DNA from: a virus
Lineage: Duplodnaviria; Heunggongvirae; Uroviricota; Caudoviricetes
Virus record (IMG/VR): IMGVR_UViG_2703718772_000011
DNA length: 64,000 nt
Reading direction: 5' to 3' (one strand)
Both the position numbers and the translations under genes were made by a program. Shown here one piece after another: positions 1 to 64,000 of the stretch (positions are counted from its first letter, which is position 1; each line of letters starts with the position of its first letter). A model generated the notes under the pieces. That model saw only the letters and a list, made by a program, of their open reading frames with translations, made no database searches and had not been told where the DNA came from.

Positions 1-202
1 TTGACGTAGTGAACGAGGACGTTTAGTTGCAGAAGTGAAATAGGTTTGACGTGCCATGTGGACTCCATCCAGTGTCAGAAAGAGTTGCGGCTGGCGATTG
101 CCAGCCGCCTTTCTCGTTCCATCCTGGAACTGTGTCTTACCGACACATTGTCATCCTGACGCCGATAAGATACATGATTTAAAATGATAGGTAAACACTT
201 AC

Positions 203-847
203 TTACTGCTTGTTGTAAACAAAACCAATATCTTTCTTGTGAGGCATATCTGCTGCGGAAAAAGCTGCGATCTTCGCGAGTCGATCACATATTTCATTTT
301 CACGATGCCCGGCGTGACCTTTAACCCACTTCCAGCGAACATTATGTCGACTTGCAGCCTCATCCAGACGCTTCCACAGATCAACATTCTTTACCGGTTT
401 TTTGTCAGAAGTCACCCATCCATTGCGTTTCCACCATTTCATCCACTGTGTCATGCCGTTTTTCAGATACTGGCTATCAGAGTGCAAAATAACGTTGCAT
501 GGATATTTCAAACGCTCCAGCCCGATAAGTGCCCCCATCATCTCCATGCGGTTATTGGTGGTGCTATGAAAACCATCTGAGAACTCGCGTTCCTCACCAC
601 GATACTGGAGAACTATACCGTAACCGCCCGGGCCACCCGGATTTTTAAGGCAAGAGCCATCACTGAAGATTTTCACGGTTTTAAGCTGGGGATTGAACTC
701 TACGACAGGCGTTGTGGAATTGGTGCGGGGAGAATTTTTGTTTTTGGCTTTTTTGCGAGTTTTTTCTTGCGATCGGGCTGGTGTCTTCGTCGTCATATAA
801 ACTCCTGAATCAAGCGCCGCGCCGATTTTTTCCTCGCGCGTGCGCAC
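203..847 (-). CDS. rnhA: Ribonuclease HI
   Basis: Translation closely parallels E. coli RNase HI ([51 protein letters not shown]). Basic N-terminal extension; true start may be the internal Met near 796. Confidence 0.9.
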
Positions 848-1379
848 ACGCGTGCGTGTTAATAATTATTAAAATAAACAAATTACTTCCCAGAACAGGT
901 TTTTATAAACCTGAACTGAACGAACGAAGTGAGTGAAGTTCACCTCGAACGAAGTGAGAGGTTGTCTTTTCAGGTAATACTCTCCCAGGGAGGTGAGTAT
1001 AAAAATCCCTCACCAACCTGGTCGTTTCATAACCTGAAAAGTTATGGCCTAAGTCTACTGCCAGCTTAGACTTGGGAAGTTATGGATGACAGCACCCCAG
1101 AACCGAGATCTTCCCACACTTTATGAAGGGGAGTACTGGATTCAACCTCTCGAAACACCCCAGACTCGACAATCATAAAGTGACCCTTGTCTCCGCTCAC
1201 TTTGGTTCCCCCTTCCCCGACACCTAAACGGCACCGGTTCTACGCTGGTAGTGAGCTTTTTTAAACCTGACGCCAGTGACGCTTACCCCCACCCATCAGG
1301 TCGAGTCTCCAGTCTACGACTGGAAACTATCAGATCTTAGCACTTACAATTCACTTTATGAATAGTTTGTACTTATCTA

Positions 1380-1634
1380 TCATTTCGATTGATTATTTTC
1401 TCGACCATGTAGTTGAACATTCAAGGCAAACACCTCGTTAATCAACTCACCTAAAAGCTGTTCAACAAGTTCGCGATGCTCCCCAAGATGCAAGCACTTA
1501 ATTGCCCATTCGTACAAGTTGAAAGCCTGCTCGCGATCTTTCATCATTTCACGGGCCTGGGCCAGAAAATCGCTCTCTACGAGCGCAACGACATTAGTCG
1601 GGTATGACATGTTAGTTTCCTTAAAGTGATTCAT
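1380..1634 (-). CDS. hypothetical protein (84 aa)
   Basis: ORF in co-directional gene array; no recognisable motif. Confidence 0.45.
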   Translation of the reverse strand: MNHFKETNMSYPTNVVALVESDFLAQAREMMKDREQAFNLYEWAIKCLHLGEHRELVEQLLGELINEVFALNVQLHGRENNQSK

Positions 1635-1715
1635 AAAATCGATTTTAAAGCGTCTGGGAAGGGGTTCTAGTGGATTCTGTAGTGATGTTCAGGTCTGGAG
1701 TCTCTGATACAAAAC

Positions 1716-1776
1716 AGCCTGCTTCCGTATATTAATAATTAATATGTAGTTATTTATATATATACAGAAGCAGGCT
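1716..1776. repeat. 17-bp inverted repeat with AT-rich loop (agcctgcttccgtatat ... atatacagaagcaggct), copy 1 of 2
   Basis: Read directly; arms near-identical to the element at 48093..48147. Confidence 0.8.
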
Positions 1777-1797
1777 AATTACAGACGCCAGAACAAA

Positions 1798-2391
1798 CTA
1801 AGCAGCCTTCTTTGATGGTCTTTTTTTCCTGATCACATTCGCAGGATCATACCCTCCCAGACTTTTCATGACGTCCAAAGGGATCTTGCTTATAGAGTGC
1901 CCAGCGTCCTGACAGAATCCTCGAAAAACAACGAGCATACTGCCACCTGGGTTGATGTTTACTTCTACCTGACCCAGATTGACGTCAGGCTCGACAAACG
2001 CTACGCGGCCACCAGACAGAATAATCGTCTCATTCGCACACTCTGTTGCACGCTCATACCACTTTGTATCTAGGGATTGAGGAATTAGCATCACTGTTGT
2101 AACTCCGCGAGCCTGCTCACGTATAGCCGCATCAATCCAGGGGGAGATTTTGGAGTAGGGGGGATTGAGGAAGGCAATTGTACCTGGCTGTCCCCATTCA
2201 GATTTCAAAGCATCACGCTCAACGCCTATGAAATTAGGCAGCTTTGCATTGTCCTTGTTGCAGGCAACGTCAACATCAAATGTCACCCCAAGATAACGTT
2301 GAATGGCAGAAAACAGCCAGTCAGGTGTTCTCCAGAGGTCACGAAGAGAGTTGTCGCGCTTTCGCTGTTTGATTTTTTCGGCTGCAATCAT
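1798..2391 (-). CDS. dam: DNA N6-adenine methyltransferase (phage Dam-like)
   Basis: FLNPPYS catalytic NPPY motif; size and layout typical of phage Dam-family MTases. Confidence 0.8.
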   Translation of the reverse strand: MIAAEKIKQRKRDNSLRDLWRTPDWLFSAIQRYLGVTFDVDVACNKDNAKLPNFIGVERDALKSEWGQPGTIAFLNPPYSKISPWIDAAIREQARGVTTVMLIPQSLDTKWYERATECANETIILSGGRVAFVEPDVNLGQVEVNINPGGSMLVVFRGFCQDAGHSISKIPLDVMKSLGGYDPANVIRKKRPSKKAA

Positions 2392-2574
2392 CTTCTTTCT
2401 CGATAGGTAAGTAAATACCTATTTTTGCATTTGATTTTATGTCTGGCAATCAAATAAAACGCGCCAGAAATGCAAACGAGAAGCTCTCTGGCGCGTTTTT
2501 GTGGTGCTGGGTATGTGATTGGCTTGCCCAGCACTATAAAGCTCTCTATGGGCTTTATTTTCAGTAGGGGAACG

Positions 2575-3384
2575 TCATCCAATAGTGTACTCCGCGACAA
2601 ACTTCTTAACGATCGGTGATTCTTCGTTCAATGTTAGATTTCCACCGTCTCTAACGGCAATTCCTGTCGCTGGAAATACAGCCATCATTTGCCCAGCCTG
2701 AGTTGACGCAGTGTTAAGCGGATACGGTTTTTCTGGATTGCTCATTAAAGCAATCTTAATACTATTACTTGTAGCCTTCTTTTCTGTGAGAAGGTGTCTC
2801 ATGGAAATTACCGTGTAAACACTAATATCTGGACCTCCGCTAAACCAATTAAGAAGGTTTAATATCTTATCCTTTGCTTTGACAGGCGCGTTATCGTAAG
2901 CGTCTAAGAAAATATCTTTTTCTAAGCCCGCTTTATTGAAAAACGAATCATCTTTATCACTTAAAGTAAAACGAGGACCTCTTGCAGTACGAGCTTTTTT
3001 ATTTGTATTGCTATCATTTGACTGTTGAACTTTTAATTCATCATTAACCTCAACACACTCTTCAACCTCAATAAATCCCAATTGTTCTGGCTCGTTTTCG
3101 GCAGCTTCAACACTTTCAGCGTTAATTACGTTTATAGGCTCATGCGCTAACTCCAACTCATTTAAAGCAGAGCTGAAATCACCTGCTTTTTCTTCATTGA
3201 ACAGTTCTTCGGCAACATCATCAGAACTCATGGCTACGCCAGCATCTAGGCCGAGCTGCAGATCGTCAATATCATCAGTATTTTCAACCTGTGCAGCTTT
3301 TTTTACTGGTTCATCAAGTGATTGCAACATGGCTGTCAGCTCGTCCAGATCATCATTTGTCATTACATTTTCAACCGAACTCAT
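2575..3384 (-). CDS. acidic hypothetical protein (269 aa)
   Basis: Long ORF with strongly acidic N-terminal half (D/E-rich); function unknown. Confidence 0.6.
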   Translation of the reverse strand: MSSVENVMTNDDLDELTAMLQSLDEPVKKAAQVENTDDIDDLQLGLDAGVAMSSDDVAEELFNEEKAGDFSSALNELELAHEPINVINAESVEAAENEPEQLGFIEVEECVEVNDELKVQQSNDSNTNKKARTARGPRFTLSDKDDSFFNKAGLEKDIFLDAYDNAPVKAKDKILNLLNWFSGGPDISVYTVISMRHLLTEKKATSNSIKIALMSNPEKPYPLNTASTQAGQMMAVFPATGIAVRDGGNLTLNEESPIVKKFVAEYTIG

Positions 3385-3542
3385 GTAAGTCTCCTTCTGT
3401 TTGGTTACATTTGCGTTTCGATGGCTACATTTTGACTAAACCTATCAGGCGGAAAAGTATTAAATACAGGCAGGAAATGATTGAAAGGCGACTGTTCTTT
3501 AAAAGAAAGCCTACTTTAAACTTTTTAAAGTAGGCTTTTGTT

Positions 3543-4100
3543 TTACACAATTTCAGAGGGTAATTTAAAAAATCCGTACTTATTACGTGCCTTAAAGAAG
3601 CATTGCATCATTAAGTTTGTGTCATATAAGGCACTATGTGCTTTGGCATGATCGTATATAAAGCCAAGAGAGAAGGCCAACTCTTCAAGGCGGGGACGTT
3701 TACCGTCTTCTGTGGCCCACAATCCCGATAACATAGTATCTATAACAGGAACTTCTGGCAGTCTTACTCCATACCCTGAAAACTCGTGTCGAATAAATGG
3801 TATATCAAATGCTTCGCCGTTATGAGCAACCCACACACTACATGCCCCCATATAAGCGCCAATTTCGCTGGCATGATTTGACAACAAAGGTTCAGCTGCG
3901 AGCTGTTCCAATGAAATGCCATGAACGGCTTGAGCTTTCGGATCTATGTTTCTGCGAGGGTTAAAACGCATCTCCAGACTATCAATATGTCTCTGTGTCT
4001 CCAGTTCATAGCGGGTAATTGCGATTTCAATAATTTTATGACCAGCAAGGAAATCCAGTCCCGTAGACTCGATATCGATGCCTGCAACAATCGTTGTCAT
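3543..4100 (-). CDS. DEDDh 3'-5' exonuclease (DnaQ/epsilon-like)
   Basis: Exo I motif GIDIESTGL, later H-x4-D (HSALYD); DnaQ-like fold expected. Confidence 0.8.
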   Translation of the reverse strand: MTTIVAGIDIESTGLDFLAGHKIIEIAITRYELETQRHIDSLEMRFNPRRNIDPKAQAVHGISLEQLAAEPLLSNHASEIGAYMGACSVWVAHNGEAFDIPFIRHEFSGYGVRLPEVPVIDTMLSGLWATEDGKRPRLEELAFSLGFIYDHAKAHSALYDTNLMMQCFFKARNKYGFFKLPSEIV

Positions 4101-4109
4101 CAGAACTCC

Positions 4110-4529
4110 TTACAACTTCTTAGCGCCCTTAAGTAGTGCGCTACGTACAAATTGAGCCGCTTTTTTCAAAGTTTCTTCACTGGTTTCACAGACAATCGGA
4201 TCTTTCCACTTACCTGACACAGTGTTGAGAATATTGATTTGGTTGCTATCCAGACAAACAGAGATATAAAGCACCGTGCCACCAGCCAGTATCAAATGCA
4301 TAGGAAACAGAGGCTTTTTACTGCCTTCACTGAACTGAGACATGGCGATGTTAATGGCTTCACCCACTTGTGTACCAACAAGCCCCTGCGCAGTTTCGAA
4401 TATGGCACGAATAGCCAGACGAGCCTCTCGATCGCTCATAAGCGACCGGGAATGTTCGTCCGCTACACGAATCAAAGCCTCTGTTGTTTTCCGATCCAGT
4501 TCATCTTCAAGCAACATTTCACTAAACAT
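4110..4529 (-). CDS. hypothetical protein (139 aa)
   Basis: ORF in operon context. Confidence 0.5.
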   Translation of the reverse strand: MFSEMLLEDELDRKTTEALIRVADEHSRSLMSDREARLAIRAIFETAQGLVGTQVGEAINIAMSQFSEGSKKPLFPMHLILAGGTVLYISVCLDSNQINILNTVSGKWKDPIVCETSEETLKKAAQFVRSALLKGAKKL

Positions 4530-4590
4530 TTTTTATCCTTAACCCATTTTGAGAGTTTTATTGTCGCAATGTCGAAGAGGCGAACAATTT

Positions 4591-5235
4591 CTAATGAACG
4601 GTCACTCGGCCACAGAACCGGTTTTCTATCTTTTCTACAGCGTTATCTAGCATTCTCATCACTGATCTGGCTCTTGCTTCAACCGTGCGATATCGGTTGG
4701 AAACGACGAAGGTTTGCAGATCTCCCCTTTGCGGATGCAGGTGAATTTTTGTCAGTTCCCCGCACATCAACGCATCAATACGAGCGACATACAGACGGTC
4801 TAATGATGCTCGTTGTGATCGCAAGTAATCTCGCTCTGAGAGAGCGACTCCCGGGCGTAAGCCAGCAATGGCGTTAAAGTTTGAAATAGCAGTTTTGTGG
4901 CAAAACTTTTCGATATCGAGGGCTAACTCAATACACCGATCTTCATTTGTATGGCCGACCAAATCCAACGTGTAGGCCATAACATCAGCAGGTGTGCGAT
5001 CGATAACAAAGCCTTCAACACCACGCGTAAGTAGCTCTATATGCTTTGCTATTTCCATTTGAATCTGAAGCCGCTCATATAGAGGCATAGAATCACCTAC
5101 TCGAACACCGAGGCGGCTCATCAAACTTCCGACACCAGCATCCACGTAAGGGATTCCGTAATGTTTGTCGATATATTTAGCCAGGGTTGTTTTCCCACTG
5201 CCCTGAGCACCAGTGATCCCAATCCGGTAATCCAT
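4591..5235 (-). CDS. P-loop nucleotide/nucleoside kinase-like protein (putative dNMP kinase)
   Basis: N-terminal Walker A GITGAQGSGKTT; sits among dNTP-synthesis genes. Confidence 0.55.
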   Translation of the reverse strand: MDYRIGITGAQGSGKTTLAKYIDKHYGIPYVDAGVGSLMSRLGVRVGDSMPLYERLQIQMEIAKHIELLTRGVEGFVIDRTPADVMAYTLDLVGHTNEDRCIELALDIEKFCHKTAISNFNAIAGLRPGVALSERDYLRSQRASLDRLYVARIDALMCGELTKIHLHPQRGDLQTFVVSNRYRTVEARARSVMRMLDNAVEKIENRFCGRVTVH

Positions 5236-5711
5236 TACGACCTTCTGTATACGATCTGCGAAAAGCCAGGCTCTTCCTCGCTGGCTCGTTGGGTATAAGC
5301 TGTTTCAACAGGCACAAAGCCTAAATTACGCATCATGCTTGCCGGGAAGAATGCATCGGCGTTTGGCACATCAACGCCGATGTGGGAGAGCCAAATCTCT
5401 TCAACATGCGGCATGAATAGCGAGTAAATTTGTTCCCCGCCAATCACCCACACAGGCTCTGGTAATCGCAACACATCATCCACACCAGCAGGATAGAATC
5501 CATTTGGTACAAAGCCATGAGAGCGCGTCAAAACGAGGTTATGACGCTCTGGAAGAGGGCGTTTGAGACTTTCCATCGTTTTACGCCCCATAACGACAGT
5601 GGCGTTTTTGGTGAGTCTCTTAAATAGCTTCAGATCGGTAGAACAACGCCAGGGCAGTTCGTTCGCTATGCCGATCTCATAGTTACGGCCAACAGCAGCT
5701 ATCATCTTCAT
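5235..5711 (-). CDS. folA: dihydrofolate reductase
   Basis: Collinear with E. coli FolA (IAAVGRNYEIG..LPW, VVMGRKT.ES, VIGGEQIY). Confidence 0.85.
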   Translation of the reverse strand: MKMIAAVGRNYEIGIANELPWRCSTDLKLFKRLTKNATVVMGRKTMESLKRPLPERHNLVLTRSHGFVPNGFYPAGVDDVLRLPEPVWVIGGEQIYSLFMPHVEEIWLSHIGVDVPNADAFFPASMMRNLGFVPVETAYTQRASEEEPGFSQIVYRRS

Positions 5712-6121
5712 TTGCTCACCTCATAGATGACCGGTCTATGATGAGAGTCAGCTAAAGCGGCACGGAGTCGAGGATCGTGCACCAGCGCAGCGATAAGCAG
5801 ATCGCCTTTATGCTCCGCTAATGTGCGCTTAATATGCTTCTCATAACTGGTGCCATTCGGTACGAGATGAAGCCAGTCATAATCAACGCCAAAATCTTTC
5901 AGCCATCGTTTAGTTGGCGCTTCAAGAGTTTCAGAGCGGCTACTGATAAGCACCACTTCAGCCCCTGAGCGAGCAAAACCACGCAACATACGGCTGGTGG
6001 GGAAAATGAGTTCATCACCGGCAATGAGCTGGCCTGCATCCGCGTCAGATACTGATTTACGATGGCTGGCATTTGCCAGCACACCTTCAATTTCGCATAA
6101 GACATACATACCTCTTGCCAT
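5708..6121 (-). CDS. hypothetical protein (possible HAD-like phosphatase)
   Basis: ORF between thyA and folA; start placed at the Met (MARGMYVLCEIEGVL) immediately after the thyA stop; motif only loosely HAD-like. Confidence 0.45.
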   Translation of the reverse strand: MARGMYVLCEIEGVLANASHRKSVSDADAGQLIAGDELIFPTSRMLRGFARSGAEVVLISSRSETLEAPTKRWLKDFGVDYDWLHLVPNGTSYEKHIKRTLAEHKGDLLIAALVHDPRLRAALADSHHRPVIYEVSK

Positions 6122-6122
6122 A

Positions 6123-7253
6123 TCACACCGCCACTGGAACCTTGATCCACGATAGAGGGTCATAGCCAAGAATTAAAACCTCGTCCCATTTGAAATCATC
6201 CAACTCTGACCATTCATGAGGGAAAATAACGACCGGATCTGAATGCTCTGGAGCCTGTCGTTTCATTAGCTCACACACACCTTCCATGTGGTTGTTGTAC
6301 AAATGCACGTCAAAGCCAAAATGCACAAATGCACCGGCCATGTGACCCGTAATCTTCGCGAGAAAATGAGTGAGAATGCCATAGCCAGCAATATTGAATG
6401 GCATACCAACAAAAGTGTCTACGCTACGCTGTACGAGGCAGGAGTTGAGGATGCGTTTGGGGATTCCAAGTTCATCCAGTTCAGCTTCAGTAACACTGCC
6501 GTCCATCTCCAGATCGTATAGCATCTTGGTGTAGATAGACTCGTAACCGAGGCGACTGTGTTGAAGACCAATGTCAGTTGCCATCGTTAAACGGGTTTCA
6601 AAATCCAGCTCACGACTCCACAAAGAGAAGACAAAGTGGCAAGGTGGCAGTTTCATATCCTCAAGCTCGCCTACGTTCCATGCGTTAAGCATGATGCGAC
6701 GATCGGTAGGGTTCGTGCGCAGTGTATCGACAATACGCTGTAGCTGATCGATTTCACGGGACAGCACTACGCGATCTTCACTGATACCCAGGTATCCCTC
6801 GACTTTGTACCCGCGTTCACGGAAAGTAGCGATCTTGCTCAGATATTCACTATGGCTCACGATGCGGGTATCTTCCCATCGACGCCACTGCTTACCGTAA
6901 ACCGGCCCCAAATCGCCATTCTCATCGGCCCATGCATCCCAAATCTTAACGCCGTTATCCTTGAGAAATTGGATGTTGCCCGTGCCTTTCAGATACCACT
7001 CAAGTTCGACAAGCAGTGGCTTAAGATTTACCGCCTTTCCAGAAATAAGCGGCACAGTCCCACCAGTAAGCATGTAGTAAGAGGGAACGTAGCAGGTGCT
7101 TAAAGTACCAGTGCCTGTGCGATCATCAGCCTGCACGCCGCTTTTAAGCACCGTCTCAATAACTTTTGCATACGATGCGTTTGTTACCTGACCGTTCGTA
7201 TGCTCACGATTCAAAAGGAGTGACACAAAAACCTCACAAAGATAAGTAACCAC
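6123..7253 (-). CDS. thyA: thymidylate synthase (ThyA family) with internal insertion
   Basis: DRTGTGT, WADENGDLGPVYGKQWR, LPPCH, MPFNIA motifs. About 45 extra residues between the PPCH and PFNIA motifs relative to E. coli ThyA. ORF begins with GTG; true start uncertain. Confidence 0.9.
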   Translation of the reverse strand: MVTYLCEVFVSLLLNREHTNGQVTNASYAKVIETVLKSGVQADDRTGTGTLSTCYVPSYYMLTGGTVPLISGKAVNLKPLLVELEWYLKGTGNIQFLKDNGVKIWDAWADENGDLGPVYGKQWRRWEDTRIVSHSEYLSKIATFRERGYKVEGYLGISEDRVVLSREIDQLQRIVDTLRTNPTDRRIMLNAWNVGELEDMKLPPCHFVFSLWSRELDFETRLTMATDIGLQHSRLGYESIYTKMLYDLEMDGSVTEAELDELGIPKRILNSCLVQRSVDTFVGMPFNIAGYGILTHFLAKITGHMAGAFVHFGFDVHLYNNHMEGVCELMKRQAPEHSDPVVIFPHEWSELDDFKWDEVLILGYDPLSWIKVPVAV

Positions 7254-7311
7254 TTATTCATTGCGTGAGTTTACATTTATTGAGAGAACAAGACCAGACA
7301 GATAAAAAAAT

Positions 7312-7345
7312 GGTGGCCATAGGCCACCAAAAACGAATAGTTGTT
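7312..7345. terminator. bidirectional rho-independent terminator (tggtggcc-ata-ggccacca flanked by A/T runs)
   Basis: Perfect 8-bp stem with A7 upstream and A-run downstream. Confidence 0.6.
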
Positions 7346-7397
7346 TCAGAAATTTAACGCGCCAACGCAATATACACAGATAGATAACTACCTACAA

Positions 7398-8267
7398 TTA
7401 TTTTTTGATCATTCCGTACATTGCTGAGGCTTTAGCTTGCTCAACAAAGGAGGATAAATCGACATCACTATAGGTTGGAGACTTCAGAATCTTTCCATCG
7501 GAAATTCGAAAACCGATCATCTTATCGGTGCCATCAGCATGGCGGAATCCCAGATCTGAAGAGTCGTATTTGCAGTTGGCCACAGCCTGGCGACGTTCCT
7601 CAACATCAGCAGGCCATAATTTTGTCATGTTAGACCGATGAATTTCGCCAACCAGCTCGACTACATTGATACCGAGGAAATCAGCCAGTCGATAGGTCAT
7701 CATGCACGCCACATAGATTTTGTTCATGACACGGCGCAGTTCCTGAATCAGCTCAGAATCCTTAACAGTCTTGTTCTCAAGTTTATCTGCCAGCTCTTCG
7801 AGCATACATGACGCCTCACGAGCTTCCTGAAATGGCATTGCCATATCATCGAAAACAGTGTTACCGGGCACAAAAATTGTCTGCATAAAGCGATCAATGC
7901 TCTGTTCCTGCGTGTAATAGGTCATGCCGGTAGAAATACCACCTTTGATGGCGACCATCGTACCAACACCAACGTATAAAAAGTCGGCCATTGCATCCAG
8001 CAGTTGCTCAATATCCCCATTCATTGCGGCTGGAATACCTTCCACTACAGCTTCTTCATGAATCAGGCTTGCACGGAGACGAAGCAGCTCTGGTGTCGGC
8101 ATAACGCGTCTCGGATGCTGGAAGAGTTCATGAAACTGATCGACCATCTTGTAAATACTTTCAGTAGCTACACCATGACCTTCATGCAACTCATATGGTT
8201 CTGGCTTAAATCCAATGAGACGATCGGTGGCAAGTTTCAGGTGGTCAGTCAGTTTGGTAAAGTTCAT
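7398..8267 (-). CDS. hypothetical protein (possibly all-alpha NTP pyrophosphohydrolase-like)
   Basis: Start moved to the internal Met (MNFTKLTDHL) preceded by an AGGAA RBS and lying after the nrdB stop; several E-x-x-E stretches; function unverified. Confidence 0.5.
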   Translation of the reverse strand: MNFTKLTDHLKLATDRLIGFKPEPYELHEGHGVATESIYKMVDQFHELFQHPRRVMPTPELLRLRASLIHEEAVVEGIPAAMNGDIEQLLDAMADFLYVGVGTMVAIKGGISTGMTYYTQEQSIDRFMQTIFVPGNTVFDDMAMPFQEAREASCMLEELADKLENKTVKDSELIQELRRVMNKIYVACMMTYRLADFLGINVVELVGEIHRSNMTKLWPADVEERRQAVANCKYDSSDLGFRHADGTDKMIGFRISDGKILKSPTYSDVDLSSFVEQAKASAMYGMIKK

Positions 8268-8344
8268 GCTAGTTTTGTTCCTTCTTAATTCTTGTGATCC
8301 ATTGTGGCCCAGCGTTGCCAGGCCACATAATGCTTTGTATCGGT

Positions 8345-9487
8345 TTACAGGTCTGCAAACTGGCTTAGAGAAGCCTTGTCCACGGTAGAATCGATCTGAC
8401 CTACCAGATATGTGCTTTGCTCTGCCTCTTGTGGTGCAATTTGCAGTGTGTCGGTTAACAACCACTTGTTCATCCAGACCAGCGGATCAGTGGTAACTTC
8501 TGGAAATAAAGCCTTCAGGCCAAGACGATTCATAGCCAGATTGGTGCGGTATTTTACATAGGTCTTCAGAATATCCGCGTTTAAACCAATCATCGAACCG
8601 TCTTTGAAGAGATAGTCTGCCCAGTTCATTTCTTGTTCGGCGACTGATTTCATGGTGTCGTAAATGACGTTTTCTTCATCAGCAGCAATCTCTTTCCACA
8701 ATAAACCTTCGCGACCGGTACGCATGAAGCGGATCATGCGTTCAGTTCCTTCGCAATGCAGAGCTTCATCACGGGCAATAAAGCGCATAATTTTGGTGTT
8801 ACCCTCAAGCAACTTCCGTTCGCCAAAGGCAAACGTACATGCAAAACTTACATAGAAACGGATCGCCTCAAGCGCATTAATGGACACCAACGTGCGGAAA
8901 AGCTGACGGTGCAAAGGGTATGGCTCCCAGCCATATTCATTTACGTACAGACGTTCAAACTCTTTCTCACCTAACGACTGGCGCTCGCAGGTCATCCCAT
9001 AAAGCCTGTCATATTCAGCAGAGATACTGATCGCTCGGTTGATGATTTCTTCATCCGTAACAATACCGTCAAAAACAATACTCGGATCGTCCACCATGCC
9101 ACGAATAATGTGGGTGTAGCTGCGGCTATGGATAGTCTCAGAGAAAGACCATGTTTCAACCCACGTTTCCAGTTCAGGAATAGAGATAAGCGGCAGAAGC
9201 GTTGCATTTGGGCTACGTCCCTGAACTGAATCGAGTAACGTTTGATAACGGAGATTGCTCAGAAAAATGTGACGTTCGTGGTCCCGCAGCTTCGTGTTGA
9301 AGTCGATACGATCACTCGAAATATCAACTTCTTCCGGCCGCCAGAAGAAAGACAATTGACGTTCAATCAACTTTTCAAAATCACGGTATTTTTGCTGATC
9401 GTAACGTGCCACGTTGACAGATTGTCCGAGGAACATAGGCTCTTTGGTTGCATCATTAGCACCCAAACGGAACGTTGAATATGACAT
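8345..9487 (-). CDS. nrdB: ribonucleotide reductase class Ia beta subunit
   Basis: Near-collinear with E. coli NrdB ([53 protein letters not shown]). Confidence 0.95.
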
Positions 9488-9587
9488 GTGTTTTTCCTTT
9501 TTTGATGTGTTTAAACAAGTTGTTATCTTATGTGTTTAAACAAGGCTTACAAATCAAAGATAAGGTGGGGATATACCCCACCATATG

Positions 9588-11903
9588 TCAGATTTTGCAG
9601 GCTCCGTCGCACTCATCTTCTGGCTCGACGGCTACAGCTTGCGTAAGTGGATTCTGCGCTTCGTCGTCATCACGCTTTCCTGCACCATCTCTGGTGTTGT
9701 GGTAGTAAAGCGTTTTAACTCCCATCTTGTAGGCGAGAAGCAAATCTGACAGTAGCGTCATCATTGGGACTTTATCGCCTTCAAAGCGAGAAGGGTCATA
9801 GTTGGTATTGGCTGAAATAGCCTGGTCAAAGAACTTCTGGATGATCGCCACCTTTGTCAGATAGCCGCGGTTGTCCGGCATATCCCACAGGTATTCATAC
9901 TGTTCCTTCAGTTTTTCAAACTCAGGCACGACCATCTTAACGATGCCGTCCTTAGAAGATTTCACCGACACCGGTCCACGAGGCGGTTCGATGCCGTTGG
10001 TGGAATTAGTGATCTGGCTGGAAGTCTCGCATGGCATTTGTGCCGTCAGTGTGGAGTTGCGAAGGCCGTATTTTGCAATACGTTCACGGAGTTCTTCCCA
10101 CGGCATCTTTAACTCAAAGTTGGTTTCGCCACTTTCGTCTAATGAAGAACGGTAATGGTCGATCGGCAACTGACCAATTGCGTACTTGGTCTGCTCAAAC
10201 CAGTCACACTCACCTTTTGCTTCAGCAAGTCGGCAGCTGGCATCAAGAAGGTAATACTGGATAGCTTCGAACGTTTCATGCACCAGTTTATTGCCAGCGG
10301 TATCAGAATAAAGAACGCCATTCTTTGCCAGGTAATAAGCAAAGTTGGTTACACCAATTCCCAAGCTACGACGAGCTTTGGCAGGCACTTCGGCTGCCTC
10401 CATCGGATAGTCTTGATAATCCAGTAACGAATCCAGTGCAGCAACGGCATAGAACGCCACCTCTTTAAGAGACTCCAGTGAACGGATGGCTCCGAGGTTA
10501 AAAGCGGATAAAGTGCATAGCGCGATCTCACCGTTCGGGTCGTCGGTAAATGCCAGTGGACGAGTGGGTAGAGTGATCTCCATGCACAGGTTTGACTGGC
10601 GAACAGGTGCAAGAGCAGGAATGAAAGCGCCATGCTCGTTAATATGATCGACGTTCGCAATATAAATTCGGCCCGTGGACGCTCGTTCCTGCATCAGAGA
10701 TGAGAACAGCTCAATGGCAGGTACTGACTTCTTGCGAATTGAATCATCGGCTTCGTATTTATGGTACAGCTTTTCAAACAGCTCCTGGTCTGTGAAGAAG
10801 GCTTCGTACATATCAGGCACATCATGCGGGCTGAACAGAGTGATGTTCTCGCTTCTGACGAGTCGACGGTACATTAGACGGTTACTCATGACGCCGTAAT
10901 CAAGATGGCGAACGCGGTTTTCATCAATACCACGGTTATTTTTCACCACCAGCAGACTTTCAACTTCAAGATGCCAGATCGGGTAAAACGCTGTTGCTGC
11001 GCCACCACGAACACCACCTTGCGAACAAGATTTAACAGCCGTCTGGAAATGCTTCAGGAATGGAATAACTCCAGTATGGGTGGCTTCACCATTGCGGATC
11101 TCGCTGCCCAGCGCACGGATACGGCCAAAACCAATACCAATTCCAGCACGACGTGAAACGTAGTCGATAATTGCGGCTGAAGCTGCACTAATCCCTTTCA
11201 GACTATCGCCAGACTCAATCAGCACACAACTGGAGAACTGACGGGTTGGAGTACGGACGCCGGCCATGATTGGTGTGGGCAGAGACAGTTTGAACGTACT
11301 TGTAACGTCATAGAAACCTTTGACCATCTCCATACGTGTTTTGCCAGCGCAGTCGTCTTCCCAATTCTGGAACAGACACATGCCTACCAGCATATAGATA
11401 TGTTGCGGCCCCTCATGAATCTCACCAGTAACACGGTTTTGAACGAGGTATTTGCTTTGCAACTGCACCGTAGCTGCATAGCCAAAAAGATCGTCACGTT
11501 TCGGCTTAATGTAATTGCCGAGTTCTTCGATCTCTTCAAACGAATAATGTGTCAGCAAATCCTTGTCATAAACGCCCTTGTTAACGTTCTTGACAATGTG
11601 TTGGTAGAAGTTCGGATAGTCGTAACGACCGAAGGCATCTTTGCGGATTTTAAAAATGTTCAGGCGGGCAGCCACCTGTGAGTAATTTGGTGCTTCTGGT
11701 GAGATCAAATCAGCGGCAGATTTAACCAAAGCCTCATGCAACTGGCTGGTGGTAATCCCATCAAAAATGCTGGCCGCAGCTCCCATTGCTACAGCGGATG
11801 CGCTTACACCACGAATGCCTTCTACGCCATACATTACGACGCGGTTGTATTTTTCTTCGGATAACGGCTCTGTTTGGCCGTTACGTTTTACGATGCTTAT
11901 CAT
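9588..11903 (-). CDS. nrdA: ribonucleotide reductase class Ia alpha subunit
   Basis: 771 aa, N-terminal ATP-cone (VKRNGQTEP), catalytic-core motifs (SNLCMEI); size matches NrdA. Confidence 0.95.
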   Translation of the reverse strand: MISIVKRNGQTEPLSEEKYNRVVMYGVEGIRGVSASAVAMGAAASIFDGITTSQLHEALVKSAADLISPEAPNYSQVAARLNIFKIRKDAFGRYDYPNFYQHIVKNVNKGVYDKDLLTHYSFEEIEELGNYIKPKRDDLFGYAATVQLQSKYLVQNRVTGEIHEGPQHIYMLVGMCLFQNWEDDCAGKTRMEMVKGFYDVTSTFKLSLPTPIMAGVRTPTRQFSSCVLIESGDSLKGISAASAAIIDYVSRRAGIGIGFGRIRALGSEIRNGEATHTGVIPFLKHFQTAVKSCSQGGVRGGAATAFYPIWHLEVESLLVVKNNRGIDENRVRHLDYGVMSNRLMYRRLVRSENITLFSPHDVPDMYEAFFTDQELFEKLYHKYEADDSIRKKSVPAIELFSSLMQERASTGRIYIANVDHINEHGAFIPALAPVRQSNLCMEITLPTRPLAFTDDPNGEIALCTLSAFNLGAIRSLESLKEVAFYAVAALDSLLDYQDYPMEAAEVPAKARRSLGIGVTNFAYYLAKNGVLYSDTAGNKLVHETFEAIQYYLLDASCRLAEAKGECDWFEQTKYAIGQLPIDHYRSSLDESGETNFELKMPWEELRERIAKYGLRNSTLTAQMPCETSSQITNSTNGIEPPRGPVSVKSSKDGIVKMVVPEFEKLKEQYEYLWDMPDNRGYLTKVAIIQKFFDQAISANTNYDPSRFEGDKVPMMTLLSDLLLAYKMGVKTLYYHNTRDGAGKRDDDEAQNPLTQAVAVEPEDECDGACKI

Positions 11904-11976
11904 GTATCACCAAATAAAGAGGGCCACTAAATATAGTGGCCCATGTTAATAGATAAGCACTTACCTATCAATGAAA

Positions 11977-12546
11977 TCAAATGAGAGACTTAAGAACATC
12001 GCGCACCTGGCGGAACTGATCTGTTTGCATACCGGTATGGATGGCAGCCACCGCATCAGCCAAATGTTCGTTTTTGTTCACGAGAACATCCTGTCCAGAT
12101 TGCTTACGACGCAGCCACGGTGCTTTAGGGTGTTTTTTCGTAGCCCACTGGATAATCTCTTCTTTCGATGTAGTAAGTTTATTGCCGACAAAATGCTTGA
12201 TTTCGTTTGGAGTGACCTGGATCAATGGCTTATCCACACACGCAAGTACACCGATACAAATACCGTAAGACGTCTGCGAACGAGAGTTTTGGCTCCCAAC
12301 CGGTAGTTCACAAAAAACCATATTCGCCTTATCAATGATTGGCTTCGCAACACGCCATATTTCACTGGCACGGCGCAGATCGTCACTGTTCACACGAACG
12401 GTCTTTTTGTTACTCCCCGCTTTAGTCTCAACAAGAGTAAGGCCGTGAATCTCAAGTTCGTCCGTCTCAAGGTCTAAAGTGCCCACAGCAAGCCCAAAGT
12501 TGCTCATTGAGGGATCAACACCAACTACGCTGATTTTTTTACTCAT
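11977..12546 (-). CDS. RuvC-like Holliday-junction resolvase (putative)
   Basis: N-terminal VVGVDPSMSNFGLAV and C-terminal HLADAVAA resemble RuvC catalytic motifs. Confidence 0.55.
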   Translation of the reverse strand: MSKKISVVGVDPSMSNFGLAVGTLDLETDELEIHGLTLVETKAGSNKKTVRVNSDDLRRASEIWRVAKPIIDKANMVFCELPVGSQNSRSQTSYGICIGVLACVDKPLIQVTPNEIKHFVGNKLTTSKEEIIQWATKKHPKAPWLRRKQSGQDVLVNKNEHLADAVAAIHTGMQTDQFRQVRDVLKSLI

Positions 12547-12555
12547 ATAGTCTCC

Positions 12556-13299
12556 TTACCATGTTCCCCATATAGGGTTTTCCAATAATCTCGCCTCCAA
12601 CGAATTGGCTACTATTGCCGTTTGCAACGTTGGTTGGGGATAGTTTGCAAAGTCTGAATACTCATTTTCCTGCGTGACACGTTTATCTACGGCATGTTTA
12701 ACGCCACTTGCTATGAAATGACGCATGATGCCCAACAGCCTCCGACTGTCTGCACTATCGTTTGCTAAAACATGAGGGAGCTGAAGTTCGATTTCTACCA
12801 TTTCTCCATACTTACCAACAAACTGTAGTTTGTCCGCACTGTACTTTTTATCCCTCCTTTGGATAAGGAAACCAGTAAAAGCATCACCTGGCGATGCCAA
12901 ACTATCCACCCGCTTATTGGCAAGTCGAATAAGGTTCGTGAAAGCCATACAGTGATGCGCACCCATTCCCCCAAAGAACCCTTCGCTATTAATGTTAAGA
13001 TCTTCAGTTTCATGGGATGCAATAAACCCAGGCCCGACGTTGGGAAGATATCCCCCCTCAACAAAAGGATTAATCAGGATCGGCGCAATACATCCAGGTG
13101 GTAGTGATTTCAAACTTTGCATCAATGGCGTCTCGGATATTAGACCAAGCAACGCGGCGAATTGTACTCCGTCAATATTGTTGCTGCCCCACAGAATACG
13201 TGGAGCCGCACCATTGGAAGTATGCCCATTGATCAGTTTTATCGACTGCATCACTGCAAATACCTGCAAAAACTGCGAGCGGCTTAATTTAAACGACAT
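12556..13299 (-). CDS. hypothetical protein (247 aa)
   Basis: ORF immediately downstream of the SbcC-like gene. Confidence 0.5.
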   Translation of the reverse strand: MSFKLSRSQFLQVFAVMQSIKLINGHTSNGAAPRILWGSNNIDGVQFAALLGLISETPLMQSLKSLPPGCIAPILINPFVEGGYLPNVGPGFIASHETEDLNINSEGFFGGMGAHHCMAFTNLIRLANKRVDSLASPGDAFTGFLIQRRDKKYSADKLQFVGKYGEMVEIELQLPHVLANDSADSRRLLGIMRHFIASGVKHAVDKRVTQENEYSDFANYPQPTLQTAIVANSLEARLLENPIWGTW

Positions 13300-15205
13300 A
13301 GCTGCGCCCCTCTTTAACTTCCAGCGTAATAGTTTCCCGGAACCATGACTTCATCTCTTTATGGGAGATAATCAGCACAGTACCTCGCTCGCGAGCTTTG
13401 GACTCCAGAATACCCATGAGGCGTTCAAGACCGGCTGTATCGAGTGCATCGTCAATTTCGTCGCCGATAAACAAATCGATGTTTTTACTCGCCCGGTTAC
13501 TAACCAGATCCTGCAATGCCAAAGAACACGCAATGCGAACCTTCCGCTTCTCACCACCAGAGAGGGTCTGGAACGACTTACTTGAACCTTTCTTCTGCAC
13601 ACTAATGTTGAATTTGTCGCGATACTCACCTTTTTTAGTGACATCCATCGTCGACCACTCAGCAGTAATATTCCCGTCAGACAACGTATTGAGATACTCG
13701 GCAGTGCGTGTATTCAGGAAAGGCGTAACAGACGTCAAAATATGAGAACGCACCCCGGCAGGAGAGTAGACCTGACGAGCTTTTTCCAATAGCAACGTTT
13801 GTTCCTGAATAGCCTTCAACTCATCTTTTAAGGACTTGAAGGTAGACTTACTGGATACCAGGTTATCTTCGTGTCTGGCGATAAGAGCAATAAACGGATT
13901 AATCTCTTTTGATATACGATCGACCTCAGTACGAGCACGAGTCACAAGAGACTCAATAGCAACAACCTCCTTCTCACGATGACGCAAAGATGAGAGTTGT
14001 TTCGTAAGCTCTTCAATCCGGGCAATGATAGCCGTTACATCAGGTGTCGTTTTAACAAGGGCAGACTCAATGCTTAACGCTTTCTCAAGATTCGTTTTGT
14101 GTTTAGCCATTGCCTCTGCAAGTGTCTTCGCCTGACCAATTTCCTGACGTGCTTGTTCAATGAAACTCTCCTTCACCGTTGATAGATCTTCTTCGCAGTA
14201 GGCTTTGCCACAAGTAGGGCATGGTGATCCCACTTTAGTACCAACCTCTTCTGCTTTGGTCTTAAAATTACGCGCGCGGTTCATTGCATCAGCCTGACTA
14301 TTTTCTGTAGCTTTGATGCTTGCCCGAATATCAGTTATCGCACCACGAACTTTGAGCAACTTGGCGTCATGTTCTTCTTTTGAGGCTAACTTTTTGCGCT
14401 CACTTTCGATTGCCTTCTCGGTATCACGTATCTGTTCGGGAAGAGTGCGGATCTCAAGTTCAACTTCCGTTAACTCAACTTCGGCACTGGCCAGCCCAGC
14501 CAGGGCATCGTCATAACGTTTAGAACGCTCTTGCTCCCATGATTCAGAGGAGGCTTTCGCTGACTCAATTTCTGACTGTGTTGCCTCAATGGTCGAGATT
14601 GTCGACTCCAATTTGGTTTTAACCACATCCATACGTGCGGCAGCTGCATTAGCTCGCTCACGAGCAATAGCGTAGGCGCGTGTCAGTCTGTCAACGCCAG
14701 CGGCTTCTTCTACGATGGTTTTGAGGTTTTTGTCGGACATTCCAGGTAAATCTGGCATAGCTTCTTGGCTCGCATAGATGGAAGCCATGAAAACCTCTTT
14801 AGATGCACCGATCAGACGCTCGACGAACTCCTGCGTCAGCGCATCTTTGCCTTTCGTCATATCGCCATCTTCACCACGAACGATAAGACGATTTTTGAAC
14901 TCTTTGTGTTTACGGTGACGAATGATTGCGTATCTCTTGCCTTCATCCTCGATGGTTACTGCAACACGACAGTTCTTTTCATGGTCGGTAGACAACACAT
15001 CGTCACCCTTCACACCATGAGCTGTTTCGCCATAAAGACACCACATCAGGCTATTCATTAGAGTTGACTTTCCAGAGCCATTACTTGATGCGGAACTATC
15101 ATCACTATTAACACCCTGAATAAGCACTAAACCACGCTGATCTAACTCGACCTCCGCGCTGGCGATAGCCATAAAATTCTCAACCTGGAGCTTTAAAAAC
15201 TTCAT
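13289..15205 (-). CDS. SbcC/Rad50-like recombination ATPase
   Basis: Walker A (SNGSGKST), long coiled-coil middle, ABC signature LSGGEKRK, Walker B LFIGDEID. Confidence 0.85.
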   Translation of the reverse strand: MKFLKLQVENFMAIASAEVELDQRGLVLIQGVNSDDSSASSNGSGKSTLMNSLMWCLYGETAHGVKGDDVLSTDHEKNCRVAVTIEDEGKRYAIIRHRKHKEFKNRLIVRGEDGDMTKGKDALTQEFVERLIGASKEVFMASIYASQEAMPDLPGMSDKNLKTIVEEAAGVDRLTRAYAIARERANAAAARMDVVKTKLESTISTIEATQSEIESAKASSESWEQERSKRYDDALAGLASAEVELTEVELEIRTLPEQIRDTEKAIESERKKLASKEEHDAKLLKVRGAITDIRASIKATENSQADAMNRARNFKTKAEEVGTKVGSPCPTCGKAYCEEDLSTVKESFIEQARQEIGQAKTLAEAMAKHKTNLEKALSIESALVKTTPDVTAIIARIEELTKQLSSLRHREKEVVAIESLVTRARTEVDRISKEINPFIALIARHEDNLVSSKSTFKSLKDELKAIQEQTLLLEKARQVYSPAGVRSHILTSVTPFLNTRTAEYLNTLSDGNITAEWSTMDVTKKGEYRDKFNISVQKKGSSKSFQTLSGGEKRKVRIACSLALQDLVSNRASKNIDLFIGDEIDDALDTAGLERLMGILESKARERGTVLIISHKEMKSWFRETITLEVKEGRSYVV

Positions 15206-15434
15206 ATAACACCTCTGATACCGTGTGTTAGCTTTTGGCCTTCTTTCAATCTGAACTCCGTATGCGCCGGGAAGGATCTGCGCCTCAATACGCCTTTTCT
15301 TGTTAACCTTCCAAGATAAAACGCTACGGGATTTCCTTGTGGCGGGTAGGGCTTGTGAAACATCACCGTCTGGCCTCGTTCAAGTCTTTTCATCGTGATG
15401 GCAAAGTCTCGAAAGCTCCCATAACGACTTTGCT

Positions 15435-16520
15435 TCACACAGCCTCCGAACTCTCCGCTTCGGTGAGGATTTCCTGACACAAAATATCCAATTTGCTCAG
15501 ATCAAATCCGCCGTCAGTATCGTGGACAATCTTGCAATAAGCAGATACCGACGCTCCCAGGCTATCGATTTTGCTGGTTTCAGTTGTGCTGGCTGTACCT
15601 TCCATCATTGATGACTTACGGATGAAGTTGCACACGACACCTTTTGCACCCATTGTTTTGAGGATGTTCTGGTACTTAATGCCTTCTTCATCGTTCTCAA
15701 TTACGGCGCGGAAACGCACGTAGTTGCCGCGAATTTGGTCATCAGCAACATCATCTTCCAGGTTAATGAATTTAGGCGCACTGGTTTCGTAGTGACTGAA
15801 ACTGCCGTCCGGGTTTACGATCATGTAGCCCGCCAGAGATCCAACATCTCCCCAATTTTGATGAGTCAGTGCACCGACACTGATAACTCCAGGAATGACC
15901 TCTTTGTGGTTGTGGTAATGCCCACTAAGCACGAGACGAAAGCCGATATCCTTTAACTCCTGCGCATCGATACCGACGTCAGGCATTGTTGGAATGGCTT
16001 TGTTAATGGATGTATGGATAACAACGTCATGATTATCACCTTCTACGCTCTTACGTAATGCTTTCAGATCGCTGATAAGCTCCGCATGATTGTTACGCCA
16101 GCTAATCAGGTGGACAGTCACATCGCCAATTTTTATTGAGTGTGGGCGCTTGCCACATACGATTACCACGCCGATAGAACTCAGCGATGCTGCTGCGTTG
16201 GCGCTATATACTGAATCGTTGGTTTCAAGATCGTGATTACCGGCCAGCATTACTACTGTCAGATCAAGCTCGTTGATAATCCACTTGTACGTTTCAGTTA
16301 CGTAATGCAAAACAGAAGGGGACACAGTTCCTCGGACGTGAAATGTATCACCGGCAACCAACATGTACTTACAACCGGCCTTCTTCATGGCGATGGCTGC
16401 TTCTTTCGTTGCTTCCAACTGTATTTCAAGTATGGAGTTAAGCCCCTCAGCGTTCGTCGTGGAGAACGCATCCCATTTATGGTAGTGGCAGTCAGAAATG
16501 ACGCCGTATGGCAAAGTCAT
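15435..16520 (-). CDS. SbcD/Mre11-like nuclease
   Basis: Calcineurin-like phosphoesterase motifs (SDCHYH, AGDTFH, GNHD). Confidence 0.85.
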   Translation of the reverse strand: MTLPYGVISDCHYHKWDAFSTTNAEGLNSILEIQLEATKEAAIAMKKAGCKYMLVAGDTFHVRGTVSPSVLHYVTETYKWIINELDLTVVMLAGNHDLETNDSVYSANAAASLSSIGVVIVCGKRPHSIKIGDVTVHLISWRNNHAELISDLKALRKSVEGDNHDVVIHTSINKAIPTMPDVGIDAQELKDIGFRLVLSGHYHNHKEVIPGVISVGALTHQNWGDVGSLAGYMIVNPDGSFSHYETSAPKFINLEDDVADDQIRGNYVRFRAVIENDEEGIKYQNILKTMGAKGVVCNFIRKSSMMEGTASTTETSKIDSLGASVSAYCKIVHDTDGGFDLSKLDILCQEILTEAESSEAV

Positions 16521-16774
16521 GTGTTTTTCCTTTGTGGTTATTTTGATACAAATTCTAAGAGCAATGAGGAGGTAAACAACTATGCATAACGGTATGTTAG
16601 GAATGAAACGAGCGCCTTAATATACAAAATTTATAAGTAAGTATATACCTATTTATCGTGGCGCAACTTTGCTTGTCTGTATGACTAAAAATAAGACAGG
16701 ATCACTGTAGAACGCTATGAGAGCTATTTTGAGGGGGCGTAGATTCTATCTACGCCAATATACGATCTGGAGGG

Positions 16775-17419
16775 TTACAGCGCGTCAGTGGGCTTTTTAC
16801 GCGCTGCATTTATGCTTATGACGCCAGCTTTAGGACGTGGATCGACAAGGTTCAGTTCTTCTTCGCTATGGTATTCAAGGTCGAACTCACGTTTTACATG
16901 TCTGATGTAGATTGCAGTGAGCAGGCTATCTTTGGTCAGGAAGTGTCCGTAGGATTTGCGGATCACTTCTTCAACCTTCTCGATTTTCTCACCACCCATG
17001 CAGAGGTGATTAAACCGGCTGTGTTTCCGCAACATCTCGTCAACTGGGCCTGAGTAAACCTTGTCTACTTTCCCAAAACGAATGATTTTTCCTGTATCTG
17101 CGGATACAAGGCAAATCAGTTTGTCTGGTGATAAACGATCTCGCCACGTTACTCCTGAACGGAGTGTGTTGAAGTAGGGCGCATCCAATCCGATGATCGG
17201 TTTACGAAATGCGAGCAATGGAACGTACCTGATACAACTATTCAAATGAAAGTTCACACCAGCCTTATCAAGTTTAATTCTGGTTTCGTAGATCGGGCAC
17301 TTCGCCGCTATACCGCAGATATCACAAAGTAACTTCTGCTTATTCAGGTTGGAATTTGATTCGATAGTGTAGGAGCCGTCCTCAAGACGACGAACCCAGC
17401 GCGTGCGTTTTAGATCCAT
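16775..17419 (-). CDS. hypothetical Cys-containing protein (214 aa)
   Basis: ORF; CDICG...C cluster; no confident family. Confidence 0.5.
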   Translation of the reverse strand: MDLKRTRWVRRLEDGSYTIESNSNLNKQKLLCDICGIAAKCPIYETRIKLDKAGVNFHLNSCIRYVPLLAFRKPIIGLDAPYFNTLRSGVTWRDRLSPDKLICLVSADTGKIIRFGKVDKVYSGPVDEMLRKHSRFNHLCMGGEKIEKVEEVIRKSYGHFLTKDSLLTAIYIRHVKREFDLEYHSEEELNLVDPRPKAGVISINAARKKPTDAL

Positions 17420-17520
17420 AATCGTTTTTTCAGTAGTTATTGGCCGATGCTACGATAACTCATTAGGCATACCTTAATCTGCATTTGCCTGTTTTACTTA
17501 TCCCAGTTATCCACTGGATA

Positions 17521-17578
17521 GATCCAAATAAGAGATCCCAAGTAAGATCAAATAGAAGATCCAAAGAGATCCCCGATC
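17521..17578. promoter_or_regulatory. cluster of six GATC sites in about 12-bp AGATCC(A) repeats
   Basis: GATC at 17521, 17534, 17546, 17558, 17568, 17575; resembles Dam-methylatable heptamer repeats of P1 oriR. Confidence 0.6.
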
Positions 17579-17617
17579 GCCTCTAGCCGTTGCGGTTACT
17601 GGTCTGAAAGGGTGTTG

Positions 17618-17725
17618 CCATCCACTATGGAGAGCAAAGAAACCTCTGTAGAGAGCTGAATAACCGCTATGAAGAGTAAAACAACCACTCTGGAGAGCTG
17701 TATATATCCACTGTAGAGAGTAGAG
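17618..17725 (+). repeat. iteron array A: five direct repeats (consensus aaCCACTATAGAGAGc) at 21-22 bp period
   Basis: Repeats at 17621, 17643, 17663, 17685, 17707. Confidence 0.8.
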
Positions 17726-17879
17726 CACATTGTCTTTTATGGATAACTTAATGACTTAATTCTTCATTAACATACTGATATACATAGATATATTTTAAAC
17801 TCTACTCTTAGTCATGATTCTTATGTCCTTAAATATCCACAGAAGAGTAGAGTTACCTGTTCTTGAAATCCTCTGATTT

Positions 17880-17888
17880 TTATCCACA
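17880..17888 (+). promoter_or_regulatory. consensus DnaA box TTATCCACA
   Basis: Exact 9-mer; one-mismatch copy ATATCCACA at 17833..17841; inside AT-rich segment 17730..17880 followed by GATC sites at 17894, 17908, 17949, 17994. Confidence 0.55.
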
Positions 17889-18000
17889 GGCCCGATCCAG
17901 TAATTCAGATCACAAAGAGAACCAAAGAGACCCATAAAGACCCAATAAGATCCCCGCCCACCTCAAACCGTTGTGCCATCTGCCTTCAGACATGATCGAT

Positions 18001-18122
18001 ATCCACTATAGAGAGCGAATAATCCACTATAGGGAGCAAAGCAACCACTATAGAGAGGAGAAAAACCACTATAGACGGTAGGATAACCGCTGTGATGAGT
18101 GCTACTATCCACTGTAATCAGC
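18001..18122 (+). repeat. iteron array B: six direct repeats immediately upstream of the rep gene
   Basis: atccactatagagagc-type units at 18001, 18022, 18043, 18064, 18085, 18107. Confidence 0.8.
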
Positions 18123-18162
18123 AAAGGCCACCAAAGCCGTCGAATAACAAGAGACATTTGGA

Positions 18163-19218
18163 ATGAGCGAAAACGGCAATAAAAACATAGCGATCGTTGA
18201 AGCATTTTCAGAAACAGATAAAAAGACAGGCGAAGTTGTTACGTTGGTTCCTAACACTAATAACACTGTTCAGCCTGTTGCTTTGATGCGTCTGGGCCTC
18301 TTCGTTCCGACGCTGAAATCGACATCCAGAGGAAGAAAGGGGCAAATGGTCTCTATGGATGCCTCTGCTGAACTCAAACAGCTGTCTCTGGCAAAAGCCG
18401 AAGGGTACGAAGACATAAGGATCTCTGGCCTTCGGCTTGATATGGATAACGACTTTAAAACGTGGGTGGGAATAATCCACGCGTTTGCCAAACACAAGGT
18501 TGTTGGCGATACTGTCACGTTGCCGTTCGTTGAGTTTGTAAGGCTGTGTGGCATTCCGACCGCCAGGTCATCAGCGAAGTTACGCAAACGCCTGGACAGT
18601 TCGCTAAGCCGTATTGCCACAAATACCATCTCGTTCCGTAGCAAAGGCTCTGATGAGTTTTACGTAACGCATCTTGTGCAAACGGCAAAATATAGTGTCA
18701 AGCACGATACGGTCGAACTGAAAGCAGATCCCAAGATTTTCGAACTCTACCAGTTCGACAAAAAGGTTCTTCTGCAACTCCGGGCTATAAACGAACTCTC
18801 AAGAAAAGAATCCGCTCAGGCGCTTTATACTTTTATTGAAAGTTTGCCGCCTGATCCGGCACCAATATCACTAGCCCGTTTACGCGCCAGACTTAATCTG
18901 ACAAGTCGCACTATTACTCAGAATGCGACGGTAAGAAAGGCTATGGAACAGCTGCGAGAGATAGGATATCTCGATTACACGGAAGTTAAGCGCGGAAACT
19001 CGGTCTACTTCGTCATCCACTATAGGCGGCCAAAGTTACGCCAGGCACAAATATCAACAAAAATCGATAATGATGAGACGGAATATAGCCTCCCAGATGA
19101 GAATCAAGATGACATTATCGACGTTGTGCCTGACGAAAAAGAAGGCAAAATGGTCATGTTGAGTAAAGAAGAACTGGCGCTTCTCGAAGAGTTGCGCAAG
19201 GCAAAGACTCGCAAATAG
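18163..19218 (+). CDS. repA: iteron-binding replication initiator (RepA-like)
   Basis: Only plus-strand gene in this region, flanked on both sides by iteron arrays with origin-like elements upstream; P1 oriR-repA-incA-like layout. Assignment by context. Confidence 0.6.
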
Positions 19219-19219
19219 C

Positions 19220-19703
19220 CCAACCACTGTAGTTAGTAGTAAGGCTCACTATCCACTGTAGTGAGCCTTACTTATATCTGTAATTCGCTATCCACTATAG
19301 TGAGTATCGTTATCTGTTGATAACCACTGTAGGCAGTAGAATGCAAATACTGAATTAAATGTTAGTGATCACTAACACTGATGAAACAAGGGCTGCGAGG
19401 TTAGTGGTCACTGGGTATCTTGGAAAATTTACTGTCTATAGTGGTTGTTGTCGCCCTCATCTTTGAGCGTATCCACTGTGGCGAGTGGATATCCACTGAA
19501 AACAGCAAAGGCTTACTCACCATAGTGGATACCCGCTGGACATCTCACTCCAATACTCACCATAGTGGTTGTTTGATGCGAATGAAAGGCTGTCTACTCG
19601 CTACAGTGGTTAGCAGATATGTAGGAAGGTTTTGTTACTGACTACAGTGGATAATGAGCTGGATACGAATGCGGTGAGCAGACTACTCACCGCAGTGGTT
19701 GGT
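19220..19703. repeat. iteron array C: about 12 CCACTRTAG-type iterons in both orientations downstream of the rep gene
   Basis: Direct copies near 19225-19335 and inverted copies (CTAYAGTGG) near 19432-19703. Confidence 0.75.
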
Positions 19704-19707
19704 GCTA

Positions 19708-19920
19708 TTAGTGTATTTTCTTCAACAGACCCCAAAGTGTTCCGGCTTTTGTAGTCAGTTTTCCTGTTTCTGGATCGTACATACGCCATTCACGCCGCTG
19801 GTGGACGATATACCCATCTTCACGTTCCAGACGCTCAAGAATGCCAGGCTGCTTGAAACCCTTAGCACGCCAGTAGCCGCTTGTTTTCTCGATTTCCAGA
19901 CCTGCCAGTGTTAATGCCAT
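19708..19920 (-). CDS. hypothetical protein (70 aa)
   Basis: Small ORF, start overlaps the stop of the upstream gene. Confidence 0.4.
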   Translation of the reverse strand: MALTLAGLEIEKTSGYWRAKGFKQPGILERLEREDGYIVHQRREWRMYDPETGKLTTKAGTLWGLLKKIH

Positions 19921-20255
19921 TATCCAACCTCCTTGCAGTCATCGAAAAGGTAGCTTTGCTGAGAAGCGTGAACGCCATAGAAGCCCTTGTATTTGTTGTA
20001 TACGAAGTGGTCTTCTCCGACGCCGGTTAATTTGCCATTACGATTTGTGAGATATGGGGATGACAACACTCGATCGTCACGCACAACATAGAACTGGTCG
20101 CCGCTGTCTACGACCATCGCTCCATATGGTGCTTTTATGACGTCGGTAAGAGCGCCATTCTTAACGTCGGCTACAGACATTTCACACTGATAAACAGTGG
20201 TGTCGGCCACAACGATCGAAGAAAGGAACAACAGCGCGAATGGGATGGCCTTCAT
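19920..20255 (-). CDS. predicted secreted protein (111 aa)
   Basis: N-terminal signal-peptide-like segment MKAIPFALLFLSSIVVA. Confidence 0.5.
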   Translation of the reverse strand: MKAIPFALLFLSSIVVADTTVYQCEMSVADVKNGALTDVIKAPYGAMVVDSGDQFYVVRDDRVLSSPYLTNRNGKLTGVGEDHFVYNKYKGFYGVHASQQSYLFDDCKEVG

Positions 20256-20431
20256 GCTGCCACCTCTTTGATTACATCAAATGCTGAATTAAATACGAGC
20301 ACGATAGCCAAAGCGTTTATGACTACGTCGTGCACCGGGGAAAAGACTTTACGAATGACACCAGTGAAAATGCAGTCGATGACAAAAGCTATTGAAACGA
20401 TGAGTAACAAGTATTCAATAAAAATCTTCAT
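20252..20431 (-). CDS. small membrane protein (59 aa; below the ORF-track cutoff)
   Basis: Hand translation MKIFIEYLLLIVSIAFVIDC...; two hydrophobic segments; stop overlaps next start as ATGA. Confidence 0.3.
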   Translation of the reverse strand: MKIFIEYLLLIVSIAFVIDCIFTGVIRKVFSPVHDVVINALAIVLVFNSAFDVIKEVAA

Positions 20432-20470
20432 GATAGGTAGATACTAACTTATATAAATTTTACTGTAAAC

Positions 20471-20746
20471 TCACTCAAAAGTGCTGATGCTTAAAATACG
20501 CTCAAGATGTTCGGCATCTTCATCACTGATTTGTTGAGTCTCTTCTACGTACCAACAGTTGCCGTTATGCCAACAAACACCATCATCATCAACCATCACT
20601 GAATCAGCGTCATGACCTGTATATTCAACGAGAATACGCTGGATCAGCGCGTCAGTTTCTTCGTCGTTAAGGCCATCGGCTTTGACCATAAAAAGCGGAA
20701 ACACGTCATAGACAGTGCTGGTAACGATTCGAACTAAAACTCTCAT
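20471..20746 (-). CDS. hypothetical acidic protein (91 aa)
   Basis: ORF preceded by the conserved initiation motif. Confidence 0.5.
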   Translation of the reverse strand: MRVLVRIVTSTVYDVFPLFMVKADGLNDEETDALIQRILVEYTGHDADSVMVDDDGVCWHNGNCWYVEETQQISDEDAEHLERILSISTFE

Positions 20747-20801
20747 GTGTTTTTCCTTTTGTGGTTAGTGTTTACTTATTTTGTTAGTTATGAATAGGCG
20801 A

Positions 20802-21227
20802 TCAATCTTCTTGTTTAGGGAAAAACTGTTCAATAACTCTGTCAACGGCTGTGTCTATATGGAGTAGATGCCACACAACCATATCTTTGCTTCCCATGCC
20901 TTGTGTGAATATCACGTCATACTTACGCCATGCGCAGTGGAACCAATATGCTGAGTCATCAATTGGTAAATCCTCTCCCGCCTCTTTGAAGTATTTCAGC
21001 AGCATTGCCTGCTCTGCCGTTGGCGTTGGACCTATTTCCTGAGCGTACATACGGATGAATCGCTGCCAGTCTGTCTCGTCGGGGGTTGGATCTGGTGGGG
21101 TCATTTCTGCGATAGCGTTTCGTAGCTGATGCGCCCAATCAGGTTCAGGAAAGCCTTTTGCTACTTCATCATCAATAACATCCAGAGCCACGTTTGCGGC
21201 ATCGTAGAGTTTCTTAATAGCTGTCAT
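20802..21227 (-). CDS. hypothetical protein (141 aa)
   Basis: ORF; TTAAACAAATTGTTT palindrome just upstream. Confidence 0.5.
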   Translation of the reverse strand: MTAIKKLYDAANVALDVIDDEVAKGFPEPDWAHQLRNAIAEMTPPDPTPDETDWQRFIRMYAQEIGPTPTAEQAMLLKYFKEAGEDLPIDDSAYWFHCAWRKYDVIFTQGMGSKDMVVWHLLHIDTAVDRVIEQFFPKQED

Positions 21228-21275
21228 GTTTTCTTATCCTTTTAAACAAATTGTTTTCTTAATAAGATAATTGCG

Positions 21276-21301
21276 ATAAAAAAGGCGTCCAACTGGACGC
21301 C
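21276..21301 (-). terminator. rho-independent terminator (ggcgtcc-aact-ggacgcc plus T-run on minus strand)
   Basis: Stem-loop followed by T-run after the SPFH gene; same stem sequence as terminators at 22416 and 26022. Confidence 0.7.
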
Positions 21302-21318
21302 TGAACTTTTTAGGGGAG

Positions 21319-22149
21319 TTATTTCACTGTAATGAAAGGAGTGTTAGCCCCTTGAGTCATGTACTGCGGTAACTGGCCATTCCATTTATTGATGGCTTCC
21401 AGTTCCATAACGTTCGGGTTTTGACGCAGAGCTTCACCGCGCAGACGAATGGCGTCTGCTTCTGCTTGCGCACGAGCACGGATAGCATCAGCTTCACCAT
21501 TAGCCTGTTCACGTAGCATATTCGCCTCAGCTTTACGTTGTTCAACTTCCTGCTGACGTTGCAGAGTACGCTGGTTAGCCGTTACTTTGGCGTTAATAGA
21601 TTCAATGACAGTTTTTGGGTAATCAGGCTTTCCAACCCATGACAGGCTCAGTACCTCAATACCAACCGGAGACATCTCTTTCTGAATATCTTTCAGTGCG
21701 TTGTCCAGCAATTGTGCCTTACCACCGTCGATAAATGAGTCAGTGGTCATACGGCTGGCCAAACGGTTTAGAGAGTCGGCAATTTTCTGACGCAGATCTG
21801 ATTCGGTGATATCGTCTACGCCTTTGCGATAGGTCTGGAACACCGTCGTTACCTTGTCACGATTAACCAGATACGCAACGCCAATTTTGTGACCAATAGC
21901 AGTACCGTCACTCATCTGGAATGTGAACGGCTCGTCGTAGGTCTTCATTTGTTTGAAGGTCGGGAATACGTAAAGTTCGGTGTTAAGACCTGTCCATTGG
22001 CGACCAACGCCAACCACTTCACCAATCCCTTTGTCTTCACCTAATTTGTTTACTTTGATGCCAACGTATCCAGGCTCCACGCGATCACAGCCAGTAAGAC
22101 CCATTGTGCAAATAGCCGCCAGAGCAACTGCAAGTAAACCTTTCTTCAT
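21319..22149 (-). CDS. SPFH/band-7 domain lipoprotein
   Basis: Lipobox LTGC after signal peptide; prohibitin/HflC-like core; C-terminal coiled coil (EADAIRARAQAEADAIR). Confidence 0.7.
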   Translation of the reverse strand: MKKGLLAVALAAICTMGLTGCDRVEPGYVGIKVNKLGEDKGIGEVVGVGRQWTGLNTELYVFPTFKQMKTYDEPFTFQMSDGTAIGHKIGVAYLVNRDKVTTVFQTYRKGVDDITESDLRQKIADSLNRLASRMTTDSFIDGGKAQLLDNALKDIQKEMSPVGIEVLSLSWVGKPDYPKTVIESINAKVTANQRTLQRQQEVEQRKAEANMLREQANGEADAIRARAQAEADAIRLRGEALRQNPNVMELEAINKWNGQLPQYMTQGANTPFITVK

Positions 22150-22152
22150 TAC

Positions 22153-22353
22153 TTATTTCCCCTTTGCTTTGATTAATGAGTTGATAAACTTACGACCAGC
22201 AATAAGACCGATTACAGGAGCACCAAAACCAACGATAACTCCAAACATGACGGCTAAATCACTCTTGGTAGAAATCAGCGACGGAACCAGTAAACCGTAG
22301 ATGAGAGCCACTGAAAGGCCTGTGGCTACTGCCAATAGATAGATTTTGATCAT
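22153..22353 (-). CDS. small membrane protein (66 aa)
   Basis: Two hydrophobic helices; immediately upstream of the SPFH gene. Confidence 0.5.
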   Translation of the reverse strand: MIKIYLLAVATGLSVALIYGLLVPSLISTKSDLAVMFGVIVGFGAPVIGLIAGRKFINSLIKAKGK

Positions 22354-22415
22354 GTGTTTTCCTATGTGGTTGTTATGCGAAAATAATAAGTAAGTACTTA
22401 TATATTTTCAAGAGA

Positions 22416-22440
22416 TAAAAAAGGCGTCCTGTGGACGCCT
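22416..22440 (-). terminator. rho-independent terminator (ggcgtcc-tgt-ggacgcc plus T-run)
   Basis: Directly after the recA-like gene stop. Confidence 0.7.
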
Positions 22441-22445
22441 TGTGT

Positions 22446-24785
22446 TTACTCTTCTACTGACTCGGTGGGGTTGTCTTTTGCTCTTCGGTCGTCGATTGCC
22501 TGCAAAGCCGCAATGATTTCAGCCAGTGGCTTCTCCCGATACATCTCGACGATCTGCGATTTGGTGTATTTCTTGTCACCAATTTCAACTCGCCCGCTGG
22601 CGTTCTTTGGCAGGTATCCTTCTTCCAGCATGTACTCGACGAGCGATTCGATAACGTCGAGGCCACGAGTAGGATCGAAGTAGAATTTCCAGGTGCATTT
22701 GCCATACGGTGGTGCAACTTTGTTTTTGATGCATTCTGCGCCTACGTCCTGGCCGATCTTCTCTTTACCATCCTTCATCACCGATGCACCAAGACGGATA
22801 CGTACAGAAGCGTAGAACTTCGGTGAATCTCCACCTGGCGACGTAGTAGGGTCGCCAAACATTACACCGATTTTTGTGCGAACCTGATTCAAGAAGATGA
22901 TGCAGGCGTTGTATTTGCGTGCCCACAAAGCCAGAGTAGGGAAGTTCGCACTCGTCGCACGAGCCAGTGCCGTATTGTCGTTCATGTTTAGCTGATCTTT
23001 GTCTTTGGCAGTGCCTTCAGCCATCTTTTCGAACTTCTCGGCTTTGGAGTTCGGAACCATAGACGCAAGAGAGTCAGCCACGATACAGATTGGTGCTGAT
23101 TCGGGGATAAGCTCTTCATCACGAACCAATTTAAGTATTGTGCCGATCAACTCTACAGAGTCTTCGAAGGTATCTGGCTGCTTGTATACCCACTGACCGT
23201 CATCCTCATCTGCGTTCAGGCCATTGGCTACAGCCAGGCCAACGTCAAAACTGTTTTCATGATCGAGGAATACCGCCAGACCATCTTGTTTTTGAGCGGA
23301 GATCATCGCTGCTGTTGCAAGGAATGTGTTGTGGCTGATAATCCCGTTAGACCAGAAAGAGTGTGTTTCCGGCATCGCTACGTCGAACGTTGGCGCTTCA
23401 CCTTCCTCAATAGCCACGACTTCGTCGTAGAACAAGTTAGAGCCAATTACCGCTGCCAGTTGTGCAAACAGATGCTCGTTAAAACGATTCTTTCTGCCAA
23501 TGAAGGAGACATAGATTTCTCGCAGTTTGTCTATTCCGACACGATCGCCGCGGCCAATAACGTGGTCTACCAGAGCGTAGTCTTCACGGGTGGTCTTGGT
23601 GAGCGACTCGTAGAGTGATTTCACTAAGCCGCTGATGTGCGGAACATAGCCTGAGTAAGTGCGGTCAAAACCAATGTCCCGTTTGGTTGCCACTGATAAA
23701 CGTGCCGGAGATTCGAAACCAATCGTTGACAGAAAAAGGTCGTAATTAGAGCCACTGAATGACAGCCGGTAATATGTATTTTCATAACCCGCGACGTGTT
23801 TTTCAGAGATAGTTGACGTAATCCCCAGATTCAGGAGCATGAGGCGAATTTGCTGTAGCAGCAGCCCACTCGCGCTCACAACCTCAATGCAGCGACCATC
23901 ATTGACGTGGCATTCCAGCTCAAAGTAGCCGCGAAGGAATGCAATTTGAGCCTCGCTATTGGCGCGACGCACACTCAACGGAACCTGCTTGCCAGCAGCT
24001 TTCTCATACTCCAGACCATATTCTTTAAAAAGCAGCGAACGCACCTCTTTGCTAAACAGCACATGGTCTTCCGAGCCGTTATGTTTTCTCGTAACTGGCA
24101 TCTTGTCTGATACCAGCGAAATGAGGCGGTAGTACTCATCCTTGATGAAAGGATCTGTGTTAGAAAAATTCACTGAATTTTCAGAGGCCACGTATCCGTC
24201 AGCAATTAAATAGCCCATCAGTTTTGCGATATTGGCATCCAGGTGCTGATCGCCGAATTGATGTGTGCCAACCATTGAAGGAATCGTGTCGCCTACACTG
24301 ATTTTTTCAGCATGTCGCCAGACGACATTACCTAAGTCGTCAACCACACGGATTGGGTGACGGAACGTAGCCTCGATATAACCGCCTGATGCCAGCTTAA
24401 TACGCTTGAATTTGCGACGGTTGTTCCATGTCAGGTGTGAGGTCTTCTCTATCACGCCATTTTCATTGATGAGTCCAACGTTATGCTCTACATCGCGAGT
24501 AGTGCATGTCGCTTTGTACCCTTCAATCTCAAACAACTCTTTCACTGTTACCATTCCACGCTCCGTCAGCAGCATGGTGTCTGCGGTAACACATTTCCCC
24601 GCACTTGGAGGACCGAATACTTCGACGATACGACCACATGGGAAGCCGCCATCGTAACGACCAGAAATAGCTTTGTTTAACGGTGGAAAGCCTGTATCAA
24701 TCCAATGAGTTACTTTCTGAATTTCGTCGTTGCTACCGATTTTCTTTTTCAGAGCAAGTGCCAGTGCGGATTTTCCTTTTGCCAT
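22446..24785 (-). CDS. recA: RecA-family recombinase interrupted by an intein
   Basis: Exteins (about 357 aa) align with E. coli RecA (GRIVEVFGPPSAGK / TFLATAAMISAQ..., IIFLNQVRTKIGVMFGDPTTSPGGDSPKFYASVRIRLG). A 422-aa insert splits the Walker A loop. Confidence 0.85.
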   Translation of the reverse strand: MAKGKSALALALKKKIGSNDEIQKVTHWIDTGFPPLNKAISGRYDGGFPCGRIVEVFGPPSAGKCVTADTMLLTERGMVTVKELFEIEGYKATCTTRDVEHNVGLINENGVIEKTSHLTWNNRRKFKRIKLASGGYIEATFRHPIRVVDDLGNVVWRHAEKISVGDTIPSMVGTHQFGDQHLDANIAKLMGYLIADGYVASENSVNFSNTDPFIKDEYYRLISLVSDKMPVTRKHNGSEDHVLFSKEVRSLLFKEYGLEYEKAAGKQVPLSVRRANSEAQIAFLRGYFELECHVNDGRCIEVVSASGLLLQQIRLMLLNLGITSTISEKHVAGYENTYYRLSFSGSNYDLFLSTIGFESPARLSVATKRDIGFDRTYSGYVPHISGLVKSLYESLTKTTREDYALVDHVIGRGDRVGIDKLREIYVSFIGRKNRFNEHLFAQLAAVIGSNLFYDEVVAIEEGEAPTFDVAMPETHSFWSNGIISHNTFLATAAMISAQKQDGLAVFLDHENSFDVGLAVANGLNADEDDGQWVYKQPDTFEDSVELIGTILKLVRDEELIPESAPICIVADSLASMVPNSKAEKFEKMAEGTAKDKDQLNMNDNTALARATSANFPTLALWARKYNACIIFLNQVRTKIGVMFGDPTTSPGGDSPKFYASVRIRLGASVMKDGKEKIGQDVGAECIKNKVAPPYGKCTWKFYFDPTRGLDVIESLVEYMLEEGYLPKNASGRVEIGDKKYTKSQIVEMYREKPLAEIIAALQAIDDRRAKDNPTESVEE
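23328..24593 (-). mobile_element. intein with LAGLIDADG homing-endonuclease domain inside recA P-loop
   Basis: Starts with Cys right after GPPSAGK, ends His-Asn followed by Thr (+1); internal KLMGYLIADGYV and FLRGYFELECHVNDG blocks. Confidence 0.8.
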
Positions 24786-24787
24786 GA

Positions 24788-25060
24788 TCAGGCTCCTTTT
24801 GTTTCGTTGATTCGTTTTAAAGCGGCGGATTCGTCGAATACAATCGCATCGTGATTAAGGAGTCTGGATACACGAGCGAGGATTTTTACGACCTGCTCGC
24901 TGACTAATCCAAACTCGCGATCTGTCGCTTTCATTCCGGCAGCGCCTAGAATTGACGGCAGTGCGATGACAGCGTACTCACCGTGATAAAAGACAATCTC
25001 TTTTGCCAGTTGGGTGGGGGTGGTTGTAGCGCCATTAATAATCGATTTAAGCATTAGCAA
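24788..25060 (-). CDS. hypothetical protein (90 aa)
   Basis: ORF between FEN and recA genes. Confidence 0.45.
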   Translation of the reverse strand: MLMLKSIINGATTTPTQLAKEIVFYHGEYAVIALPSILGAAGMKATDREFGLVSEQVVKILARVSRLLNHDAIVFDESAALKRINETKGA

Positions 25061-26049
25061 TACCTTTCGAATGGAAGAACAAACACTTCAAGGTCTTCAA
25101 GGAACGAACGGAAATTCAGCTCGTAGCACAGTTGCTCGAATGCTTTCACGTCACGATTGCCTTTGATTGTTTCGATTTCGGTAGGCGGAAACTTCGTCTC
25201 AATCAGGTTCATTAGCGTGATGTTTCTCTTGAACGCTTCGAGCATTCGACAGCCTGTTTTCTCGTTGAAGGCATTCTTCGCTAGTTTGTTGAAGGCGGTC
25301 TTATGACGCCCTTTATTAACCACGATTGAGCCGTCGTTGATGCCGCGTACCATCGTTGCGACACTTCCCCATTCATGCAGCAGCTCTTTCGCACCGCCAG
25401 CACCAATGCCACCAACACCGCTAATGTTGTCCGAGTTATCGCCTTGTAATGCTTTTGCTTCCAAAAATGCGCGAGGCGTGGCGAATCCTGTCAGCTCCGC
25501 AAATTGCTCAAAATTAACCTGCTTGTTTTTGGCGTCTTCACGCAGGCTTACCCAGCTTACGTTTTCACGAACTAACTGAAGCCAGTCGCTATCGCCTGTT
25601 AACAGATAGATGTGTTCAACGGTTGGCTGCGGTGCCATGCGGGATACCAGCAGCCCGGCCAGATCATCCGCTTCTGCATCTTTTGCAATGAGTTGGGTAA
25701 CTCCAAGCGCGGTCATCATTTTGAGGATGTATGGCTTCTGGATAGCAAAGCCTTCCTTCATCTTTTTCATATCAGGATCGTCGTCGCGATTTGCTTTGTA
25801 GTCCGGGTAAAAGTCGCGACGCTTGTCACTAAATCCATCCCAAAGAATCATAGGTCGGGCATGGAGGATGGAGGCATAACGACGGACGTTCTTAACAAAG
25901 CCGAAAGCAGCCTGTACTTCCATTTCGCCGTTGTGCAATTTGTCAGATTGTTGGTGGTAATAACCCAGGCTATTGCCATCTACGAAGAGATAATTCACCG
26001 GTACATTCCTTCCAAAAAGTAAGGCGTCCGTAGACGCCTTACTGGTCAC
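25054..26049 (-). CDS. 5'-3' exonuclease / flap endonuclease
   Basis: YLFVDGNSLGYYH, LTGDSDWLQLV, GDNSDNISGVGGIG motifs of the Pol I 5'-nuclease/FEN family. Confidence 0.85.
   Translation of the reverse strand: MTSKASTDALLFGRNVPVNYLFVDGNSLGYYHQQSDKLHNGEMEVQAAFGFVKNVRRYASILHARPMILWDGFSDKRRDFYPDYKANRDDDPDMKKMKEGFAIQKPYILKMMTALGVTQLIAKDAEADDLAGLLVSRMAPQPTVEHIYLLTGDSDWLQLVRENVSWVSLREDAKNKQVNFEQFAELTGFATPRAFLEAKALQGDNSDNISGVGGIGAGGAKELLHEWGSVATMVRGINDGSIVVNKGRHKTAFNKLAKNAFNEKTGCRMLEAFKRNITLMNLIETKFPPTEIETIKGNRDVKAFEQLCYELNFRSFLEDLEVFVLPFERYC
26022..26047 (-). terminator. rho-independent terminator (ggcgtc-cgta-gacgcc plus T-run)
   Basis: Directly after the SSB-like gene stop. Confidence 0.65.
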
Positions 26050-26058
26050 GTAATGGGA

Positions 26059-27087
26059 TTACAGAGAGTCCAGCTCTCTCAGTAGGTCATCCAGACCTTC
26101 ATCTTCCGTCGCAGATGCGGCTGCTACAGATGTCGCTGCGACTGCTTCAGACTCTTTGACTGATACGGCAACGGCAGCGGAACTTGCTTCTGGTTTAAAT
26201 TCAGTTTCAACGGCACGGAGGATTTCTTCATCAACCAGACTGGTTGGTTCAGAAGCTGGGGTGTGAGCGGTTGCTACAGCAGTCGCACCCTCCGTATGAC
26301 CAGTGACAGAGCCAAATCCAGGTAGTGCCGCAGCCGATGTTTTCGCGGTTGAGGAAATTGCTGGTGCAGATGCTGCGGCAGTTGGTGCAGCGATGCCAAT
26401 CAGACGACCCATAGTGCGAACTGTCGACAGAAGACGAGTTTCATCAGCCTGATTTGCGTATGCGATCAGATCATGCTGGGTGTTCCAGAATTTATCTTCG
26501 ATATCGCCTTTGTAGACTTTACGCTTAGGCGAGACGTCATATTTGGTATCGCGACCAGAGCCAGTACGTTTAATCAGGAATGCGTAGCCTTCCTCTTTGC
26601 TCAGTGGATTGCCGATATCATCAGCGATGTCTTCGGTGATTGCTTTGCAGATATCATCGAATACAGTAGACGGCAGCTCGATTAACTGGCATTTCTCAGC
26701 ATCTGCGAAATCCTCACGAGCAGAAAGAATGCCGTTGACCAGGTAGCGAGGAGTGGCACGCATTTGACCGATGCGTTCTTCCATTGCTTTGTTACCCTTG
26801 TGACGAGCGCGACCTTCCATCACCATTTCGCATAGCTGACAAGCGCGACCGTGAGTATGTTGCTCACAAATATAAGCGTTGGTTGCTTCTTTACCTTCCT
26901 CGTTCTGATACTTAACGTAGTGCATACCGAAAGTCTGGAAGAACTTACCGTTTGGGTCGTCTTTATTCGGGAAGATGCGGATATAGTTGACGCCGTCTTT
27001 TAAGCGAGTCAGATCAACGTTGTTGCCACGTTTGGCGGCAATGTCTTCACGAGTTTTGTTAAGCAAATCAAGTAATGTCTTAGACAT
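26059..27087 (-). CDS. single-stranded DNA-binding protein (T4 gp32-like, putative)
   Basis: His/Cys spacing H56..C74..C83..C86 like the gp32 zinc site, Ala/Ser linker, acidic C-terminal tail EDEGLDDLLRELDSL. Confidence 0.55.
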   Translation of the reverse strand: MSKTLLDLLNKTREDIAAKRGNNVDLTRLKDGVNYIRIFPNKDDPNGKFFQTFGMHYVKYQNEEGKEATNAYICEQHTHGRACQLCEMVMEGRARHKGNKAMEERIGQMRATPRYLVNGILSAREDFADAEKCQLIELPSTVFDDICKAITEDIADDIGNPLSKEEGYAFLIKRTGSGRDTKYDVSPKRKVYKGDIEDKFWNTQHDLIAYANQADETRLLSTVRTMGRLIGIAAPTAAASAPAISSTAKTSAAALPGFGSVTGHTEGATAVATAHTPASEPTSLVDEEILRAVETEFKPEASSAAVAVSVKESEAVAATSVAAASATEDEGLDDLLRELDSL

Positions 27088-27204
27088 GTGTTTCTCCTTG
27101 TTGTGATTTGGCCGATGGCGCTATGCGCGTTGGGCTTTCGTTCATTCGTGGCTCTTTCGAGCTGTTAAATGATAGATCAGTACTTACTTATTATCTATCA
27201 AAAA

Positions 27205-27636
27205 TCAACGGGGAGTAATAAAGCGTTCAGAGCCTAATCGCTCTAATTCAACGATGGCCATCTTTGACGCCTGAACGATCATGTCTCGGCGATGCGAAAA
27301 GGCGGCGACAGCATGTTTGTATATGTCTGCGATGTGCCGTGCTTCATCCAACTTCTGCCGTTTAGACAGATACTGTGGGTTTGTTTTAACCTTAGCGTCC
27401 AGTACAGACTCGTTGAACTTAATGCCGTTCATACTCAAGTTCTTACGCTCTGTGTCGTATAGCTTTGCTTCAACAGCTTCAAGGTTAAGTTTTGCCTCTG
27501 CGACATCTCGATCTGCCTGCGCTAGTTTTGACCCATACTCCATTAAAAGCCGTGGCTGTTTACGCCATACTTCCTCAAGGTTGTCGCGGTCGAACTCCAG
27601 ATCGGCCATGATTTTAGAAAAAATATCAGTGTTCAC
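27205..27636 (-). CDS. hypothetical protein (possible UvsY-like recombination mediator)
   Basis: 143 aa coiled-coil protein next to SSB and RecA-like genes; similarity to UvsY is only by size and context. Confidence 0.4.
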   Translation of the reverse strand: MNTDIFSKIMADLEFDRDNLEEVWRKQPRLLMEYGSKLAQADRDVAEAKLNLEAVEAKLYDTERKNLSMNGIKFNESVLDAKVKTNPQYLSKRQKLDEARHIADIYKHAVAAFSHRRDMIVQASKMAIVELERLGSERFITPR

Positions 27637-27844
27637 TCTAATAGGTTCCTACTTATAAAATCTGTATCAATTATATCAAACAGAGAACGGGTTTATGGCG
27701 TCATGTCAACTTTGTTCAGGGGAAAATATTGAGATCACCGAAGATAATTAGTTGTCTTATTTTGGTAAGCTGTGCTGACCATCTTTAGGTCACATACATG
27801 AGATGGATGGGGGTGTGGCATGAACGGATGAAATTCAGTCGCCG

Positions 27845-27873
27845 TTGACAGATGTCAACACTGTGAATAGAAT
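27845..27873 (+). promoter_or_regulatory. consensus sigma70 promoter (TTGACA-17-TAGAAT) with overlapping palindrome TTGACAgaTGTCAA
   Basis: Hexamers at 27845..27850 and 27868..27873; GGAGG RBS at 27883; ATG at 27891. Confidence 0.7.
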
Positions 27874-27890
27874 ACTATTATCGGAGGCGA

Positions 27891-28115
27891 ATGAAGCAAC
27901 ATCCGAATAAGCATATTCAAGCAGCCATTGACTATGCATTAAGTAAAGGCTGGATCTGGGTAGCAGCTGGTGGTGCTGCACATTGTTTTTGCAGACTGCG
28001 ATGCGGTAATCCAGAAGGTGAACACAAAACTCACCAAATGAGCGTATGGTCGACTCCGGGTAATCCCGAAAACCATGCCAAACAGATCAAACGAATGGTT
28101 GATCGTTGTAAATGA
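27891..28115 (+). CDS. small His/Cys-rich protein (74 aa; HicA-like toxin candidate, unverified)
   Basis: First gene after the promoter; KGW...GGAAH pattern loosely HicA-like. Confidence 0.5.
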   Translation: MKQHPNKHIQAAIDYALSKGWIWVAAGGAAHCFCRLRCGNPEGEHKTHQMSVWSTPGNPENHAKQIKRMVDRCK

Positions 28116-28175
28116 TTTCAAGGCGGCATTAGCCGCCTTTTGCAGAAACTGTCCAACTATCTTCAAAGGAAAACT

Positions 28176-28739
28176 ATGGCGCTTTATAACTTCACTCTGA
28201 CGCTCTCAGGCGTATCGTATGAGACGGAAGGACTGGAAGACGCGCTGTACCAAAACGGCTGTGACGATGCGCTAATTTGCGCATATGGAAACTCCGTCTA
28301 TGTAGAATTTGACCGCGAAGCACAATCACTTGATGCAGCTATCGCATCTGCGGTCGACAATATTGAATCAGCCGGTATCGGTGCAATTGTTGAATCCGTC
28401 GACTCGGCTCTTGTGGGCTTAAGCGATATCGCGGAACTGACAGACCTGTCTCGCCAGGCAGTGGCGTTGCTCAAAGACGGTAAGCGCGGAAGCGGCGACT
28501 TCCCTTGCCCTGTACAACGCATAAAAGGCCAGTCTCCTCTCTGGGATTGGGCTGATGTGGCTGAATGGCTCATGAATAACGGACGACTTAAAGAGGGCGA
28601 TCAAATTGTCCAAAATGCCCGAACTTTGAGTAAATGGAATCTGGCGCTTCGAAACAGCGTCTCGAAAGATTTCAACGAAATAGAGCAAATTGCGGAGAAA
28701 CTGATTAAACGCCGCAAAGATATTGCGAAATGCGCATAA
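28176..28739 (+). CDS. HTH-containing protein (187 aa; HicB-like antitoxin candidate, unverified)
   Basis: AAGGA RBS then Met at 28176; helix-turn-helix-like LSDIAELTDLSRQAVALLKDG. Confidence 0.5.
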   Translation: MALYNFTLTLSGVSYETEGLEDALYQNGCDDALICAYGNSVYVEFDREAQSLDAAIASAVDNIESAGIGAIVESVDSALVGLSDIAELTDLSRQAVALLKDGKRGSGDFPCPVQRIKGQSPLWDWADVAEWLMNNGRLKEGDQIVQNARTLSKWNLALRNSVSKDFNEIEQIAEKLIKRRKDIAKCA

Positions 28740-28740
28740 T

Positions 28741-28772
28741 GATGCCCGCCAATTGGCGGGCATCTGTTCTCT
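28741..28772 (+). terminator. hairpin terminator (gatgcccgcc-aatt-ggcgggcatc)
   Basis: Perfect 10-bp stem 2 nt after the stop; weak T-tract. Confidence 0.5.
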
Positions 28773-28855
28773 GTAAAGGTGTCTGGCATCGTCTGGTTCG
28801 TTAACGTTTACTAAACCAATGGTGACAAAAATTAGTTATCTTTGAAAAATAAAGG

Positions 28856-28884
28856 TTGCATGAAAAGAAGGGGTATGCGTTAAT
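28856..28884 (+). promoter_or_regulatory. candidate cspA-type promoter (TTGCAT-17-GTTAAT) with AT-rich upstream element
   Basis: Hexamers resemble the E. coli cspA promoter as I recall it; would give a 5' UTR of about 180 nt. Confidence 0.4.
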
Positions 28885-29068
28885 AGCATCGTTGGTTTGC
28901 AAGACAGACCTTATGTAAGCAGTTTTAGTAAAGCAGTCTCAGTTCAGTGTTATCTTCTGATTTCCCTTCTTCGTGAGTCTCCTCCTTAAGTGCCTAAGTA
29001 AGTCCCAATCTATACAGATCAAATTCTCGCCGCACTATGTGGCTCACAAAATTAAGAAGGTAATATCT

Positions 29069-29284
29069 ATGTCTAATAAAATGACTGGTTTAGTAAAATG
29101 GTTTAACTCTGATAAAGGCTTTGGCTTTATTTCTCCTGCTGATGGCAGTAAAGATGTTTTTGTACATTTTTCGGCAATTCAGAGTAATAATTTCCGCACT
29201 TTGGAAGAAGGCCAGCAGGTCGAATTCTCTATCGAGAATGGTGCTAAAGGCCCAGCAGCAGCAAATGTCGTTGCTCTAAGCTGA
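29069..29284 (+). CDS. cspA: cold-shock protein CspA family
   Basis: [38 protein letters not shown]..., near-identical in pattern to E. coli CspA; start at the internal Met preceded by AAGAAGG. Confidence 0.9.
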
Positions 29285-29559
29285 TTCAACGCTGATGATC
29301 CTCATTTCTACAATAACGAAGACGGTGTAAGCCTGAGTGGATAGATTTGTAGGATTGTACAAGTTGAATAAATTAGCATGGTAAGGCCATGCTAATTAAA
29401 TCGACACAACGGCCAGTTTATTCCATAAAAGTGAATTGCCCATTGTGGCGAAATGCGGGGTTGCCGCATGAATAGTCAAAGGCAGAAGCTAACTGCCGGC
29501 ATGGCAAAACAAAGTGCGTAAGAGGAGTGACTTCCTCAACAAGCGCCATAATTCTTTAT

Positions 29560-29587
29560 AAACCCGCCAACAGGCGGGTTTTCTTTA
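29560..29587. terminator. terminator hairpin (cccgcc-aaca-ggcggg-ttttcttt), probably bidirectional
   Basis: Between convergent cspA island and dnaE stop. Confidence 0.6.
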
Positions 29588-32500
29588 TTACTTATTTATT
29601 GTCTCCGCGATATCAGCCAGAATGGCCTCCAGTCGCTCTCCTTCTTCCGGTCGGAAGTACAGGATATTCGGGTTAAATCCGTAGAAGACGGTTGCATCAA
29701 GCTCTGGGAAGTACTCCTTACGACCAATCAGATCTGATGGTTTACTCTTATTGTTAAATAGTGCGGTTGAACGACTACCACACGTCAAAATGTAGGTCGG
29801 ACGCACCAGATTGATCTCTTCACGTATAAAGTCGGTGAACTGGCCGATCTCGTCTTTGGTATAGTCTTTCTCTTTGTCCTTAACCTTCTTACAAACACCC
29901 GTGACATAAAGATCGCCCATGCGCAGATCTCCAACTGTCAGTAGTTTTGCCTTAAAGTCGTCGTATCCGTTCTCCATGAAGTAGCCGGTACGAGCGTCAT
30001 TGCCGTTCGCATTGTCCAGAATGATCATGATTTTGGGTTTAATACCAATAGTCGGGCGTATCAACTCCTCACCCAAGCCCATTTCAGCCGCCATACGTGT
30101 CATGAGTACGTTGATTTCGGCAGAACGCTTAGGATTCATTTCGAACGGACGTGATGCTTTAACAGCGTCAATGATGAGATTGCCCATCAGCTCAGCTTGG
30201 TCGCGCAGTCGTTCAGGATCAGTTGCTGGCAGACTGCCTGGCTCAATTGACGCAAAAGCCCCTACTTTATGAAGCGACTCGCGTACACGACTGTTACATG
30301 CACGCTTCTCGACCGCTTCATCGAATTGTGCCACTGACTCGAATTTGCCACCAACTTTCTCACGCGCACGCATAATTGCCTGACAACCATTTTCAGAACA
30401 GCCTTTCACAGCAGAGAATGGCGCATACAGTGCCTGACTGCCGTCTTCGAGTGTGCGGATCTCAATTCGGTTAGATGACACATTAACGTCTGGTGGCAAT
30501 ACGCGAATGCCATAGGTCAGCGCATCCTTCACCAGCCCCTGATGCTTATCCTCGCCCAGAATGGTGAGCGCAGCTGCGAAGAACTCAGCAGGGTAGTGCG
30601 TCTTTAGCCACATAGACTGATAACTGATTAAAGAATAAGCAACGGAGTGTGATTTATTGAACTGATAGGCTCCGTTTTTCTCAAATGCGGTCCAGATCTC
30701 CTTCGCTTTCATCTCTGATAGCCCTGGATGTGACGCTGTAACGCGTACTGCGTTTATAGGTAGTTTTGCGCCGTGCTCAAGTGCCTCTTCGACAGTTTTC
30801 AGAGTTCCGTCTTCGCATTTAAAATGTTCCGCACGGTGAATGCGCTGTGTAGTGCCATCTTCCAGCTCAACGTCTATCCAGCCAGCTTGAGCCTGAACGA
30901 TGAACTTCTCGCCCATGCTCTTCATTTTTTCCATGTTCTTCTTACCGATTGCGGAACGCACAGCGTCAGCTTCAGCCATTGTGAAGCCGGCAAGCAATCG
31001 AGTCGCGTTCATCGTCTGTTCCTGATAGAGAATCACGCCATTTGTTTCCGCGGTAAGTTCATCAAGAACGGGGTGTAATGATTCCGGCGTCATAAAGCCT
31101 TTGGCGACAGAAACATAGTCATCCAACATGCCTGATTGAATTGGCCCCGGCCGGAAGAGCGCAGTTGTAGCGACGACCGTTTTAAAGCTCATTGGCTCAA
31201 TTCCACCACCTAAATCTTTAAGCAGCTTGCGCATTGGGCCTGATTCAAGCTGGAAAACACCTTGAGTGTACCCAGCAGCAAAACCATCCAGCACCTTGCG
31301 ATCTTCAAGAGAAATGGCATCAAGATTGATATCTTCACCTGTGTTCTCTTTTATGTAGCGTTTTGCACTATCGAGCAAATCGAGAGTTGCCAGGCCAAGC
31401 ACGTCCAGCTTAATTAGGCCCATAGCCTCGCAGTAACGCTTGTCAAATGCGATACAACGCGCGTCACCACGGCGCTCAACCGGTGTACGTTCTGTCAGAG
31501 GAACACCTGCTACGATCATCCCTGCCGCATGTCTACCAAAGCCACGCATAAGGCTTTGTAACTTGCAGGCTGCATTGAATGCATCAGGATATTTTGTTGC
31601 GTATTTGTCGAGACTTGCCAGTTGTTCGCGCAGTTCTTCCAATGGAAGGCTATCATCCTCAGCGTTCTTCAGTTCTTTTGATACCGCCATATCTGCGGAC
31701 TCCACACCATAAATACGAGCGGTATCACGTAGTGCAGAGGCTGCGCCCAGGTAGGTGAAGTTCGGAATACCCGCAACGTAATCTTCGCCGTAGCGTTCAT
31801 TCAGATACTCGATCACCTCATGGCGACGTGCCTGGCTGAAGTCCAAGTCCGCATCCGGCAAGTCGAGACGCTCAGGGTTGATGAAACGCTCAAACAGAAG
31901 ACCGTGACGGATTGGGTCGACGTTGGTTATGCCTATGCACCACGCCACCAGAGAACCGGCAGAGGAACCACGACCAGGCCCAACGGGAATGCCAGTTTCA
32001 CGACTATGATTCATCAGATCGCGTACCATCAGGAAGTAACCACAAAATCCCAGGCGAGTCAGCGTGTCCATTTCGTACTTTAGCCGCTCAACATAAACCC
32101 TGTTCTCTGAAGCAGGTGGTGTGTATCCAAACTCTTTTGTGGTAAGACGTTTACGCAGCCCTGCAACAGCCAGTTTCATAAGCGTTGCAGGCTCGTCGTC
32201 TGCCATCTTTGGCAGTGCTGGCGGCAATTCATGCCAGCGCCATGTGCAGGCATCGATAATGGTATCCTGCGTTGTTGAGGCCATTGCAGCTGTTACCGGC
32301 ACATCCATGCGAACGGAGAAGGCTTTAAGCGCCTCAAGGAGATGGCGGCGACCATTGACGGCGTTATCTCGCTGGTGGGGGATACGCAGACGATGCGGCT
32401 GGTCGATTTTGATGTTGTTCGTAACCATGTGCGCAATGTCTTTAATGTCTGCATCGTCGATCGATTCGTAATAAGCGGGATAGAACGCCACTGGCTCTAT

Positions 32501-33106
32501 TTTCAATGCGCTGGCGACTTTCATCGCCCGGACGTTAATCTGGTCGTAGAATGGGGTAGGATGCGGATAAACCACACTATAGAAGTTGTCTTTTCCACCC
32601 GCTGTAATCAGTGTGCTTATGATTTTTGCAAAATCGTTGCGTTGGAACACGCTACCGATGTCGGAAGTAAGCAGGATGATGTTGCCTTTGGCATATGTAG
32701 AAACCAACTGTTCGAGCGAGAGACGCGGTACAAAGTAGAACTGTTCTCGTGTGTTGGCCACCGTCATTAGTTCGCAGATGTCGCGATATCCTTGCTCATT
32801 TTTAATTAGAGCGGTAAACGAGTAGTTACGTCCCCGCTCTAATGATTCCATACATCTCATAGATTCTTTAGCAAGTTTAGCCCGGTGCTCGTATGTGGGA
32901 TCATCAACGATATTTAGTTTCACACCACAAATAACCGCCATGTCGTCACCAGCGGCACGTTGTAGTGGAATAACACTCGCAATATTCATGCTATCTGCTG
33001 AAATTACAGCGGTGTAGCCAGCTTCTCTGGCAATCTTCACCGCGTTTTCTGCTTTTAGAGCCGACTCCCCAAGTGAGAAGTCAGTTCGAACCATCAGTGC
33101 TTTCAT
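29588..33106 (-). CDS. dnaE: DNA polymerase III alpha-type replicative polymerase (DnaE family)
   Basis: 1172 aa; GYFLMVRD..GIPVGPGRGSSAGSLVAW...LLFERFINPER and FNKSHSVAYSLISYQSMWLKTHYPAEF match DnaE catalytic-core blocks. Confidence 0.95.
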   Translation of the reverse strand: MKALMVRTDFSLGESALKAENAVKIAREAGYTAVISADSMNIASVIPLQRAAGDDMAVICGVKLNIVDDPTYEHRAKLAKESMRCMESLERGRNYSFTALIKNEQGYRDICELMTVANTREQFYFVPRLSLEQLVSTYAKGNIILLTSDIGSVFQRNDFAKIISTLITAGGKDNFYSVVYPHPTPFYDQINVRAMKVASALKIEPVAFYPAYYESIDDADIKDIAHMVTNNIKIDQPHRLRIPHQRDNAVNGRRHLLEALKAFSVRMDVPVTAAMASTTQDTIIDACTWRWHELPPALPKMADDEPATLMKLAVAGLRKRLTTKEFGYTPPASENRVYVERLKYEMDTLTRLGFCGYFLMVRDLMNHSRETGIPVGPGRGSSAGSLVAWCIGITNVDPIRHGLLFERFINPERLDLPDADLDFSQARRHEVIEYLNERYGEDYVAGIPNFTYLGAASALRDTARIYGVESADMAVSKELKNAEDDSLPLEELREQLASLDKYATKYPDAFNAACKLQSLMRGFGRHAAGMIVAGVPLTERTPVERRGDARCIAFDKRYCEAMGLIKLDVLGLATLDLLDSAKRYIKENTGEDINLDAISLEDRKVLDGFAAGYTQGVFQLESGPMRKLLKDLGGGIEPMSFKTVVATTALFRPGPIQSGMLDDYVSVAKGFMTPESLHPVLDELTAETNGVILYQEQTMNATRLLAGFTMAEADAVRSAIGKKNMEKMKSMGEKFIVQAQAGWIDVELEDGTTQRIHRAEHFKCEDGTLKTVEEALEHGAKLPINAVRVTASHPGLSEMKAKEIWTAFEKNGAYQFNKSHSVAYSLISYQSMWLKTHYPAEFFAAALTILGEDKHQGLVKDALTYGIRVLPPDVNVSSNRIEIRTLEDGSQALYAPFSAVKGCSENGCQAIMRAREKVGGKFESVAQFDEAVEKRACNSRVRESLHKVGAFASIEPGSLPATDPERLRDQAELMGNLIIDAVKASRPFEMNPKRSAEINVLMTRMAAEMGLGEELIRPTIGIKPKIMIILDNANGNDARTGYFMENGYDDFKAKLLTVGDLRMGDLYVTGVCKKVKDKEKDYTKDEIGQFTDFIREEINLVRPTYILTCGSRSTALFNNKSKPSDLIGRKEYFPELDATVFYGFNPNILYFRPEEGERLEAILADIAETINK

Positions 33107-33285
33107 GTGTTTTTACCTTTATGGTTTTTTTTGATTTTGTCATTGGGGAAGCCTACGAACTTCCCATACATCGAAATCGCAACTTCTTTTGCTGATTGGT
33201 GACAATCGGGCTTGTCTGGACACCCCAGACAAGCCTTGCCAGTTTCAGAAGCAGCGATAAGAGAGCCGAAACATCCTTTACGCAC
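33103..33285 (-). CDS. small Cys-rich protein (60 aa)
   Basis: Tightly packed between AAA+ gene and dnaE; four Cys. Confidence 0.35.
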   Translation of the reverse strand: MRKGCFGSLIAASETGKACLGCPDKPDCHQSAKEVAISMYGKFVGFPNDKIKKNHKGKNT

Positions 33286-33287
33286 GA

Positions 33288-34523
33288 TTAACCAAATATT
33301 TTTTGAACAACTTCACGAGCCGCTTGCGCAGAAGCTGAAGGGAGTTTGTTAATGAAAGAACGCTCAATACCTGTCACAAAGTCGCCTCGCATCATTCCAA
33401 TCTTGGCCGACAACAAAAGTTCACGAGGGCCAATTGGCTGACTGATAAGGTGTTCTTCGTATCCATCGCGAACGATACCGGCAAACTTAACCATCTTTTC
33501 TGCGTATTCATCCACGATACCGGCATTTATCAACATGTTGATCTCTGCCTCTTTGCTCATGTATTTCACATTCGAAACGATGCCAAAACGCGAAAAGTTC
33601 GCGGCGTTCTGGATGTTTGTACCCTGGTACAAGCCGGTTTCATCACCAGATCCGTTCGTGTTGCCAGTGCCAATGAAAGCAAACCGTTCATGCGGAGTAA
33701 TGCGACGCCATTCTGGAGTCGCCTCTTTGATGACCAACGCTTCACCTTCCAGCACTGGCTGATACACGCCAAGAATCTGTGGAAACGCAAAGTCGTATTC
33801 ATCCGCGAGGTAAACCCAGCCATGCTTCATTGCGAGCGCAAGCAAGCCAGGCTCGAAATACGTAGAGCCATCACGCGCCAGAATTTGCCCCGTAACATGT
33901 GCCTCTTCCATTGATGCTGTATGTTGGGCACGGATCAACGGACGATTGAGCAAAGCACATAGTTGTGTAGGCAATGACGATTTGCCTGTTCCTGCATGAC
34001 CCCACAAATAGCCAGGTATGCCAAGTTCAAGCATCATGAAAATGTCTTTGATCAGTTCGAAGTCGCCATATACGTAGCCCTTCTTCACTTCTGGAACGAA
34101 CTCTGGAAACAGCGTATTGACGTTGACGCTAACCATGAGCGGCGTCCCACGTTTTGTTCCGAGTTCTTTCACCGTTACATTTAGCAGTTCGTGAGCTGCG
34201 ACCAGATCTGTCTTGTACTCAACTGTGCCTGTGTAGCCTGGGCTACTGGTCACGCCAGATGATTTGGTCATTTCGCTTTTTTGCTCGGCACGTTTAGCTT
34301 GAATTGCATCAAGTGCCTTTTTCGATAGCGTTGGCTCATCTGGAAACTGTGTTGTGTACATTTTCAGTACGGTGTCAGGATCGGCATCTTTTACTGACTC
34401 AGGAATGCCCTCGCAATTACCATTGGCAACATGGGACTTAAAATAGTGAAATGATTTTCCGCACCACTTGCAAACAAGGTAATCAGAAGGATTTTTTTCA
34501 TTTTGCAGTGCAGTAGTAGTCAT
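33288..34523 (-). CDS. MoxR/CobS-like AAA+ ATPase with N-terminal zinc ribbon
   Basis: CKWCGKSF..C ribbon; Walker A GHAGTGKSS; Walker B LADEYD. Confidence 0.7.
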   Translation of the reverse strand: MTTTALQNEKNPSDYLVCKWCGKSFHYFKSHVANGNCEGIPESVKDADPDTVLKMYTTQFPDEPTLSKKALDAIQAKRAEQKSEMTKSSGVTSSPGYTGTVEYKTDLVAAHELLNVTVKELGTKRGTPLMVSVNVNTLFPEFVPEVKKGYVYGDFELIKDIFMMLELGIPGYLWGHAGTGKSSLPTQLCALLNRPLIRAQHTASMEEAHVTGQILARDGSTYFEPGLLALAMKHGWVYLADEYDFAFPQILGVYQPVLEGEALVIKEATPEWRRITPHERFAFIGTGNTNGSGDETGLYQGTNIQNAANFSRFGIVSNVKYMSKEAEINMLINAGIVDEYAEKMVKFAGIVRDGYEEHLISQPIGPRELLLSAKIGMMRGDFVTGIERSFINKLPSASAQAAREVVQKIFG

Positions 34524-34618
34524 GCGTTTTTCCTTTGTTTTCTAATGAGCGTTCAACTTCTTATATAAATATATCATTATCTATCGTAAGTGGTTACTTA
34601 TCGTTAAGGCTGTTTTGT

Positions 34619-36727
34619 TCACTTTAAAATGATACGAGATAGTTCAGTAACTACAGATGAACCAAGACTATCAACGCTCGTTACCAGGGCATGATTTGAG
34701 TAAAATCTCTCCGGTGCGTCAGTCATGATGCCAATTGCCATCAAATCAATGTCAGTCTGCGTTTCAATTTGCTTCGCAACCGAACGCAAATGAGCGTCAA
34801 AACCTCTCCCAACAGCCCACGGCGCGCCATCGCTCAGAACAAGCATGATCTTCCTGTCCTCCAAGCGACCGGAAAATAACGATGCAAGGCTGGCTATGCT
34901 TTCACCATCCACGTTATTAAGAAGTGGGAATGTGTAGCCTACGCACCCCATACGTGAGCGAACTTCGCGAGAATTTACCTTTTCATTCCAATTTTTGATG
35001 ATAGGTAGCATTAAAGATTCAAAGCGAGAGAACTCATACTTGACAGCCTTAAGTTCTCCTGCCGCCATATGACTACCAAATGTAGTGAAGCCGGTGATAA
35101 TGTTGGGAACATTTATTCGATCAAGGGCATCGGCGATGGTATATGCACTTGCAAGAGCTAGTTTTATCGTTTCGCCACTCATTGAACCTGATAAATCAAT
35201 CACTTGCTGAACACAGGCGTTAACGGCTTTAGATTCTTCTTTTTTACGAAACACGCGATCATCATTCATTGCTAATCTGTAGATACTAGAACCATGAATG
35301 CGCCCCCGACGCTGGCCCGGTATAAACTGAACTCTGTTTCTGCTTGCTATTGCTCGCTCCAGGTCTTTTGCCAGCGTCGACGAAACACCTGACGAAAGAT
35401 GCTTTTCAATATATTTGTCGAAGAGCTGGTTGCCTTCAGGAACGATGCGATAGCGGCTGATTGGACATCCTCCTAAATCAATATCGGAGAATGTTTTAAT
35501 AAGCCGTTTGATATGGGCTTCTGCCTGATCAATCGAGCCGATGAAGTCGTATGAGCGATTGTATGGCCTGTATTCGCTTTTCGAGCTTTCTGTTAACTCG
35601 CTTTTAATCGTTTCGGATAGCGCATCTTCTGTCATGCCTCCGACTTCATCTTCCATGCTATCCAACTCCTCTAAAGCCTCTTCCAGACTCATTTTTGACG
35701 GAGTTGGAATGTCTGAAGAGCCGTCTTCTGTCGTTTTTCTTTTTTCGTGGTCAGCGGTTAATGATTCTGACGCCGCGTTATCAGAAGCATCAGAATCTGA
35801 TACCGCTTTATCATTTTCTGTATCATCGAATATTGTTTCTGATGATTCAGGATTATCTGAATCATCACTGTCATTATTATCATGTTTGTGCTTATTGTGT
35901 GATTCTGATTTGATAGATTTGTGATTATCTAACGCTGAGGGTGTCTCATGATCTTCGTTATCTTCATTGTTTTCTCCAGAGGCATCCGTCTGGTCAGCGT
36001 CTGAAGGATCGGAAGTTTTTCCCGGAGCTGACTCCTTACCTTTGCTTTCACTTTCAGTGTCTTTGAGGATCTTAGCTATGGTCGCAGCCACCTTTACACA
36101 ATCCTCGGTGCAAGACATGTTACGCACGGCCACATCGATACCATGTTCTTTTAATAATGAAATTGGTTTCTCAATGACAGGCCAATATTCATCCATGAAA
36201 TCTACGAACGGTGCTTGGCCATCCCAGGCTCTTACAACCGGACAGAGAAAGAAGTTTAGAAAAAGCGCGCGCTGATCTTTGCCACAATAAGCAATAGCCT
36301 CTGAAGCCTTTGGTTTAAAGACTTTTTCGATTATAAGGCGCTGAGTTGCCATCAGATTACGTCTTGTTCCGTTAAAGACCTGACCCATTTTTCGCTCGAT
36401 GAACACGTCTTCTAAGGCATTCCATAGCGACCAGGAAGGAACGCGTCCTTTTTCTCTCATTTTGTTGGACACACGAATATCGGTAAACAAAATGTGAGCA
36501 ACCTCATGATCGAGAAATCCGCGCACAGCATTCATCAATGCCGGTGTTGCGTTATCCGGGATTGATGGGATGTTTACGAGAATTGGCTCTCCATCATCGT
36601 TATAGCGTACATAAGCGTCGTCCCCTCGTTCTGCAACAGGGATGTTTTTACCTGAAAGGAGAGCGACTACTCGTTTTACACTGTCACGGAAGTCCTGAAC
36701 CTCTTTGATGGAACGTTTTTTAGACAT
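34619..36727 (-). CDS. von Willebrand factor A domain protein (CobT-like partner)
   Basis: C-terminal VWA with MIDAS motif DLSGSMSG; central about 150-aa acidic Ser/Asp-rich low-complexity insert. Confidence 0.7.
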   Translation of the reverse strand: MSKKRSIKEVQDFRDSVKRVVALLSGKNIPVAERGDDAYVRYNDDGEPILVNIPSIPDNATPALMNAVRGFLDHEVAHILFTDIRVSNKMREKGRVPSWSLWNALEDVFIERKMGQVFNGTRRNLMATQRLIIEKVFKPKASEAIAYCGKDQRALFLNFFLCPVVRAWDGQAPFVDFMDEYWPVIEKPISLLKEHGIDVAVRNMSCTEDCVKVAATIAKILKDTESESKGKESAPGKTSDPSDADQTDASGENNEDNEDHETPSALDNHKSIKSESHNKHKHDNNDSDDSDNPESSETIFDDTENDKAVSDSDASDNAASESLTADHEKRKTTEDGSSDIPTPSKMSLEEALEELDSMEDEVGGMTEDALSETIKSELTESSKSEYRPYNRSYDFIGSIDQAEAHIKRLIKTFSDIDLGGCPISRYRIVPEGNQLFDKYIEKHLSSGVSSTLAKDLERAIASRNRVQFIPGQRRGRIHGSSIYRLAMNDDRVFRKKEESKAVNACVQQVIDLSGSMSGETIKLALASAYTIADALDRINVPNIITGFTTFGSHMAAGELKAVKYEFSRFESLMLPIIKNWNEKVNSREVRSRMGCVGYTFPLLNNVDGESIASLASLFSGRLEDRKIMLVLSDGAPWAVGRGFDAHLRSVAKQIETQTDIDLMAIGIMTDAPERFYSNHALVTSVDSLGSSVVTELSRIILK

Positions 36728-36825
36728 GGCTAATCCTTTGTTATGAAAACAAATTATTTACTAGTGTGTTTAATGTAGCACTGCGCGAACAGGGAACTAA
36801 GCCATTCGCGCAGGGAGAAGAGGGG

Positions 36826-37038
36826 TTAACAGATTCTGACGGCTAAAGACCCGGAGCCGGTATTGAGAAGCGTGAAGCGTTTGTTGTTAAGTTCGAATAT
36901 AAATCCAGTTGTGTCATTCACACCAACCTGAATCTGCTCATTCGGTAGATCGGTGAGGATGTCAGCTACACACTCATCAACTAATTTCTGTACGTGTCCG
37001 ATCTCAAGAGCGATTAGGCTGGAAATAGTGGTGTTCAT
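36826..37038 (-). CDS. hypothetical protein (70 aa)
   Basis: Small ORF. Confidence 0.4.
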   Translation of the reverse strand: MNTTISSLIALEIGHVQKLVDECVADILTDLPNEQIQVGVNDTTGFIFELNNKRFTLLNTGSGSLAVRIC

Positions 37039-37289
37039 TCAATCAATCCATTCTAACTTATACTATGGTAAGGAATACTACTAAAATTTGTATCAATACT
37101 GAATACATTCATATCATATGCAAGTTGATTTTCTTACCTATTTTTGGCTAATTTTTCTCCGTGCAATGGCCTTTAACCGGTCTTTTAAGTGCCTATCGAA
37201 AAAAATGATAATAGCTTTACAACCCTAACCTTTGATGTAATATCGGTAAGCACTTACCAGAGAGAATTGAACGCGCAAAGGTTGTAACC

Positions 37290-37676
37290 ATGTCTGATAA
37301 CAAGATTGAATTTATAGAAAGTCGCTACGCTGCTTTTATCGCAGGGTTGATTGAATCCTCACCTATGAGCCAGGCCCAGATAGCCAAAACAATTGGGTAT
37401 AAAAACGCCAACAACCTTTCTTTAATTAAAAGCGGCAAAATTCCTTTGCCTATCGATAAGGTTCGTCCGCTGGCGCTGGCACTGGGTATTGAGCCAAGTC
37501 GTCTTATGATGATGGTGCTGGAAGAACGCCAACCCGAACTCGCAGCATTTTTATACAAAGAAGGCACTGCTCCTCTTAACGAGGACGAAAAACAGGTTCT
37601 TGCTGCATATAACGAGCGATTCGGTAAAGAGAAAGGCGCATCACAAAAGGTTGTTGAGGCCATAAAGTCTCTATGA
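37290..37676 (+). CDS. XRE-like helix-turn-helix transcriptional regulator
   Basis: HTH segment SQAQIAKTIGYKNANNLSLIKSGK; palindrome GGTAAGcacTTACC about 30 bp upstream of its start. Confidence 0.6.
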   Translation: MSDNKIEFIESRYAAFIAGLIESSPMSQAQIAKTIGYKNANNLSLIKSGKIPLPIDKVRPLALALGIEPSRLMMMVLEERQPELAAFLYKEGTAPLNEDEKQVLAAYNERFGKEKGASQKVVEAIKSL

Positions 37677-38774
37677 AAAATTTACACGAATAAGCTCTGT
37701 TGATAGACGATCTCCCTTAAATTTGTGGTCAATTTCGTCTAAATCGGGTTGCTCTACGATTGATGCGATGTACGTCGAGAAACTTTCTAAGGCGTCTCGC
37801 ATCTCGTCCATATAATCGTGCCGGTCGTAGACCCGATCTATCCCCTCAAGACTGTGGTTCATGATTTTACGTGATACCTCCTGGCTTATGCCTAATGCTG
37901 GGAAGTAACTACGCGCAGTACGGCGCAAATCTCGGGGTGTAAATGGCTCAAGCTCCATCAGTTCTGGTCGTTCCAGAATACGACGTAATGCCTGGGCTAT
38001 TGCCACTTTAGACATAGGAAGGTCTTTCCCGATTTTTTTATTCGAAGGCACGAGCCACTGGCTGTCTTTACCATATTCGAACAACTCTTCAATACAAGTG
38101 CGCATTAATGAGCTTAAAGGCAGAGAATGCTCACGGGCAGATTTGTTCCTCTTGCCTTGATTCCAAACCCCACGCTTAAGATTGAACTCACTTTTTTTAG
38201 CACGCAGTACTTCGTCAGGTCGTCTTGCTGATACAAGACACAGTCTGGCCGCCCATTTTGTACCAGCGCACACATTGAAGTAGTCCCATATATTCCAGAA
38301 CACCCATACCTCTGCGTCAGTCAGCTTCCGCTCGCGGGGCGTGGGCTTTGCGCCACCGGCAACTTTGTTAAGTGACATATCGTTTAACGGTGACACGTCT
38401 ATCATCCCCTGGAAGGCGCACCAGCTAAGGAACTGCTTCATCAGAGAGAAAACGCGGCGGCCCATAACAATTTTGCCATCCAGTATTAGTGGGTTGACCA
38501 GTTGGTTCACCATGAACCTATTAATATCACTTACTTTTACATCGGCAATGTGCGGCAAAACATGTATCAAAATACAATGAACAGCGATCTCTGGCCGACG
38601 TCTGGTTATCAGCAGAGATAAGCGAGTGAATAACATGAATGCGTCCGAGAATCTCATGTCATTGCTGACCTGTGAGATCATAACGGCCTGCATTTGAGAT
38701 GCTCTTTCGAGATACTCTATCGCCTCTTTTGAGGTGTTCTCCGCAGCGCGTGCTCTGTCAAAGCTATTTTTCAT
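37671..38774 (-). CDS. tyrosine site-specific recombinase
   Basis: C-terminal box II-like TPRDLRRTARSYF...MNHS...RVYDRHDY with candidate catalytic Tyr. Confidence 0.6.
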   Translation of the reverse strand: MKNSFDRARAAENTSKEAIEYLERASQMQAVMISQVSNDMRFSDAFMLFTRLSLLITRRRPEIAVHCILIHVLPHIADVKVSDINRFMVNQLVNPLILDGKIVMGRRVFSLMKQFLSWCAFQGMIDVSPLNDMSLNKVAGGAKPTPRERKLTDAEVWVFWNIWDYFNVCAGTKWAARLCLVSARRPDEVLRAKKSEFNLKRGVWNQGKRNKSAREHSLPLSSLMRTCIEELFEYGKDSQWLVPSNKKIGKDLPMSKVAIAQALRRILERPELMELEPFTPRDLRRTARSYFPALGISQEVSRKIMNHSLEGIDRVYDRHDYMDEMRDALESFSTYIASIVEQPDLDEIDHKFKGDRLSTELIRVNFS

Positions 38775-38872
38775 ATGACAATCACCGAGTTACGCCGATG
38801 TACTGTATAAGTAAACAGTATATTAGGCATAGATTCTTATAGGATCAAGAGTAAAAGTAACTCATTTTTACT

Positions 38873-38905
38873 AATGATTCCATACATAGTAGGTATGGAA
38901 TCATT
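38873..38905. promoter_or_regulatory. lox/dif-like site: perfect 13-bp inverted repeats flanking a 7-bp asymmetric spacer (aatgattccatac-atagtag-gtatggaatcatt)
   Basis: About 100 bp upstream of the recombinase start codon. Confidence 0.5.
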
Positions 38906-38954
38906 TTGACGTTGTTTTTTGAATTTTAAGGGAAACGGGAGTGAGTTTGGTGGG

Positions 38955-38984
38955 AATAAAAACGGCTCCTGTGAGCCGTTAAAA
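38955..38984 (-). terminator. rho-independent terminator (acggctc-ctgt-gagccgt plus T-run on minus strand)
   Basis: Directly downstream of the glutaredoxin stop. Confidence 0.6.
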
Positions 38985-39230
38985 TCAGAGGGTGCTGACG
39001 TATGCAGCCAGTTCTGTGTATCCGCCAATCGGTTGGCCATCGATCAGCACTTGGGGGATAGTCTCTACCGGTTTACCAACAATTTCACTTAGTTTTTCCT
39101 TGTCGATACCGGCAGTGGTGATGTCGATGTACTCATAATCACCGTAGCCATGTCCCTTTAGTTGCTTCGCCAGCTCGACCGCACGTTTGCAGTATGAGCA
39201 GTTATCTCGTCCGTAGATAGTGATCGTCAT
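38985..39230 (-). CDS. grxA: glutaredoxin
   Basis: CSYC active site; GKPVETIPQVLIDGQPIGGYTELAAYV parallels E. coli Grx1. Confidence 0.9.
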   Translation of the reverse strand: MTITIYGRDNCSYCKRAVELAKQLKGHGYGDYEYIDITTAGIDKEKLSEIVGKPVETIPQVLIDGQPIGGYTELAAYVSTL

Positions 39231-39577
39231 TGCTTTGCCTCATGCCACTTTTGCTTCAGGAGATAGCCTTCCAGGGGCCAGATTTGATCGATAGCATCTT
39301 TTCGAGCGTACTCGCGACCAACATCAAAGTTGAAGATTTCTGGTCTTACGCACGCAGATTTTCCCGTTACGGTATATCCATTTTTGAGAACCATAACGCA
39401 GAACGTTAAGAGTTTTAACGACTCATGACATTTGTCGATATCTGTTTTTGAATTGTAAACGGAGATGAAGTTATCCCCGTGGCTGGCATCATATGCAGTG
39501 AAATAATGTTCACTTTGAATGAGTTGTTCAATGTGTTCAGGGGTGACTTTTAGTGGTGTGTTATCTTTGCTGGTCAT
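39227..39577 (-). CDS. hypothetical protein (116 aa)
   Basis: ORF overlapping the grx start. Confidence 0.5.
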   Translation of the reverse strand: MTSKDNTPLKVTPEHIEQLIQSEHYFTAYDASHGDNFISVYNSKTDIDKCHESLKLLTFCVMVLKNGYTVTGKSACVRPEIFNFDVGREYARKDAIDQIWPLEGYLLKQKWHEAKQ

Positions 39578-39619
39578 TATTTCTTCCTACAAAGTTCGTA
39601 GACTTGACTCTTTCAGTTG

Positions 39620-39650
39620 CAAAAAAGGGGCCGAAGCCCCTTTGAATTTT
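39620..39650. terminator. bidirectional terminator (aaaaaa-ggggc-cgaa-gcccc-tttgaatttt)
   Basis: GC stem flanked by A6 and T-rich tract; ends the tRNA/hairpin transcription unit. Confidence 0.7.
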
Positions 39651-39718
39651 GCGCTGAAAAAAAGTGTTGCTAGGATGTTAGCAAGCTATGGTTAAGAACG
39701 TCTGCCGTAATTGTCTAT

Positions 39719-39796
39719 CACAGCGTTGAGCGGTCTGGTTTATGTTAGCGGAGTCTTAATCTGGGTGATTAAAAGGCCAAACCGCTCAACGCTGTG
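39719..39796. ncRNA. tRNA-sized stem-loop element 1 (16-bp stem cacagcgttgagcggt / accgctcaacgctgtg)
   Basis: Related stem sequence recurs at 39986, 40116 and 40727. Confidence 0.35.
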
Positions 39797-39798
39797 TC

Positions 39799-39885
39799 TG
39801 GCGGAGAGTAATGGAATCGAACCATCATCGCTTGCGCAATGGGACGGTTTTCAAGACCGCTTGAGCACCATGCTCCCTACTCTCC
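39799..39885 (-). tRNA. tRNA-Ser (anticodon TGA), class II with long variable arm
   Basis: Hand-folded: acceptor ggagagt/actctcc, anticodon loop cttgaaa, T-loop ttcgatt, ends GCCA; D-arm somewhat atypical. Confidence 0.65.
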
Positions 39886-39985
39886 GGCTATTGTGATGGT
39901 CGGTGCTGAACTCCGACACAGGGTTGTAGCAAGCCCCGCAAAGCGCGCACTACTGTAGTTGCGGCACATCAGCCTGTGCATTCAT

Positions 39986-40064
39986 CACAACGGTAAGATC
40001 ACTACCTTTCGACCAGTCATTGTGCACATGAACGACGATTAACCGTAATGATCTTATCGTTGTG
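39986..40064. ncRNA. tRNA-sized stem-loop element 2 (cacaacggtaagatc / gatcttatcgttgtg)
   Basis: Paralogous to elements at 39719, 40116, 40727. Confidence 0.3.
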
Positions 40065-40115
40065 TTGTGAAGCCAGATGCTTATCTTCTGGTTGCTTCAA
40101 AGAGCTGCACTTCCT

Positions 40116-40204
40116 CACAACGGTAAGAGCACTGGTCTGACTCTATCGATTTACGGGCTTGTGGGTCAGTATCGCCGATTCGCCCAATGCTCTTACCTGT
40201 TGTG
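40116..40204. ncRNA. tRNA-sized stem-loop element 3 (cacaacggtaagagc / gctcttacctgttgtg)
   Basis: Abuts tRNA-Thr; no canonical T-loop found. Confidence 0.3.
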
Positions 40205-40205
40205 T

Positions 40206-40282
40206 TGGTGCCGGTTAACGGGATCGAACCGCTGACATCCTGCTTACAAGGCAGACGCTCTACCAACTGAGCTAAACCGGCA
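40206..40282 (-). tRNA. tRNA-Thr (anticodon TGT)
   Basis: Acceptor tgccggt/accggca, D-arm agctcagttggtagagc, anticodon loop cttgtaa, T-loop ttcgatc, CCA encoded. Confidence 0.85.
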
Positions 40283-40285
40283 ATT

Positions 40286-40372
40286 TGGTGGGGAGTGATG
40301 GAGTCGAACCACCCGAGTCGCAATGACAGTAGATTTACAGTCTACCCCGCTGCCCCTACGGACTAACTCCCC
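40286..40372 (-). tRNA. tRNA-Tyr (anticodon GTA), long variable arm
   Basis: Acceptor ggggagt/actcccc, anticodon arm gtaga-ctgtaaa-tctac, T-loop ttcgact, CCA encoded. Confidence 0.8.
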
Positions 40373-40377
40373 TAAAT

Positions 40378-40452
40378 TGGCGATGGTGGGTGGATTCGAA
40401 CCACCGACCAGTTGGTTAACAGCCAACTGCTCTACCGCTGAGCTACACCATC
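40378..40452 (-). tRNA. tRNA-Asn (anticodon GTT)
   Basis: Acceptor gatggtg/caccatc, D-arm gctc-agcggta-gagc, anticodon arm gttgg-ctgttaa-ccaac, T-arm ggtgg-ttcgaat-ccacc, CCA encoded. Confidence 0.9.
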
Positions 40453-40726
40453 AATTCAGCACTGCCAGTATTTATTACTCAACAGTGCCAATCGCGACGG
40501 TTTAGTTTCTGCCAGGAAACGCACCGCTACTTGCACTTTTCGTTAGTGCCAGACGCTTTCGACTTCGCTCAATAGTAGAAGGCAAAATCTTTAAGTAGAT
40601 GATGTTTCTGAGGACAGCACCTACTTTGTAATTTATACAATGTGATATATGGAATCATTTGTTGTGAAAACAGGCACCAATGGCAACAGTGGTTAAACCT
40701 ACACAACAATCCCGTCTTCACAACGT

Positions 40727-40841
40727 TGAGGCCACTACTCCGATTGAATGTTTGCCCAACATGTTACATATCAACGCTCGCCGGTATCTCTGTGAATAGA
40801 ACCTTAGAATTGATAAAAATGTAATGGCCTCAACGTTGTGT
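40727..40841. ncRNA. long stem-loop element 4 (cacaacgttgaggcc / ggcctcaacgttgtg)
   Basis: 15-bp perfect arms about 85 nt apart inside a 700-bp ORF-free region that also holds hairpins at 40921..40994 and 41003..41026. Confidence 0.3.
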
Positions 40842-41230
40842 GCTGGCTAACCATACCAGCCGGGCTACGTCGCCGCTTTTTAACCCAGTATAAACGACAT
40901 AATTGAACAAAATGACGTAACAGAATGGGCGGTCAGTGGCTAAGAATCCGGGAGTCATATGGAGTTGAAAATATACCAACCGCCCATTCTGTTACTTCAT
41001 CGGAGGGAACATGAATGTTCCCTCCTGCGTTCTGCAATCACACTCGCTCAGTGTGTCCCATTTCGGTAACGAGGCTGGAAACTGACCTCGCTGGTGTTTG
41101 GCTTATTAGGCTACTGCCAGATAGACTTCTTCGTTTGCACTTGTATTTAAGTTCAAACAGTCGCGTCTCAACGAAAACAAAGTCATCTTATACATAAAAG
41201 ATAAGTAAGTAAATACTTATCATGATGTTT

Positions 41231-41521
41231 TTATTCGGTTGTGACTTTTTTGATCAAGGCCACTCTACGACTAGGTGTTCTTGTGATGGTGGCAGTGAAT
41301 CGTTTCGCCTGGATAGTAATGGTTTCGTTCTCCTTAAGTTGCCCGTAGCGAGTTTCCACCAGGGTGCCAAGACGCCACAGACCATCATCGATACGTTTAT
41401 GACTAGCAAATTTAATCAGCAACAGTTTTACGACTAACTGACCTACGTAAAAGGCGAATGCGACTCCGGCCGCTAAGAAATAGGTGGCCAACCACCAGTC
41501 CCAAGAAGTTAAATTGCTCAT
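41231..41521 (-). CDS. membrane protein (96 aa)
   Basis: N-terminal transmembrane segment WWLATYFLAAGVAFAFYVGQLVV. Confidence 0.5.
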   Translation of the reverse strand: MSNLTSWDWWLATYFLAAGVAFAFYVGQLVVKLLLIKFASHKRIDDGLWRLGTLVETRYGQLKENETITIQAKRFTATITRTPSRRVALIKKVTTE

Positions 41522-41670
41522 TTTCTAACCTTTGTTTCATGAACTACCCGATACACACGCTTTCCGATGCACAGTGTTTTGGTTTTAAGTTCCTGCTTAA
41601 TTAAATCACGACAGATGCCGAAGCCGATAAGGAAGCCACCCATAAAAGCTAATGAGATGTATGGAATCAT
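41518..41670 (-). CDS. small membrane protein (50 aa; below ORF-track cutoff)
   Basis: Hand translation MIPYISLAFMGGFLIGFGIC...; stop overlaps next start (ATGA). Confidence 0.3.
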   Translation of the reverse strand: MIPYISLAFMGGFLIGFGICRDLIKQELKTKTLCIGKRVYRVVHETKVRK

Positions 41671-41882
41671 TTTAACACTCCTGATTCTACTAATTGCTGT
41701 AGCAATACTTTCCCTTTATCAGTTAACTGGTAGTTGGCCGAGCACCACGTTTCAGAAACGTTTGCAACCAACCCTAAACGCTCTAACTTAGCTCGCGTTT
41801 TAGGCTTCCAGTACTCAGGGAACTCCGGCCACTTACTGATTTCATGAAGCGTTTCTTTCTCCCTTTTACTTAATACGATCAT
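41667..41882 (-). CDS. hypothetical protein (71 aa)
   Basis: Small ORF overlapping ligase stop. Confidence 0.45.
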   Translation of the reverse strand: MIVLSKREKETLHEISKWPEFPEYWKPKTRAKLERLGLVANVSETWCSANYQLTDKGKVLLQQLVESGVLK

Positions 41883-43201
41883 TCTTTATCTCCGATTCGA
41901 TCTTCGGTATCGCGTAAGCAACGCGGCCATTTCAGTCGTGGGTGGCGTAAGCTGCCGTCCGGTGTTTTCTCGTGACAATGAACCTCGACAATACGACCAC
42001 GGTACTTCTCTTTGTTGTTCCAGATCTCGTCCAGATATTTATGCTTAATGCCGCTCGCACGAACGATGACGCCGTTTTCAAGACGAATAACAATTTTTCC
42101 AAGTGTGTTGGCAAAACCAGAGTCCGGGTCGCCCGGCTCAAAGTCGATAATTTCACCATCTTCTGAATCTTCGTCTTTTAACTTCCACCAGCTGCGGGTA
42201 CGTTTAAACTCGTAAACAGAGTTCGGATCTTTGCCCATCTCCCCTTCTTCGTTATCGTCCAGGCGTTTCATGAAGCGTTCGATGAAGTCTTCGTGGCTAT
42301 GGATGATGTAGAACGGATGCAGGTGAATGTCTCGTGCGTAGCCTTCACTGCGATCGTTTTTGAACAACGCCACGAGCATAGCCAGGCGCTCTTTCAGCTT
42401 CATACCTGTCTTTGCATACTCTTTGGATTTAGCCTGTGCCCGCCATTCCGGTAGGAAGAAGTCGAAAACATGATAAATAGCGCCAATTGCCTGCACGTTC
42501 TTTTTGCGCAATGCAGATACGGACTGGTTAAATGAACCGGCTGTTCCTTCACCATCGAAGAAGATGTGTTTGTGGCCTGAAAGTTTGCCTAATTCGAGCA
42601 TTGCTGGCTTTAGGTGATCGAGAGACGTGATTGGATTACCAGTACGAGAAAGGAAGTTAACCTCTTCCTCGTCAACAATAACCTCGCAAATTACTCGCAA
42701 ACCATCGAGCTTAAGACTGCCAATCATCGGCCATTTTGCTTTAGGATTTGGCTTGAAGGGGTATTTGTCGCCTTTTTCTTTATACGGTGACGCCAGCTGC
42801 ACCTCGAATTTCGGAATGGGATTTTCAAAAACCTTGTTGCATAGGCTAATCCCAACACCTGCTTTCGGGTCTTTTAAGAGGAAACGACGGAACACGTCCT
42901 GCCCATCGGCGCACATTGACGCCACGATAGACTCAACAGCTGCTATTGCTGCGTTCCCCGTCAGCTCGCGAGAGGCCAGCTTATTCAGTACATCAATGGC
43001 TTTTTCGTCACTTGGGACGGACTCACTAAGCGGCTCTGCCACTTTGTATTTCTTTACCCCAAAACGGATGAAAGGGTTGAGCATCAATGAAACCATGCTT
43101 TGTTCAAAGTCATCCATGTTGGCCAATGCCTCTTTTTTTGCATTGGTTCCCATAGCTTTCATTTCGTCCAGCTTATGCTTAAGTGCGATCAACTTTTTCA
43201 T
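41879..43201 (-). CDS. ATP-dependent DNA ligase-like nucleotidyltransferase
   Basis: Motif I KLDGLR (K-x-D-G-x-R); 440 aa. An RNA-ligase identity cannot be excluded by eye. Confidence 0.7.
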   Translation of the reverse strand: MKKLIALKHKLDEMKAMGTNAKKEALANMDDFEQSMVSLMLNPFIRFGVKKYKVAEPLSESVPSDEKAIDVLNKLASRELTGNAAIAAVESIVASMCADGQDVFRRFLLKDPKAGVGISLCNKVFENPIPKFEVQLASPYKEKGDKYPFKPNPKAKWPMIGSLKLDGLRVICEVIVDEEEVNFLSRTGNPITSLDHLKPAMLELGKLSGHKHIFFDGEGTAGSFNQSVSALRKKNVQAIGAIYHVFDFFLPEWRAQAKSKEYAKTGMKLKERLAMLVALFKNDRSEGYARDIHLHPFYIIHSHEDFIERFMKRLDDNEEGEMGKDPNSVYEFKRTRSWWKLKDEDSEDGEIIDFEPGDPDSGFANTLGKIVIRLENGVIVRASGIKHKYLDEIWNNKEKYRGRIVEVHCHEKTPDGSLRHPRLKWPRCLRDTEDRIGDKE

Positions 43202-43680
43202 TGTTGTTTTGCCTCCATATGTTGATCGATTTGCTCATGTGTTTCTTTTGTTGTTTCTTCAAGCAACGCCGCATACACGTCAGTGATCGCTGTTTGTGAT
43301 GTGGCGCTCTTCTTAACCATGCTATTAATCGTTACACTGTCACGTTTTCGTTTTATAGTTCTGGCTTGTTTATTCCGTTCTTCAACCTCCTTAATGAGTG
43401 CGGTCATATCTTCGAAATACAGAGATTCTCCTTTACGAATCTCTTCAACCATCATTTTTAACGCCTTGCATTTGCCTGCTTTGATAGCGGTTGCGCACGA
43501 CTGGAATGAAGTTCGAGGAAGACGGTTTTCTTTGAAGGCAAGAATGGTGTGCTGGCAAACGGAGTAGCTGCAATATGCCGACTCACCGTTTATCTTTACT
43601 TCCTCACAACGAAGTGAATAACCATTATTTCCTGAAATAGAGGGGATTTTTGACAAATCAGCTTTCACAACTACCGCCAT
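43198..43680 (-). CDS. hypothetical protein (160 aa)
   Basis: ORF. Confidence 0.5.
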   Translation of the reverse strand: MAVVVKADLSKIPSISGNNGYSLRCEEVKINGESAYCSYSVCQHTILAFKENRLPRTSFQSCATAIKAGKCKALKMMVEEIRKGESLYFEDMTALIKEVEERNKQARTIKRKRDSVTINSMVKKSATSQTAITDVYAALLEETTKETHEQIDQHMEAKQQ

Positions 43681-43735
43681 AAATAATCTTGTACTTACCT
43701 ATCGTTATTTGCGTAAAAAACGACGCGCGGAGAGA

Positions 43736-44512
43736 TTACCAACTTCCCCAGCTAATCATCTTGCGCTGATTGCTTTCTAAGCGATAGGGGGCAAGAAGCT
43801 CTGTGACATGATTGGTGGCGTATGATTTAGCCTCTTGCTCTATCATCGGTAATTCGTTAGCAATCCTGACCACCTTCCAAGCAAATTCCGCCATTACGCC
43901 ATCACATGCCTTCCCAGCATCAATAACGATATGCACCAGATCCAACTGGCTTTTGCACATGTCGCAAAGAGACGCATACTCACTCTCTCTGATTACATTT
44001 ACGGCATCATTAGCCCCTTTATTAAGCAAGACTTCCAACAGATTTTTCGGGGTAACGAAATCTGCTTTCAGAGATAATGTCTTTTCACCACTTATCGAAC
44101 GCAAGTACTCTTCGTAGTTATTCTTCATCAAACCGCTGCTGCGCATTGCTAGAACTGCTTCTTGAATGGCCGCTTCAATAGTTTCGTCGTTTGAAAGACA
44201 AAAAACGGTATTTGTGTAGATCACTCTGCCATCAAGCCATGCTCCAACCTGCACTTTAAGACTGAGCGGGTTTTCTTTGCTAATAAAAACAACTAATGCA
44301 GAACGTCGTGCACAAGAAGGTTCACCCCATACGTGTAACTTAACCTTCAGATAAGGTAGCCCCGGTAGCGGGATCTCGACCAAACGAGTGGCGATATGAT
44401 CCATTGCTGTTTTTACCGCTTTTTCAATGATGTCTAGTCGATTGCTCTCGCTGATTTCTAAACCAGTTTTATCAATGATGTCGCAGGCTAATTTCTGAAT
44501 TTCGTCTTTCAT
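43736..44512 (-). CDS. hypothetical protein (258 aa)
   Basis: ORF. Confidence 0.5.
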   Translation of the reverse strand: MKDEIQKLACDIIDKTGLEISESNRLDIIEKAVKTAMDHIATRLVEIPLPGLPYLKVKLHVWGEPSCARRSALVVFISKENPLSLKVQVGAWLDGRVIYTNTVFCLSNDETIEAAIQEAVLAMRSSGLMKNNYEEYLRSISGEKTLSLKADFVTPKNLLEVLLNKGANDAVNVIRESEYASLCDMCKSQLDLVHIVIDAGKACDGVMAEFAWKVVRIANELPMIEQEAKSYATNHVTELLAPYRLESNQRKMISWGSW

Positions 44513-44587
44513 ACCAACTCCTAGCTAACAGATGAAAGTATTCTTACAGAAAGATAAGTAATCATCTACTTATTTTAGCGGCACTTG

Positions 44588-45769
44588 TTACGATAGCGCC
44601 TTAATGCCCAAAACCTTGCTTTGCAACTCCAACTGTTTGGTATACGGTTTTGCCCGATAATAGGCTTTGATAATTTGTTCTGGCGTTGCATCGCCTGGGT
44701 CGAGTCCTTCCTCGCCCAAACATGCTACTTTGACATTAAGACCAATACTGGTCAGTCGCCTGGCTGCGGCCATAGTGTTGCGTATAGCTTGCTTTTCACT
44801 ATCCCACATCATGATCACATTACGTAATCCACGCGCCTTGAGCGTCAGGAACGCGCCCAACTGATCTTCTGCATCCTGAGTGGTGTTACCAGATAGATGC
44901 ATCCCGAACGTTCCTATCGGTTCCACGTAGTCACGTAATGTTTCTTCATCAAAAATAGCTCGTTTAACTCCCATAACATCGAACGCCCCCTCACAGACAA
45001 CTACAGTCTGTTTGCCGACCGCATTATGGCCGTTGTAGAGAAACTTACCTGAAGCTGGAAGCTGCATAGGAAAGAGGTAGCGACGTTCAGCTGTACCGGT
45101 AATGTCTCGCCCCTGAAATGTCTTCATTACCCCATCCAGATCGTAAACCGGTATCAGTATTCGCATATCGAATATCTGTCCTTTAACCTGATCTGTATAC
45201 GGATCTACATAAGCGTGCTTGCCTTCGACGCAGTATCGTAGGTCAAAATACTTTGCCATTTCAGGCGATATGTTTCGTTCAACCAGATAGTCTGGAAGAC
45301 GGCCATCTATAGGAAGTTCGTAATGACGAGGGAGTGCAAGTGGTCCCTCTAACTCGACTGTGCTTGCAAGCACTATCTCTTCTTTCTTTGGTGCCCACCC
45401 CTGGGAAAGAAGGGCGTTCTGCACATATTCCTCGAACTGTCGTCGTGATTTGCCGCTGTAGTGCTTGAGGAAGACCAGCTTATTGAACTGAATCTCTTCG
45501 GGATGATCACCAGCGAAGCATTTACCGACGCCACTGGTCAGATTGAAATATACCTTCCAGTTGGAGCTGCCACATACCGGACACTCCTTGATATTCACTT
45601 CACGACCGCGAGTACTCACGCCTCCACGTCGATAAACGATACCTTCAGTATCCAACCATTGTTCAAAATCTAATTCGGTAATTAGCTCTTTCAGCTCGCT
45701 CACGATAATTCCACTTTTAACAGGCAATATTGTGACCAACCTAAATGTTGATATAACATAAAGGCTCAT
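44588..45769 (-). CDS. DNA primase (zinc-ribbon plus TOPRIM, DnaG-like)
   Basis: CPVCGSS...C zinc ribbon; TOPRIM blocks VVVCEGAFDVMG and MMWDSE. Start reset to the Met preceded by the conserved AAAGAAAAACACATG motif. Confidence 0.75.
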   Translation of the reverse strand: MSLYVISTFRLVTILPVKSGIIVSELKELITELDFEQWLDTEGIVYRRGGVSTRGREVNIKECPVCGSSNWKVYFNLTSGVGKCFAGDHPEEIQFNKLVFLKHYSGKSRRQFEEYVQNALLSQGWAPKKEEIVLASTVELEGPLALPRHYELPIDGRLPDYLVERNISPEMAKYFDLRYCVEGKHAYVDPYTDQVKGQIFDMRILIPVYDLDGVMKTFQGRDITGTAERRYLFPMQLPASGKFLYNGHNAVGKQTVVVCEGAFDVMGVKRAIFDEETLRDYVEPIGTFGMHLSGNTTQDAEDQLGAFLTLKARGLRNVIMMWDSEKQAIRNTMAAARRLTSIGLNVKVACLGEEGLDPGDATPEQIIKAYYRAKPYTKQLELQSKVLGIKALS

Positions 45770-45807
45770 GTGTTTTTCTTTTGTGGTTTGGCAAAAGAAA
45801 AGTTGTT

Positions 45808-45840
45808 TCACCAATGAATCAAGCGTGGAGGTGTTCTCCA
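45808..45840 (+). terminator. hairpin with plus-strand T-run (gcgtggag-gtgtt-ctccacgc-ttatttttt)
   Basis: Between two minus-strand genes; may terminate antisense transcription. Confidence 0.4.
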
Positions 45841-45850
45841 CGCTTATTTT

Positions 45851-47191
45851 TTAGGTAACGTCTAAGATTCGCTCAATGAAGCGCATTTGTTCGAGGTTTT
45901 GTTTAACACGAATGCTGATCCCTCCCTGCTGGTTACGTGAACCAGCAAAGTAGAGACGAGCCTCTCCTTTCGCTTCTTCTTCTTCGGTTTTGTTGATCGT
46001 TATTACCAGGTCAGCAATACGTACTTTTTCGATGTTGTCGGCAGCGTGCATCATTGTGGCAACTTCTGACGCGCCACCTTCACGGTTTGTCTGCGATGCC
46101 GTGATCCCAGCAACGTTATGCTTGTCATAAAGAGCACGTAAATCGGTGTAGATACTACGAATGTTGGCGCGATCATCACGAAGGTCATAACTGGCACGCA
46201 TCAAATCTGCGTAGTCGACAACAACCATGTCAGGCACCATGCCGTTGGCTTTCATGCTGTTAAGCATACGGTCCAGATCTGCCGGTGACATACTTCCTGA
46301 CGGACGCTCAACCACCCACAAACTACCAATCCCCTTCGTGGCTCCCAACTCTGCCAACTTACGATGAACCTCATCGCGCCGTTCCACCAGCTTGGACATT
46401 TCTGTCTCCGACAATCTTGCATCAAAACGGTCGGATAAAATGGTGGTGTGAACCTCCAGCGAGAGATACAGAACATTGTAGCCAGCAAGCGTTGCGTTTA
46501 TGGAAAACTCACCCATTGCGGTCGATTTACCGGATTTAGCGAACCCCATGAAGAGCACCATTTCGCGCTTTGCCCAGCCTTTTTGGTACAGCAACCTATC
46601 GAGAAGAGGGAGTCCAGTTGTAATACTGTTTGGTACATACTCCTCTGAAGCCTCATATTCACGCGCTTTCAATCGCTCACTTGCGGAGGTGTAGTAGTCA
46701 TAGATTCCGGTCGCTTCGTTCGATCCAATCTGCTGAACCTTGGCCATGATTGCCATCGCCCCCTGAAAGTCGCCCTTCTCTTTCAGTTCAGCAGCCTTAA
46801 TCAGAGCATCATCAAACGCTACGCTTTTTGCGAAGGTTGATACCTGGTCAACCATGTACGAGGTATCGGACAATTTTTCTGCAAGAATGCGCTTAAACGC
46901 AGCAACAACATCGGCGAATAGTTCCTCACGGATAGTCTTATCGCGTTTCGCACGCTTAAGCATATCCAGAATCGCAGATGAAGAGGGCGCGCTCTTGTAC
47001 ATACGGTAATAGCCCGAAACCATATTAACCAATATGGCATTGGCCGCATTGGCAAATTGGCTAGGTACAACCAGATCTCCAGCACGAGTAAGAAACTCGT
47101 GATCACGACAAAAATAGGCCGTCAATCTGTTCTGAAAATCTTCATCAAACTCTTCGGACAGCCCGCGTCCTGTATGGCAAAGTTCGGTCAT
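45851..47191 (-). CDS. replicative DNA helicase (DnaB family)
   Basis: GLPLLDRLL, Walker A GFAKSGKST, DYADLM, ASQTNRE blocks. Confidence 0.8.
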   Translation of the reverse strand: MTELCHTGRGLSEEFDEDFQNRLTAYFCRDHEFLTRAGDLVVPSQFANAANAILVNMVSGYYRMYKSAPSSSAILDMLKRAKRDKTIREELFADVVAAFKRILAEKLSDTSYMVDQVSTFAKSVAFDDALIKAAELKEKGDFQGAMAIMAKVQQIGSNEATGIYDYYTSASERLKAREYEASEEYVPNSITTGLPLLDRLLYQKGWAKREMVLFMGFAKSGKSTAMGEFSINATLAGYNVLYLSLEVHTTILSDRFDARLSETEMSKLVERRDEVHRKLAELGATKGIGSLWVVERPSGSMSPADLDRMLNSMKANGMVPDMVVVDYADLMRASYDLRDDRANIRSIYTDLRALYDKHNVAGITASQTNREGGASEVATMMHAADNIEKVRIADLVITINKTEEEEAKGEARLYFAGSRNQQGGISIRVKQNLEQMRFIERILDVT

Positions 47192-47234
47192 GTGCTTTCC
47201 TTTGTTTTTTAAACAAATTGTTTTCTAGTATTAG

Positions 47235-47984
47235 TTAATTAGATAGGGGATCAATAAACCGCCGTGCTTCTTCCAGTTCTTCTGGAAAGTGGGCGGAAAT
47301 AAGGCGCTCTGGAACGATTTCCATTAGCCAGATAGCGGAGAAAATTGTGCGTATGCGCTTGCTGCGAGGGATGGTGCGCAAACGCTCCAGAATCCACTCA
47401 AAATAGCTTTCCTGAATCGGGTTGAACTGCATGTCTCCCATATGCTTAAAGCTAACAAGAGAGTCATCCAGACGGGTTGTTGCGCGTCTGGCTAATTTCT
47501 CTTCAAATATCTCAATCAGTTCTGGCTGCCACAAATGCTGTGGGCGCGGCAGCTTGTCCCACAGCCGTCGTGCAGCTGCGGAAAGAACGGTGGAGATAAA
47601 GTAGTCGTATGAGCAGCAATAGCGATCCGCAAACTGGCGTGCTTTCCATAGCGACGTTTTATTGGCAGTCGACAACTCCTGATAAGGCAGACGTTTTAAC
47701 CCGGTGGTGAACGGAGCTGTTTCAAAGTGTTCGCGACCGTGCGTCAGCATGATATTTGAGTACTGACGTTTGTATGCCTCCGTAAAAAGACAGGTGGCCA
47801 TGAGAGGATGCATGTCGCGGTAATCAAACCACTTCGTCTCGAAGAGTTCAGCCTCGTCTTTACAGCGCGACAAACCAATGTTTTCAGCGACCCACTTGTC
47901 CATAACAGCGGTATTCCACTCTGTCATGAAGTCGTACTGGTCGTTGTCGATGGTATCGAAAAAGATTTGGCTCATGTGGCTCAC
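47235..47984 (-). CDS. hypothetical protein (249 aa)
   Basis: ORF upstream of the helicase gene. Confidence 0.5.
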   Translation of the reverse strand: MSHMSQIFFDTIDNDQYDFMTEWNTAVMDKWVAENIGLSRCKDEAELFETKWFDYRDMHPLMATCLFTEAYKRQYSNIMLTHGREHFETAPFTTGLKRLPYQELSTANKTSLWKARQFADRYCCSYDYFISTVLSAAARRLWDKLPRPQHLWQPELIEIFEEKLARRATTRLDDSLVSFKHMGDMQFNPIQESYFEWILERLRTIPRSKRIRTIFSAIWLMEIVPERLISAHFPEELEEARRFIDPLSN

Positions 47985-48092
47985 CTGGTAGGTAGTTACT
48001 TACTTATCACAATGAGCGGATGATAGCGACTGGTGGCAGTTTTTGGAAGTGGAAACGGAAGGGAGTTGTTCTGGTGGTGTCTTTTTAAAAGA

Positions 48093-48147
48093 CCTGCTTC
48101 TGTATATATTTAATAAGTTACTTATTATTTATATATACAGAAGCAGG
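48093..48147. repeat. 17-bp perfect inverted repeat (cctgcttctgtatatat / atatatacagaagcagg) with 21-nt AT-rich loop, copy 2 of 2
   Basis: Arms match the element at 1716..1776; loop contains AATAAGTTACTTATT. Confidence 0.8.
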
Positions 48148-48258
48148 CATAACTTGTCGTCTTAGACGCCCAGAAGCTCTACACTTTGAGCCTGTTAAAT
48201 TGATTAAAAACTTATGTGTAAAATAGAACGCATTAGTCAGTAGCTAAGAGATGCAATA

Positions 48259-49026
48259 ATGGACGATTTATCGGTATACGCGAGATCATTGGATAAGGCT
48301 AAATACTATGTTTACTGTCTCTATGATACAGAAGACAAGATGAAAAGACCGTTTTACATAGGAAAAGGCAAATCGACTCGTTGTCTCGATCACATCAAGT
48401 ATCCCGATGACTCTCCCAAATCCATGCGGATCAAAGAACTTTTGGCTAATAAAAAATTAGGCATAGATATACTTCGTCATGGTATGGATGAAACCACAGC
48501 CAAACTTGTTGAGGCGACATGCATCGACCTTATGGGGGTCGGAGAGCTTACGAATAAGGTACGAGGAAGTGGTTCCATGATGGGCAGAATATCACTGGAC
48601 GCCTACCATCACTTAGTGCTGCAAGAGGAAACTGAAATTGCTCCTGAGCACGCCGGTCTTGCCTTCCTGCTAAACAGCACCTACAAGTCAGGAATGTCCG
48701 CTCTGGCATTATATGAAGCTACGCGTGGCGTATGGGCAAAGGTTCCAAGAGACGAGAATCTCAAATATGCCTACGCTACATATGGTGGGCTGATAATGGA
48801 AGTTTATCAGATTGAATGCTGGGTCAAAGCCGGTTCTCAGCAGTACTTTACAAGGGATATAGCTCTTGGCCCCGACACAAAACGTTATGAATTTGTTGGC
48901 AGAATAGCCGATGAGCATATTAGAAAACTGTATGTAGGCAAATTAATCAAGAAGCCACCAAGCTACGGTAGCCCTTTTGTGAAGGTTGGGGTGGTTAGGA
49001 CTGAACATAGTGTTAGCGCGGCATAA
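48259..49026 (+). CDS. GIY-YIG nuclease domain protein
   Basis: N-terminal YYVYCLYDTEDKMKRPFYIGKGKSTRCLDH fits the GIY-(x10-11)-YIG...R...H pattern. Confidence 0.6.
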   Translation: MDDLSVYARSLDKAKYYVYCLYDTEDKMKRPFYIGKGKSTRCLDHIKYPDDSPKSMRIKELLANKKLGIDILRHGMDETTAKLVEATCIDLMGVGELTNKVRGSGSMMGRISLDAYHHLVLQEETEIAPEHAGLAFLLNSTYKSGMSALALYEATRGVWAKVPRDENLKYAYATYGGLIMEVYQIECWVKAGSQQYFTRDIALGPDTKRYEFVGRIADEHIRKLYVGKLIKKPPSYGSPFVKVGVVRTEHSVSAA

Positions 49027-49078
49027 AGCTGACACTGTAGTTATGCATTGGCGCAATGTACGCGCCAATGCATGATTT

Positions 49079-49438
49079 TTAACCTTTCTTCATCAACTCT
49101 CGTTTGATTTCATCGGTACGCATCGTGACATCGGCAGCGGTGATCGCCTCATTCAATTTCACGATGTCCTCGATTTCCTGCGGTGACTTCTCTGCCAGAT
49201 GGAAAATGGCTGCTCGAATCACGTCAGAACGAGTGAACTTCTCGAAGCGAGGGATGAACTTCATCATCTCCAGCAGTTCGAAGTATTCGTCCTCCAGTGA
49301 CATTGTGCGGCTTTTAATTTTCTCTTTGCCACGAGTCGGGCGTCCCTGTGGTCTGACTGGTTGGCGCAAAGGAGTTGTGTTCTTAGCCGGTGCATCAGGC
49401 TCTTTGCGCTTTGCTAGGTCACCCATTTTCATGGACAT
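49079..49438 (-). CDS. putative partition adaptor / centromere-binding protein (ParG/ParB-like)
   Basis: Small basic protein immediately downstream of parA; assignment by context only. Confidence 0.4.
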   Translation of the reverse strand: MSMKMGDLAKRKEPDAPAKNTTPLRQPVRPQGRPTRGKEKIKSRTMSLEDEYFELLEMMKFIPRFEKFTRSDVIRAAIFHLAEKSPQEIEDIVKLNEAITAADVTMRTDEIKRELMKKG

Positions 49439-50106
49439 TATTCTTCTTCCTCCAGACTCAACAGATAATCTACAAATTCTTCAAACTCGGCTTCCGCCTT
49501 CTTGTCGCGTTCGCTACCGGTCATTTCAAAGATAGAACGACCTGACTCTTCCGCATCATCGTAGACGTTGCGGTTATATAGATTGACTGGCGCAGACTCG
49601 ATGCCGAACGTCTCGACAATCTCTTTAGCCGCCAGAATGCGAGACACTTGTGATGGCAAAGCCGGGCACTGGTTCATGACCGCGCGGACCTTCACTTTAT
49701 CGTTTACATTGCGAACATTGTCGATAATAGGATCGATGTCACGTAAAGATTTCAAATCACGACGCTTAGGACGCAGCGGGATAATGATAACGTCAGCCAT
49801 CAGCATCGCTTGTCGCTGAATTTCGGAGTCGAAGCCACCAGCATCTACCACTACAAACTCAGCTCTACCCTGAAGCGATTTTAGGTGCTTAATGATGTCA
49901 TCCTGAACGTATGCAAAAGGAATCAGCTCAAGGTCTTCGTTCTGTCGACGGTCTTCACACCAGCTCGTTGTCGTGCGCTGAATATCTATATCGGTAATAT
50001 AAACCTTCTTCTTCTTTTTGACTTTCAGGCAAACGGCAATTTGCTGGGCAACGGTGGATTTGCCAGGCCCGCCCTTTGTGCCGCCAACCACAAAGATCTT
50101 GGTCAT
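49438..50106 (-). CDS. parA: ParA/ParF-type partition ATPase
   Basis: Deviant Walker A GGTKGGPGKST; 222 aa small ParA. Confidence 0.85.
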   Translation of the reverse strand: MTKIFVVGGTKGGPGKSTVAQQIAVCLKVKKKKKVYITDIDIQRTTTSWCEDRRQNEDLELIPFAYVQDDIIKHLKSLQGRAEFVVVDAGGFDSEIQRQAMLMADVIIIPLRPKRRDLKSLRDIDPIIDNVRNVNDKVKVRAVMNQCPALPSQVSRILAAKEIVETFGIESAPVNLYNRNVYDDAEESGRSIFEMTGSERDKKAEAEFEEFVDYLLSLEEEE

Positions 50107-50424
50107 TGGAGAGTTCCCTTTGCGTATATAATTATCGTCTGAAACAACTTGTTTTCTTATATGTGATATAGCCTAAATGCCTACGGCTGCGGTGTAAAGG
50201 TTAAATGGTAGGTTGTGATTAACAATTGGCAATCATAGCTTGTATTTGTCTGTTGAAAAAAGTAACAATGACCTCTATATTACAAGTACGGTGATATGCC
50301 GTACACAATTTGATAATGCACACGTAATGGGCTATAGCCTTTTAAAGTAATTTTTGAGTCGAAAACTCAGTTTGAACAGAGGAGATTGATGGCCTTCCTT
50401 CATCACGGCCATCAGGAGGAATAC

Positions 50425-50694
50425 ATGTCAGCACTAAAAAAGCAGCGCATCGATTTGAGATTAACCGATGACGATAAAAGCATCATCGAGGAAGCTGCCG
50501 CAATGTCTAACCAGAGCATTACTCAGTTTATGGTTAGCAGTGCATCTGAACGTGCCGTGAAAGTTATAGAGCAACACCGTAGACTAGTTCTGAATGAAGA
50601 ATCCTGGAATCTGGTTATGGACGCTATAAGCAATCCTCCGGCACCGAACGACAAGCTGAAACGAGCTGCTGATCGTCTGAAAAGCATGGAGTAG
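50425..50694 (+). CDS. DUF1778-type antitoxin (TacA/AtaR-like)
   Basis: Start at Met after AGGAGG RBS; RLTDDDKSIIEEAAAMSNQSITQFMVSSA...EQHRRLVL typical of antitoxins paired with GNAT toxins. Confidence 0.75.
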   Translation: MSALKKQRIDLRLTDDDKSIIEEAAAMSNQSITQFMVSSASERAVKVIEQHRRLVLNEESWNLVMDAISNPPAPNDKLKRAADRLKSME

Positions 50695-50701
50695 TTTACT
50701 C

Positions 50702-51223
50702 GTGAGCAATACAACGATAGAGATTTTCTCTGGAGAGAAAGATTATGATCTAAACGGTTTTGATTGCGGCGAAGAGTCACTAAACGCCTTTTTAGCCAAC
50801 CACTTAAAAAGGCAGCATGAGGGAAAAATTCTTCGTGCTTATGTGCTTTGCACTCAAGAAGAAAGGCCAAAAGTGTTAGGATATTACACTTTGTCAGGTA
50901 GTTGTTTTGAAAAGGAGTCCTTACCTTCAAGAAGCAAACAAAAGAAGGTTCCTTATCGGAATGTTCCAAGTGTTACTTTGGGTAGGCTGGCTTTGGACAA
51001 GTCCCTTCAAGGTCAAGGATTTGGCTCAATGCTTGTAACACATGCAATGCGCGTTGTGTACAATGCATCTCTTGCTGTAGGCATTCATGGACTTTTCGTT
51101 GAGGCGTTAAATGACAAAGCCAAGGCGTTTTATAAAAGTTTAGGCTTTATCCAGCTGGTTGGTAACAACGAGCGTTCTTTGTTCTATCCTACAAAATCTA
51201 TCGAAAAATTGTTCGAAGAATAA
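50702..51223 (+). CDS. GNAT-family acetyltransferase toxin (TacT/AtaT-like)
   Basis: GTG start 8 nt after antitoxin stop; FDCG motif and GNAT core (QGQGFGSMLV). Confidence 0.75.
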   Translation: MSNTTIEIFSGEKDYDLNGFDCGEESLNAFLANHLKRQHEGKILRAYVLCTQEERPKVLGYYTLSGSCFEKESLPSRSKQKKVPYRNVPSVTLGRLALDKSLQGQGFGSMLVTHAMRVVYNASLAVGIHGLFVEALNDKAKAFYKSLGFIQLVGNNERSLFYPTKSIEKLFEE

Positions 51224-51255
51224 TGTGTTCCCCTCATTTGAGGGGAACTTCGACA

Positions 51256-51471
51256 TCACCAACCACAAACCCTCTCTCCCATCGTATTGTGAAAAAGGAT
51301 TTGGCGTTCGGTTTCTTCAGTCATTACATCATTATTGCTGATATAGATAGGCTCAGCCCCATCGCAGAACAACACGCTGGCTGTTTGTGGTTTAATGACG
51401 CACCCACTTATCATACAACTCACGATGAACGGCAGAAGCATCTTTCTGACGTATTTTACTGCTCGTCTCAT
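51256..51471 (-). CDS. o-spanin (outer-membrane lipoprotein, Rz1-like)
   Basis: Signal peptide plus lipobox MISGC; C-terminal Cys; embedded in alternate frame overlapping the i-spanin gene. Confidence 0.6.
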   Translation of the reverse strand: MRRAVKYVRKMLLPFIVSCMISGCVIKPQTASVLFCDGAEPIYISNNDVMTEETERQILFHNTMGERVCGW

Positions 51472-51643
51472 TCACCACTTTCACTGTGTTTTGAAGTCGT
51501 TTTCTGTCTTCCTGTTTTGCCTTCTCTTCCATTGCTCGTCGCGCCGCATTCCCGCCCATCGTGTAAGCGCCGACAAGAACGAAAAGAACGGCAGCCAGCG
51601 TAATCAAAGCAACTTTTAGCTTTGTCATCAGGCTGCCTAGCAT
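51392..51643 (-). CDS. i-spanin (Rz-like)
   Basis: N-terminal TM helix then charged helical region; overlaps o-spanin ORF by 80 nt. Confidence 0.6.
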   Translation of the reverse strand: MLGSLMTKLKVALITLAAVLFVLVGAYTMGGNAARRAMEEKAKQEDRKRLQNTVKVVNETSSKIRQKDASAVHRELYDKWVRH

Positions 51644-51644
51644 A

Positions 51645-52364
51645 TTAGACCATCCCTTTCTGGTGTTTTCTTACCTGCGACCAGGCAATGAATCCTGCCA
51701 CAACAATAGTGGCAATACCGAAGATGATGCGTACTGTATCCCCGCTAGAGATATGACCTTGTGCTTTATCCATAGCAGCGGAAACCTGCGGCATAACATC
51801 GGCCAGCTGCGCCAGACCAATACCTGCTGTAACAGTTGCGCCTGCGGTTTCTTTAGTTACAGGAACAGCCTTCACGGTTTTCACCGGCTTAACAACGCCA
51901 GCTCGACGCAGACCTTCCTCAATAACTTCTGCCGCATACCAGGTGTTCAGCGTTTTTAGCGGGCCTCGGCCATTCTCGTGGCGAATGATTGCCTCAACCA
52001 AAGGTCGAAGGATGTCGTAATCATGCAGATCGATGATCATGTCTGCGGTTACACCAACGGCTTTAGACACCTCATTAATGTAGGCGTCAGTATTGTTTTC
52101 ATTCGGCGGTGCCCAGCGTTCAATAACTTCACGAATGGTATCGATACTTGTGCCGTCTTTTGCGCGACGTTTATCGTGGTAGGTAATTAGAGTCACCGCC
52201 AGCGCACGAATCCCCCAAACAGGGTCTTTAAACGTGCAAAAGCGCGGTTCGTCTGGATTCGCAACCAGACCTTGCCACGGTGATCCTTTATCAAGATTAC
52301 CGGGGTTATTATTACGAATGCCTCTCGGAGTCTTCATCCTTGATCTCCTGTTATTGCAGTCCAC
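51645..52364 (-). CDS. lysis-cassette protein with C-terminal TM anchor (candidate muralytic enzyme)
   Basis: GIRNNNPGNL motif near N-terminus, C-terminal hydrophobic helix; function inferred from position. Confidence 0.45.
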   Translation of the reverse strand: MDCNNRRSRMKTPRGIRNNNPGNLDKGSPWQGLVANPDEPRFCTFKDPVWGIRALAVTLITYHDKRRAKDGTSIDTIREVIERWAPPNENNTDAYINEVSKAVGVTADMIIDLHDYDILRPLVEAIIRHENGRGPLKTLNTWYAAEVIEEGLRRAGVVKPVKTVKAVPVTKETAGATVTAGIGLAQLADVMPQVSAAMDKAQGHISSGDTVRIIFGIATIVVAGFIAWSQVRKHQKGMV

Positions 52365-52686
52365 TTTTTACGCCATACGCGGCTAACCCCAAAAGCAGTG
52401 CGGTAATAATGAACGACGTTATTTTAGAAACAATGCCGCCAAAGAACCCACTTGAGATGGAATCTAACCGGTTAAGGAGTTTGTCCAGATTGGAGTGTTG
52501 AATACTATGTTGCGCCGGGGTCATATCACCAAAGTAGGTTTTCAGCTGATCATTGACCTCCTGGCCAATTTCTTCACGTAGCTCTTTACCTAATTTGCCA
52601 ACAACCTCCCGAGCAACGATCGCGGCAATACGCTCAACTTGCTCTGTTGTAACGCCCGCCATCTCGTTCGACATGTTTTCCTCCAT
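52351..52686 (-). CDS. membrane protein (holin candidate)
   Basis: 111 aa with C-terminal TM helix, first gene of the lysis cluster. Confidence 0.4.
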   Translation of the reverse strand: MEENMSNEMAGVTTEQVERIAAIVAREVVGKLGKELREEIGQEVNDQLKTYFGDMTPAQHSIQHSNLDKLLNRLDSISSGFFGGIVSKITSFIITALLLGLAAYGVKSGLQ

Positions 52687-52876
52687 GAAAAGTCAAATCG
52701 GGATGGCGGATTTATATCACACTTCCCCTTTCAATTATAGGTATATACTTACCTATCTATGCATATACCGTTTAACGGCTGTTCAAATTCGTATCTAGTA
52801 ACTCACTAATATATCCCTATGATTGCGGCTGTGAGATCGCATTTTAAACCTCACAGCCATATAAATAATGTCTAAA

Positions 52877-53119
52877 TCAGTTACTTGTTGCCCCAACAGT
52901 ACCTGCAAATTTCAGCCATTGACCTGACGGACTTCTATTACTACGGTAGTGATAAACGAGGATTGCGTTTGTAACTCCACCGTAGTCAGCTTTATGTGAC
53001 GTTGTTAAACGAATTGTATAATCACCGTTAGGTAGATTAAAAACTTCGATTATAGATTCTGCTAATTCTACAGCACCAAATCCCGTTATATTGTTGATAC
53101 TGCCAGCATTGAATCCCAT
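52877..53119 (-). CDS. small beta-rich protein downstream of tail fibre (possible fibre accessory protein)
   Basis: 80 aa ORF in the position of lambda tfa; weak RBS. Confidence 0.4.
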   Translation of the reverse strand: MGFNAGSINNITGFGAVELAESIIEVFNLPNGDYTIRLTTSHKADYGGVTNAILVYHYRSNRSPSGQWLKFAGTVGATSN

Positions 53120-53150
53120 AGCATCGCCAAAGCCAATCCAATAACTTTTG

Positions 53151-56100
53151 CTAAACGCCCCATTTGATTTTAGGTGGGGATATGGACAAACTCATGCCCA
53201 TATCCCCACCTGAAACAGAGGAAGTTCGCACAGTCATGCTTGGAAGAGCACTGCTCTTCACATAGGAACTTAGAAGGTTTGTTACCTCTGTTTTCGTATA
53301 AGCATTAACATTAGCCGCAGTCAAAGTTATATCGGCAGAGCCATCAAACGCCACACCAGCAATTTTCCTTGCTGTCTGCAATTTTGTGGCGGTGGCAGCA
53401 TTACCAGTAGTGTTCTGATTACCGGTTGTATTCACACCAGGTATTGAATCCTTAGCGGTATATACCTGCGCCCACGCTGACCATTCCGAACCTACGGTAT
53501 CTCTTCGTGAGCGAATGAAAACTGGCGCATGTGCACCGCTCGTACCACTCCAGCCAATAAGCAACTCTCCCTCACCAGAAGCACTCGCACCTTTCATGTG
53601 CAATACGTTGCCATACATGGTCGGGTAGCTATTGTTGTACGCCTCATACATTTGAATGCCAGCAGTGCCTTGAGTAGAGCCGCTTAACGCCGTAACTCGG
53701 CCACGAGATACCAATGTATTAATATTGATATCGCCTGAACCATCAAACTTAACACCATTGATGTTTCTCGCTGTTTGCAACTTCGTAGCTGTTGAAGCAT
53801 TACCGTTCAAACTACCATTTACGCCACCAGTAACATTTAGTCCATTACCAATGGACACAGCACCGCTGGTATTATTAATTATAATAGGTCGCAAACCGTT
53901 CCATGAACCTAATGTGTTTCCTGATGCTGTTAGCATGAAATATGTGTTCGATCCATCATTACGGATAAAGAACCCAAAGCTACCGTAAGCAATGCGGAAA
54001 CCATTTGCATATTTTGAAACGATCTCACCAGAAGACGTTAATCCGCCAGTTAACGCTCCTCCAGATAGTGGTAAAGCTCCGACATCAGCCGCAGTAGGCT
54101 TGTTTTTAGTGTTATACGCTCTGCGCCATCCTGGTGAATAGCTCGTCCCGTTAAATACATAGATAAACTCCGCATTAGTGAGAGCACCAGAGACACTCGT
54201 CGTTGTGGCCGTTGTTATTCGAATGGTGTAATAAGTTGCACTGTGGCTGAATACTTCTATCACCGCCCCCGCAAGTGGAATAACGCCACAACCAGTTTCA
54301 CTATTTGGTATGGTTGCGCTATTGGCATAGGCCCACGCACATCGAGCAATCCATGACTTTGTGTTAAATGCTCCATTATTTTGCAATAACGTCACTAACT
54401 GTGCTGTTGTTATTGCTCCGCCATTACTTCCTGTAGTTAACCAACCAGTAGGAGATGCCGGGCAACCTATATTTGTTGGCGACAAGGAAATATTTGCCGA
54501 GCCGTCAAACGACACCCCATTGATAGTACGCGCAGTCTGCAACTTCGTAGCAGTAGCCGCGTTGCCCGTTGTATTCTGATTACCAGTCGTATTAACACCT
54601 GGCAAATTAATATTCGCAGTACCATCAAAGCTCACGCCGCCGATAGTTCTTGCCGTCTGAAGTTTTGTAGCAGTTGCAGCATTACCAGTGGTGTTCTGAT
54701 TACCCGTAGTATTTACACCTGGAAGGTTGATATTTGCAGAACCGTCGAAACCAACTCCACCGATAGATCTTGCCGTCTGCAATTTCGTTGCTGTACTCGC
54801 ATTGCCATTCAATGAACCAGTTAATCCACCAGTAACAGACAACGGACCTGAAACCGTCCCTCCTGATGTTGATAATGCACCTATATCCGATGGCGTAGGT
54901 TTGTATTTTGTATTGTAGTCTCGTCGCCAGCCAGGAGCGTAAGCATCACCATGATTAATATAAGTGAATTGAGCGTTAGTGATTCCGCCATCGACGGAAG
55001 TGCTTGGTGTTGTTACACGGATGGTCATGGCACCTTTATGGCCCATAACTTCAATAACGCAACCCGCAAGGTGAATAAGTCCACATCCGGTGTCAGTAAT
55101 AATTTTATTATTGCCGTATGACCATGAGCATTTACACATCCAGTATGGATGATTGAAGGCCCACTGAGATTCCAGCCATTCAATAAATTGCGCCGTCGTC
55201 CAGTTTCCTGCACCTGTGCTAATAGAGCCATGAAAAGAGCGGCAAGCACCTATTGTTTGCGTAAATTTATCTTTGTTTGGAATATCTGCGCCATTCTGAT
55301 TCTTCGCCAATCGGCTATTCGCATTGTCATTCGCAGCTTTAACTGCCTTTGGAGTTGCAGCCAGTGATTCGCTGGTGCTATCGACAGCACTGCTAAGTTT
55401 CACAACACCTTTAGTTGTAAGGCTTGCGTCTTCCATCGCAACTGCACCGGCAATCTCTTCAGCACGATCAGCGGCAGCTTCTGCACGGGTCGCAGCGGAT
55501 TCAGCAGCAGTTTTGCTCTGAGATGCAGCCGTCGCACTGCCTGCCGCCTCTGTTGCTTTCGTGGATGCCGCCGTGGCGCTGCCCTTCGCTGCTGACGCCT
55601 GTCTGGTCGCCTCATCTTTTGAAGCAGACGCAGATGATGCCGATGACGCTGCCGAACTGGCGGACGATGCGGCTGCCGTTTTTGAGGATTCTGCACGGGT
55701 TTCCGACGCTTTCGCGTTCGTTTCGGATGTCTTCGCTGCGGAAGCAGACCTCGCTGCTGCGCTGGCCTGTTCAGTGGCTTGGCCAGCCTTCGTTGTGGCT
55801 GTTGAAGCAGACGATGCGGCACTTTCTGCCGATTTTCCGGCGGCGGTGGCACTGGCTGAGGCCTGCCCGGCACTTGTTGACGCGGCACTGGCAGACGACG
55901 CAGCCGCTGTTTTTGAGCCTGCCGCAGCCGAGGCACTCTGTCCCGCTGCCGTTTCAGAAGACCTGGCGTTCGTCTCGGACGTTTTTGCCGCCTTCGCGGA
56001 ATTTCCTGCCGCCGTTGCCGAGGAAGCGGCATTACTGGCGCTCGAGGCTGCGCTCGTTTCTGATGATTTCGCTGCCTCTTTTGAGGCCGCCGCATCCCGG

Positions 56101-56798
56101 GCTGAGGTGGCAGCTTCTGACGCCTTCGTGGTCGCGGTGGATGCAGAAGTGGCTGCAGATTTTTGTGACGCTGCAGCATTCGTTTCAGATTTTTTCGCAG
56201 CAGTTGCACTCGCACTTGCGGCACTTTGTGAGGATGCCGCAGCGGATGCACTTTGAGACGCTTGAGAGGCTTTTTCTCCAGCGGCATTGGCGCTTTTTGC
56301 TGCTGCGGCAGCACTGGCCGCCGCCTCACGAGCTTTGTCGCCAGCAGCATCAATCGCGTCAGTGTTATTTTTATACCACTCAACGTTTTCGTTGTGCTCG
56401 TTGACGATCTGCATTAGCGGCTTAACGGTCACTTCTGTACCGTCTTCACGCTCGATTGTCACCTCATCCAGCGCAGTCAACCAACTGCGCATGGACTTGG
56501 AATCAGCCGACATACGCGACATTAGCGCAGTAAAGCGCGCGCTAAACTGTGTTAAGTCGCCTTCATAGGTCGTAATGATTCGGCACGGAACTTCAGACTG
56601 AGTTTCGCCGGTATAAGGTTCTGAGAGAACAATATTCGTATCGCTTGTTACGCGCTTGATCTCATACAGCTTATTGTCGGGGCCAATGACGATCATCCCC
56701 GGCAACACACCATTAGCTGTTACGTTCCAGGCTGTCCCTGCCCCAACCAGAGTATTGCTACCCTGTGTAAATGTGATAGTACCTTCCCTGTACCACAT
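53151..56798 (-). CDS. tail fibre protein
   Basis: 1215 aa; Ala/Ser-rich low-complexity region, repeated NAATATKLQTAR-I-GV-FDGSANI units; follows the J-like gene as in lambda. Confidence 0.85.
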   Translation of the reverse strand: MWYREGTITFTQGSNTLVGAGTAWNVTANGVLPGMIVIGPDNKLYEIKRVTSDTNIVLSEPYTGETQSEVPCRIITTYEGDLTQFSARFTALMSRMSADSKSMRSWLTALDEVTIEREDGTEVTVKPLMQIVNEHNENVEWYKNNTDAIDAAGDKAREAAASAAAAAKSANAAGEKASQASQSASAAASSQSAASASATAAKKSETNAAASQKSAATSASTATTKASEAATSARDAAASKEAAKSSETSAASSASNAASSATAAGNSAKAAKTSETNARSSETAAGQSASAAAGSKTAAASSASAASTSAGQASASATAAGKSAESAASSASTATTKAGQATEQASAAARSASAAKTSETNAKASETRAESSKTAAASSASSAASSASSASASKDEATRQASAAKGSATAASTKATEAAGSATAASQSKTAAESAATRAEAAADRAEEIAGAVAMEDASLTTKGVVKLSSAVDSTSESLAATPKAVKAANDNANSRLAKNQNGADIPNKDKFTQTIGACRSFHGSISTGAGNWTTAQFIEWLESQWAFNHPYWMCKCSWSYGNNKIITDTGCGLIHLAGCVIEVMGHKGAMTIRVTTPSTSVDGGITNAQFTYINHGDAYAPGWRRDYNTKYKPTPSDIGALSTSGGTVSGPLSVTGGLTGSLNGNASTATKLQTARSIGGVGFDGSANINLPGVNTTGNQNTTGNAATATKLQTARTIGGVSFDGTANINLPGVNTTGNQNTTGNAATATKLQTARTINGVSFDGSANISLSPTNIGCPASPTGWLTTGSNGGAITTAQLVTLLQNNGAFNTKSWIARCAWAYANSATIPNSETGCGVIPLAGAVIEVFSHSATYYTIRITTATTTSVSGALTNAEFIYVFNGTSYSPGWRRAYNTKNKPTAADVGALPLSGGALTGGLTSSGEIVSKYANGFRIAYGSFGFFIRNDGSNTYFMLTASGNTLGSWNGLRPIIINNTSGAVSIGNGLNVTGGVNGSLNGNASTATKLQTARNINGVKFDGSGDININTLVSRGRVTALSGSTQGTAGIQMYEAYNNSYPTMYGNVLHMKGASASGEGELLIGWSGTSGAHAPVFIRSRRDTVGSEWSAWAQVYTAKDSIPGVNTTGNQNTTGNAATATKLQTARKIAGVAFDGSADITLTAANVNAYTKTEVTNLLSSYVKSSALPSMTVRTSSVSGGDMGMSLSISPPKIKWGV
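53172..53211. repeat. perfect 14-bp inverted repeat inside the last 20 codons of the tail-fibre gene (aggtggggatatgg-N12-ccatatccccacct)
   Basis: Read directly; encodes GDMGMSLSISPP. Confidence 0.8.
55388..56363 (-). repeat. GC-rich low-complexity coding repeat (Ala/Ser/Thr-rich segment of tail fibre)
   Basis: Generates long spurious ORFs in other frames on both strands. Confidence 0.8.
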
Positions 56799-56891
56799 GT
56801 TGAATATGCTCCTTGATTTGGCGGGCTATCCTTGCCCGCCATTAAGTAATTACTTACCTATTTTTACCGATATAAAATTTTTTTTCCACCA

Positions 56892-59800
56892 TCACAGACG
56901 GCCAATTCTTACTCGTAAGACGTTGTTATCGTCATAAACGTCAATCCGCTGACCATTTATAACCAATCGCCCATTGCCGCCGCTATTACCGTTGATCTCA
57001 AGCGTTCCATTTTTGCCGAACCGCCATCCAGATCTACCGCTAACAAAATTGGTAGATTGCAGATCGCCTACTTTTGCATTGGTGATTGTGCCATCCTTGA
57101 TATACGCTCCATTCATATAGGCGATACTGTTTTCGATAACAAATGGCGTTGTGATCTTCCCGTTAACAGAGTTGACCAAACCAAACCTGTCCGCCTGAAC
57201 CAAAAACTGAGATAGCCCAGTGGTGTCAATACCAAGCGCAATACCGGCAACATACTTCTGCCCTCCGCTCGTTGAAGTCTCCATTTTCAACGTCCACGCG
57301 GTTGACACTTTTTTGTTGGTATCAGCAATAGCTGTTGCCTGCTGTTGAATTGTCGCGGTATTTCCATCCACCTCTGCTTTCAGAGTATCGATTCGCCCAC
57401 TCAGAGCATTATCTGCCTGCGTTCTCGCTGTCGTTTCAGTTGTTACCGCCGCGGAAATGTTGGCTGCCGTTTGAGACTCTAAGTTTGTGATTTGAGTCGC
57501 CAGTGCCGCATCTTGCTCTGTACGCGTTTTCGTTTCGGTTGCTACAGCCGCTTTAATATCCTCTTTGTATTGAGAGGTCAGCTTGGTGATCTGAGACGAC
57601 AACGCCGAGTCAGCATCAGTTCGAGCCTGCGTTTCAACTGCAACGGCCGCACTAATATCTTTCGCAGTCTGTGCTTTTAAACTTGAAACCTCTTTTGTTA
57701 AAGCGGTATCACCATCTGCACGAGCCGTTGTTTCTCTGGCAAGAGATGCCTCAAGATCATTAGCTTTTGCTGTAAGAGACGTAATCTGAGTGGACAATGC
57801 ACTATCGGCATCAGTCCTTGCCTTTGTCTCTACAGCAACCGCTGCGGCAATATCAGTTCCGGTCTGTGCTCGCAGGCTGTTAATTTCTCGTGAGAGCGCC
57901 TGGTCAGCACTTGCCCTGGCCTCCTGCTCCTGAGTGATGGCAGCGGATATATCACCGTCAACCTTTGACTGAAGCTGGTTTATTTGTTTGGCTAACGCAG
58001 AGTCCCCGCTTGCTCGAGCCTCCTGCTCACTACGTATTGCAGCAGAAATATCATCATCAACCTTTGCCTGAAGTTGGGTGATCTGGCTTGCCAGAGCCGA
58101 ATCTTCCGTTGCTCGGGCTTCTTGCTCTTCCTTAATAGCTGCGACGATATCGTTGCTTACTTTCGACTCAAGCTGAGTGATCTGTGTCGTCAGAGCTTCA
58201 TCGGCAGATGTACGAGCCTCCTGCTCTGTACTAATCGCCGCGCTGATATCTCCTTCAAACTTAGATTGCAGCTGAGTGACACGCTTTGCCAACGCTTCAT
58301 CGCCATCGGCACGAGCGGTGGACTCTTCCAGAATACTGGCCTTAATGTCTTCGCCAATTTCTACGCGAATTTCCTCAACCTTCGTGGCCATTGCAGACAT
58401 ATCATCAGCAAAGGTTTTCTGTGTTGTTGCGATCTTCGCGTTATTGACCATCTGCTTGTGCTGGTCTTCATCTTGACGAAGAGCCAGGTCAATATTTGTT
58501 TTGGCTAACGCCTCAATGTTCGTAGTCAGTTCTGCACTGGCACGATCGACCTCTGCAACCGTCTTTTTCATTTCTTCAACGGCAGCGGAGCTTTCCTCTA
58601 CCGTTGACTGCAACACTTCCAGTTGTTTAGCGTTTGCAGCATCGCCTTCAACACGAGCCTCGCTTTCCTTAGCAATAAGAGCCGCCGCTTCATCTCTTGC
58701 AGCCTTTATTGCCTCGACTGTATTAGCGAGAGCTTTATCGTGTTCAGATACGGTGTTTTCGATTTCAACAATTGCAGCATCAGTAGCATCAATTTTTTCA
58801 AACGCTTCATTGACCTTGTCGATCGTTGCCGAAACCTCACCTTTAAGCTCGGTTTGTGCGTTCTCCAAAGCATCGCTACGCTCGTTGAATTTTATTTCAA
58901 AATCCGCGAGGTTATCGCTGAACTGCTTATCTAATTCAGCTATATCTTCCTTAACGTCGTTTACCGCCCCCTCCAAAGATTCGACGCTCTGGTTGATATG
59001 CTCATTTAACTCGTCAACTGCTTCTTGAGAGGCTTTGCTGTTGATGTCCTCAAGCAGAGCCTGACCAAGCTCGGAAGATGTAATTTTGCCAGTCAGGAAC
59101 GACAGTACATCGCGAGTTGTCGCCTCTGTACCCAAGTTTGAGTTCGGAGGACTTAACATACCTCGCTTGTTCGATGCTCGAACCCAGTAATACCACGTTT
59201 CGCTATCCCCAAGACCAGCATGTGTAAAGGTGGTGCTTGCAGACTCTGCGATCAGTTTCGCCGTATCCAGATTGTTGGTCTGGGATGCGTAAACATTAAT
59301 GTGATCAAGGTCTACCGAATCTGGATTAACCCAATTCAGTATCACATTACGATAGTCTCCAACGGCCGTTAATGACGTTGGGGCATCCGGCGGTGTCATT
59401 GTGCCCAACACCTGATAAACGGTACTGATAATCTCTGTTTTTTTACCGTTGAATGAAACCGCATACAGCTGGAAGTCGTAGCGTCCATTCTCCGCGACAT
59501 TAACGATTTCGTATTGCTCTTCGGTTACACGCGCCGATTGCCAGTTCGATACATTGTTTTCATCAGAACGTCGCCAACTGATCCAATACTCTGGAGATTT
59601 CCCTTCCCATGTTGCAGTCAGTTTTACTGACAGGTTGCCCGGGCTTGAGAGATAAGTCCCTTCAGTGATTTGTAGATTAGATGGCTTGGAGTAAGTTGGG
59701 TCCAATACCGTCGTATTCTGCGGGATCAGCGTTGCACCATTGTCGATTGCCTCATATTTAGACGGATTGTTCTCAACAGCGGTGATGTCAAAGCTACCCG

Positions 59801-61625
59801 GCGTTTCCCCCTGCGCGATGTTAACGATGCGAACGCGCATAGGTTCGAGGTCTGGTTCTGTAATAGTCCAGACGCCGTTCAAAACAGGCGTTTCAGCCGA
59901 AGACAGGGCTTTTGAAAACGTAACTTTTGTTATATTTTCGCCAGTTTCAAGAACATCGCGTTCAACGATTTTGCCTTCCTGATTCAGTATTCGAATAAAG
60001 CAGCCGCCTTTGGCTAACGACACAGGCGCATCGAGTGTGACGCTGTTTTTGGTAAACGCCACAATTCGACCTGAGTTACGTTTGCCTGCGCGATATTTGT
60101 TCTGAATCAGAACGGTTTCACCAGGCATCAGAAATGACGCGTCTAAGCCGGCAGTAAATGTAATTACATCCGACTCCATTCTGGCGGTATATAAAAGCCA
60201 CAAACCAACTCGGTGAGCCTGCCCTCGGCTTGTACAGCCAAATGCTACGACTTCTGTTTTACGCTCACCATAACGGCGCATTGCGTCCTGATCTTCGACG
60301 TACTCGATGTTTTGCTTATAACCGTCCTCCTTGTTGTTGTAGGTTACGAGCGCAACGGATGGGCGATCTTTACGCGCAGAACCTTTATAGGTAAACAATC
60401 CATCTTTGACGTTAGAGTTGGTAAACATCATTACCGGATCTGATGGGCTATCCTGCATGATGTTAACCATCCCACCAGCCCAAAACACCATGCCGCGGAA
60501 TGCTCCGGCAATATCCTGAATTAGCCGGTATGCGTCCTGTCGACTGGTGATCTGCGTATTGATTGCAAAGCGTTTCTCTTTGCCACCAAAGCCATCATCG
60601 ACCTCTTCGTCACAATATCGACCAATCTGGTACAACTGGCCAAGGTCAATCATAGATTCCGACACATACTGACCAAGGCCATATCGAGCATTGGTAAGCA
60701 AATCAAAGAGAATCCACGCGGGGTTTGAAGAAGACAACAGCTTAAAAGTGCCATCCCATACACCATCATAAGTGTTGCTGGCCTCGTTGTAGTTTGACGG
60801 CACGCGAATTTTTAATCCACGTACCAAATACGAACGAGATGGCATGGTGCTACCAAACTGCTCAGAATTAACCTTCAGACCCACCAGCACAGAGTTTGGG
60901 TAGTTCATCGGTGTATCTACAATCTCACCTATTGAGTCCACCCATGTATCGTTATAGAGATACTGGCTTCTGTTATCATCGGTAATACGGACTACACGAA
61001 CCTTGTACGCGCGTCCAGGCTTAGGCAGCTTCAGCTCATAGCTACGGTAATAAACACCTGTCTTCTTTGCTGTTAGCTTAATGCCAACGCTTTTTTCACC
61101 TTCTGCGACCACATCTACAAATGTTGAGTCGCCATTTGCTATCTGGAACTTGTACTCAACGGTTGTACCGTTCGTGTCACCAGTTTTTTTATCTATGCTT
61201 CGCAAAGAAGGAAACTTCATGATGACACGAACCCGATCAGCTTCATCGTTATCGATTGAAACCGTTACATAATGTGTTTTTTTTAACTGGATATTGACGG
61301 ATTTAGGCGTTTCAACGAAATCAAAGCCAGACATTGGAGTCTGGTCTTGCGAACCGTCGCGAAAATCCCATGTGATTCCGCTGAAGTTGGAGGAACCGTC
61401 TTCATTTACAATCGGCAGATCGTCGACAAAAATAGATCTTGCGCCATTTACCAAGCCGCCAATTACACCTTCCCCAAGAAGATCGAGGATAGCGGCCATT
61501 GCACGAGAATTTACGGTATCGTCGGCTTCAACCGGTGTACGGCTAGAGCTTTTGCTGCTTTTTTTACCACCCGCACCTGCAATAAACAGCGGTAACTTTT
61601 TCTTCTTGAACTGTTCCATGTTCAA
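56892..61625 (-). CDS. central tail fibre / host-specificity protein (lambda gpJ-like)
   Basis: YPNSVLVGLKVNSEQFGST..RSYLVRGLKIRVPSNYN..YDGVWDGTFK matches the conserved gpJ block; 1577 aa. Confidence 0.9.
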   Translation of the reverse strand: MNMEQFKKKKLPLFIAGAGGKKSSKSSSRTPVEADDTVNSRAMAAILDLLGEGVIGGLVNGARSIFVDDLPIVNEDGSSNFSGITWDFRDGSQDQTPMSGFDFVETPKSVNIQLKKTHYVTVSIDNDEADRVRVIMKFPSLRSIDKKTGDTNGTTVEYKFQIANGDSTFVDVVAEGEKSVGIKLTAKKTGVYYRSYELKLPKPGRAYKVRVVRITDDNRSQYLYNDTWVDSIGEIVDTPMNYPNSVLVGLKVNSEQFGSTMPSRSYLVRGLKIRVPSNYNEASNTYDGVWDGTFKLLSSSNPAWILFDLLTNARYGLGQYVSESMIDLGQLYQIGRYCDEEVDDGFGGKEKRFAINTQITSRQDAYRLIQDIAGAFRGMVFWAGGMVNIMQDSPSDPVMMFTNSNVKDGLFTYKGSARKDRPSVALVTYNNKEDGYKQNIEYVEDQDAMRRYGERKTEVVAFGCTSRGQAHRVGLWLLYTARMESDVITFTAGLDASFLMPGETVLIQNKYRAGKRNSGRIVAFTKNSVTLDAPVSLAKGGCFIRILNQEGKIVERDVLETGENITKVTFSKALSSAETPVLNGVWTITEPDLEPMRVRIVNIAQGETPGSFDITAVENNPSKYEAIDNGATLIPQNTTVLDPTYSKPSNLQITEGTYLSSPGNLSVKLTATWEGKSPEYWISWRRSDENNVSNWQSARVTEEQYEIVNVAENGRYDFQLYAVSFNGKKTEIISTVYQVLGTMTPPDAPTSLTAVGDYRNVILNWVNPDSVDLDHINVYASQTNNLDTAKLIAESASTTFTHAGLGDSETWYYWVRASNKRGMLSPPNSNLGTEATTRDVLSFLTGKITSSELGQALLEDINSKASQEAVDELNEHINQSVESLEGAVNDVKEDIAELDKQFSDNLADFEIKFNERSDALENAQTELKGEVSATIDKVNEAFEKIDATDAAIVEIENTVSEHDKALANTVEAIKAARDEAAALIAKESEARVEGDAANAKQLEVLQSTVEESSAAVEEMKKTVAEVDRASAELTTNIEALAKTNIDLALRQDEDQHKQMVNNAKIATTQKTFADDMSAMATKVEEIRVEIGEDIKASILEESTARADGDEALAKRVTQLQSKFEGDISAAISTEQEARTSADEALTTQITQLESKVSNDIVAAIKEEQEARATEDSALASQITQLQAKVDDDISAAIRSEQEARASGDSALAKQINQLQSKVDGDISAAITQEQEARASADQALSREINSLRAQTGTDIAAAVAVETKARTDADSALSTQITSLTAKANDLEASLARETTARADGDTALTKEVSSLKAQTAKDISAAVAVETQARTDADSALSSQITKLTSQYKEDIKAAVATETKTRTEQDAALATQITNLESQTAANISAAVTTETTARTQADNALSGRIDTLKAEVDGNTATIQQQATAIADTNKKVSTAWTLKMETSTSGGQKYVAGIALGIDTTGLSQFLVQADRFGLVNSVNGKITTPFVIENSIAYMNGAYIKDGTITNAKVGDLQSTNFVSGRSGWRFGKNGTLEINGNSGGNGRLVINGQRIDVYDDNNVLRVRIGRL
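57275..58330 (-). repeat. about 10 tandem 99-nt (33-aa) coiled-coil repeats inside the J-like gene
   Basis: Repeated DISAAI..EQEAR...D.AL..QI.QL..KV units. Confidence 0.8.
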
Positions 61626-61637
61626 AAAAATCCTTGT

Positions 61638-62231
61638 TTACATTAGCTGGTCAATCGTGATTGAAGAACTCACAACCTGTGAGCCAACCAGAATTTCCTC
61701 GCCATAGATAAGTTGTACTGGGTTGCCCTGGTTTTCTGTATTTTGAGGGCCGTCGAAATAATAAGAGTTCGAGTTATCTGCCTGTCTCACACTTTCGTTA
61801 GTGGCTTGCGGCGATATGATTTGTGATATGCCGCCCATCATCAGTGACAAACCGAGAGGTGCTAAAGCAGGCATCACTACCGCCGATACAACCAACAAAG
61901 CGGCCCCTACTACCGTCTGAAACCACCCAAAAGCAGATCCACCGCTTCCTCGCGGAACAGGTGTAATGCGGATTTTGGCAATGTTGTCAGACTGCCCCAT
62001 CATCTGATATTCACTTTCGTCAACAGACCACTTGTGGCCCTGTTTATTGGTGATCTGGATGTGGTAACGGTCATAGGTTTTGATATTGCGCTTCATCCAT
62101 GCTTTAAACCCAGGCTTGTTGGCCTCAATTAAATCCAGAGCCTGTTTTGTATTGCGCACCTTTAGATGCCAGTGGCGGCCAAAATGTTTGGCCATAGGGC
62201 CGCCAAGCTGCACATGAACTAACTCAGACAC
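61638..62231 (-). CDS. tail assembly protein (lambda gpI-like)
   Basis: IYGEEILVGSQVVSS and hydrophobic Gly-rich middle parallel gpI. Confidence 0.8.
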   Translation of the reverse strand: MSELVHVQLGGPMAKHFGRHWHLKVRNTKQALDLIEANKPGFKAWMKRNIKTYDRYHIQITNKQGHKWSVDESEYQMMGQSDNIAKIRITPVPRGSGGSAFGWFQTVVGAALLVVSAVVMPALAPLGLSLMMGGISQIISPQATNESVRQADNSNSYYFDGPQNTENQGNPVQLIYGEEILVGSQVVSSSITIDQLM

Positions 62232-63043
62232 GTCTCATCTCCCTTGAGCAAGTCTCTGTGACGCAAGTGATGCGTCGTATGTTTCTGATACATTCCGCCG
62301 TAATAAGCACGACAACTAAGACGGTCGATCTGGTGATGAAGAATCATTCCATCGCCGATATAAACCGCGCAGTGATCTGGCATTTTCCCGTATTGAATAA
62401 AGAAGACGTCCCCACGTTGAGGCTCTGTTCCAGGTGCAAGCCGTACCAATCCCTCGTTTCGGTAGTTCTGGTCGAGAATGTCGTTATCGCCGGTGTACCA
62501 CGATGGAATATGCAGGTGTGCGTTCGGGTTAAGCTCGACGTTAAACTCACGCTTCAAATAGTCCCGACACAACATCCAGCAATCGAATACGCCAAATACA
62601 TACGGTCTACCCAGGTATGGCATTTCGAAACCATCAGGTGTGATCACATTCATCTCGCTAAAATGGAAAGGGGCATCTCCCTCAACATTCTTGCGAATAG
62701 CCAGAATCATCCACGGAACTTCCGTCGCTTCACAGCCTGCACGATCGGCATCAGATGCTTCTGCTGATTCATCAGTATGTGAATGCCAGATTGCGATTAC
62801 GTCACCCGCATCCTCTGCCGCCATAATGTCGTCAACGTGCATTACAAAAGTGTTCTGCGGGTTCTCCGAAACATTCCGCGCTTCCATAAAGCGATATTTG
62901 TCGCCATTAGTTCTAACCAGAAAGCCACACGCTTCATTAGGGTAGCGATTTATGGCGCAGAGATAGATTTGCTGCATAACGTCAGAGCCAAGCTCAGGGA
63001 TTGCTTTATTACCCATACCGCGTAGCTCCAATAAATCCGCCAA
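62219..63043 (-). CDS. tail assembly protein (lambda gpK-like; JAMM/MPN plus NlpC/P60)
   Basis: JAMM motif HSHTDESAEASDAD; C-terminal Cys/His papain-like domain. Alternative start at 63016 overlaps the L stop. Confidence 0.85.
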   Translation of the reverse strand: MADLLELRGMGNKAIPELGSDVMQQIYLCAINRYPNEACGFLVRTNGDKYRFMEARNVSENPQNTFVMHVDDIMAAEDAGDVIAIWHSHTDESAEASDADRAGCEATEVPWMILAIRKNVEGDAPFHFSEMNVITPDGFEMPYLGRPYVFGVFDCWMLCRDYLKREFNVELNPNAHLHIPSWYTGDNDILDQNYRNEGLVRLAPGTEPQRGDVFFIQYGKMPDHCAVYIGDGMILHHQIDRLSCRAYYGGMYQKHTTHHLRHRDLLKGDETCLS

Positions 63044-63740
63044 AATGGATCACACCGTCGGCAAAATAATTCCGACGCGCATTACAGGCGTCATAACGTT
63101 TTGTGCAGTAATCCGCACCAGACATAGACGTCTGCTGGTTATTTTTGTCGAAATATGGACCGGTATAGCCGCATTCTGGCCCTCGGTATTTCCACGGGCA
63201 GGTGTTTTTAATGATCTGACGATACGGCAGTTGCACCCCCATCAAATCGAACACACTGGACAATTCAAACTCGACAACCTGATGAGTTTCGAGAGTTTTC
63301 TGTTCGATAAACCACATTTCATCCGGGAAATGTTGGTTTGGATCTGCTGTTGGGTTGCCGTCTTTAAAATTAACGGCATCGAGGAAGCGAGCCAGCGTCA
63401 TCTTGCGAATAATGCGGCAGCCAACAAGATCGTCGTTTGCCTGAACTTCCGCAGAGACAGTTCCGGCAAAGTTCGATACCTGAATTTTTGGACGTGGCAA
63501 CGTTCCCTGGCCCGTTTTGTCAAAGCCTGATGCTTTGATTGGCCACGGCTCGTATGTCACTCCTTGCCAGACGACCGGTTGCATCAGTTCGTTTGTTCCG
63601 GCGTGGAAGAATAACTTCCCCCCTGAAGTTGTGTTCGACATATCCAGTACGAACAACTCAATGAGTGCAGAGGGAGATAAGCTCTGAATATCAGCTTTAA
63701 TTCCCATTGTTTCATCCTTGAAATAAGTAGGCGCTAACAT
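63009..63740 (-). CDS. minor tail protein (lambda gpL-like)
   Basis: WQGVTYEPWPIKASGFD, ARFLDAVNF, NTCPWKYRGPECGYTGP and C-terminal Cys cluster parallel gpL. Confidence 0.85.
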   Translation of the reverse strand: MLAPTYFKDETMGIKADIQSLSPSALIELFVLDMSNTTSGGKLFFHAGTNELMQPVVWQGVTYEPWPIKASGFDKTGQGTLPRPKIQVSNFAGTVSAEVQANDDLVGCRIIRKMTLARFLDAVNFKDGNPTADPNQHFPDEMWFIEQKTLETHQVVEFELSSVFDLMGVQLPYRQIIKNTCPWKYRGPECGYTGPYFDKNNQQTSMSGADYCTKRYDACNARRNYFADGVIHFGGFIGATRYG

Positions 63741-63789
63741 CCTGTCAGCGCCACAATGATAGTAAATTAGTACTTACTTATCCAGATAC

Positions 63790-64000
63790 TTAAGCCTCAA
63801 ATACTTGTCTGAATGTAGCAGTTAAGACACAGTACCCCTGATATCGCTTGACCGTATGACTGTCACATACAACTACAATCCGTTTTCCTCTTGGATTAAC
63901 CCAATAGAACGACTCAACGCCTGCTCGCTCAGTCAGGAAGTCATCGATTGCATTAATTTCGTTGTATGATCTGGTTGAACCGCCCCGGAAATCCTGGAGA
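63790..64000 (-). CDS. partial CDS, 3' end only (minor tail protein, gpM position)
   Basis: Frame open for 69 codons to the window edge, ending TAA at 63790..63792. Confidence 0.4.
   Translation of the reverse strand, partial: LQDFRGGSTRSYNEINAIDDFLTERAGVESFYWVNPRGKRIVVVCDSHTVKRYQGYCVLTATFRQVFEA

What the first reader, a model, noticed from the sequence alone, without database searches (positions are those of the whole stretch)
39719..41030. tRNA cluster interleaved with four paralogous tRNA-sized hairpins and followed by a 700-bp ORF-free structured region
Four cloverleaf tRNAs (Ser-TGA, Thr-TGT, Tyr-GTA, Asn-GTT) on the minus strand alternate with stem-loops sharing the arm sequence CACAACG(G/T)T.AG (39719, 39986, 40116, 40727), each 78-115 nt. 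Further perfect hairpins lie at 40921..40994 and 41003..41026. These do not fold as canonical tRNAs by hand, so they may be processing signals, small stable RNAs co-transcribed with the tRNAs, or degenerate tRNA copies.
Basis: seen in the sequence. Interest (0 to 1): 0.6.

Follow-up and report, generated by a model that had tools for sequence, protein, structure and literature searches.

The report
Phage tRNA operon with trailer hairpins
This is an unannotated 1.6-kb non-coding RNA operon of an SSU5-like phage-plasmid, in which four tRNA genes are punctuated by a widespread family of conserved 20-bp hairpins and preceded by an RNA that looks like the tag-encoding half of tmRNA but has no tRNA-like half.

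Summary
ARAGORN and Rfam confirm four minus-strand tRNAs (Ser, Thr, Tyr, Asn). H1-H4 are true paralogues, and H5 and H6 also exist.

The hairpins belong to a family found in P1, SSU5-like, P22/HK620-like, Sasha-like and rV5-like coliphages. No Rfam family matches them. Across 41 distinct stems, 96% of positions pair, against 80% when arms are shuffled. Fifteen of 20 positions show compensatory changes, and G.U pairs favour the tRNA-sense strand 49:10.

Of 202 copies, 96 sit within 5 nt of a tRNA, and all 96 are at its 3' CCA end. Some copies hold decayed tRNA bodies.

The ORF-free region is a conserved structured leader. It runs promoter, then a tmRNA-like module, then H6, H5, X and H4. The module has a 10-codon tag (ANEEVYLAVA), codon-like variation, and two pseudoknots supported by covariation. 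It has no acceptor stem or T-arm.

My best reading (confidence 0.5) is a co-transcribed stable-RNA operon whose hairpins act as processing and insulating punctuation, and which arose partly from tRNA pseudogenes. Cleavage and transcription were not shown. The tag module without a tRNA-like domain is the most surprising part, and its mechanism is unknown.

The parts
41185..41213 (-). Promoter-like site TTTACT-17 nt-TAAGAT. It would start the transcript near 41178-41180.
   Evidence: Read directly from the sequence (coordinates). Both hexamers are conserved in 9 representative SSU5-like leaders while the flanks vary. The simple sigma-70 scan did not list it, so it is inferred.
41029..41180 (-). 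R1, a tmRNA-like mRNA-like domain: a 5' GUUUUCGUU motif, the tag frame, a stem holding the stop codons, and two H-type pseudoknots.
   Evidence: Alignments. Covariation test: 85.8% of cells paired vs 73.4 +/- 1.3 in shuffles, 13 pairs changed on both sides, slid controls 32-46%. Sub-threshold tmRNA-family Rfam hits. No tRNA-like domain found.
41103..41138 (-). Tag reading frame GCA AAC GAA GAA GUC UAU CUG GCA GUA GCC UAA UAA, encoding ANEEVYLAVA plus two stops.
   Evidence: All 50 homologues anchored only on the pseudoknot side keep exactly 10 codons plus a stop, and TAA, TAG and TGA all occur. Variable sites by codon position are 2, 5 and 9 of 11. It matches the E. coli ssrA tag region at 32 of 47 nt.
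41002..41025 (-). H6, a minimal and degenerate member of the hairpin family, directly after R1.
   Evidence: 99.6% paired across 50 leaders, with 6 of 10 pairs changed on both sides. In the Klebsiella relatives it reads GGTAGGGCA...TGCCCTTACC, like the family stem.
40912..41000 (-). H5, a 26-29 bp hairpin of a different sequence family, conserved in SSU5-like phages.
   Evidence: 95.7% paired across 50 leaders vs 25-43% slid. Shows an A-U to G-C exchange and sense-strand G.U pairs.
40842..40886 (-). Unit X, two conserved stems (GGGUUA..UAGCCC and GCUGG..CCAGC). It ends ...GCCAGCA immediately before H4.
   Evidence: 92.5% paired vs 21-46% slid. Alignment.
40719..40840 (-). H4, a family hairpin with 20-bp arms and an 82-nt interior.
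   Evidence: One relative (L103) lacks it through a clean deletion.
40453..40718 (-). Rest of the structured leader (helices Y and Z) up to tRNA-Asn.
   Evidence: Z is 86.4% paired with 9 pairs changed on both sides; Y is 74% paired.
40378..40452 (-). tRNA-Asn (GTT).
40286..40372 (-). tRNA-Tyr (GTA).
   Evidence: Absent from phage Cyrano.
40206..40281 (-). tRNA-Thr (TGT), the last tRNA of the Asn-Tyr-Thr run.
40116..40204 (-). H3, a family hairpin that starts 1 nt after the CCA of tRNA-Thr. It has a bulged A after base pair 6 and a U.G pair at base pair 17.
40065..40115 (-). Spacer S between H3 and H2.
   Evidence: This is the piece most widely conserved across phages: P1, P7, D6, SJ46 and Sasha at 82-97% identity. 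It has no significant fold of its own.
39986..40064 (-). H2, a family hairpin.
   Evidence: About 78% identical copies lie inside the tRNA clusters of Phapecoctavirus phages.
39886..39985 (-). Segment between H2 and tRNA-Ser. It includes the small hairpin GCACA-GGCUGA-UGUGC at 39964-39979.
   Evidence: Conserved in P1 and HK620. The whole segment has no significant fold.
39799..39885 (-). tRNA-Ser (TGA).
39719..39796 (-). H1, a family hairpin that starts 2 nt after the CCA of tRNA-Ser. Its 5' half resembles a tRNA D-arm/anticodon region.
   Evidence: z -10.4; z 3.7, 0 of 60 shuffles.
39620..39643 (-). Intrinsic terminator GGGGC-UUCG-GCCCC followed by U6, the likely end of the operon.
   Evidence: Read from the sequence and folded. 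Partial Rfam match to a terminator-like 3' end. The simple terminator scan did not list it.

Best explanation
Positions 39620-41213 (minus strand) form one non-coding stable-RNA operon of an SSU5-like phage-plasmid. The order is: promoter, tmRNA-like tag module R1, H6, H5, X, H4, further leader helices, tRNA-Asn-Tyr-Thr, H3, H2, tRNA-Ser, H1, terminator.

H1-H4 (and H6 in degenerate form) belong to a phage-borne family of 'tRNA trailer hairpins'. Each has a lower stem CACAAC(A)GGUAA/UUACCGUUGUG or CACARCGUUGAG/CUCAACGYUGUG, a variable upper stem that brings the helix to 19-21 bp, and a hypervariable interior.

I propose the hairpins work in the RNA as punctuation. They begin 0-2 nt after the CCA of the last tRNA of a run, or after R1. 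There they supply the endonucleolytic processing site and folding insulator that a following tRNA would otherwise supply. Two routes are possible: double-strand cleavage of the two-turn stem by RNase III, or RNase P acting on a tRNA-like helix.

The family arose at least partly from decayed tRNA copies whose leader and trailer pair. It spreads between phages together with its tRNA cargo by recombination at the conserved arms.

What is shown: the anatomy, the conservation and covariation, the strand bias, the positional rule and the distribution. What is inferred: co-transcription, cleavage, the enzyme involved, and any function of R1.
For: 1. The structure is real and maintained.
- Among 41 distinct stems, 96.2% of cells pair, against 80.5 +/- 1.2% after shuffling arms (maximum 83.9%).
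- 15 of 20 positions change on both sides.
- Stem length peaks sharply at 19-21 bp.

2. The fold is strand-specific.
- There are 49 G.U cells on the tRNA-sense strand against 10 A.C cells.
- Folding is more stable on the tRNA-sense strand in 135 of 168 copies.
- A U.G pair at stem position 17 occurs in all four window paralogues and is the commonest pair there family-wide.

3. The positional rule.
- 96 of 202 copies lie within 5 nt of a tRNA, and all 96 are at its 3' end (Ser 32, Thr 39, Asn 25).
- The junctions read CCA + 0-2 nt + CACARC.

4. A natural experiment. In phage Cyrano, tRNA-Thr is followed after 8 nt by tRNA-Ser and H2/H3 are absent, while H1 after the terminal tRNA-Ser stays.

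5. The tendency is general. In loci not chosen for hairpins, 19 of 40 run-terminal tRNAs have a hairpin of 12 bp or more starting within 6 nt of the 3' end. Only 7 of 41 have one at the 5' side.

6. In lambdoid phages the same hairpins directly flank R1.

7. tRNA origin. A subfamily aligns collinearly with tRNA-Thr (D-arm and T-arm kept, anticodon arm lost). H1-type copies resemble tRNA parts.

8. Operon frame. The promoter hexamers are conserved, the leader helices are supported in 50 relatives, and there is a canonical terminator.

9. Host range points to a host factor. The family occurs in P1, P7, D6, SSU5-like, HK620/P22-like, Sasha-like and Phapecoctavirus phages. These share a host range but are not shown to share any phage protein. 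It is confined to phage-plasmids and prophages in E. coli: 616 of 5426 genomes, with 614 of 646 places on plasmids.
Against: - No transcript, cleavage site or enzyme dependence was observed. The promoter was not picked up by the consensus scan.
- Cyrano shows that H2/H3 are dispensable for tRNA-Thr.
- Twenty-six copies lie in loci without any tRNA, for example in the Sasha structural operon. Release of a tRNA 3' end therefore cannot be the only role.
- The arms of a DNA palindrome can be homogenised by intramolecular gene conversion, which mimics compensatory change. Part of the G.U bias could be mutational.
- Interiors carry conserved motifs (GACUCCGC in H1-type copies; blocks in H4), which suggests more than a passive stem.
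- The hairpins lack the 3' RCCA that helps E. coli RNase P recognise hairpin substrates. Nothing tested here tells RNase III from RNase P or RNase E.
Confidence: 0.5

Rival explanations
1. The hairpins are themselves the functional products. They would be small stable RNAs released by tRNA processing, acting as decoys or sponges for a host RNA-binding protein, nuclease or tRNA-directed defence, or as regulators. The tRNAs would then serve mainly as processing handles.
For: - Interior motifs are conserved within subfamilies: GACUCCGC in tRNA-Ser- and tRNA-Asn-linked copies, and blocks in H4.
- Some interiors hold recognisable RNA modules: an anticodon-arm-less tRNA body with an intact T-arm, two T-arms, or a hammerhead-like core.
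- Copies occur away from tRNAs.
- There is a conserved U.G pair, a bulged A and a 3' flank AUGAAK, all typical of protein recognition sites.
Against: - Interiors differ almost completely between subfamilies while the stem is kept, so no common cargo exists.
- Copies are gained and lost between close relatives.
- No partner protein or target was identified.
Confidence: 0.2
2. The hairpins are DNA-level elements. They would be miniature palindromic mobile elements or recombination sites (MITE-, REP- or attC-like) that target or accompany tRNA 3' ends. Their RNA folding would be a by-product.
For: - The family is multi-copy and spread across unrelated phages, with presence/absence polymorphism.
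- Only the ends are conserved and the centre is variable, with lengths of 48-209 nt and AAC...GTT near the ends, as in attC sites.
- A tyrosine recombinase gene lies 1 kb away in this window.
- Partial tRNA 3' copies next to tRNA genes are what site-specific integration leaves behind.
Against: - No target-site duplications are seen at H1-H4 (read).
- No transposase is present.
- The recombinase is not an integron integrase and is absent from SSU5, P1 and the virulent phages that carry the hairpins.
- The ends fit the attC R-box consensus RYYYAAC/GTTRRRY at only about 5 of 7 positions, and the stems are fully paired rather than carrying an unpaired spacer.
- Every tRNA-linked copy, and the Sasha and HK620 copies examined, is co-oriented with transcription, and G.U pairs favour the sense strand.
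Confidence: 0.12
3. The hairpins are non-functional relics. They would be decaying tRNA pseudogenes and palindromic duplications produced by recombination in tRNA arrays, kept paired only by arm-to-arm gene conversion.
For: - tRNA-derived interiors are seen in cluster #1 and in H1-type copies.
- Copies are dispensable in close relatives.
- H2-H4 interiors look random relative to tRNAs and to each other.
Against: - The same lower stem persists in phage lineages that share little else, at 75-97% identity.
- Stem length is tightly distributed.
- The U.G pair and the bulged A recur in many distinct stems.
- The position 0-2 nt from the CCA is invariant.
Confidence: 0.1
4. R1 is only a dead fragment of a host ssrA gene picked up by a prophage, for example through imprecise excision, and has no role.
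For: - ssrA fragments in prophages are reported and ascribed to imprecise excision (PMC9004378).
- R1 lacks the tRNA-like domain needed for trans-translation.
- A nucleotide profile of R1 does not hit E. coli ssrA significantly (0.8 bits, E 2.6).
Against: - Integration into ssrA duplicates the 3' tRNA-like end, not the tag region (established knowledge of tRNA/tmRNA-targeting integrases).
- The tag keeps exactly 10 codons plus a stop in 50 of 50 homologues from P1-, SSU5-, P22- and Felix-O1-like phages.
- Its variation is concentrated at third codon positions, and all three stop codons occur.
- Both pseudoknots covary.
- Upstream indels are not multiples of three, yet the tag frame is preserved.
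Confidence: 0.25

Closest known systems
tmRNA (ssrA), one-piece and permuted two-piece forms, including complete phage-encoded tmRNAs (for example the two-piece tmRNA of methylophage Melnitz, PMC9004378)
   Same: - A 10-codon tag starts at GCA AAC (ANEEVYLAVA, against ANDENYALAA in E. coli).
- It is preceded by an A-rich AUAAAU-type stretch.
- It ends in one or two stop codons that sit in a stem.
- Two H-type pseudoknots follow the tag.
- The 5' GUUUUCGUY motif resembles the GGAUUCGAC D-loop motif of tmRNA.
- Sub-threshold hits to four tmRNA Rfam models fall on this element in five loci.
   Different: - There is no acceptor stem, T-arm or CCA anywhere in the operon or the 64-kb window other than the four tRNAs.
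- R1 is only about 150 nt long.
- The tag ends in LAVA, LAAA or MVAA rather than ALAA.
- R1 is flanked by family hairpins or, in this window, by a promoter.
- Nucleotide-level homology to E. coli ssrA is not significant.
Transcribed palindromic repeat families of bacteria: REP/BIME, ERIC, and the Neisseria Correia (NEMIS) elements, whose RNA hairpins are cut by RNase III (from my own knowledge)
   Same: They are multi-copy imperfect palindromes in transcribed intergenic regions. They fold in the RNA and affect processing and stability.
   Different: The family here is phage-borne and anchored 0-2 nt after tRNA CCA ends. Only the stem is conserved and the interior is hypervariable. There are no target duplications, no RAYT or transposase, and no REP GTAG head.
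RNase III processing stems of rrn operons and of phage T7 early RNA (from my own knowledge)
   Same: Helices of roughly two turns lie between stable-RNA or mRNA modules of one long transcript. Bulges and wobble pairs could tune cleavage.
   Different: Cleavage is untested here. Each stem is a local hairpin, not a pairing of distant flanks. However, the 3' arm upstream of R1 and the 5' arm downstream of it are also mutually complementary in lambdoid phages.
tRNA-linked hairpin genes of murid herpesvirus 68 (TMERs) and other tRNA-hairpin dicistrons (from my own knowledge)
   Same: A viral tRNA or tRNA-like gene is followed at once by one or two long hairpins in a single transcript. tRNA 3' processing defines the hairpin's 5' end.
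   Different: Those are eukaryotic Pol III/tRNase Z/miRNA pathways. No small-RNA pathway is known in the bacterial host.
Stable RNAs species 1 and 2 (rnaC, rnaD) of the phage T4 tRNA cluster (from my own knowledge)
   Same: They are non-tRNA stable RNAs encoded inside a phage tRNA operon and co-processed with the tRNAs. Their function is still unknown.
   Different: No sequence or structure comparison was made here, and they come from a different phage group.
Integron attC sites
   Same: They are imperfect hairpins of similar length that follow each cassette. The ends are conserved (AAC...GTT), the centre is variable, and folding is strand-specific.
   Different: The R-box consensus is not met and the stems are fully paired. 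There is no integron integrase. The hairpins also occur in phages without any nearby recombinase.

Membership tests
tRNA | Cloverleaf with acceptor, D, anticodon and T arms, detectable by ARAGORN or Rfam RF00005 | tested here: not met
   ARAGORN finds only the four tRNAs. No tRNA hit falls on H1-H6 even at E<=10. No T-arm motif occurs outside the four tRNAs.
tRNA-derived pseudogene | Significant collinear similarity of the hairpin to a tRNA | tested here: inconclusive
   Met for cluster #1 relatives (z 3.9-5.9) and for the 5' half of H1 (z 3.7). Not met for H2, H3 and H4. The consensus arm against the tRNA D-arm gives z 1.7.
tmRNA | Tag reading frame that starts at a resume codon without a start codon or Shine-Dalgarno sequence, and ends in a stop | tested here: met
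   GCA AAC ... UAA UAA. It has 10 codons in 50 of 50 homologues, third-position variation, and TAA, TAG and TGA all occur. Upstream indels break any longer ORF.
tmRNA | Pseudoknots flanking the tag region | tested here: met
   Two H-type pseudoknots follow the tag and are supported by covariation. A pseudoknot upstream of the tag was not established.
tmRNA | tRNA-like domain: acceptor stem with G.U, T-arm and 3' CCA (in cis, or as an acceptor piece) | tested here: not met
   ARAGORN finds no tmRNA in the window or in 12 R1 loci. No extra T-arm plus CCA exists in the 64-kb window. All Rfam tmRNA hits are below threshold and cover the tag region only.
tmRNA | Reaches the Rfam gathering score of a tmRNA model | tested here: not met
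   The best score is 29.9 bits against a threshold of 47 (RF04321, Sf13 locus), and the acceptor part of that alignment is a neighbouring tRNA. In the window the scores are 14.4 and 14.0 bits.
tmRNA | Alanylation, SmpB binding and tagging of stalled nascent chains | not testable with these tools
   These need biochemistry or mass spectrometry.
Intrinsic terminator | GC-rich stem followed by a U tract | tested here: not met
   H1-H6 are followed by AUGAAK, AUAGAC or AAGACG, not by U runs. Only the element at 39620-39643 qualifies.
Integron attC / cassette array | R''/R' boxes RYYYAAC...GTTRRRY, an unpaired central spacer with extrahelical bases, and an IntI integrase | tested here: not met
   The ends TCACAAC...GTTGTGW fit about 5 of 7 positions. 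The stems are 96% paired. The neighbouring recombinase matches only generic phage-integrase models, not the integron-integrase family.
MITE / REP-type mobile palindromes | Target-site duplication, a conserved interior among copies, and a cognate transposase or RAYT | tested here: not met
   No direct repeats flank H1-H4. Interiors are unrelated between subfamilies. No transposase-family hit among the ~16 window ORFs scanned.
Bacterial Y RNA (YrlA) | GNCGAAN0-1G motif in the 5' strand of a long stem, T- and D-arm mimic, and a neighbouring Ro60/Rsr gene (PMC4201824) | tested here: not met
   The motif is absent from the arms. There is no YrlA Rfam hit in the window. No Ro60-like hit among the ~16 window ORFs scanned.
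RNase III or RNase P processing site | Enzyme-dependent cleavage at defined positions of the helix | not testable with these tools
   Only compatible anatomy can be shown: a 19-21 bp helix placed at tRNA 3' ends.
DicF-like sRNA (annotated next to this region in P1) | Match to Rfam DicF | tested here: not met
   No DicF hit in 39550-41300 at E<=10. The 'dicF-like region' of P1 lies upstream of the P1 copy of R1 and has no counterpart here.

The most novel reading that the evidence does not exclude
R1 is a working template for trans-translation that has dispensed with its own tRNA-like domain. P1-, SSU5-, P22- and Felix-O1-like phages would use it to re-programme host ribosome rescue, so that stalled chains receive a phage tag (...LAVA) instead of the host degradation tag. 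The acceptor function would come in trans, possibly from host tmRNA/SmpB or from the anticodon-arm-less tRNA-like RNAs embedded in some family hairpins. The hairpins would be the processing cassettes that release these pieces.
Probability: 0.15. Interest if true: 0.9.

Novelty: new variant of a known kind. Interest (0 to 1): 0.68.

Why it matters
Phage tRNA clusters are now seen as counter-defence and translation-support modules, but the non-tRNA sequence inside them is ignored by annotation. PGAP and GenBank records list only the tRNAs here.

This locus shows that the 'spacers' are conserved, covarying RNA structures. They are shared by classical model phages (P1, HK620) and by phage-plasmids carried by more than a tenth of complete E. 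coli genomes.

If the hairpins are processing signals, they define how phage stable-RNA operons are matured. They would also offer portable insulators for synthetic tRNA arrays.

If the tmRNA-like module is active, it would be the first tag template without a tRNA-like domain. It would also give phages a handle on host ribosome rescue. That matters because lambda-P22 hybrids and Mu are known, from my own recollection of older genetics, to depend on host tmRNA.

It also implies that the P1 ORFs plp and upl, annotated on the opposite strand across these hairpins, may need re-evaluation.

Tried and rejected
- **Rfam.** Searches at gathering and relaxed thresholds gave no family for any hairpin.
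- **Y RNA / YrlA.** Suggested by a TROVE-like gene beside the Sf13 tRNA cluster. Rejected because the motif, the Rfam hit and a Ro60 gene are all absent.
- **Integron attC.** Rejected because the boxes do not fit and there is no IntI.
- **MITE.** Rejected because there are no target duplications and no shared interior.
- **Terminators.** Rejected because there are no U tracts.
- **DicF.** No hit.
- **Anti-CRISPR repeat mimics.** The arms do not resemble E. coli I-E or I-F repeats as I remember them.
- **boxA antitermination site.** The 3' arm of H3 contains UGCUCUUA, but only 27 of 75 distinct hairpins do, and it is base-paired. Kept only as a note.
- **A hidden tRNA-like domain for R1.** No T-arm plus CCA in the operon or the window. 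The UUCAACU in the H5 loop is not conserved. Unit X has no T-loop.
- **Sequence-profile test of R1 against E. coli ssrA.** The tag region was found but the hit is not significant.
- **H2-H4 interiors against tRNAs and against each other.** Not significant.
- **Mis-specified viral scan.** One scan returned only unrelated matches.
- **Bacterial genome scan.** The single scan returned 120 chance matches and no true R1, because the pattern is too short for 596 Gb.
- **Literature.** The P1 genome paper could not be read. Seven of the nine literature searches found nothing on this hairpin family or on tag modules without a tRNA-like domain. The library is partial, so prior description elsewhere cannot be excluded.


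Full report
**Where the window comes from.** The region is 96-98% identical to Escherichia phages CMS-2020a and Cyrano, and a 151-nt piece of it matches E. coli plasmids of about 108-114 kb such as pCP53-113k at up to 100%. More distant relatives are Klebsiella and Salmonella SSU5-like phage-plasmids. Neighbouring genes encode DNA polymerase III alpha, CobS/CobT-like proteins, a gp32-like protein, an intein-containing RecA, ligase, primase and helicase. GenBank and RefSeq annotate only tRNAs between 39.6 and 41.2 kb.

**Checking the observation.** ARAGORN and Rfam confirm four minus-strand tRNAs: Ser 39799-39885, Thr 40206-40281, Tyr 40286-40372 and Asn 40378-40452. As minus-strand RNA each folds better than all 200 shuffles, with z from -4.5 to -10.4. 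The arm motif is enriched 6-fold in the window and concentrated at this locus. Coordinates needed small corrections. No Rfam family matches any hairpin, even at E<=10.

**The four paralogues belong to a large phage family.**
- Pieces of 39886-40205 recur in 70 phage records, including P1, P7, D6, SJ46, Sasha-like siphoviruses, Phapecoctavirus myoviruses and P22-like phages.
- A pattern scan of IMG/VR hit its 120-locus limit.
- In these loci I found 202 non-nested hairpins with ends CACARC...GYTGTG, giving 76 distinct sequences in 32 interior classes.
- The same stem encloses quite unrelated interiors of roughly 10-170 nt.
- Stem statistics: 41 distinct stems; 96.2% of cells paired against 80.5 +/- 1.2% when 3' arms are shuffled; 15 of 20 positions changed on both sides; length mode 19-21 bp.
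- Recurring details: a bulged A after base pair 6 in 27 of 75 copies, and a U.G pair at base pair 17 as the commonest state.
- G.U cells outnumber A.C cells 49:10 on the tRNA-sense strand. Folding energy favours that strand in 135 of 168 copies.
- In E. coli the family is confined to phage-plasmids and prophages.

**The positional rule.**
- Ninety-six copies lie within 5 nt of a tRNA, and all 96 are at its 3' end (Ser, Thr or Asn). The junctions read CCA + 0-2 nt + CACARC.
- In this window H3 follows tRNA-Thr, the last of the Asn-Tyr-Thr run, and H1 follows tRNA-Ser.
- In Cyrano, tRNA-Ser follows tRNA-Thr after 8 nt and H2/H3 are missing, while H1 remains.
- CMS-2020a has a single H2/H3 hybrid hairpin.
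- In loci that were not selected for hairpins, 19 of 40 run-terminal tRNAs are followed within 6 nt by a hairpin of 12 bp or more. Only 7 of 41 have one at the 5' side.
- The 3' flank of the hairpins is also conserved as AUGAAK, AUAGAC or AAGACA.
- Twenty-six copies lie in loci without tRNAs, for example the Sasha structural operon. HK620, which has no tRNA in the fetched region, carries hairpins in its late leader. In these two contexts the hairpins are co-oriented with the surrounding genes.

**tRNA ancestry.**
- A subfamily that follows tRNA-Thr in P1 and its relatives aligns collinearly with tRNA-Thr. The D-arm and T-arm are kept, the anticodon arm is deleted, and the upper 7 bp of the hairpin correspond to the acceptor stem (z 3.9-5.9).
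- H1-type and tRNA-Asn-linked copies resemble T-arm/acceptor or D-arm/anticodon segments. For the window's H1, z is 3.7 and 0 of 60 shuffles reach the score.
- H2, H3 and H4 show nothing significant.
The family is best described as tRNA-like bodies, mostly decayed, closed by a conserved leader-trailer helix.

**The ORF-free region.** Fifty distinct SSU5-like leaders of about 780 nt were aligned.
- *Promoter.* The hexamers TTTACT-17-TAAGAT (41213-41185) are conserved.
- *R1 is widespread.* R1 (41180-41029) is also conserved in HK620 between qut and the late terminator, in P1 in the ban-operon leader next to the annotated 'dicF-like region', in Felix-O1-like phages inside the tRNA cluster, and in Klebsiella phages. 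It matches 317 phage records. It is present in 691 of 5426 E. coli genomes and was unannotated under nearly every listed match.
- *R1 carries a tag-like frame.* The frame is GCA AAC GAA GAA GUC UAU CUG GCA GUA GCC UAA UAA (ANEEVYLAVA), compared with ANDENYALAA in E. coli. It matches the ssrA tag region at 32 of 47 nt.
- *The frame behaves like coding sequence.* In 50 homologues retrieved with a pattern that does not touch the tag, all keep 10 codons plus a stop (consensus AN[DE]xx[YF]LA[VA]A). TAA, TAG and TGA all occur, and variable sites number 2, 5 and 9 of 11 at codon positions 1, 2 and 3.
- *It is not an ordinary ORF.* Upstream indels that are not multiples of three rule out a conventional longer ORF.
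- *Pseudoknots follow the tag.* After the tag come a stem around the stop codons and two H-type pseudoknots. On the alignment, 85.8% of cells pair against 73.4 +/- 1.3 in shuffles (0 of 500 reach it), 13 pairs change on both sides, and slid controls give 32-46%.
- *tmRNA models hit it weakly.* Four different tmRNA Rfam models give sub-threshold hits on this element in five loci. The pre-resume and resume region aligns with high posterior probability.
- *There is no tRNA-like domain.* ARAGORN finds no tmRNA. No T-arm plus CCA exists in the operon or anywhere else in the 64-kb window.
- *Sequence homology to ssrA is unproven.* A nucleotide profile of R1 does not hit E. coli ssrA significantly.
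- *Conclusion on R1.* I call it a tmRNA-like mRNA-like domain. Homology is probable and membership of the tmRNA family is not met.

**Elements downstream of R1.**
- H6 is a minimal family hairpin, just as tRNAs and lambdoid R1 copies are followed by family hairpins.
- H5, X, H4 and helix Z are all supported across the 50 leaders, at 86-99.6% paired against 21-53% in slid controls; Y is weaker at 74%.
- A canonical terminator lies at 39620-39643.

**Interpretation.** The simplest account is one promoter-to-terminator stable-RNA operon. In it the family hairpins act in the RNA as punctuation placed where no downstream tRNA supplies an RNase P site.
- A two-turn helix is the minimal RNase III substrate.
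- A tRNA-derived helix could alternatively be cut by RNase P.
- Long untranslated operons also benefit from dense structure (my inference from established knowledge).

This explains the 3'-only position, the 0-2 nt spacing, the run-terminal rule, the conserved stem with free interior, the strand bias, and the spread across phages that share hosts but are not shown to share any phage protein. It does not explain the tRNA-free copies or the conserved interior motifs. Nothing here shows cleavage.

The rivals are set out with their evidence in the Rival explanations section: autonomous small RNAs or decoys, DNA-level mobile or recombination elements, and inert relics kept paired by gene conversion.

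For R1 the choice is between a functional tag template whose acceptor function comes from elsewhere, a decoy for trans-translation factors, and a relic. The codon-like conservation across four phage groups argues against a relic.

**Comparison with the known.** Complete tmRNAs in phages are known, and ssrA fragments in prophages are attributed to imprecise excision (PMC9004378). I found nothing describing a tag module without a tRNA-like domain, or this hairpin family, in the partial library searched. The hairpins work most like RNase III/RNase P processing stems and like transcribed palindromic repeats. In layout they resemble the tRNA-hairpin genes of MHV68. They are not members of any family I could test (see the membership table).

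**Verdict.**
- Novelty: a new variant of known kinds (processing hairpins or tRNA pseudogenes, and tmRNA).
- Interest: 0.68, driven by breadth (P1, HK620 and common E. coli phage-plasmids), strong comparative support, and the unexpected tmRNA-like module.

Noticed in passing
window 28891-29309 (+): Full-length, high-scoring match to the cspA thermoregulator (Rfam RF01766, 187.6 bits against a threshold of 78). The phage-plasmid appears to carry a cold-shock-type 5' UTR, presumably with a csp gene.
   Followed up: no
window 22446-24785 (-): The RecA-like gene is interrupted by an intein with a LAGLIDADG homing-endonuclease domain (Pfam RecA, LAGLIDADG_3 and Intein_splicing).
   Followed up: no
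L088 2138-2184, inside a 209-nt family hairpin at 2118-2326: The hairpin interior contains a hammerhead type I-like core, CUGAUGAG-stem-CGAAAC-stem-GUC. It scores 24.7 bits (Rfam threshold 34; E 0.0017 in 800 nt). A self-cleaving ribozyme as hairpin cargo would bear on the processing idea.
   Followed up: partly
window 40116-40135 (3' arm of H3) and 27 of 75 distinct family hairpins: The 3' arm contains UGCUCUUA/U, identical to the core of boxA (NusB/NusE site of rrn operons and lambda nut, from my own knowledge). It is base-paired and not universal, so it may be coincidence. Antitermination in a long untranslated operon would nevertheless make sense.
   Followed up: partly
window 39964-39979 (-); HK620 locus L008 about 1895-1915: A small hairpin, GCACA-GGCUGA-UGUGC, lies 6-8 nt after a family hairpin. 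In HK620 it reads GCGCA-GGCUGA-UGCGC, with a compensatory change and the same loop. It is boxB-like in size and its role is unknown.
   Followed up: no
window 40065-40115 (-): The 51-nt spacer between H3 and H2 is the most widely conserved piece of the locus: 94-97% identical in P1, P7, D6 and SJ46, and 82% in Sasha-like phages. Yet it has no significant fold. It may be a single-stranded binding or cleavage site.
   Followed up: partly
P1 locus L007 1376-1945 (+), record NC_005856 69472-70041: The P1 ORFs upl and plp are annotated on the strand opposite to the tRNAs and lie across the family hairpins. No equivalent ORF is conserved in the window. They may be annotation artefacts over structured RNA.
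   Followed up: partly
Sf13 locus L009 1458-1571 and 3800-4106: In this Felix-O1-like phage, tRNA-Ser is bracketed exactly by 13-nt inverted repeats that extend its acceptor stem. A DUF2828/TROVE-like 'RNA-binding protein' gene sits at the head of the tRNA cluster.
   Followed up: no
L103 versus L005 (alignment, window equivalent 40719-40840): One Klebsiella-type relative lacks H4 through a clean deletion between the two copies of the 8-bp palindrome CAACGTTG in the arms. This leaves CACGCAACGTTGTG and shows how whole hairpins can be lost.
   Followed up: partly
window 37671-39577 (-): A tyrosine recombinase, a GrxA-type glutaredoxin and a Gp49-family gene lie just downstream of the operon. 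SSU5 lacks the recombinase, the tRNA-Ser and H1, and has CobT next to tRNA-Asn. The distal part of the operon may therefore be a separately acquired module.
   Followed up: partly
window 41103-41186 (-): In this window only, an AUG inside the -10 hexamer is in frame with the tag, giving a 26-codon ORF (MTLFSLRRDCLNLNTSANEEVYLAVA). Relatives have 1- or 2-nt indels that break it, so it is probably fortuitous.
   Followed up: yes

What the first reader, a model, noticed from the sequence alone, without database searches (positions are those of the whole stretch)
41199..41222. Family of operator-like palindromes (ATAAGTA / ATAGGTA ... TACTTAT / TACCTAT) recurring in at least 12 intergenic regions
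Representative: ATAAGTAagtaaaTACTTAT at 41201..41220. Related palindromes with 2-6 bp spacers occur at about 2403, 7242, 16633, 22386, 34586, 37245, 38800, 44554, 47990, 52738, 56843, 63769 and inside the loop of the 48093 element, nearly always in the gaps just upstream of minus-strand operons. One copy (GGTAAGcacTTACC) lies about 30 bp upstream of the HTH regulator gene at 37290. This looks like a dispersed operator set for a dimeric element-encoded regulator, or a class-specific promoter element.
Basis: seen in the sequence. Interest (0 to 1): 0.6.

Follow-up and report, generated by a model that had tools for sequence, protein, structure and literature searches.

The report
Dispersed repressor operators of a phage-plasmid
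A 20-base palindrome repeated about 25-30 times in front of the lytic genes of this SSU5-type phage-plasmid is most likely the binding site through which one element-encoded repressor keeps the whole virus silent while it lives as a plasmid.

Summary
The window is an E. coli SSU5-family phage-plasmid, 98% identical to phage Cyrano. The palindromes form one fixed 20-bp site, ATARGTAAGTACTTACYTAT, not arms with 2-6 bp spacers. There are 12 copies with ≤3 mismatches (0.01 expected) and 25 with ≤5 (0.3 expected), about 80% of them in the 11% of non-coding DNA. One listed copy (38800) is a LexA box instead.

The same site fills orthologous gaps in SSU5 and two Klebsiella relatives. An Acinetobacter relative carries a symmetrically changed version, ATCAGTCAGTACTGACTGAT, at 33 sites.

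The two halves vary independently and show no G·U strand bias. This fits a dimeric protein, not a hairpin.

The palindrome overlaps conserved sigma-70-type promoters in several registers: over the −35, inside the spacer, at −8..+12, and at +5..+24. Varying placement of this kind is typical of a repressor operator.

The best candidate binder is the XRE-type HTH protein at 37290..37676. It is expressed in Cyrano lysogens, and a degenerate copy covers the +1 of its own promoter. It is missing from the lytic isolate SSU5, which keeps the sites. Binding is inferred, not shown.

The kind is known (L5 stoperators, P1 C1 operators); this family's regulon appears undescribed.

The parts
41201..41220 (.). 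Representative palindrome, ATAAGTAAGTAAATACTTAT (2 mismatches to consensus). It lies 10 nt after the stop of gene 41231..41521 (-). Read on the minus strand, it contains TTTACT, which serves as the −35 of a conserved promoter TTTACT-17-TAAGAT pointing towards a conserved ~700-nt stretch and the tRNA cluster.
187..206 (.). Palindrome copy (3 mismatches). It overlaps the stop codon of the RNase H-like gene 203..847 (-). The gene it precedes lies beyond the window start.
   Evidence: orthologues at SSU5 79904 and pJN2 16842
1361..1380 (.). Weak copy (5 mismatches) in a gap of minus-strand genes.
2403..2422 (.). Copy (2 mismatches) ending 11 nt before the ATG of gene 1798..2391 (-). A conserved TTGCCA-17-(TG)AAAAAT promoter ends at the first two bases of the palindrome, so the site would span about −8..+12.
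7242..7261 (.). Copy (4 mismatches) upstream of the thymidylate synthase gene (6123..~7230, -).
11949..11968 (.). Copy (2 mismatches) upstream of nrdA (9588..11903, -). An invariant TTGATA −35 overlaps the start of the palindrome, the palindrome fills the 17-bp spacer, and the −10 is TAACAT. A terminator-like hairpin follows directly.
16633..16652 (.). Copy (2 mismatches), 112 nt upstream of the SbcD-like gene 15435..16520 (-).
20433..20452 (.). Copy (3 mismatches) at the start of a small minus-strand gene (the CYRAN_60 homologue).
20760..20779 (.). Weak copy (6 mismatches; the upstream half is intact) before gene 20471..20746 (-).
22386..22405 (.). Copy (2 mismatches). A terminator (22421-22441) precedes it. 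A full promoter TTGAAA-17-TATTAT carries the palindrome in its spacer. Gene 22153..22353 (-) follows 32 nt downstream.
27172..27191 (.). Copy (2 mismatches) upstream of the gp32-like SSB gene 26059..27087 (-). The promoter-like TAGATA-17-TATCAT has the palindrome in its spacer.
34582..34601 (.). Weak copy (6 mismatches) between the CobT-like and AAA (CobS-like) genes.
37242..37261 (.). Degenerate copy (5 mismatches) with a conserved GGTAAGYRCTTACC core, 28 nt before the ATG of the HTH gene. It covers about −8..+12 of that gene's promoter and faces the first minus-strand gene, 36826..37038.
37216..37243 (+). Sigma-70-type promoter TTTACA-16-TAATAT of the HTH gene, one of only 3 promoter-like hits found in 36-49 kb. 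It is conserved in the Yersinia and Buttiauxella relatives.
37290..37676 (+). Candidate binder: a 128-aa XRE-type HTH protein, 100% identical to Cyrano CYRAN_45 'putative repressor'. It is convergent with the integrase gene and overlaps that gene's 3' end.
   Evidence: expression
43683..43702 (.). Copy (4 mismatches) ending 2-10 nt before gene 43198..43680 (-). A terminator-like T-run precedes it.
44554..44573 (.). Copy (4 mismatches in the centre, arms perfect) between the primase gene and gene 43736..44512 (-). A TGTAAGAAT extended −10 lies 5 nt downstream.
47988..48007 (.). Copy (3 mismatches) ending 12 nt before the ATG of gene 47235..47975 (-). A conserved TTCCAA-17-TATCAT promoter lies upstream, so the site would span about +5..+24.
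48113..48132 (.). Weak copy (5 mismatches) in the loop of a long inverted repeat. Membership is doubtful.
52737..52756 (.). Copy (2 mismatches), 50 nt upstream of the holin gene. Palindrome positions 17-22 read TATAAT.
56842..56861 (.). Copy (2 mismatches) between the tail J gene and the tail fibre gene.
63762..63781 (.). Copy (3 mismatches) between the tail M and tail L genes. The promoter-like TGGATA-17-TATCAT has the palindrome in its spacer.

Best explanation
The palindromes are operators of a genome-wide silencing regulon.

Proposed mechanism (inferred): a dimeric, element-encoded DNA-binding protein recognises the 20-bp dyad ATARGTAAGT|ACTTACYTAT. The dyad sits inside or against the core of the sigma-70-type promoters of the lytic genes, so bound protein keeps host RNA polymerase off them. 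At the copies that lie just after a start site or in very short gaps inside operons, it may instead block the polymerase. The replication, nucleotide-metabolism, recombination, tail and lysis genes therefore stay off while the element replicates as a plasmid. Losing the protein would release all of these units at once.

The most likely binder is the XRE-type HTH protein at 37290..37676. It would also limit its own synthesis through the degenerate copy over its promoter's +1.

Shown by sequence analysis: the site, its excess over chance, its conservation, its dyad nature, its overlap with promoter-like elements, and its change in a distant lineage.

Inferred: that a protein binds it, that binding represses, and which protein it is. 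I put the HTH protein as binder at about 0.45.
For: - Excess and placement: 12 hits with up to 3 mismatches against 0.01 expected. With up to 5 mismatches: 25 in the window, 36 in SSU5 and 32 in pJN2-26, against 0.2-0.35 expected; about 80% are intergenic.
- Conservation: orthologous gaps in SSU5, pJN2-26 and the Klebsiella plasmid NZ_CP125183 keep the site while the flanks diverge.
- Dyad read by a protein rather than a hairpin: across 73 distinct sites the two halves are complementary at 504 pairs, against 501±6.9 after column shuffling (p=0.36). G·U-type mismatches number 68 on the sense strand and 63 on the antisense strand.
- Variable register over conserved promoters:
  - the −35 lies inside the palindrome at 41201 (TTTACT-17-TAAGAT);
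  - the palindrome fills the spacer at nrdA (TTGATA-17-TAACAT) and at 22386, 27172 and 63762;
  - it spans about −8..+12 at 2403 and at the HTH promoter;
  - it spans about +5..+24 at 47988.
  Promoter scores of at least 10 occur at 20 sites in the gene direction and 4 in the mirrored direction.
- Specificity switch: the Acinetobacter relative NZ_CP035046 has 33 sites of ATCAGTCAGTACTGACTGAT, with A→C at two positions of each half.
- Binder:
  - HTH homologues sit next to the integrase gene in 865 plasmids of this family.
  - The fold is a generic XRE HTH.
  - In Cyrano lysogens the HTH gene reads 96 against a background near 7. Nearly all genes behind palindromes read 5-20 (CYRAN_34, behind the 44554 copy, reads 44). 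The other clearly expressed genes (toxin-antitoxin pairs, the parA operon, RepA, int) have no palindrome upstream (PMC9928086).
  - The lytic isolate SSU5 lacks the int+HTH module, a ~3-kb deletion relative to plasmids 93% identical to it. It keeps the sites, so the HTH protein is not needed for lytic transcription.
Against: - No binding or expression experiment exists for this family in the literature I could search.
- About half of the sites carry a −10-like TATYAT in one fixed register (palindrome positions 17-22), and most lack a recognisable −35. This also fits an activator-dependent promoter class.
- The site is nearly unchanged between elements whose HTH proteins are only 48-56% identical. 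Immunity repressors that far apart often differ in specificity.
- SSU5's sites show no decay despite the absence of the HTH gene. This needs either a recent deletion or another function for the sites.
- The lineage switch in Acinetobacter does not single out the HTH protein, because every protein of that element has diverged.
- Gene calls used for the intergenic statistics are my own heuristic.
Confidence: 0.6

Rival explanations
1. The palindrome is the recognition element of a phage-specific promoter class. An element-encoded activator, comparable in role to P1 Lpa, binds it next to a −10 hexamer and recruits host RNA polymerase to promoters that lack a −35. The copy at the HTH gene would then switch on the first lytic unit while blocking the repressor's promoter.
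For: - Positions 17-22 read TATYAT in about half of 61 sites, and position 22 is T in 41 of 61 in the gene direction against 29 of 61 mirrored.
- In Acinetobacter the gene-proximal 3 bp of the dyad are relaxed to TAT/TAC, giving TATACT, TACAAT or TATTAT, while the distal half is strict.
- No consensus −35 appears in the logo.
- Sigma-70-like promoter patterns are depleted in the window, 53 found against about 95 expected.
- Sites sit inside late operons, as P1 and T4 late promoters do.
- P1 has 11 late promoters with a 9-bp inverted repeat bound by Lpa (PMC10695390).
- SSU5 keeps good sites without the HTH gene.
Against: - There is no Lpa homologue, and I found no regulator conserved from the enteric elements to Acinetobacter.
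- The register is not fixed. At 2403, 47988 and the HTH promoter the palindrome lies at or after the start site of a conserved, complete sigma-70 promoter, where an activator cannot act. At 41201 it covers the −35.
- Several sites have good −35 and −10 hexamers of their own.
Confidence: 0.2
2. The sites are operators, but the binder is another protein of the element. One candidate is one of the two ParB-like proteins, acting like KorB of IncP plasmids. Another is the small regulator-like proteins outside the window.
For: - SSU5 keeps the sites but lacks the HTH gene.
- The family encodes ParB-like proteins and other putative regulators.
- The site is more conserved than the HTH protein.
Against: - A copy of the site covers the HTH gene's own promoter in the window, Yersinia, Buttiauxella and pJN2-26.
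- The HTH gene is the one regulator-like gene that is clearly expressed in lysogens in this region.
- None of the alternative candidates was tested here beyond tblastn.
Confidence: 0.1
3. A host regulator binds the sites. The outer arms match the NarL/NarP heptamer TACYYMT (own knowledge), which would tie lytic genes to host physiology.
For: ATARGTA and TACYTAT fit AKRRGTA and TACYYMT. This is a resemblance recalled from memory, not a test.
Against: - The arrangement is divergent 7-6-7, not the 7-2-7 of NarL/NarP sites.
- The inner six bases are also conserved.
- The site changes with the element lineage (Acinetobacter).
Confidence: 0.04
4. The palindrome acts as a hairpin in mRNA or as a DNA cruciform, serving as a processing site, transcript stabiliser, weak terminator or translational operator next to ribosome-binding sites.
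For: - The RNA folds into 7-11 bp stems of −4 to −8 kcal/mol.
- Several copies end 10-12 nt before a start codon.
Against: - There is no site-by-site covariation between the arms (p=0.36).
- There is no sense-strand G·U preference (68 against 63).
- At many sites the predicted start lies inside or after the palindrome, so the hairpin would not be fully transcribed.
Confidence: 0.03

Closest known systems
Mycobacteriophage L5 / cluster A immunity repressor (gp71) with operators and 'stoperators'
   Same: More than twenty copies of one short site are spread over the genome, both in promoters and in short intergenic gaps. They silence the lytic genes of a prophage (PMC9283540). The lytic phage D29 is a repressor-less deletion derivative of a temperate relative (PMC5712189), which parallels SSU5 here.
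   Different: The L5 site is an asymmetric 13-mer read by a monomer with two DNA-binding domains, and its orientation follows transcription. Here the site is a 20-bp dyad, and the candidate binder is a small XRE HTH protein with no sequence relation to gp71.
Bacteriophage P1 C1 repressor and its dispersed operators
   Same: P1 is also a plasmid prophage whose repressor controls many operators scattered over a ~100-kb genome, overlapping sigma-70 promoters at varying positions (P1 record annotation).
   Different: P1 operators are asymmetric 17-mers. C1 is a 283-aa protein with no homologue here. In P1 the late genes are controlled separately, through Lpa.
Bacteriophage P1 late promoters (Lpa, 9-bp inverted repeat at −22)
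   Same: A short inverted repeat stands next to a −10 hexamer in place of a −35, repeated at many late operons.
   Different: There is no Lpa homologue. The dyad here is 20 bp, overlaps the −10, and occurs at several registers, including downstream of start sites.
KorA/KorB global regulon of IncP plasmids; conserved inverted repeats of the phiC31 repressor (own knowledge)
   Same: Palindromic operators at many promoters of one mobile element are bound by small element-encoded dimers.
   Different: The sequences and proteins are unrelated. Not tested here.
LexA SOS box
   Same: It is a 20-bp dyad placed at variable positions over promoters. One true LexA box lies in the window at 38801-38820.
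   Different: The family lacks the CTGT-N8-ACAG signature.

Membership tests
Dimeric XRE-type HTH repressor with palindromic operators | The regulator carries an HTH_3/HTH_19-type domain. | tested here: inconclusive
   Pfam HTH_19 scores 19.7 bits, below the 30.2 cut-off. Other evidence agrees with an XRE fold: PHROG 8 'transcriptional regulator' at 1.3e-11, a profile hit to XRE-type repressor domains in the PDB, and AlphaFold plus Foldseek pointing to the XRE fold (434 repressor, C proteins, HigA).
Dimeric XRE-type HTH repressor with palindromic operators | The operator is a dyad whose half-sites are read independently. | tested here: met
   The consensus is a 20-bp perfect palindrome, and there is no covariation between the halves.
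Dimeric XRE-type HTH repressor with palindromic operators | An operator lies over the regulator's own promoter. | tested here: met
   The GGTAAGCACTTACC core at 37245-37258 lies directly after the −10 of TTTACA-16-TAATAT. The arrangement is conserved in Yersinia, Buttiauxella and pJN2-26.
Dimeric XRE-type HTH repressor with palindromic operators | The protein binds the site and represses transcription. | not testable with these tools
   This needs EMSA or footprinting, ChIP-seq and reporter assays.
L5-type stoperator system | Many copies are dispersed over the genome, in promoters and in short intergenic gaps. | tested here: met
L5-type stoperator system | The site is an asymmetric 13-bp sequence whose orientation follows the direction of transcription. 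| tested here: not met
   The site is a symmetric 20-bp dyad.
L5-type stoperator system | The repressor is a gp71-like two-domain monomer. | tested here: not met
   The candidate is a 128-aa single-HTH XRE protein.
P1 C1 operators | A C1 homologue and a 17-bp asymmetric operator. | tested here: not met
   tblastn with P1 C1 finds nothing better than E=5, and the site sequence and symmetry differ.
P1 Lpa-dependent late promoters | An Lpa homologue is present. | tested here: not met
   tblastn with P1 Lpa gives a best E of 1.3.
P1 Lpa-dependent late promoters | The inverted repeat stands at a fixed distance upstream of a −10, with no −35. | tested here: inconclusive
   About half of the sites have a −10-like hexamer at positions 17-22 or 20-25. 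Others have the −10 upstream of the palindrome or about 10 nt downstream of it.
LexA box | CTGT-N8-ACAG | tested here: not met
   Only the 38801-38820 site has this signature.
RNA hairpin element | Compensatory changes keep the arms paired, with G·U tolerated on the transcribed strand only. | tested here: not met

The most novel reading that the evidence does not exclude
The dyad is not a plain operator but a composite promoter-and-switch element read by a still unidentified protein of the element. That protein would turn on some 30-40 promoters lacking a −35 across the genome, and would shut the repressor gene through the copy over its start site. This would be an Lpa-like late-transcription system with an unrelated protein. 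Alternatively, the dyad could act as a symmetric roadblock that stops elongating polymerase from either direction.
Probability: 0.2. Interest if true: 0.6.

Novelty: new member of a known kind. Interest (0 to 1): 0.45.

Why it matters
SSU5-type phage-plasmids are common in clinical Enterobacteriaceae and Acinetobacter. They include pHCM2 of S. Typhi, parts of pMT1 of Y. pestis, and resistance-carrying Klebsiella elements. The HTH gene alone is found in 865 plasmid records. Their lysis-lysogeny control is essentially undescribed in the literature I could search.

A defined operator and a candidate repressor give three things:
- a direct handle for testing how these elements stay silent and how they are induced;
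- a way to predict immunity groups, since the enteric AAGT-type and the Acinetobacter CAGT-type sites differ;
- a sequence signature for recognising lytic transcription units in this family.

Tried and rejected
- **Sigma-70 −10 reading of the arms.** ATAAGT and TACTTAT lack the −11 A / −7 T pattern, so this was rejected.
- **Fixed-register −10 at positions 17-22.** My first count (32 of 61 sites) was inflated, because the palindrome's own TAT nearly passes the threshold and the mirrored side gave 26 of 61. I kept only the weaker asymmetry at positions 21-22.
- **Homologues of P1 Lpa and C1.** None found.
- **RNA hairpin.** Rejected by the tests.
- **Linking the HTH protein to the site by covariation:**
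  - The genome-contig scan gave only 6 loci, all enteric-type or uninformative.
  - Distant HTH homologues (P0076, P0081, P0083, Lichenibacterium) lie in unrelated contexts with no comparable palindrome.
  - One contig had no DNA available.
  - The Asn→Arg change in the recognition helix that accompanies the A→C switch in Acinetobacter is suggestive. It is not consistent as a simple code, because Photorhabdus has Lys there with an AAGT-type site.
- **A regulator conserved in all genomes including SSU5 and Acinetobacter.** None found by tblastn.
- **Literature.** Searching by motif sequence and by topic returned nothing on this regulon. A 2026 bioRxiv preprint on a phage-plasmid promoter (10.64898/2026.08.19.745698) was listed but could not be opened. 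The P1 genome paper was not held.

Full report
**What the window is.** Megablast of 36000-48500 against phage records gives Escherichia phage Cyrano (OV696614, 97.9% identity), CMS-2020a and PhiR41_1. Salmonella phage SSU5 follows at 80%. The annotation of Cyrano and SSU5 shows an SSU5-type siphovirus phage-plasmid. Nearly all lytic genes are on the window's minus strand: tail, lysis, helicase, primase, ligase, pol III alpha, gp32/UvsX/UvsY-like recombination genes, and NrdAB. Most plasmid and moron genes are on the plus strand: RepA, toxin-antitoxin pairs, and the HTH gene. The parA operon is the exception; it lies on the minus strand.

- The representative ATAAGTAAGTAAATACTTAT is at 41201-41220.
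- An unbiased, strand-specific 7-mer test of non-coding against all DNA ranks TACTTAT first (13 of 16 copies intergenic, p about 1e-10).
- The consensus ATARGTAAGTACTTACYTAT has 12 matches with up to 3 mismatches, against 0.01 expected.
- There are 25 matches with up to 5 mismatches, against 0.3 expected. Twenty of them are intergenic, although coding DNA is 89% of the window.
- After removing overlapping registers I list 29 sites with up to 6 mismatches.
The 38800 site is a LexA box instead: TACTGTATAAGTAAACAGTA, CTGT-N8-ACAG.

**Anatomy.** The '2-6 bp spacer' disappears once relatives are read. In Klebsiella phage-plasmid pJN2-26 the site is a perfect 20-bp palindrome, ATAGGTAAGTACTTACCTAT, with three exact copies. 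SSU5 has 36 sites and pJN2-26 has 32 with up to 5 mismatches in 100 kb each, against 0.2-0.35 expected. A more distant Klebsiella plasmid, NZ_CP125183, has the same arms, ATAAGTAA-N4-TTACTTAT.

A logo of 61 intergenic sites in gene orientation shows information over all 20 positions. It is highest at GTA (positions 4-6) and TAC (positions 13-15). The flanks are A/T-rich, and the gene-proximal side has a mild extra signal, Y-A-T.

Alignments of orthologous gaps show the palindrome conserved while neighbouring non-coding DNA diverges.

**DNA-protein site or hairpin?** Two tests speak against a hairpin.
- If the arms had to pair, changes in one arm would be matched in the other within each site. 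Across 73 distinct sites the number of complementary positions is 504, against 501±6.9 after shuffling the columns of one arm (p=0.36).
- If the sense RNA had to fold, G·U-type mismatches should outnumber A·C-type ones. They do not: 68 against 63.

The RNA stems are modest, at −4 to −8 kcal/mol. Two half-sites that each stay close to one consensus but vary independently are what a symmetric protein dimer reads.

**Relation to promoters.** A position-weight scan around 79 enteric sites finds better sigma-70-type promoters in the gene direction than in the mirrored direction. Scores of at least 10 occur at 20 sites against 4. Of the 16 minus-strand promoter-like hits of the consensus scanner, 7 fall on palindromes. 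The palindrome's place in the promoter differs from site to site, and each arrangement is conserved among relatives.
- At 41201 the palindrome contains the −35 (TTTACT-17-TAAGAT).
- At nrdA an invariant TTGATA overlaps its start and the palindrome fills the 17-bp spacer before TAACAT/TACTAT. The sites at 22386, 27172 and 63762 are similar.
- At 2403 a conserved TTGCCA-17-(TG)AAAAAT ends at the first two bases of the palindrome, so it would cover about −8..+12. The HTH gene's own promoter has the same geometry.
- At 47988 a conserved TTCCAA-17-TATCAT lies upstream, so the palindrome would lie at about +5..+24, directly before the ribosome-binding site.

A site that always overlaps the polymerase footprint, but at different places, is typical of a repressor operator. 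P1 C1 operators behave this way in the annotated P1 record, and LexA boxes do too (own knowledge). At −8..+12 and +5..+24 an activator could not act.

Some copies lie in gaps that hold little more than the palindrome and a ribosome-binding site. The terminase-portal gap in SSU5 (2031) and pJN2-26 (40580) is an example. There, a roadblock of the L5 stoperator type is conceivable; this is an inference.

**A lineage-specific switch.** The Acinetobacter baumannii plasmid NZ_CP035046 has the same gene order. Its top intergenic words are TCAGTCA and ACTGACT. It has 33 sites of ATCAGTCAGTACTGACTGAT with up to 6 mismatches, against 3 expected. Compared with the enteric site, A has become C at two positions of each half, symmetrically and at all sites. 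This is what co-evolution with a binding protein produces.

In that genome the half distal to the gene is nearly invariant. The outer three bases of the proximal half are relaxed to TAT or TAC, giving −10-like TATACT, TACAAT or TATTAT. So a −10 overlaps the operator's end at many sites. This accounts for the directional bias I first saw in the window.

**Who binds?** The candidate is the 128-aa protein at 37290..37676, 100% identical to Cyrano CYRAN_45 'putative repressor'.
- It is an XRE-type HTH protein. The Pfam hit is weak, but PHROG 8, a PDB profile hit and the predicted fold agree.
- Homologues lie next to the integrase gene in 865 plasmids of this family: Escherichia, Salmonella, Yersinia pestis, Enterobacter, Klebsiella and Acinetobacter.
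- Its promoter, TTTACA-16-TAATAT, is one of only three promoter-like hits found in 36-49 kb. The conserved core GGTAAGCACTTACC follows the −10 directly.
- In published RNA-seq of LF82 lysogens the gene reads 96 against a prophage background near 7. Nearly all genes behind palindromes read about 5-20 (CYRAN_34, behind the 44554 copy, reads 44). The other clearly expressed genes have no palindrome upstream; these are KacT and its antitoxin, the parA operon, CYRAN_40 and CYRAN_43, int, HicAB and RepA. The minus-strand parA operon is among them (PMC9928086; site list).
- SSU5, isolated as a lytic phage, lacks the gene. Plasmids 93% identical to it carry about 3 kb more at that spot, holding int and the XRE gene. 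So the protein is dispensable for lytic growth, as a repressor would be. The same relation holds between D29 and L5-like phages (PMC5712189).

None of this shows binding. The HTH proteins are only 48-56% identical between elements that share the site. SSU5's sites are not decayed. The switch in Acinetobacter cannot single out this protein. I put the HTH protein as binder at about 0.45, and 'repressor operator, whatever the binder' at about 0.6-0.7.

**Rivals.**
- An activator-dependent promoter class, like P1 late promoters with their 9-bp inverted repeat bound by Lpa (PMC10695390; P1 record), explains three things: the −10 overlap, the missing −35 at many sites, and the internal sites in late operons. 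It does not fit the sites at and after start sites, and there is no Lpa homologue. I give it 0.2.
- Another element protein as binder, such as the ParB-like proteins acting in a KorB-like way: 0.1.
- A host factor. The arms resemble NarL heptamers (own knowledge), but the arrangement is wrong and the site follows the element lineage: 0.04.
- A hairpin function: 0.03.

**Comparison with known systems.** Functionally this looks like the dispersed operator systems of other prophages. L5 gp71 has more than twenty 13-bp sites in promoters and short gaps (PMC9283540). P1 C1 operators, and from my own knowledge the phiC31 conserved inverted repeats and the IncP KorA/KorB regulon, are further examples. 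It is not a member of any of those families: the site is a 20-bp dyad and the candidate protein is an unrelated small XRE HTH. I found no description of this regulon, but subscription literature is not covered.

**Verdict.** The feature is real, strongly non-random and conserved. It is a new member of a known kind and of moderate interest, because the element family is clinically widespread and its control is unexplored.

**Caveats.** Gene calls for the statistics are heuristic. Promoter assignments are sequence matches supported by conservation, not mapped start sites. Sites from related genomes are not independent observations.

Noticed in passing
window 38801-38820: A LexA box, TACTGTATAAGTAAACAGTA, lies 27 nt upstream of the integrase gene (37671..38774, -). 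It is conserved at the same place in Cyrano, pJN2-26, NZ_CP125183, Yersinia pestis and Serratia. The integrase gene is convergent with the HTH gene and overlaps its 3' end by 6 nt. SOS-induced int transcription would therefore run antisense through the repressor gene, which is a possible induction route. A second conserved LexA box lies outside the window, in SSU5 (88009) and pJN2-26 (23730), before a small gene.
   Followed up: partly
window ~48075-48170 and ~1700-1795: Two long inverted repeats (GCCTGCTTCTGTATATAT ... ATATATACAGAAGCAGGC, ~18-bp stems) with A/T-rich loops that hold a weak copy of the motif. Copies are also present in SSU5 (33473, 78319) and pJN2-26 (15285, 38548, 74858). Their function is unknown; a bidirectional terminator, a centromere or an origin are possibilities.
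   Followed up: no
window 11921-11942 with 11943-11971: Upstream of nrdA, the predicted promoter (TTGATA-17-TAACAT) is followed at once by a strong terminator-like hairpin, GGGCCACTATATTTAGTGGCCC+TCTTTATTT, conserved in four genomes. The predicted start would fall inside the 5' arm. Transcripts from this promoter might therefore escape a terminator that stops upstream transcripts. Similar GC hairpins follow the palindromes at 56842 and 63762.
   Followed up: partly
window 36000-49000 (and the whole window): Sigma-70-type promoter-like hexamer pairs are depleted: 3 found against 21.3±4.9 in shuffles for 36-49 kb, and 53 against about 95 over the whole window.
   Followed up: no
window 22446..24785 (-): The RecA/UvsX-like recombinase is 779 aa because it carries an intein with a LAGLIDADG endonuclease at about residues 73-486. 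The SSU5 homologue is 358 aa.
   Followed up: partly
window 28891-29309 (+): A full-length cspA thermoregulator 5' leader (Rfam RF01766, 187.6 bits) with a cold-shock protein gene at 28973..29284. It is a host-like moron in the plasmid-gene block next to HicAB.
   Followed up: no
window 48259..49026 (+): A GIY-YIG (LEM-3-like) endonuclease gene on the plus strand. Cyrano annotates a different, minus-strand gene at the corresponding place. It may be a mobile homing-endonuclease insertion.
   Followed up: no
window 39799-40452 (-) and 40460-41200: A cluster of four tRNA genes (Ser, Thr, Tyr, Asn). About 700 nt of apparently non-coding sequence precede it. The start of this stretch (TTTGTTTTCGTTGAGACGCGACTGTTTGAAC) is conserved in SSU5 directly after the predicted 41201 promoter. 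It has no Rfam match.
   Followed up: no
window ~19230-19330: Repeated CCACTGTAG / CCACTATAG words lie just downstream of repA (18163..19218, +). They are enriched among intergenic 7-mers and look like iterons.
   Followed up: no
L002 42596-42761 (SSU5): SSU5 lacks about 3 kb holding int, the XRE gene and neighbouring genes, relative to E. coli plasmids 93% identical to it. This would make the type phage of the family a natural repressor-less derivative.
   Followed up: partly

What the first reader, a model, noticed from the sequence alone, without database searches (positions are those of the whole stretch)
47205..47225. Second palindromic motif TTAAACAA(A/G)TTGTTT placed 15-40 bp upstream of several start codons
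Copies at 9511..9530 (nrdB), 21241..21260 (gene 20802..21227), 47208..47225 (helicase) and 50141..50160 (parA). The core AAACAA-TTGTTT is a perfect palindrome and is followed by the conserved initiation region. It suggests a second regulator-binding site or a conserved leader for a co-regulated gene class.
Basis: seen in the sequence. Interest (0 to 1): 0.5.

Follow-up and report, generated by a model that had tools for sequence, protein, structure and literature searches.

The report
Second operator-like palindrome of a phage-plasmid
A 13-base palindrome (AAACAA-N-TTGTTT) sits at a fixed distance from promoter elements in front of a set of genes in an SSU5-type phage-plasmid and is conserved in relatives from E. 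coli, Salmonella, Klebsiella and Yersinia pestis, so it is most likely the DNA binding site of a still unidentified repressor that keeps those genes quiet.

Summary
The window is an SSU5/pHCM2-type E. coli phage-plasmid, with genes on the minus strand. AAACAANTTGTTT occurs five times at up to one mismatch (9513, 21244, 36747, 47211, 50142) against 0.47 expected. Each copy lies 16-35 nt upstream of a start codon (nrdB, a DUF7238 gene, a CobT-like gene, the DnaB-like helicase, parA).

In a near-identical complete plasmid there are 16 copies, all intergenic. It is the top exact 6-N-6 palindrome in four diverged lineages. Orthologous sites are kept while flanks diverge, the central base is free, and mismatches are roughly mirror-symmetric.

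Sites take two fixed registers relative to -10-like hexamers: 13 nt downstream (centre about +14) and 19 nt upstream (centre about -38). Paired sites are exactly 51 bp apart. Published lysogen RNA-seq of phage Cyrano shows nearly all these genes silent.

Best reading: an operator of a second repressor regulon. It is distinct from a TAGGTA-N6-TACCTA motif that appears tied to the integrase-linked XRE repressor.

The binding protein is unresolved. Candidates are the small partner protein of ParA (a guessed ribbon-helix-helix fold, not confirmed) and an FljA-family tandem-Sm protein acting on leader RNA. No literature describing the motif was found.

The parts
47211..47223 (-). Class-B palindrome AAACAATTTGTTT (exact), 19 nt upstream of the ATG (47191) of the DnaB-like helicase gene 45851..47191. 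It is preceded by the flank AGA and by a weak -10-like hexamer, TCTAAT, 14 nt upstream.
   Evidence: Orthologous site kept in SSU5, two Klebsiella lineages and Cyrano.
50142..50154 (-). Class-B palindrome AAACAAGTTGTTT (exact), 35 nt upstream of the ATG (50106) of the small ParA-type ATPase gene 49438..50106.
   Evidence: Conserved in SSU5, Kp and Kp2 (one mismatch) and absent in Moellerella.
36747..36759 (-). Class-B palindrome AAATAATTTGTTT (one mismatch), 19 nt upstream of the ATG (36727) of the CobT-related gene 34619..36727.
   Evidence: Exact copies at the orthologous place in SSU5, Kp and pMT1.
21244..21256 (-). Class-B palindrome AAACAATTTGTTT (exact), 16 nt upstream of the ATG (21227) of gene 20802..21227 (DUF7238 family). 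It directly follows a terminator-like hairpin (GGCGTCCAGTTGGACGCC plus a T run).
   Evidence: Same site in Cyrano at 58595.
9513..9525 (-). Class-B palindrome TAACAACTTGTTT (one mismatch), 25 nt upstream of the nrdB ATG (9487).
   Evidence: Orthologous copies in SSU5 (70219), Kp (7490) and Cyrano (70326).
9530..9544 (-). Extra copy of the right half-site with its flank (TTGTTTAAACACAT on the gene strand), forming a direct repeat with 9505-9519.
   Evidence: (sequence).
49079..49438 (-). Gene for the 119-aa partner of ParA, a candidate DNA-binding protein for the motif. The sequence pattern IKSRTMSLEDEYFELLEMM...FTRSDVIRAAIFHLAEK, preceded by a basic disordered tail, resembles ribbon-helix-helix centromere-binding proteins. 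The protein is 93% and 91% identical in SSU5 and Kp.
   Evidence: Expressed in the Cyrano lysogen (CYRAN_29, 89 against background 9.8). The fold assignment was NOT confirmed.
49438..50106 (-). Small Walker-type ParA (222 aa). Its operon is the only class-B-preceded unit clearly expressed in the lysogen.
45796..45808 (-). Degenerate copy (AAACAACTTTTCT, two mismatches) after a hairpin and 26 nt upstream of an ATG with the conserved initiation region, ahead of the primase gene. Statistically it is at chance level.

Best explanation
The motif is a dyad-symmetric DNA operator. It marks a second repressor-controlled regulon of this SSU5-type phage-plasmid.

Proposed mechanism:
- A dimeric (or dimer-of-dimers) DNA-binding protein encoded by the element binds AAACAA-N-TTGTTT.
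- One position is just downstream of the transcription start of sigma-70-type promoters. The motif covers about +8 to +20, centre about +14, close to where lac O1 sits.
- The second position overlaps the -35 region, centre about -38.
- Where both positions are present they are exactly 51 bp apart, about five helical turns, which would allow cooperative binding.
- Binding blocks initiation or promoter escape. In the plasmid-prophage state this keeps quiet about a dozen small accessory 'early' genes, the promoters in front of the helicase, nrdB, CobT-like and TerB-like genes, and the leader of the terminase/late operon. It throttles the parA operon.

Shown:
- the motif, its enrichment and its intergenic position;
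- its fixed registers relative to -10-like hexamers;
- mirror-symmetric tolerance to mismatch and a free central base;
- conservation in four lineages and in pMT1, and loss in a more distant lineage;
- low expression of the downstream genes in a lysogen.

Inferred:
- the transcription starts (from -10-like hexamers only);
- that a protein binds;
- the sign of regulation;
- the identity of the protein.

My first candidate for the protein is the 119-aa ParA partner. In that case the sites would double as autoregulatory and partition sites, in the manner of omega of pSM19035 or KorB of RK2. This candidate carries well under half of the confidence given here.
For: Enrichment:
- 5 sites against 0.47 expected in the window.
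- 16 against 0.88 in the complete relative pNT1F31, all in annotated intergenic gaps.
- It is the top exact 6-N-6 palindrome in Ec (8), SSU5 (11), Kp (11) and Kp2 (15), each against 0.01 expected.

Footprint:
- Orthologous sites upstream of the helicase, parA, CobT-like, nrdB, TerB and terS genes are kept while flanks diverge.

Symmetry:
- The central base is C21/A19/G18/T15 over 73 sites.
- Mismatch counts at mirrored positions are 4/3, 4/5, 1/3 and 0/0.

Register:
- An upstream -10-like hexamer ends 13 nt before the motif in 18 of 32 cases, and 11-14 nt before it in 30 of 32.
- A downstream -10-like hexamer starts 19 nt after the motif in 14 of 17 cases.
- Paired sites are 51 bp apart in Ec, SSU5 (twice), Kp, Kp2 and Cyrano.

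Expression in the Cyrano lysogen (background 9.8):
- terS 7.1, CobT-like 7.8, TciA/TerB 7.0, CYRAN_87 7.1, CYRAN_101 7.5.
- Promoters with only the upstream-type site: CYRAN_93 6.3 and CYRAN_108 5.7.
- These are silent even though the promoters carry GATAAT -10 boxes.
- Higher: parA operon 50-89, helicase 21.

The other palindrome class (TAGGTA-N6-TACCTA) has a core copy directly after the promoter of the XRE repressor gene (37216-37258). Class B therefore needs a different protein.

RNA-level alternatives are weak. The leaders show no consistent hairpin, with z scores from -1.95 to +0.8, and there is no Rfam family at the sites.
Against: - No transcription start site, footprint or binding assay exists. 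The +14 and -38 positions rest on -10-like hexamers only.
- Within the window itself these hexamers are weak (TCTAAT, TACATT, TAGGCT), and none was found for nrdB.
- The promoter modules of the accessory region are clearly paralogous, so part of the fixed spacing could be inherited and not selected.
- All lytic genes are silent in the lysogen, so the RNA-seq does not single out class-B genes.
- No repressor gene is identified.
- Its putative DNA-contacting strand is nearly identical in the Moellerella element, which has no class-B palindrome.
- pMT1 keeps the sites but lacks this protein. pMT1 is too young for this to be decisive.
Confidence: 0.55

Rival explanations
1. The motif is an RNA operator. 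Transcribed in the 5' leader (AGAAAACAANUUGUUUAA, 10-35 nt before the AUG), it is bound by the element's FljA-family protein. That protein blocks ribosome binding and destabilises the mRNA, as Salmonella FljA does on the fliC leader.
For: - A full-length FljA-family gene (Pfam PF03614, E 5e-68) is encoded on the opposite strand in every lineage that has class B: Ec, SSU5, Kp, Kp2 and pMT1.
- The one lineage without class B (Moellerella) has only a short, very divergent copy (34 bits).
- The gene is kept in elements of non-flagellate Klebsiella and Y. pestis, which argues for a role inside the element (that these hosts are non-flagellate is general knowledge).
- FljA-like regulators are reported to prevent fliC mRNA translation (PMC2652032, citing Bonifield & Hughes 2003 and Yamamoto & Kutsukake 2006).
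- 49 of 73 sites have a Shine-Dalgarno sequence plus start codon within 60 nt, mostly 10-24 nt.
- The gene is expressed in the lysogen at a low to moderate level.
- The Salmonella/Citrobacter fliC leader shares the 8-mer CAAGTTGT.
Against: - The upstream-type copies (14 of 17 at exactly 19 nt before a -10 hexamer, often right after a terminator hairpin) lie outside the transcript of the promoter they belong to.
- Single-strand RNA recognition gives no reason for exact mirror symmetry, a free central base or mirror-symmetric mismatch tolerance.
- The hairpin is not stable or consistent.
- C-to-T changes (wobble-compatible) and G-to-A changes (not compatible) are equally frequent, 4 against 3.
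- By my estimate the fliC 8-mer match is not significant.
Confidence: 0.2
2. The motif is an intrinsic promoter or leader element with no dedicated regulator. The A-rich then U-rich initial transcribed sequence would tune promoter escape or act as an A/U-rich translation enhancer, and its copies are alike because the promoter modules are duplicates.
For: - The accessory-region promoters are obvious paralogues, sharing GCCTTTT...GATAAT-aACACCAaCAAGA.
- The Moellerella element keeps the same promoter skeleton and the left, A-rich half (TTAAGAAAAACAAC) without the right half.
- The motif abuts a conserved strong initiation region.
- From memory, the phage T7 gene 10 leader (AAATAATTTTGTTTAAC) is a similar A/U-rich enhancer.
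Against: - This does not explain exact dyad symmetry or copies at -38.
- It does not explain conservation at non-paralogous promoters (helicase, parA, CobT-like, nrdB, terS) across lineages with 40-70% protein identity.
- Genes with such 'strong' modules are silent in the lysogen.
Confidence: 0.1
3. The motif is a binding site for a host (enterobacterial) transcription factor that the element exploits.
For: The motif is identical in elements living in Escherichia, Salmonella, Klebsiella and Yersinia. A conserved host protein would explain that without any element-encoded factor.
Against: - I know of no enterobacterial regulator with this consensus. KdgR, PurR, Cra and IHF consensus sequences, recalled from memory, differ in spacing or bases.
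- The Moellerella element, also in Enterobacterales, lacks the motif.
- Outside SSU5-like contigs, only chance hits in AT-rich coding DNA were found in viral contigs.
- The host chromosome was not scanned.
Confidence: 0.07

Closest known systems
Dispersed C1 operators of phage-plasmid P1 (from memory: 17-bp operators at many promoters, including the one for the ban helicase)
   Same: It is a plasmid-prophage with many copies of one operator scattered over about 100 kb. The copies sit at promoters of replication and accessory genes, including a DnaB-type helicase, and those genes are silent in lysogeny.
   Different: - P1 operators are asymmetric 17-mers, whereas this is a 13-bp perfect palindrome.
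- There is no sequence or protein homology.
- This element appears to run two separate operator classes (A and B).
- The class-B binding protein is unknown.
Omega of pSM19035, ParG of TP228 and KorB/KorA of RK2: partition or plasmid global repressors
   Same: - A site sits in the promoter of a small ParA operon whose second gene is a small basic protein.
- The half-sites are 7 bp apart centre to centre, like omega heptads in inverted orientation.
- One palindrome is spread over many promoters of the replicon, like the KorB OB sites.
   Different: - There is only one palindrome at parA, not a cluster of repeats.
- The ribbon-helix-helix fold of the partner is not confirmed.
- Most sites are at phage early-type genes.
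Dispersed SopB centromere sites of the linear phage-plasmid N15 (from memory: Grigoriev & Lobocka 2001; Ravin & Lane 1999)
   Same: In a phage-plasmid, palindromic sites for a partition protein lie scattered in regions that control phage genes.
   Different: N15 uses a type Ia SopAB system with four sites. Here there are 16-25 sites, a type Ib-like ParA, and no evidence yet that the partition protein binds them.
lac O1-type operators centred near +11
   Same: The inferred position is just downstream of the start site (motif about +8 to +20), with a second site on the same helical face upstream.
   Different: The family is unrelated and the positions here are inferred, not mapped.
FljA and the fliC 5' untranslated region (Salmonella flagellar phase variation)
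   Same: An FljA-family protein is encoded by the element, and the target lies in a leader just upstream of the Shine-Dalgarno sequence.
   Different: FljA acts on RNA. The class-B copies at -38 and the dyad symmetry point to DNA. Only an 8-mer is shared with the fliC leader.

Membership tests
Promoter-proximal operator of a phage/plasmid repressor | Dyad-symmetric site with an unconstrained centre and symmetric tolerance to change | tested here: met
   The central base is C21/A19/G18/T15. Mirrored mismatch counts are 4/3, 4/5, 1/3 and 0/0 over 73 sites.
Promoter-proximal operator of a phage/plasmid repressor | Overlaps the core promoter or transcription start | tested here: inconclusive
   There are fixed registers to -10-like hexamers: 13 nt downstream in 18 of 32 cases and 19 nt upstream in 14 of 17. 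No start site is mapped, and the hexamers at the five window sites are weak.
Promoter-proximal operator of a phage/plasmid repressor | Conserved at orthologous promoters of relatives while flanks diverge | tested here: met
Promoter-proximal operator of a phage/plasmid repressor | Downstream genes repressed when the repressor is present | tested here: inconclusive
   In the Cyrano lysogen RNA-seq, class-B genes are at background (5-13 against 9.8), except parA at 50-89 and the helicase at 21. All lytic genes are silent, however, so the result is not specific.
Promoter-proximal operator of a phage/plasmid repressor | Cognate DNA-binding protein identified | not testable with these tools
   Candidates can only be ranked.
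Type Ib partition operator/centromere (ParG/omega type) | Site(s) immediately upstream of a small ParA operon | tested here: met
   50142-50154, 35 nt from the parA ATG.
Type Ib partition operator/centromere (ParG/omega type) | Array of several clustered short repeats at the par locus | tested here: not met
   There is a single palindrome and no repeat array in 48950-50420.
Type Ib partition operator/centromere (ParG/omega type) | Ribbon-helix-helix centromere-binding protein encoded after ParA | tested here: inconclusive
FljA-type translational operator in a 5' leader | FljA-family protein encoded by the same element | tested here: met
   PF03614 E 5e-68. About 38% identity to chromosomal FljA. 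The gene lies outside the window.
FljA-type translational operator in a 5' leader | All sites lie in transcribed leaders next to a ribosome-binding site | tested here: not met
   49 of 73 sites do. The 14-17 upstream-type sites lie before the -10 hexamer of their promoter.
Structured cis-regulatory RNA | Stable or conserved secondary structure, or a match to a known family | tested here: not met
   Fold z scores are -1.95 to +0.8 and structures are inconsistent. There is no Rfam match at the sites.

The most novel reading that the evidence does not exclude
The element silences its genes with two separate repressor systems. The second uses a protein not normally thought of as a prophage repressor. 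One possibility is that the ParA partner protein binds about 20 dispersed class-B sites, so that plasmid partition and silencing of phage early, replication and late-leader genes are coupled. The other is that the tandem-Sm FljA homologue acts on class-B leaders, which would make the Salmonella phase-variation repressor FljA a domesticated phage-plasmid regulator.
Probability: 0.25. Interest if true: 0.75.

Novelty: new member of a known kind. Interest (0 to 1): 0.5.

Why it matters
SSU5/pHCM2-type phage-plasmids are common. At least 700 PLSDB plasmids match this region. They include pHCM2 of S. Typhi, much of pMT1 of Y. pestis, and carriers of resistance genes such as dfrA51.

I found no description of how this family is regulated. 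The motif defines a testable regulon of 16-25 promoters per genome. It separates that regulon from the one tied to the integrase-linked XRE repressor. It also gives exact sequences for footprinting, reporter mutagenesis and engineering, for example de-repressing or locking the lytic programme.

If the binding protein turns out to be the partition protein or the FljA homologue, the result would link plasmid maintenance or flagellar phase variation to prophage control.

Tried and rejected
1. RNA hairpin or leader structure. The five window leaders fold no better than shuffles and do not fold alike. There is no Rfam family at the sites.

2. Motif outside this phage family. A scan of viral contigs for AGAAAACAANTTGTTT gave 120 loci. 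47 were SSU5-like. The rest were single or chance hits in AT-rich coding DNA. This gave no help in naming the binding protein.

3. XRE repressor (37290..37676) as the binding protein. It is absent from SSU5, which has the motif, and present in Moellerella, which lacks it. Its own promoter carries the other motif, class A.

4. HicB-like regulator. It is absent from both Klebsiella lineages.

6. Link to the fliC leader. The leader was fetched. Only an 8-mer is shared, which I estimate is not significant. The primary FljA papers are not held.

7. Activation from the -38 site. Genes with only that site are silent in Cyrano (CYRAN_93, CYRAN_108). The expressed S24 peptidase gene is preceded directly by such a site in pNT1F31, but in Cyrano it lies about 3.5 kb downstream of the site.

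8. Literature. No paper in the library contains the 13-mers. Nothing was found on SSU5 regulation beyond the LF82/Cyrano study. A 2026 preprint on phage-plasmid heteroresistance could not be opened.

9. Two-mismatch copies in the window (876, 45796, 53007) are at chance level.

Full report
**What the window is**

The region 45800-50300 is 99% identical to E. coli phage-plasmids such as pNT1F31-113kb, Escherichia phages CMS-2020a, PhiR41_1 and Cyrano, and about 83% identical to Salmonella phage SSU5. Nearly all genes are on the minus strand. I fetched these complete relatives:
- pNT1F31 ('Ec');
- SSU5;
- Klebsiella phage pJN2-26 ('Kp');
- a more divergent Klebsiella element, NZ_CP101792 ('Kp2');
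- Y. pestis pMT1;
- a Moellerella element ('Mw');
- most of Cyrano.

**Checking the observation**

- AAACAANTTGTTT occurs at 21244, 47211 and 50142 exactly, and at 9513 and 36747 with one mismatch. That is 5 sites against 0.47 expected, and no shuffle reached 5.
- Two-mismatch hits add nothing beyond chance.

**The motif genome-wide and in relatives**

- The complete pNT1F31 record has 16 copies at up to one mismatch, against 0.88 in Markov shuffles. All fall in annotated intergenic gaps.
- An unbiased count of all exact 6-N(0-8)-6 palindromes puts AAACAA-N1-TTGTTT first in Ec (8), SSU5 (11), Kp (11) and Kp2 (15), each against about 0.01 expected.
- Orthologous copies stand upstream of the helicase, parA, CobT-like, nrdB, TerB-like and terS genes and a dozen small accessory genes.
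- pMT1 keeps six copies.
- Alignments of the helicase and parA upstream regions show AGAAAACAA-N-TTGTTTAA conserved while neighbouring bases diverge, most clearly in Kp2.
- The Moellerella element has the same gene order and the same promoter skeleton, with the A-rich left half, but no palindrome anywhere.

**Anatomy**

Aligning all sites shows two positional types.

In the first type, the order is a -10-like hexamer (often GATAAT), then aACACCAaCAAGA, then the palindrome, then a Shine-Dalgarno sequence and ATG. The hexamer ends 13 nt before the motif in 18 of 32 cases and 11-14 nt before it in 30 of 32. With a start 7 nt after the hexamer, the motif covers about +8 to +20.

In the second type, the palindrome comes first, often directly after a terminator-like hairpin. 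It is followed by TCTACCTTTT and a -10-like hexamer that starts exactly 19 nt after the motif in 14 of 17 cases (centre about -38).

Where a promoter has both types, they are exactly 51 bp apart in every lineage.

Over 73 sites the central base is evenly distributed and mismatches fall about equally on mirrored positions. These are the marks of a dimer binding double-stranded DNA.

At the five window sites the -10-like hexamers are weaker (TCTAAT, TACATT, TAGGCT), and none was found for nrdB. In the window the promoter assignment is therefore less secure than in the accessory region.

**RNA-level readings**

The five leaders do not share a hairpin and fold no better than shuffles. No Rfam family matches at the sites. 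C-to-T and G-to-A changes at the paired positions are equally common, and no excess of wobble-compatible changes is seen.

**Expression**

The LF82 study gives per-gene RNA-seq for the Cyrano lysogen, with a background median of 9.8 (PMC9928086 S1 Table). I mapped Cyrano's 16 sites.

| Gene or operon | Expression |
|---|---|
| terS | 7.1 |
| CobT-like | 7.8 |
| TciA/TerB | 7.0 |
| CYRAN_87 | 7.1 |
| CYRAN_101 | 7.5 |
| CYRAN_105/106 | about 12 |
| CYRAN_93 (upstream-type site only) | 6.3 |
| CYRAN_108 (upstream-type site only) | 5.7 |
| nrdB | 12.9 |
| helicase | 21 (gene before it: 6.2) |
| parA operon | 50-89 |

Promoters with good -10 boxes that are silent in the lysogen fit repression. Since all lytic genes are silent, this is supportive and not specific. 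Cyrano is induced 39-fold by ciprofloxacin.

**A second motif and what it implies**

A different palindrome, TAGGTA-N6-TACCTA (class A), occurs 18-20 times per genome. It sits 5-7 nt upstream of extended -10 boxes (TGTAAGAAT and similar) in front of structural, lysis and replication genes. In Kp2 it appears as the variant TAAGTA-N6-TACTTA.

The XRE-type repressor gene next to the integrase (37290..37676, + strand; the 'putative repressor' CYRAN_45, expressed in the lysogen) has a promoter TTTACA-16-TAATAT at 37216-37243. This is followed immediately by the class-A core GGTAAGCACTTACC at 37245-37258. That looks like autoregulation, so class A is probably this repressor's operator and class B needs another protein. 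SSU5 lacks both the integrase and this repressor.

**Who binds class B**

This is not settled.

The XRE repressor is unlikely. It is absent from SSU5, which has the motif, and present in Moellerella, which lacks it. HicB is absent from both Klebsiella lineages.

Candidate 1: the 119-aa ParA partner.
- It is 93% and 91% identical in SSU5 and Kp and 52% in Kp2.
- It is expressed in the lysogen (89).
- Its operon carries a class-B site, as expected for an autoregulated type Ib partition protein.
- Its sequence reads like a ribbon-helix-helix protein with a basic tail.
- The 7-bp half-site spacing matches inverted omega heptads (from memory).
- Against it: the fold could not be confirmed.
- Against it: there is no repeat array at the par locus.
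- Against it: the putative DNA-facing strand is nearly unchanged in Moellerella, which has no palindrome.
- Against it: pMT1 lacks the protein.

Candidate 2: the FljA-family protein.
- It is present full-length in all class-B lineages. Moellerella has only a short, divergent form.
- Its model is two tandem Sm folds resembling Hfq and WYL domains.
- FljA-like regulators are reported to prevent fliC mRNA translation.
- This points to an RNA mechanism, which does not account for the sites at -38 or for the symmetry.
- The Salmonella fliC leader shares only CAAGTTGT with the motif.

**Verdict**

The motif is real, highly non-random, conserved and positioned like an operator. I put 0.55 on a DNA operator of a second, element-encoded repressor regulon, 0.2 on an FljA-type RNA operator, 0.1 on an intrinsic promoter or leader element and 0.07 on a host factor.

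I found no description of the motif in the searchable literature. It is a new member of a known kind of system: dispersed operators on a plasmid-prophage, as in P1, N15, RK2 and pSM19035.

Noticed in passing
It stands in front of structural, lysis and replication genes. It is conserved in SSU5, Kp, pMT1 and Moellerella, and appears as TAAGTA-N6-TACTTA in Kp2.
   Followed up: partly
window 37216-37258 (+), upstream of 37290..37676: The XRE-type repressor gene next to the integrase has a promoter TTTACA-16-TAATAT followed at once by the class-A core GGTAAGCACTTACC. This suggests that the repressor autoregulates and that class A is its operator. SSU5 lacks both this gene and the integrase, which may relate to its use as a lytic phage.
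   Followed up: partly
L002:27971-28495 (+), outside the window: The FljA-family protein of the element is predicted to be two tandem Sm/Hfq-like domains with no helix-turn-helix. It is about 38% identical to chromosomal FljA. It is kept in elements of non-flagellate Klebsiella and Y. pestis.
   Followed up: partly
window 9483, 16516, 20742, 27082, 33102, 34519, 43234, 45765: A strongly conserved translation initiation region, ACAAAGGAAAAACACATG, is repeated in front of many genes (families D3, D5, D6).
   Followed up: no
window 17615-19304, around ORF 18163..19218 (+): Iteron-like repeats (CCACTATAGAGAG, some at 21-bp spacing) flank the RepB/RepA-type replication initiator gene (families D9, D11, D13).
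   Followed up: no
L002 about 20965-21002 (record 70965-71002), outside the window; SSU5 56-93: The terS/late-operon leader carries two class-B copies 25 bp apart, followed by a terminator-like hairpin (GAGCGC..GCGCTC plus a T run) before the start codon. This hints at attenuation or antitermination control of late genes. Kp and Kp2 each have one copy.
   Followed up: no
window 22446..24785 (-): The RecA-like recombinase gene is 779 codons here and is annotated as a LAGLIDADG homing endonuclease. It is about 358 codons in SSU5, pMT1 and Kp, and only about 290 residues align. This suggests an intein or homing-endonuclease insertion.
   Followed up: no
window 28891-29309 (+): There is an Rfam cspA thermoregulator match (187.6 bits) in front of a cspG-like cold-shock gene carried by the element.
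   Followed up: no
L137:15350-15470 (Moellerella parA upstream): Where Ec has the palindrome, the Moellerella element has two direct repeats, AAATAACAAGGC, 20 bp apart, plus an AAGAAAACAAT. These share AACAA(G) with the class-B half-site, and the partner protein's putative DNA-facing strand is almost unchanged.
   Followed up: partly
window 36747-36759 and general: From memory, the class-B variant AAATAATTTGTTT differs by one T from the phage T7 gene 10 leader AAATAATTTTGTTTAAC used in pET vectors as a strong ribosome-binding region. This is probably coincidence but bears on the leader/enhancer rival.
   Followed up: no
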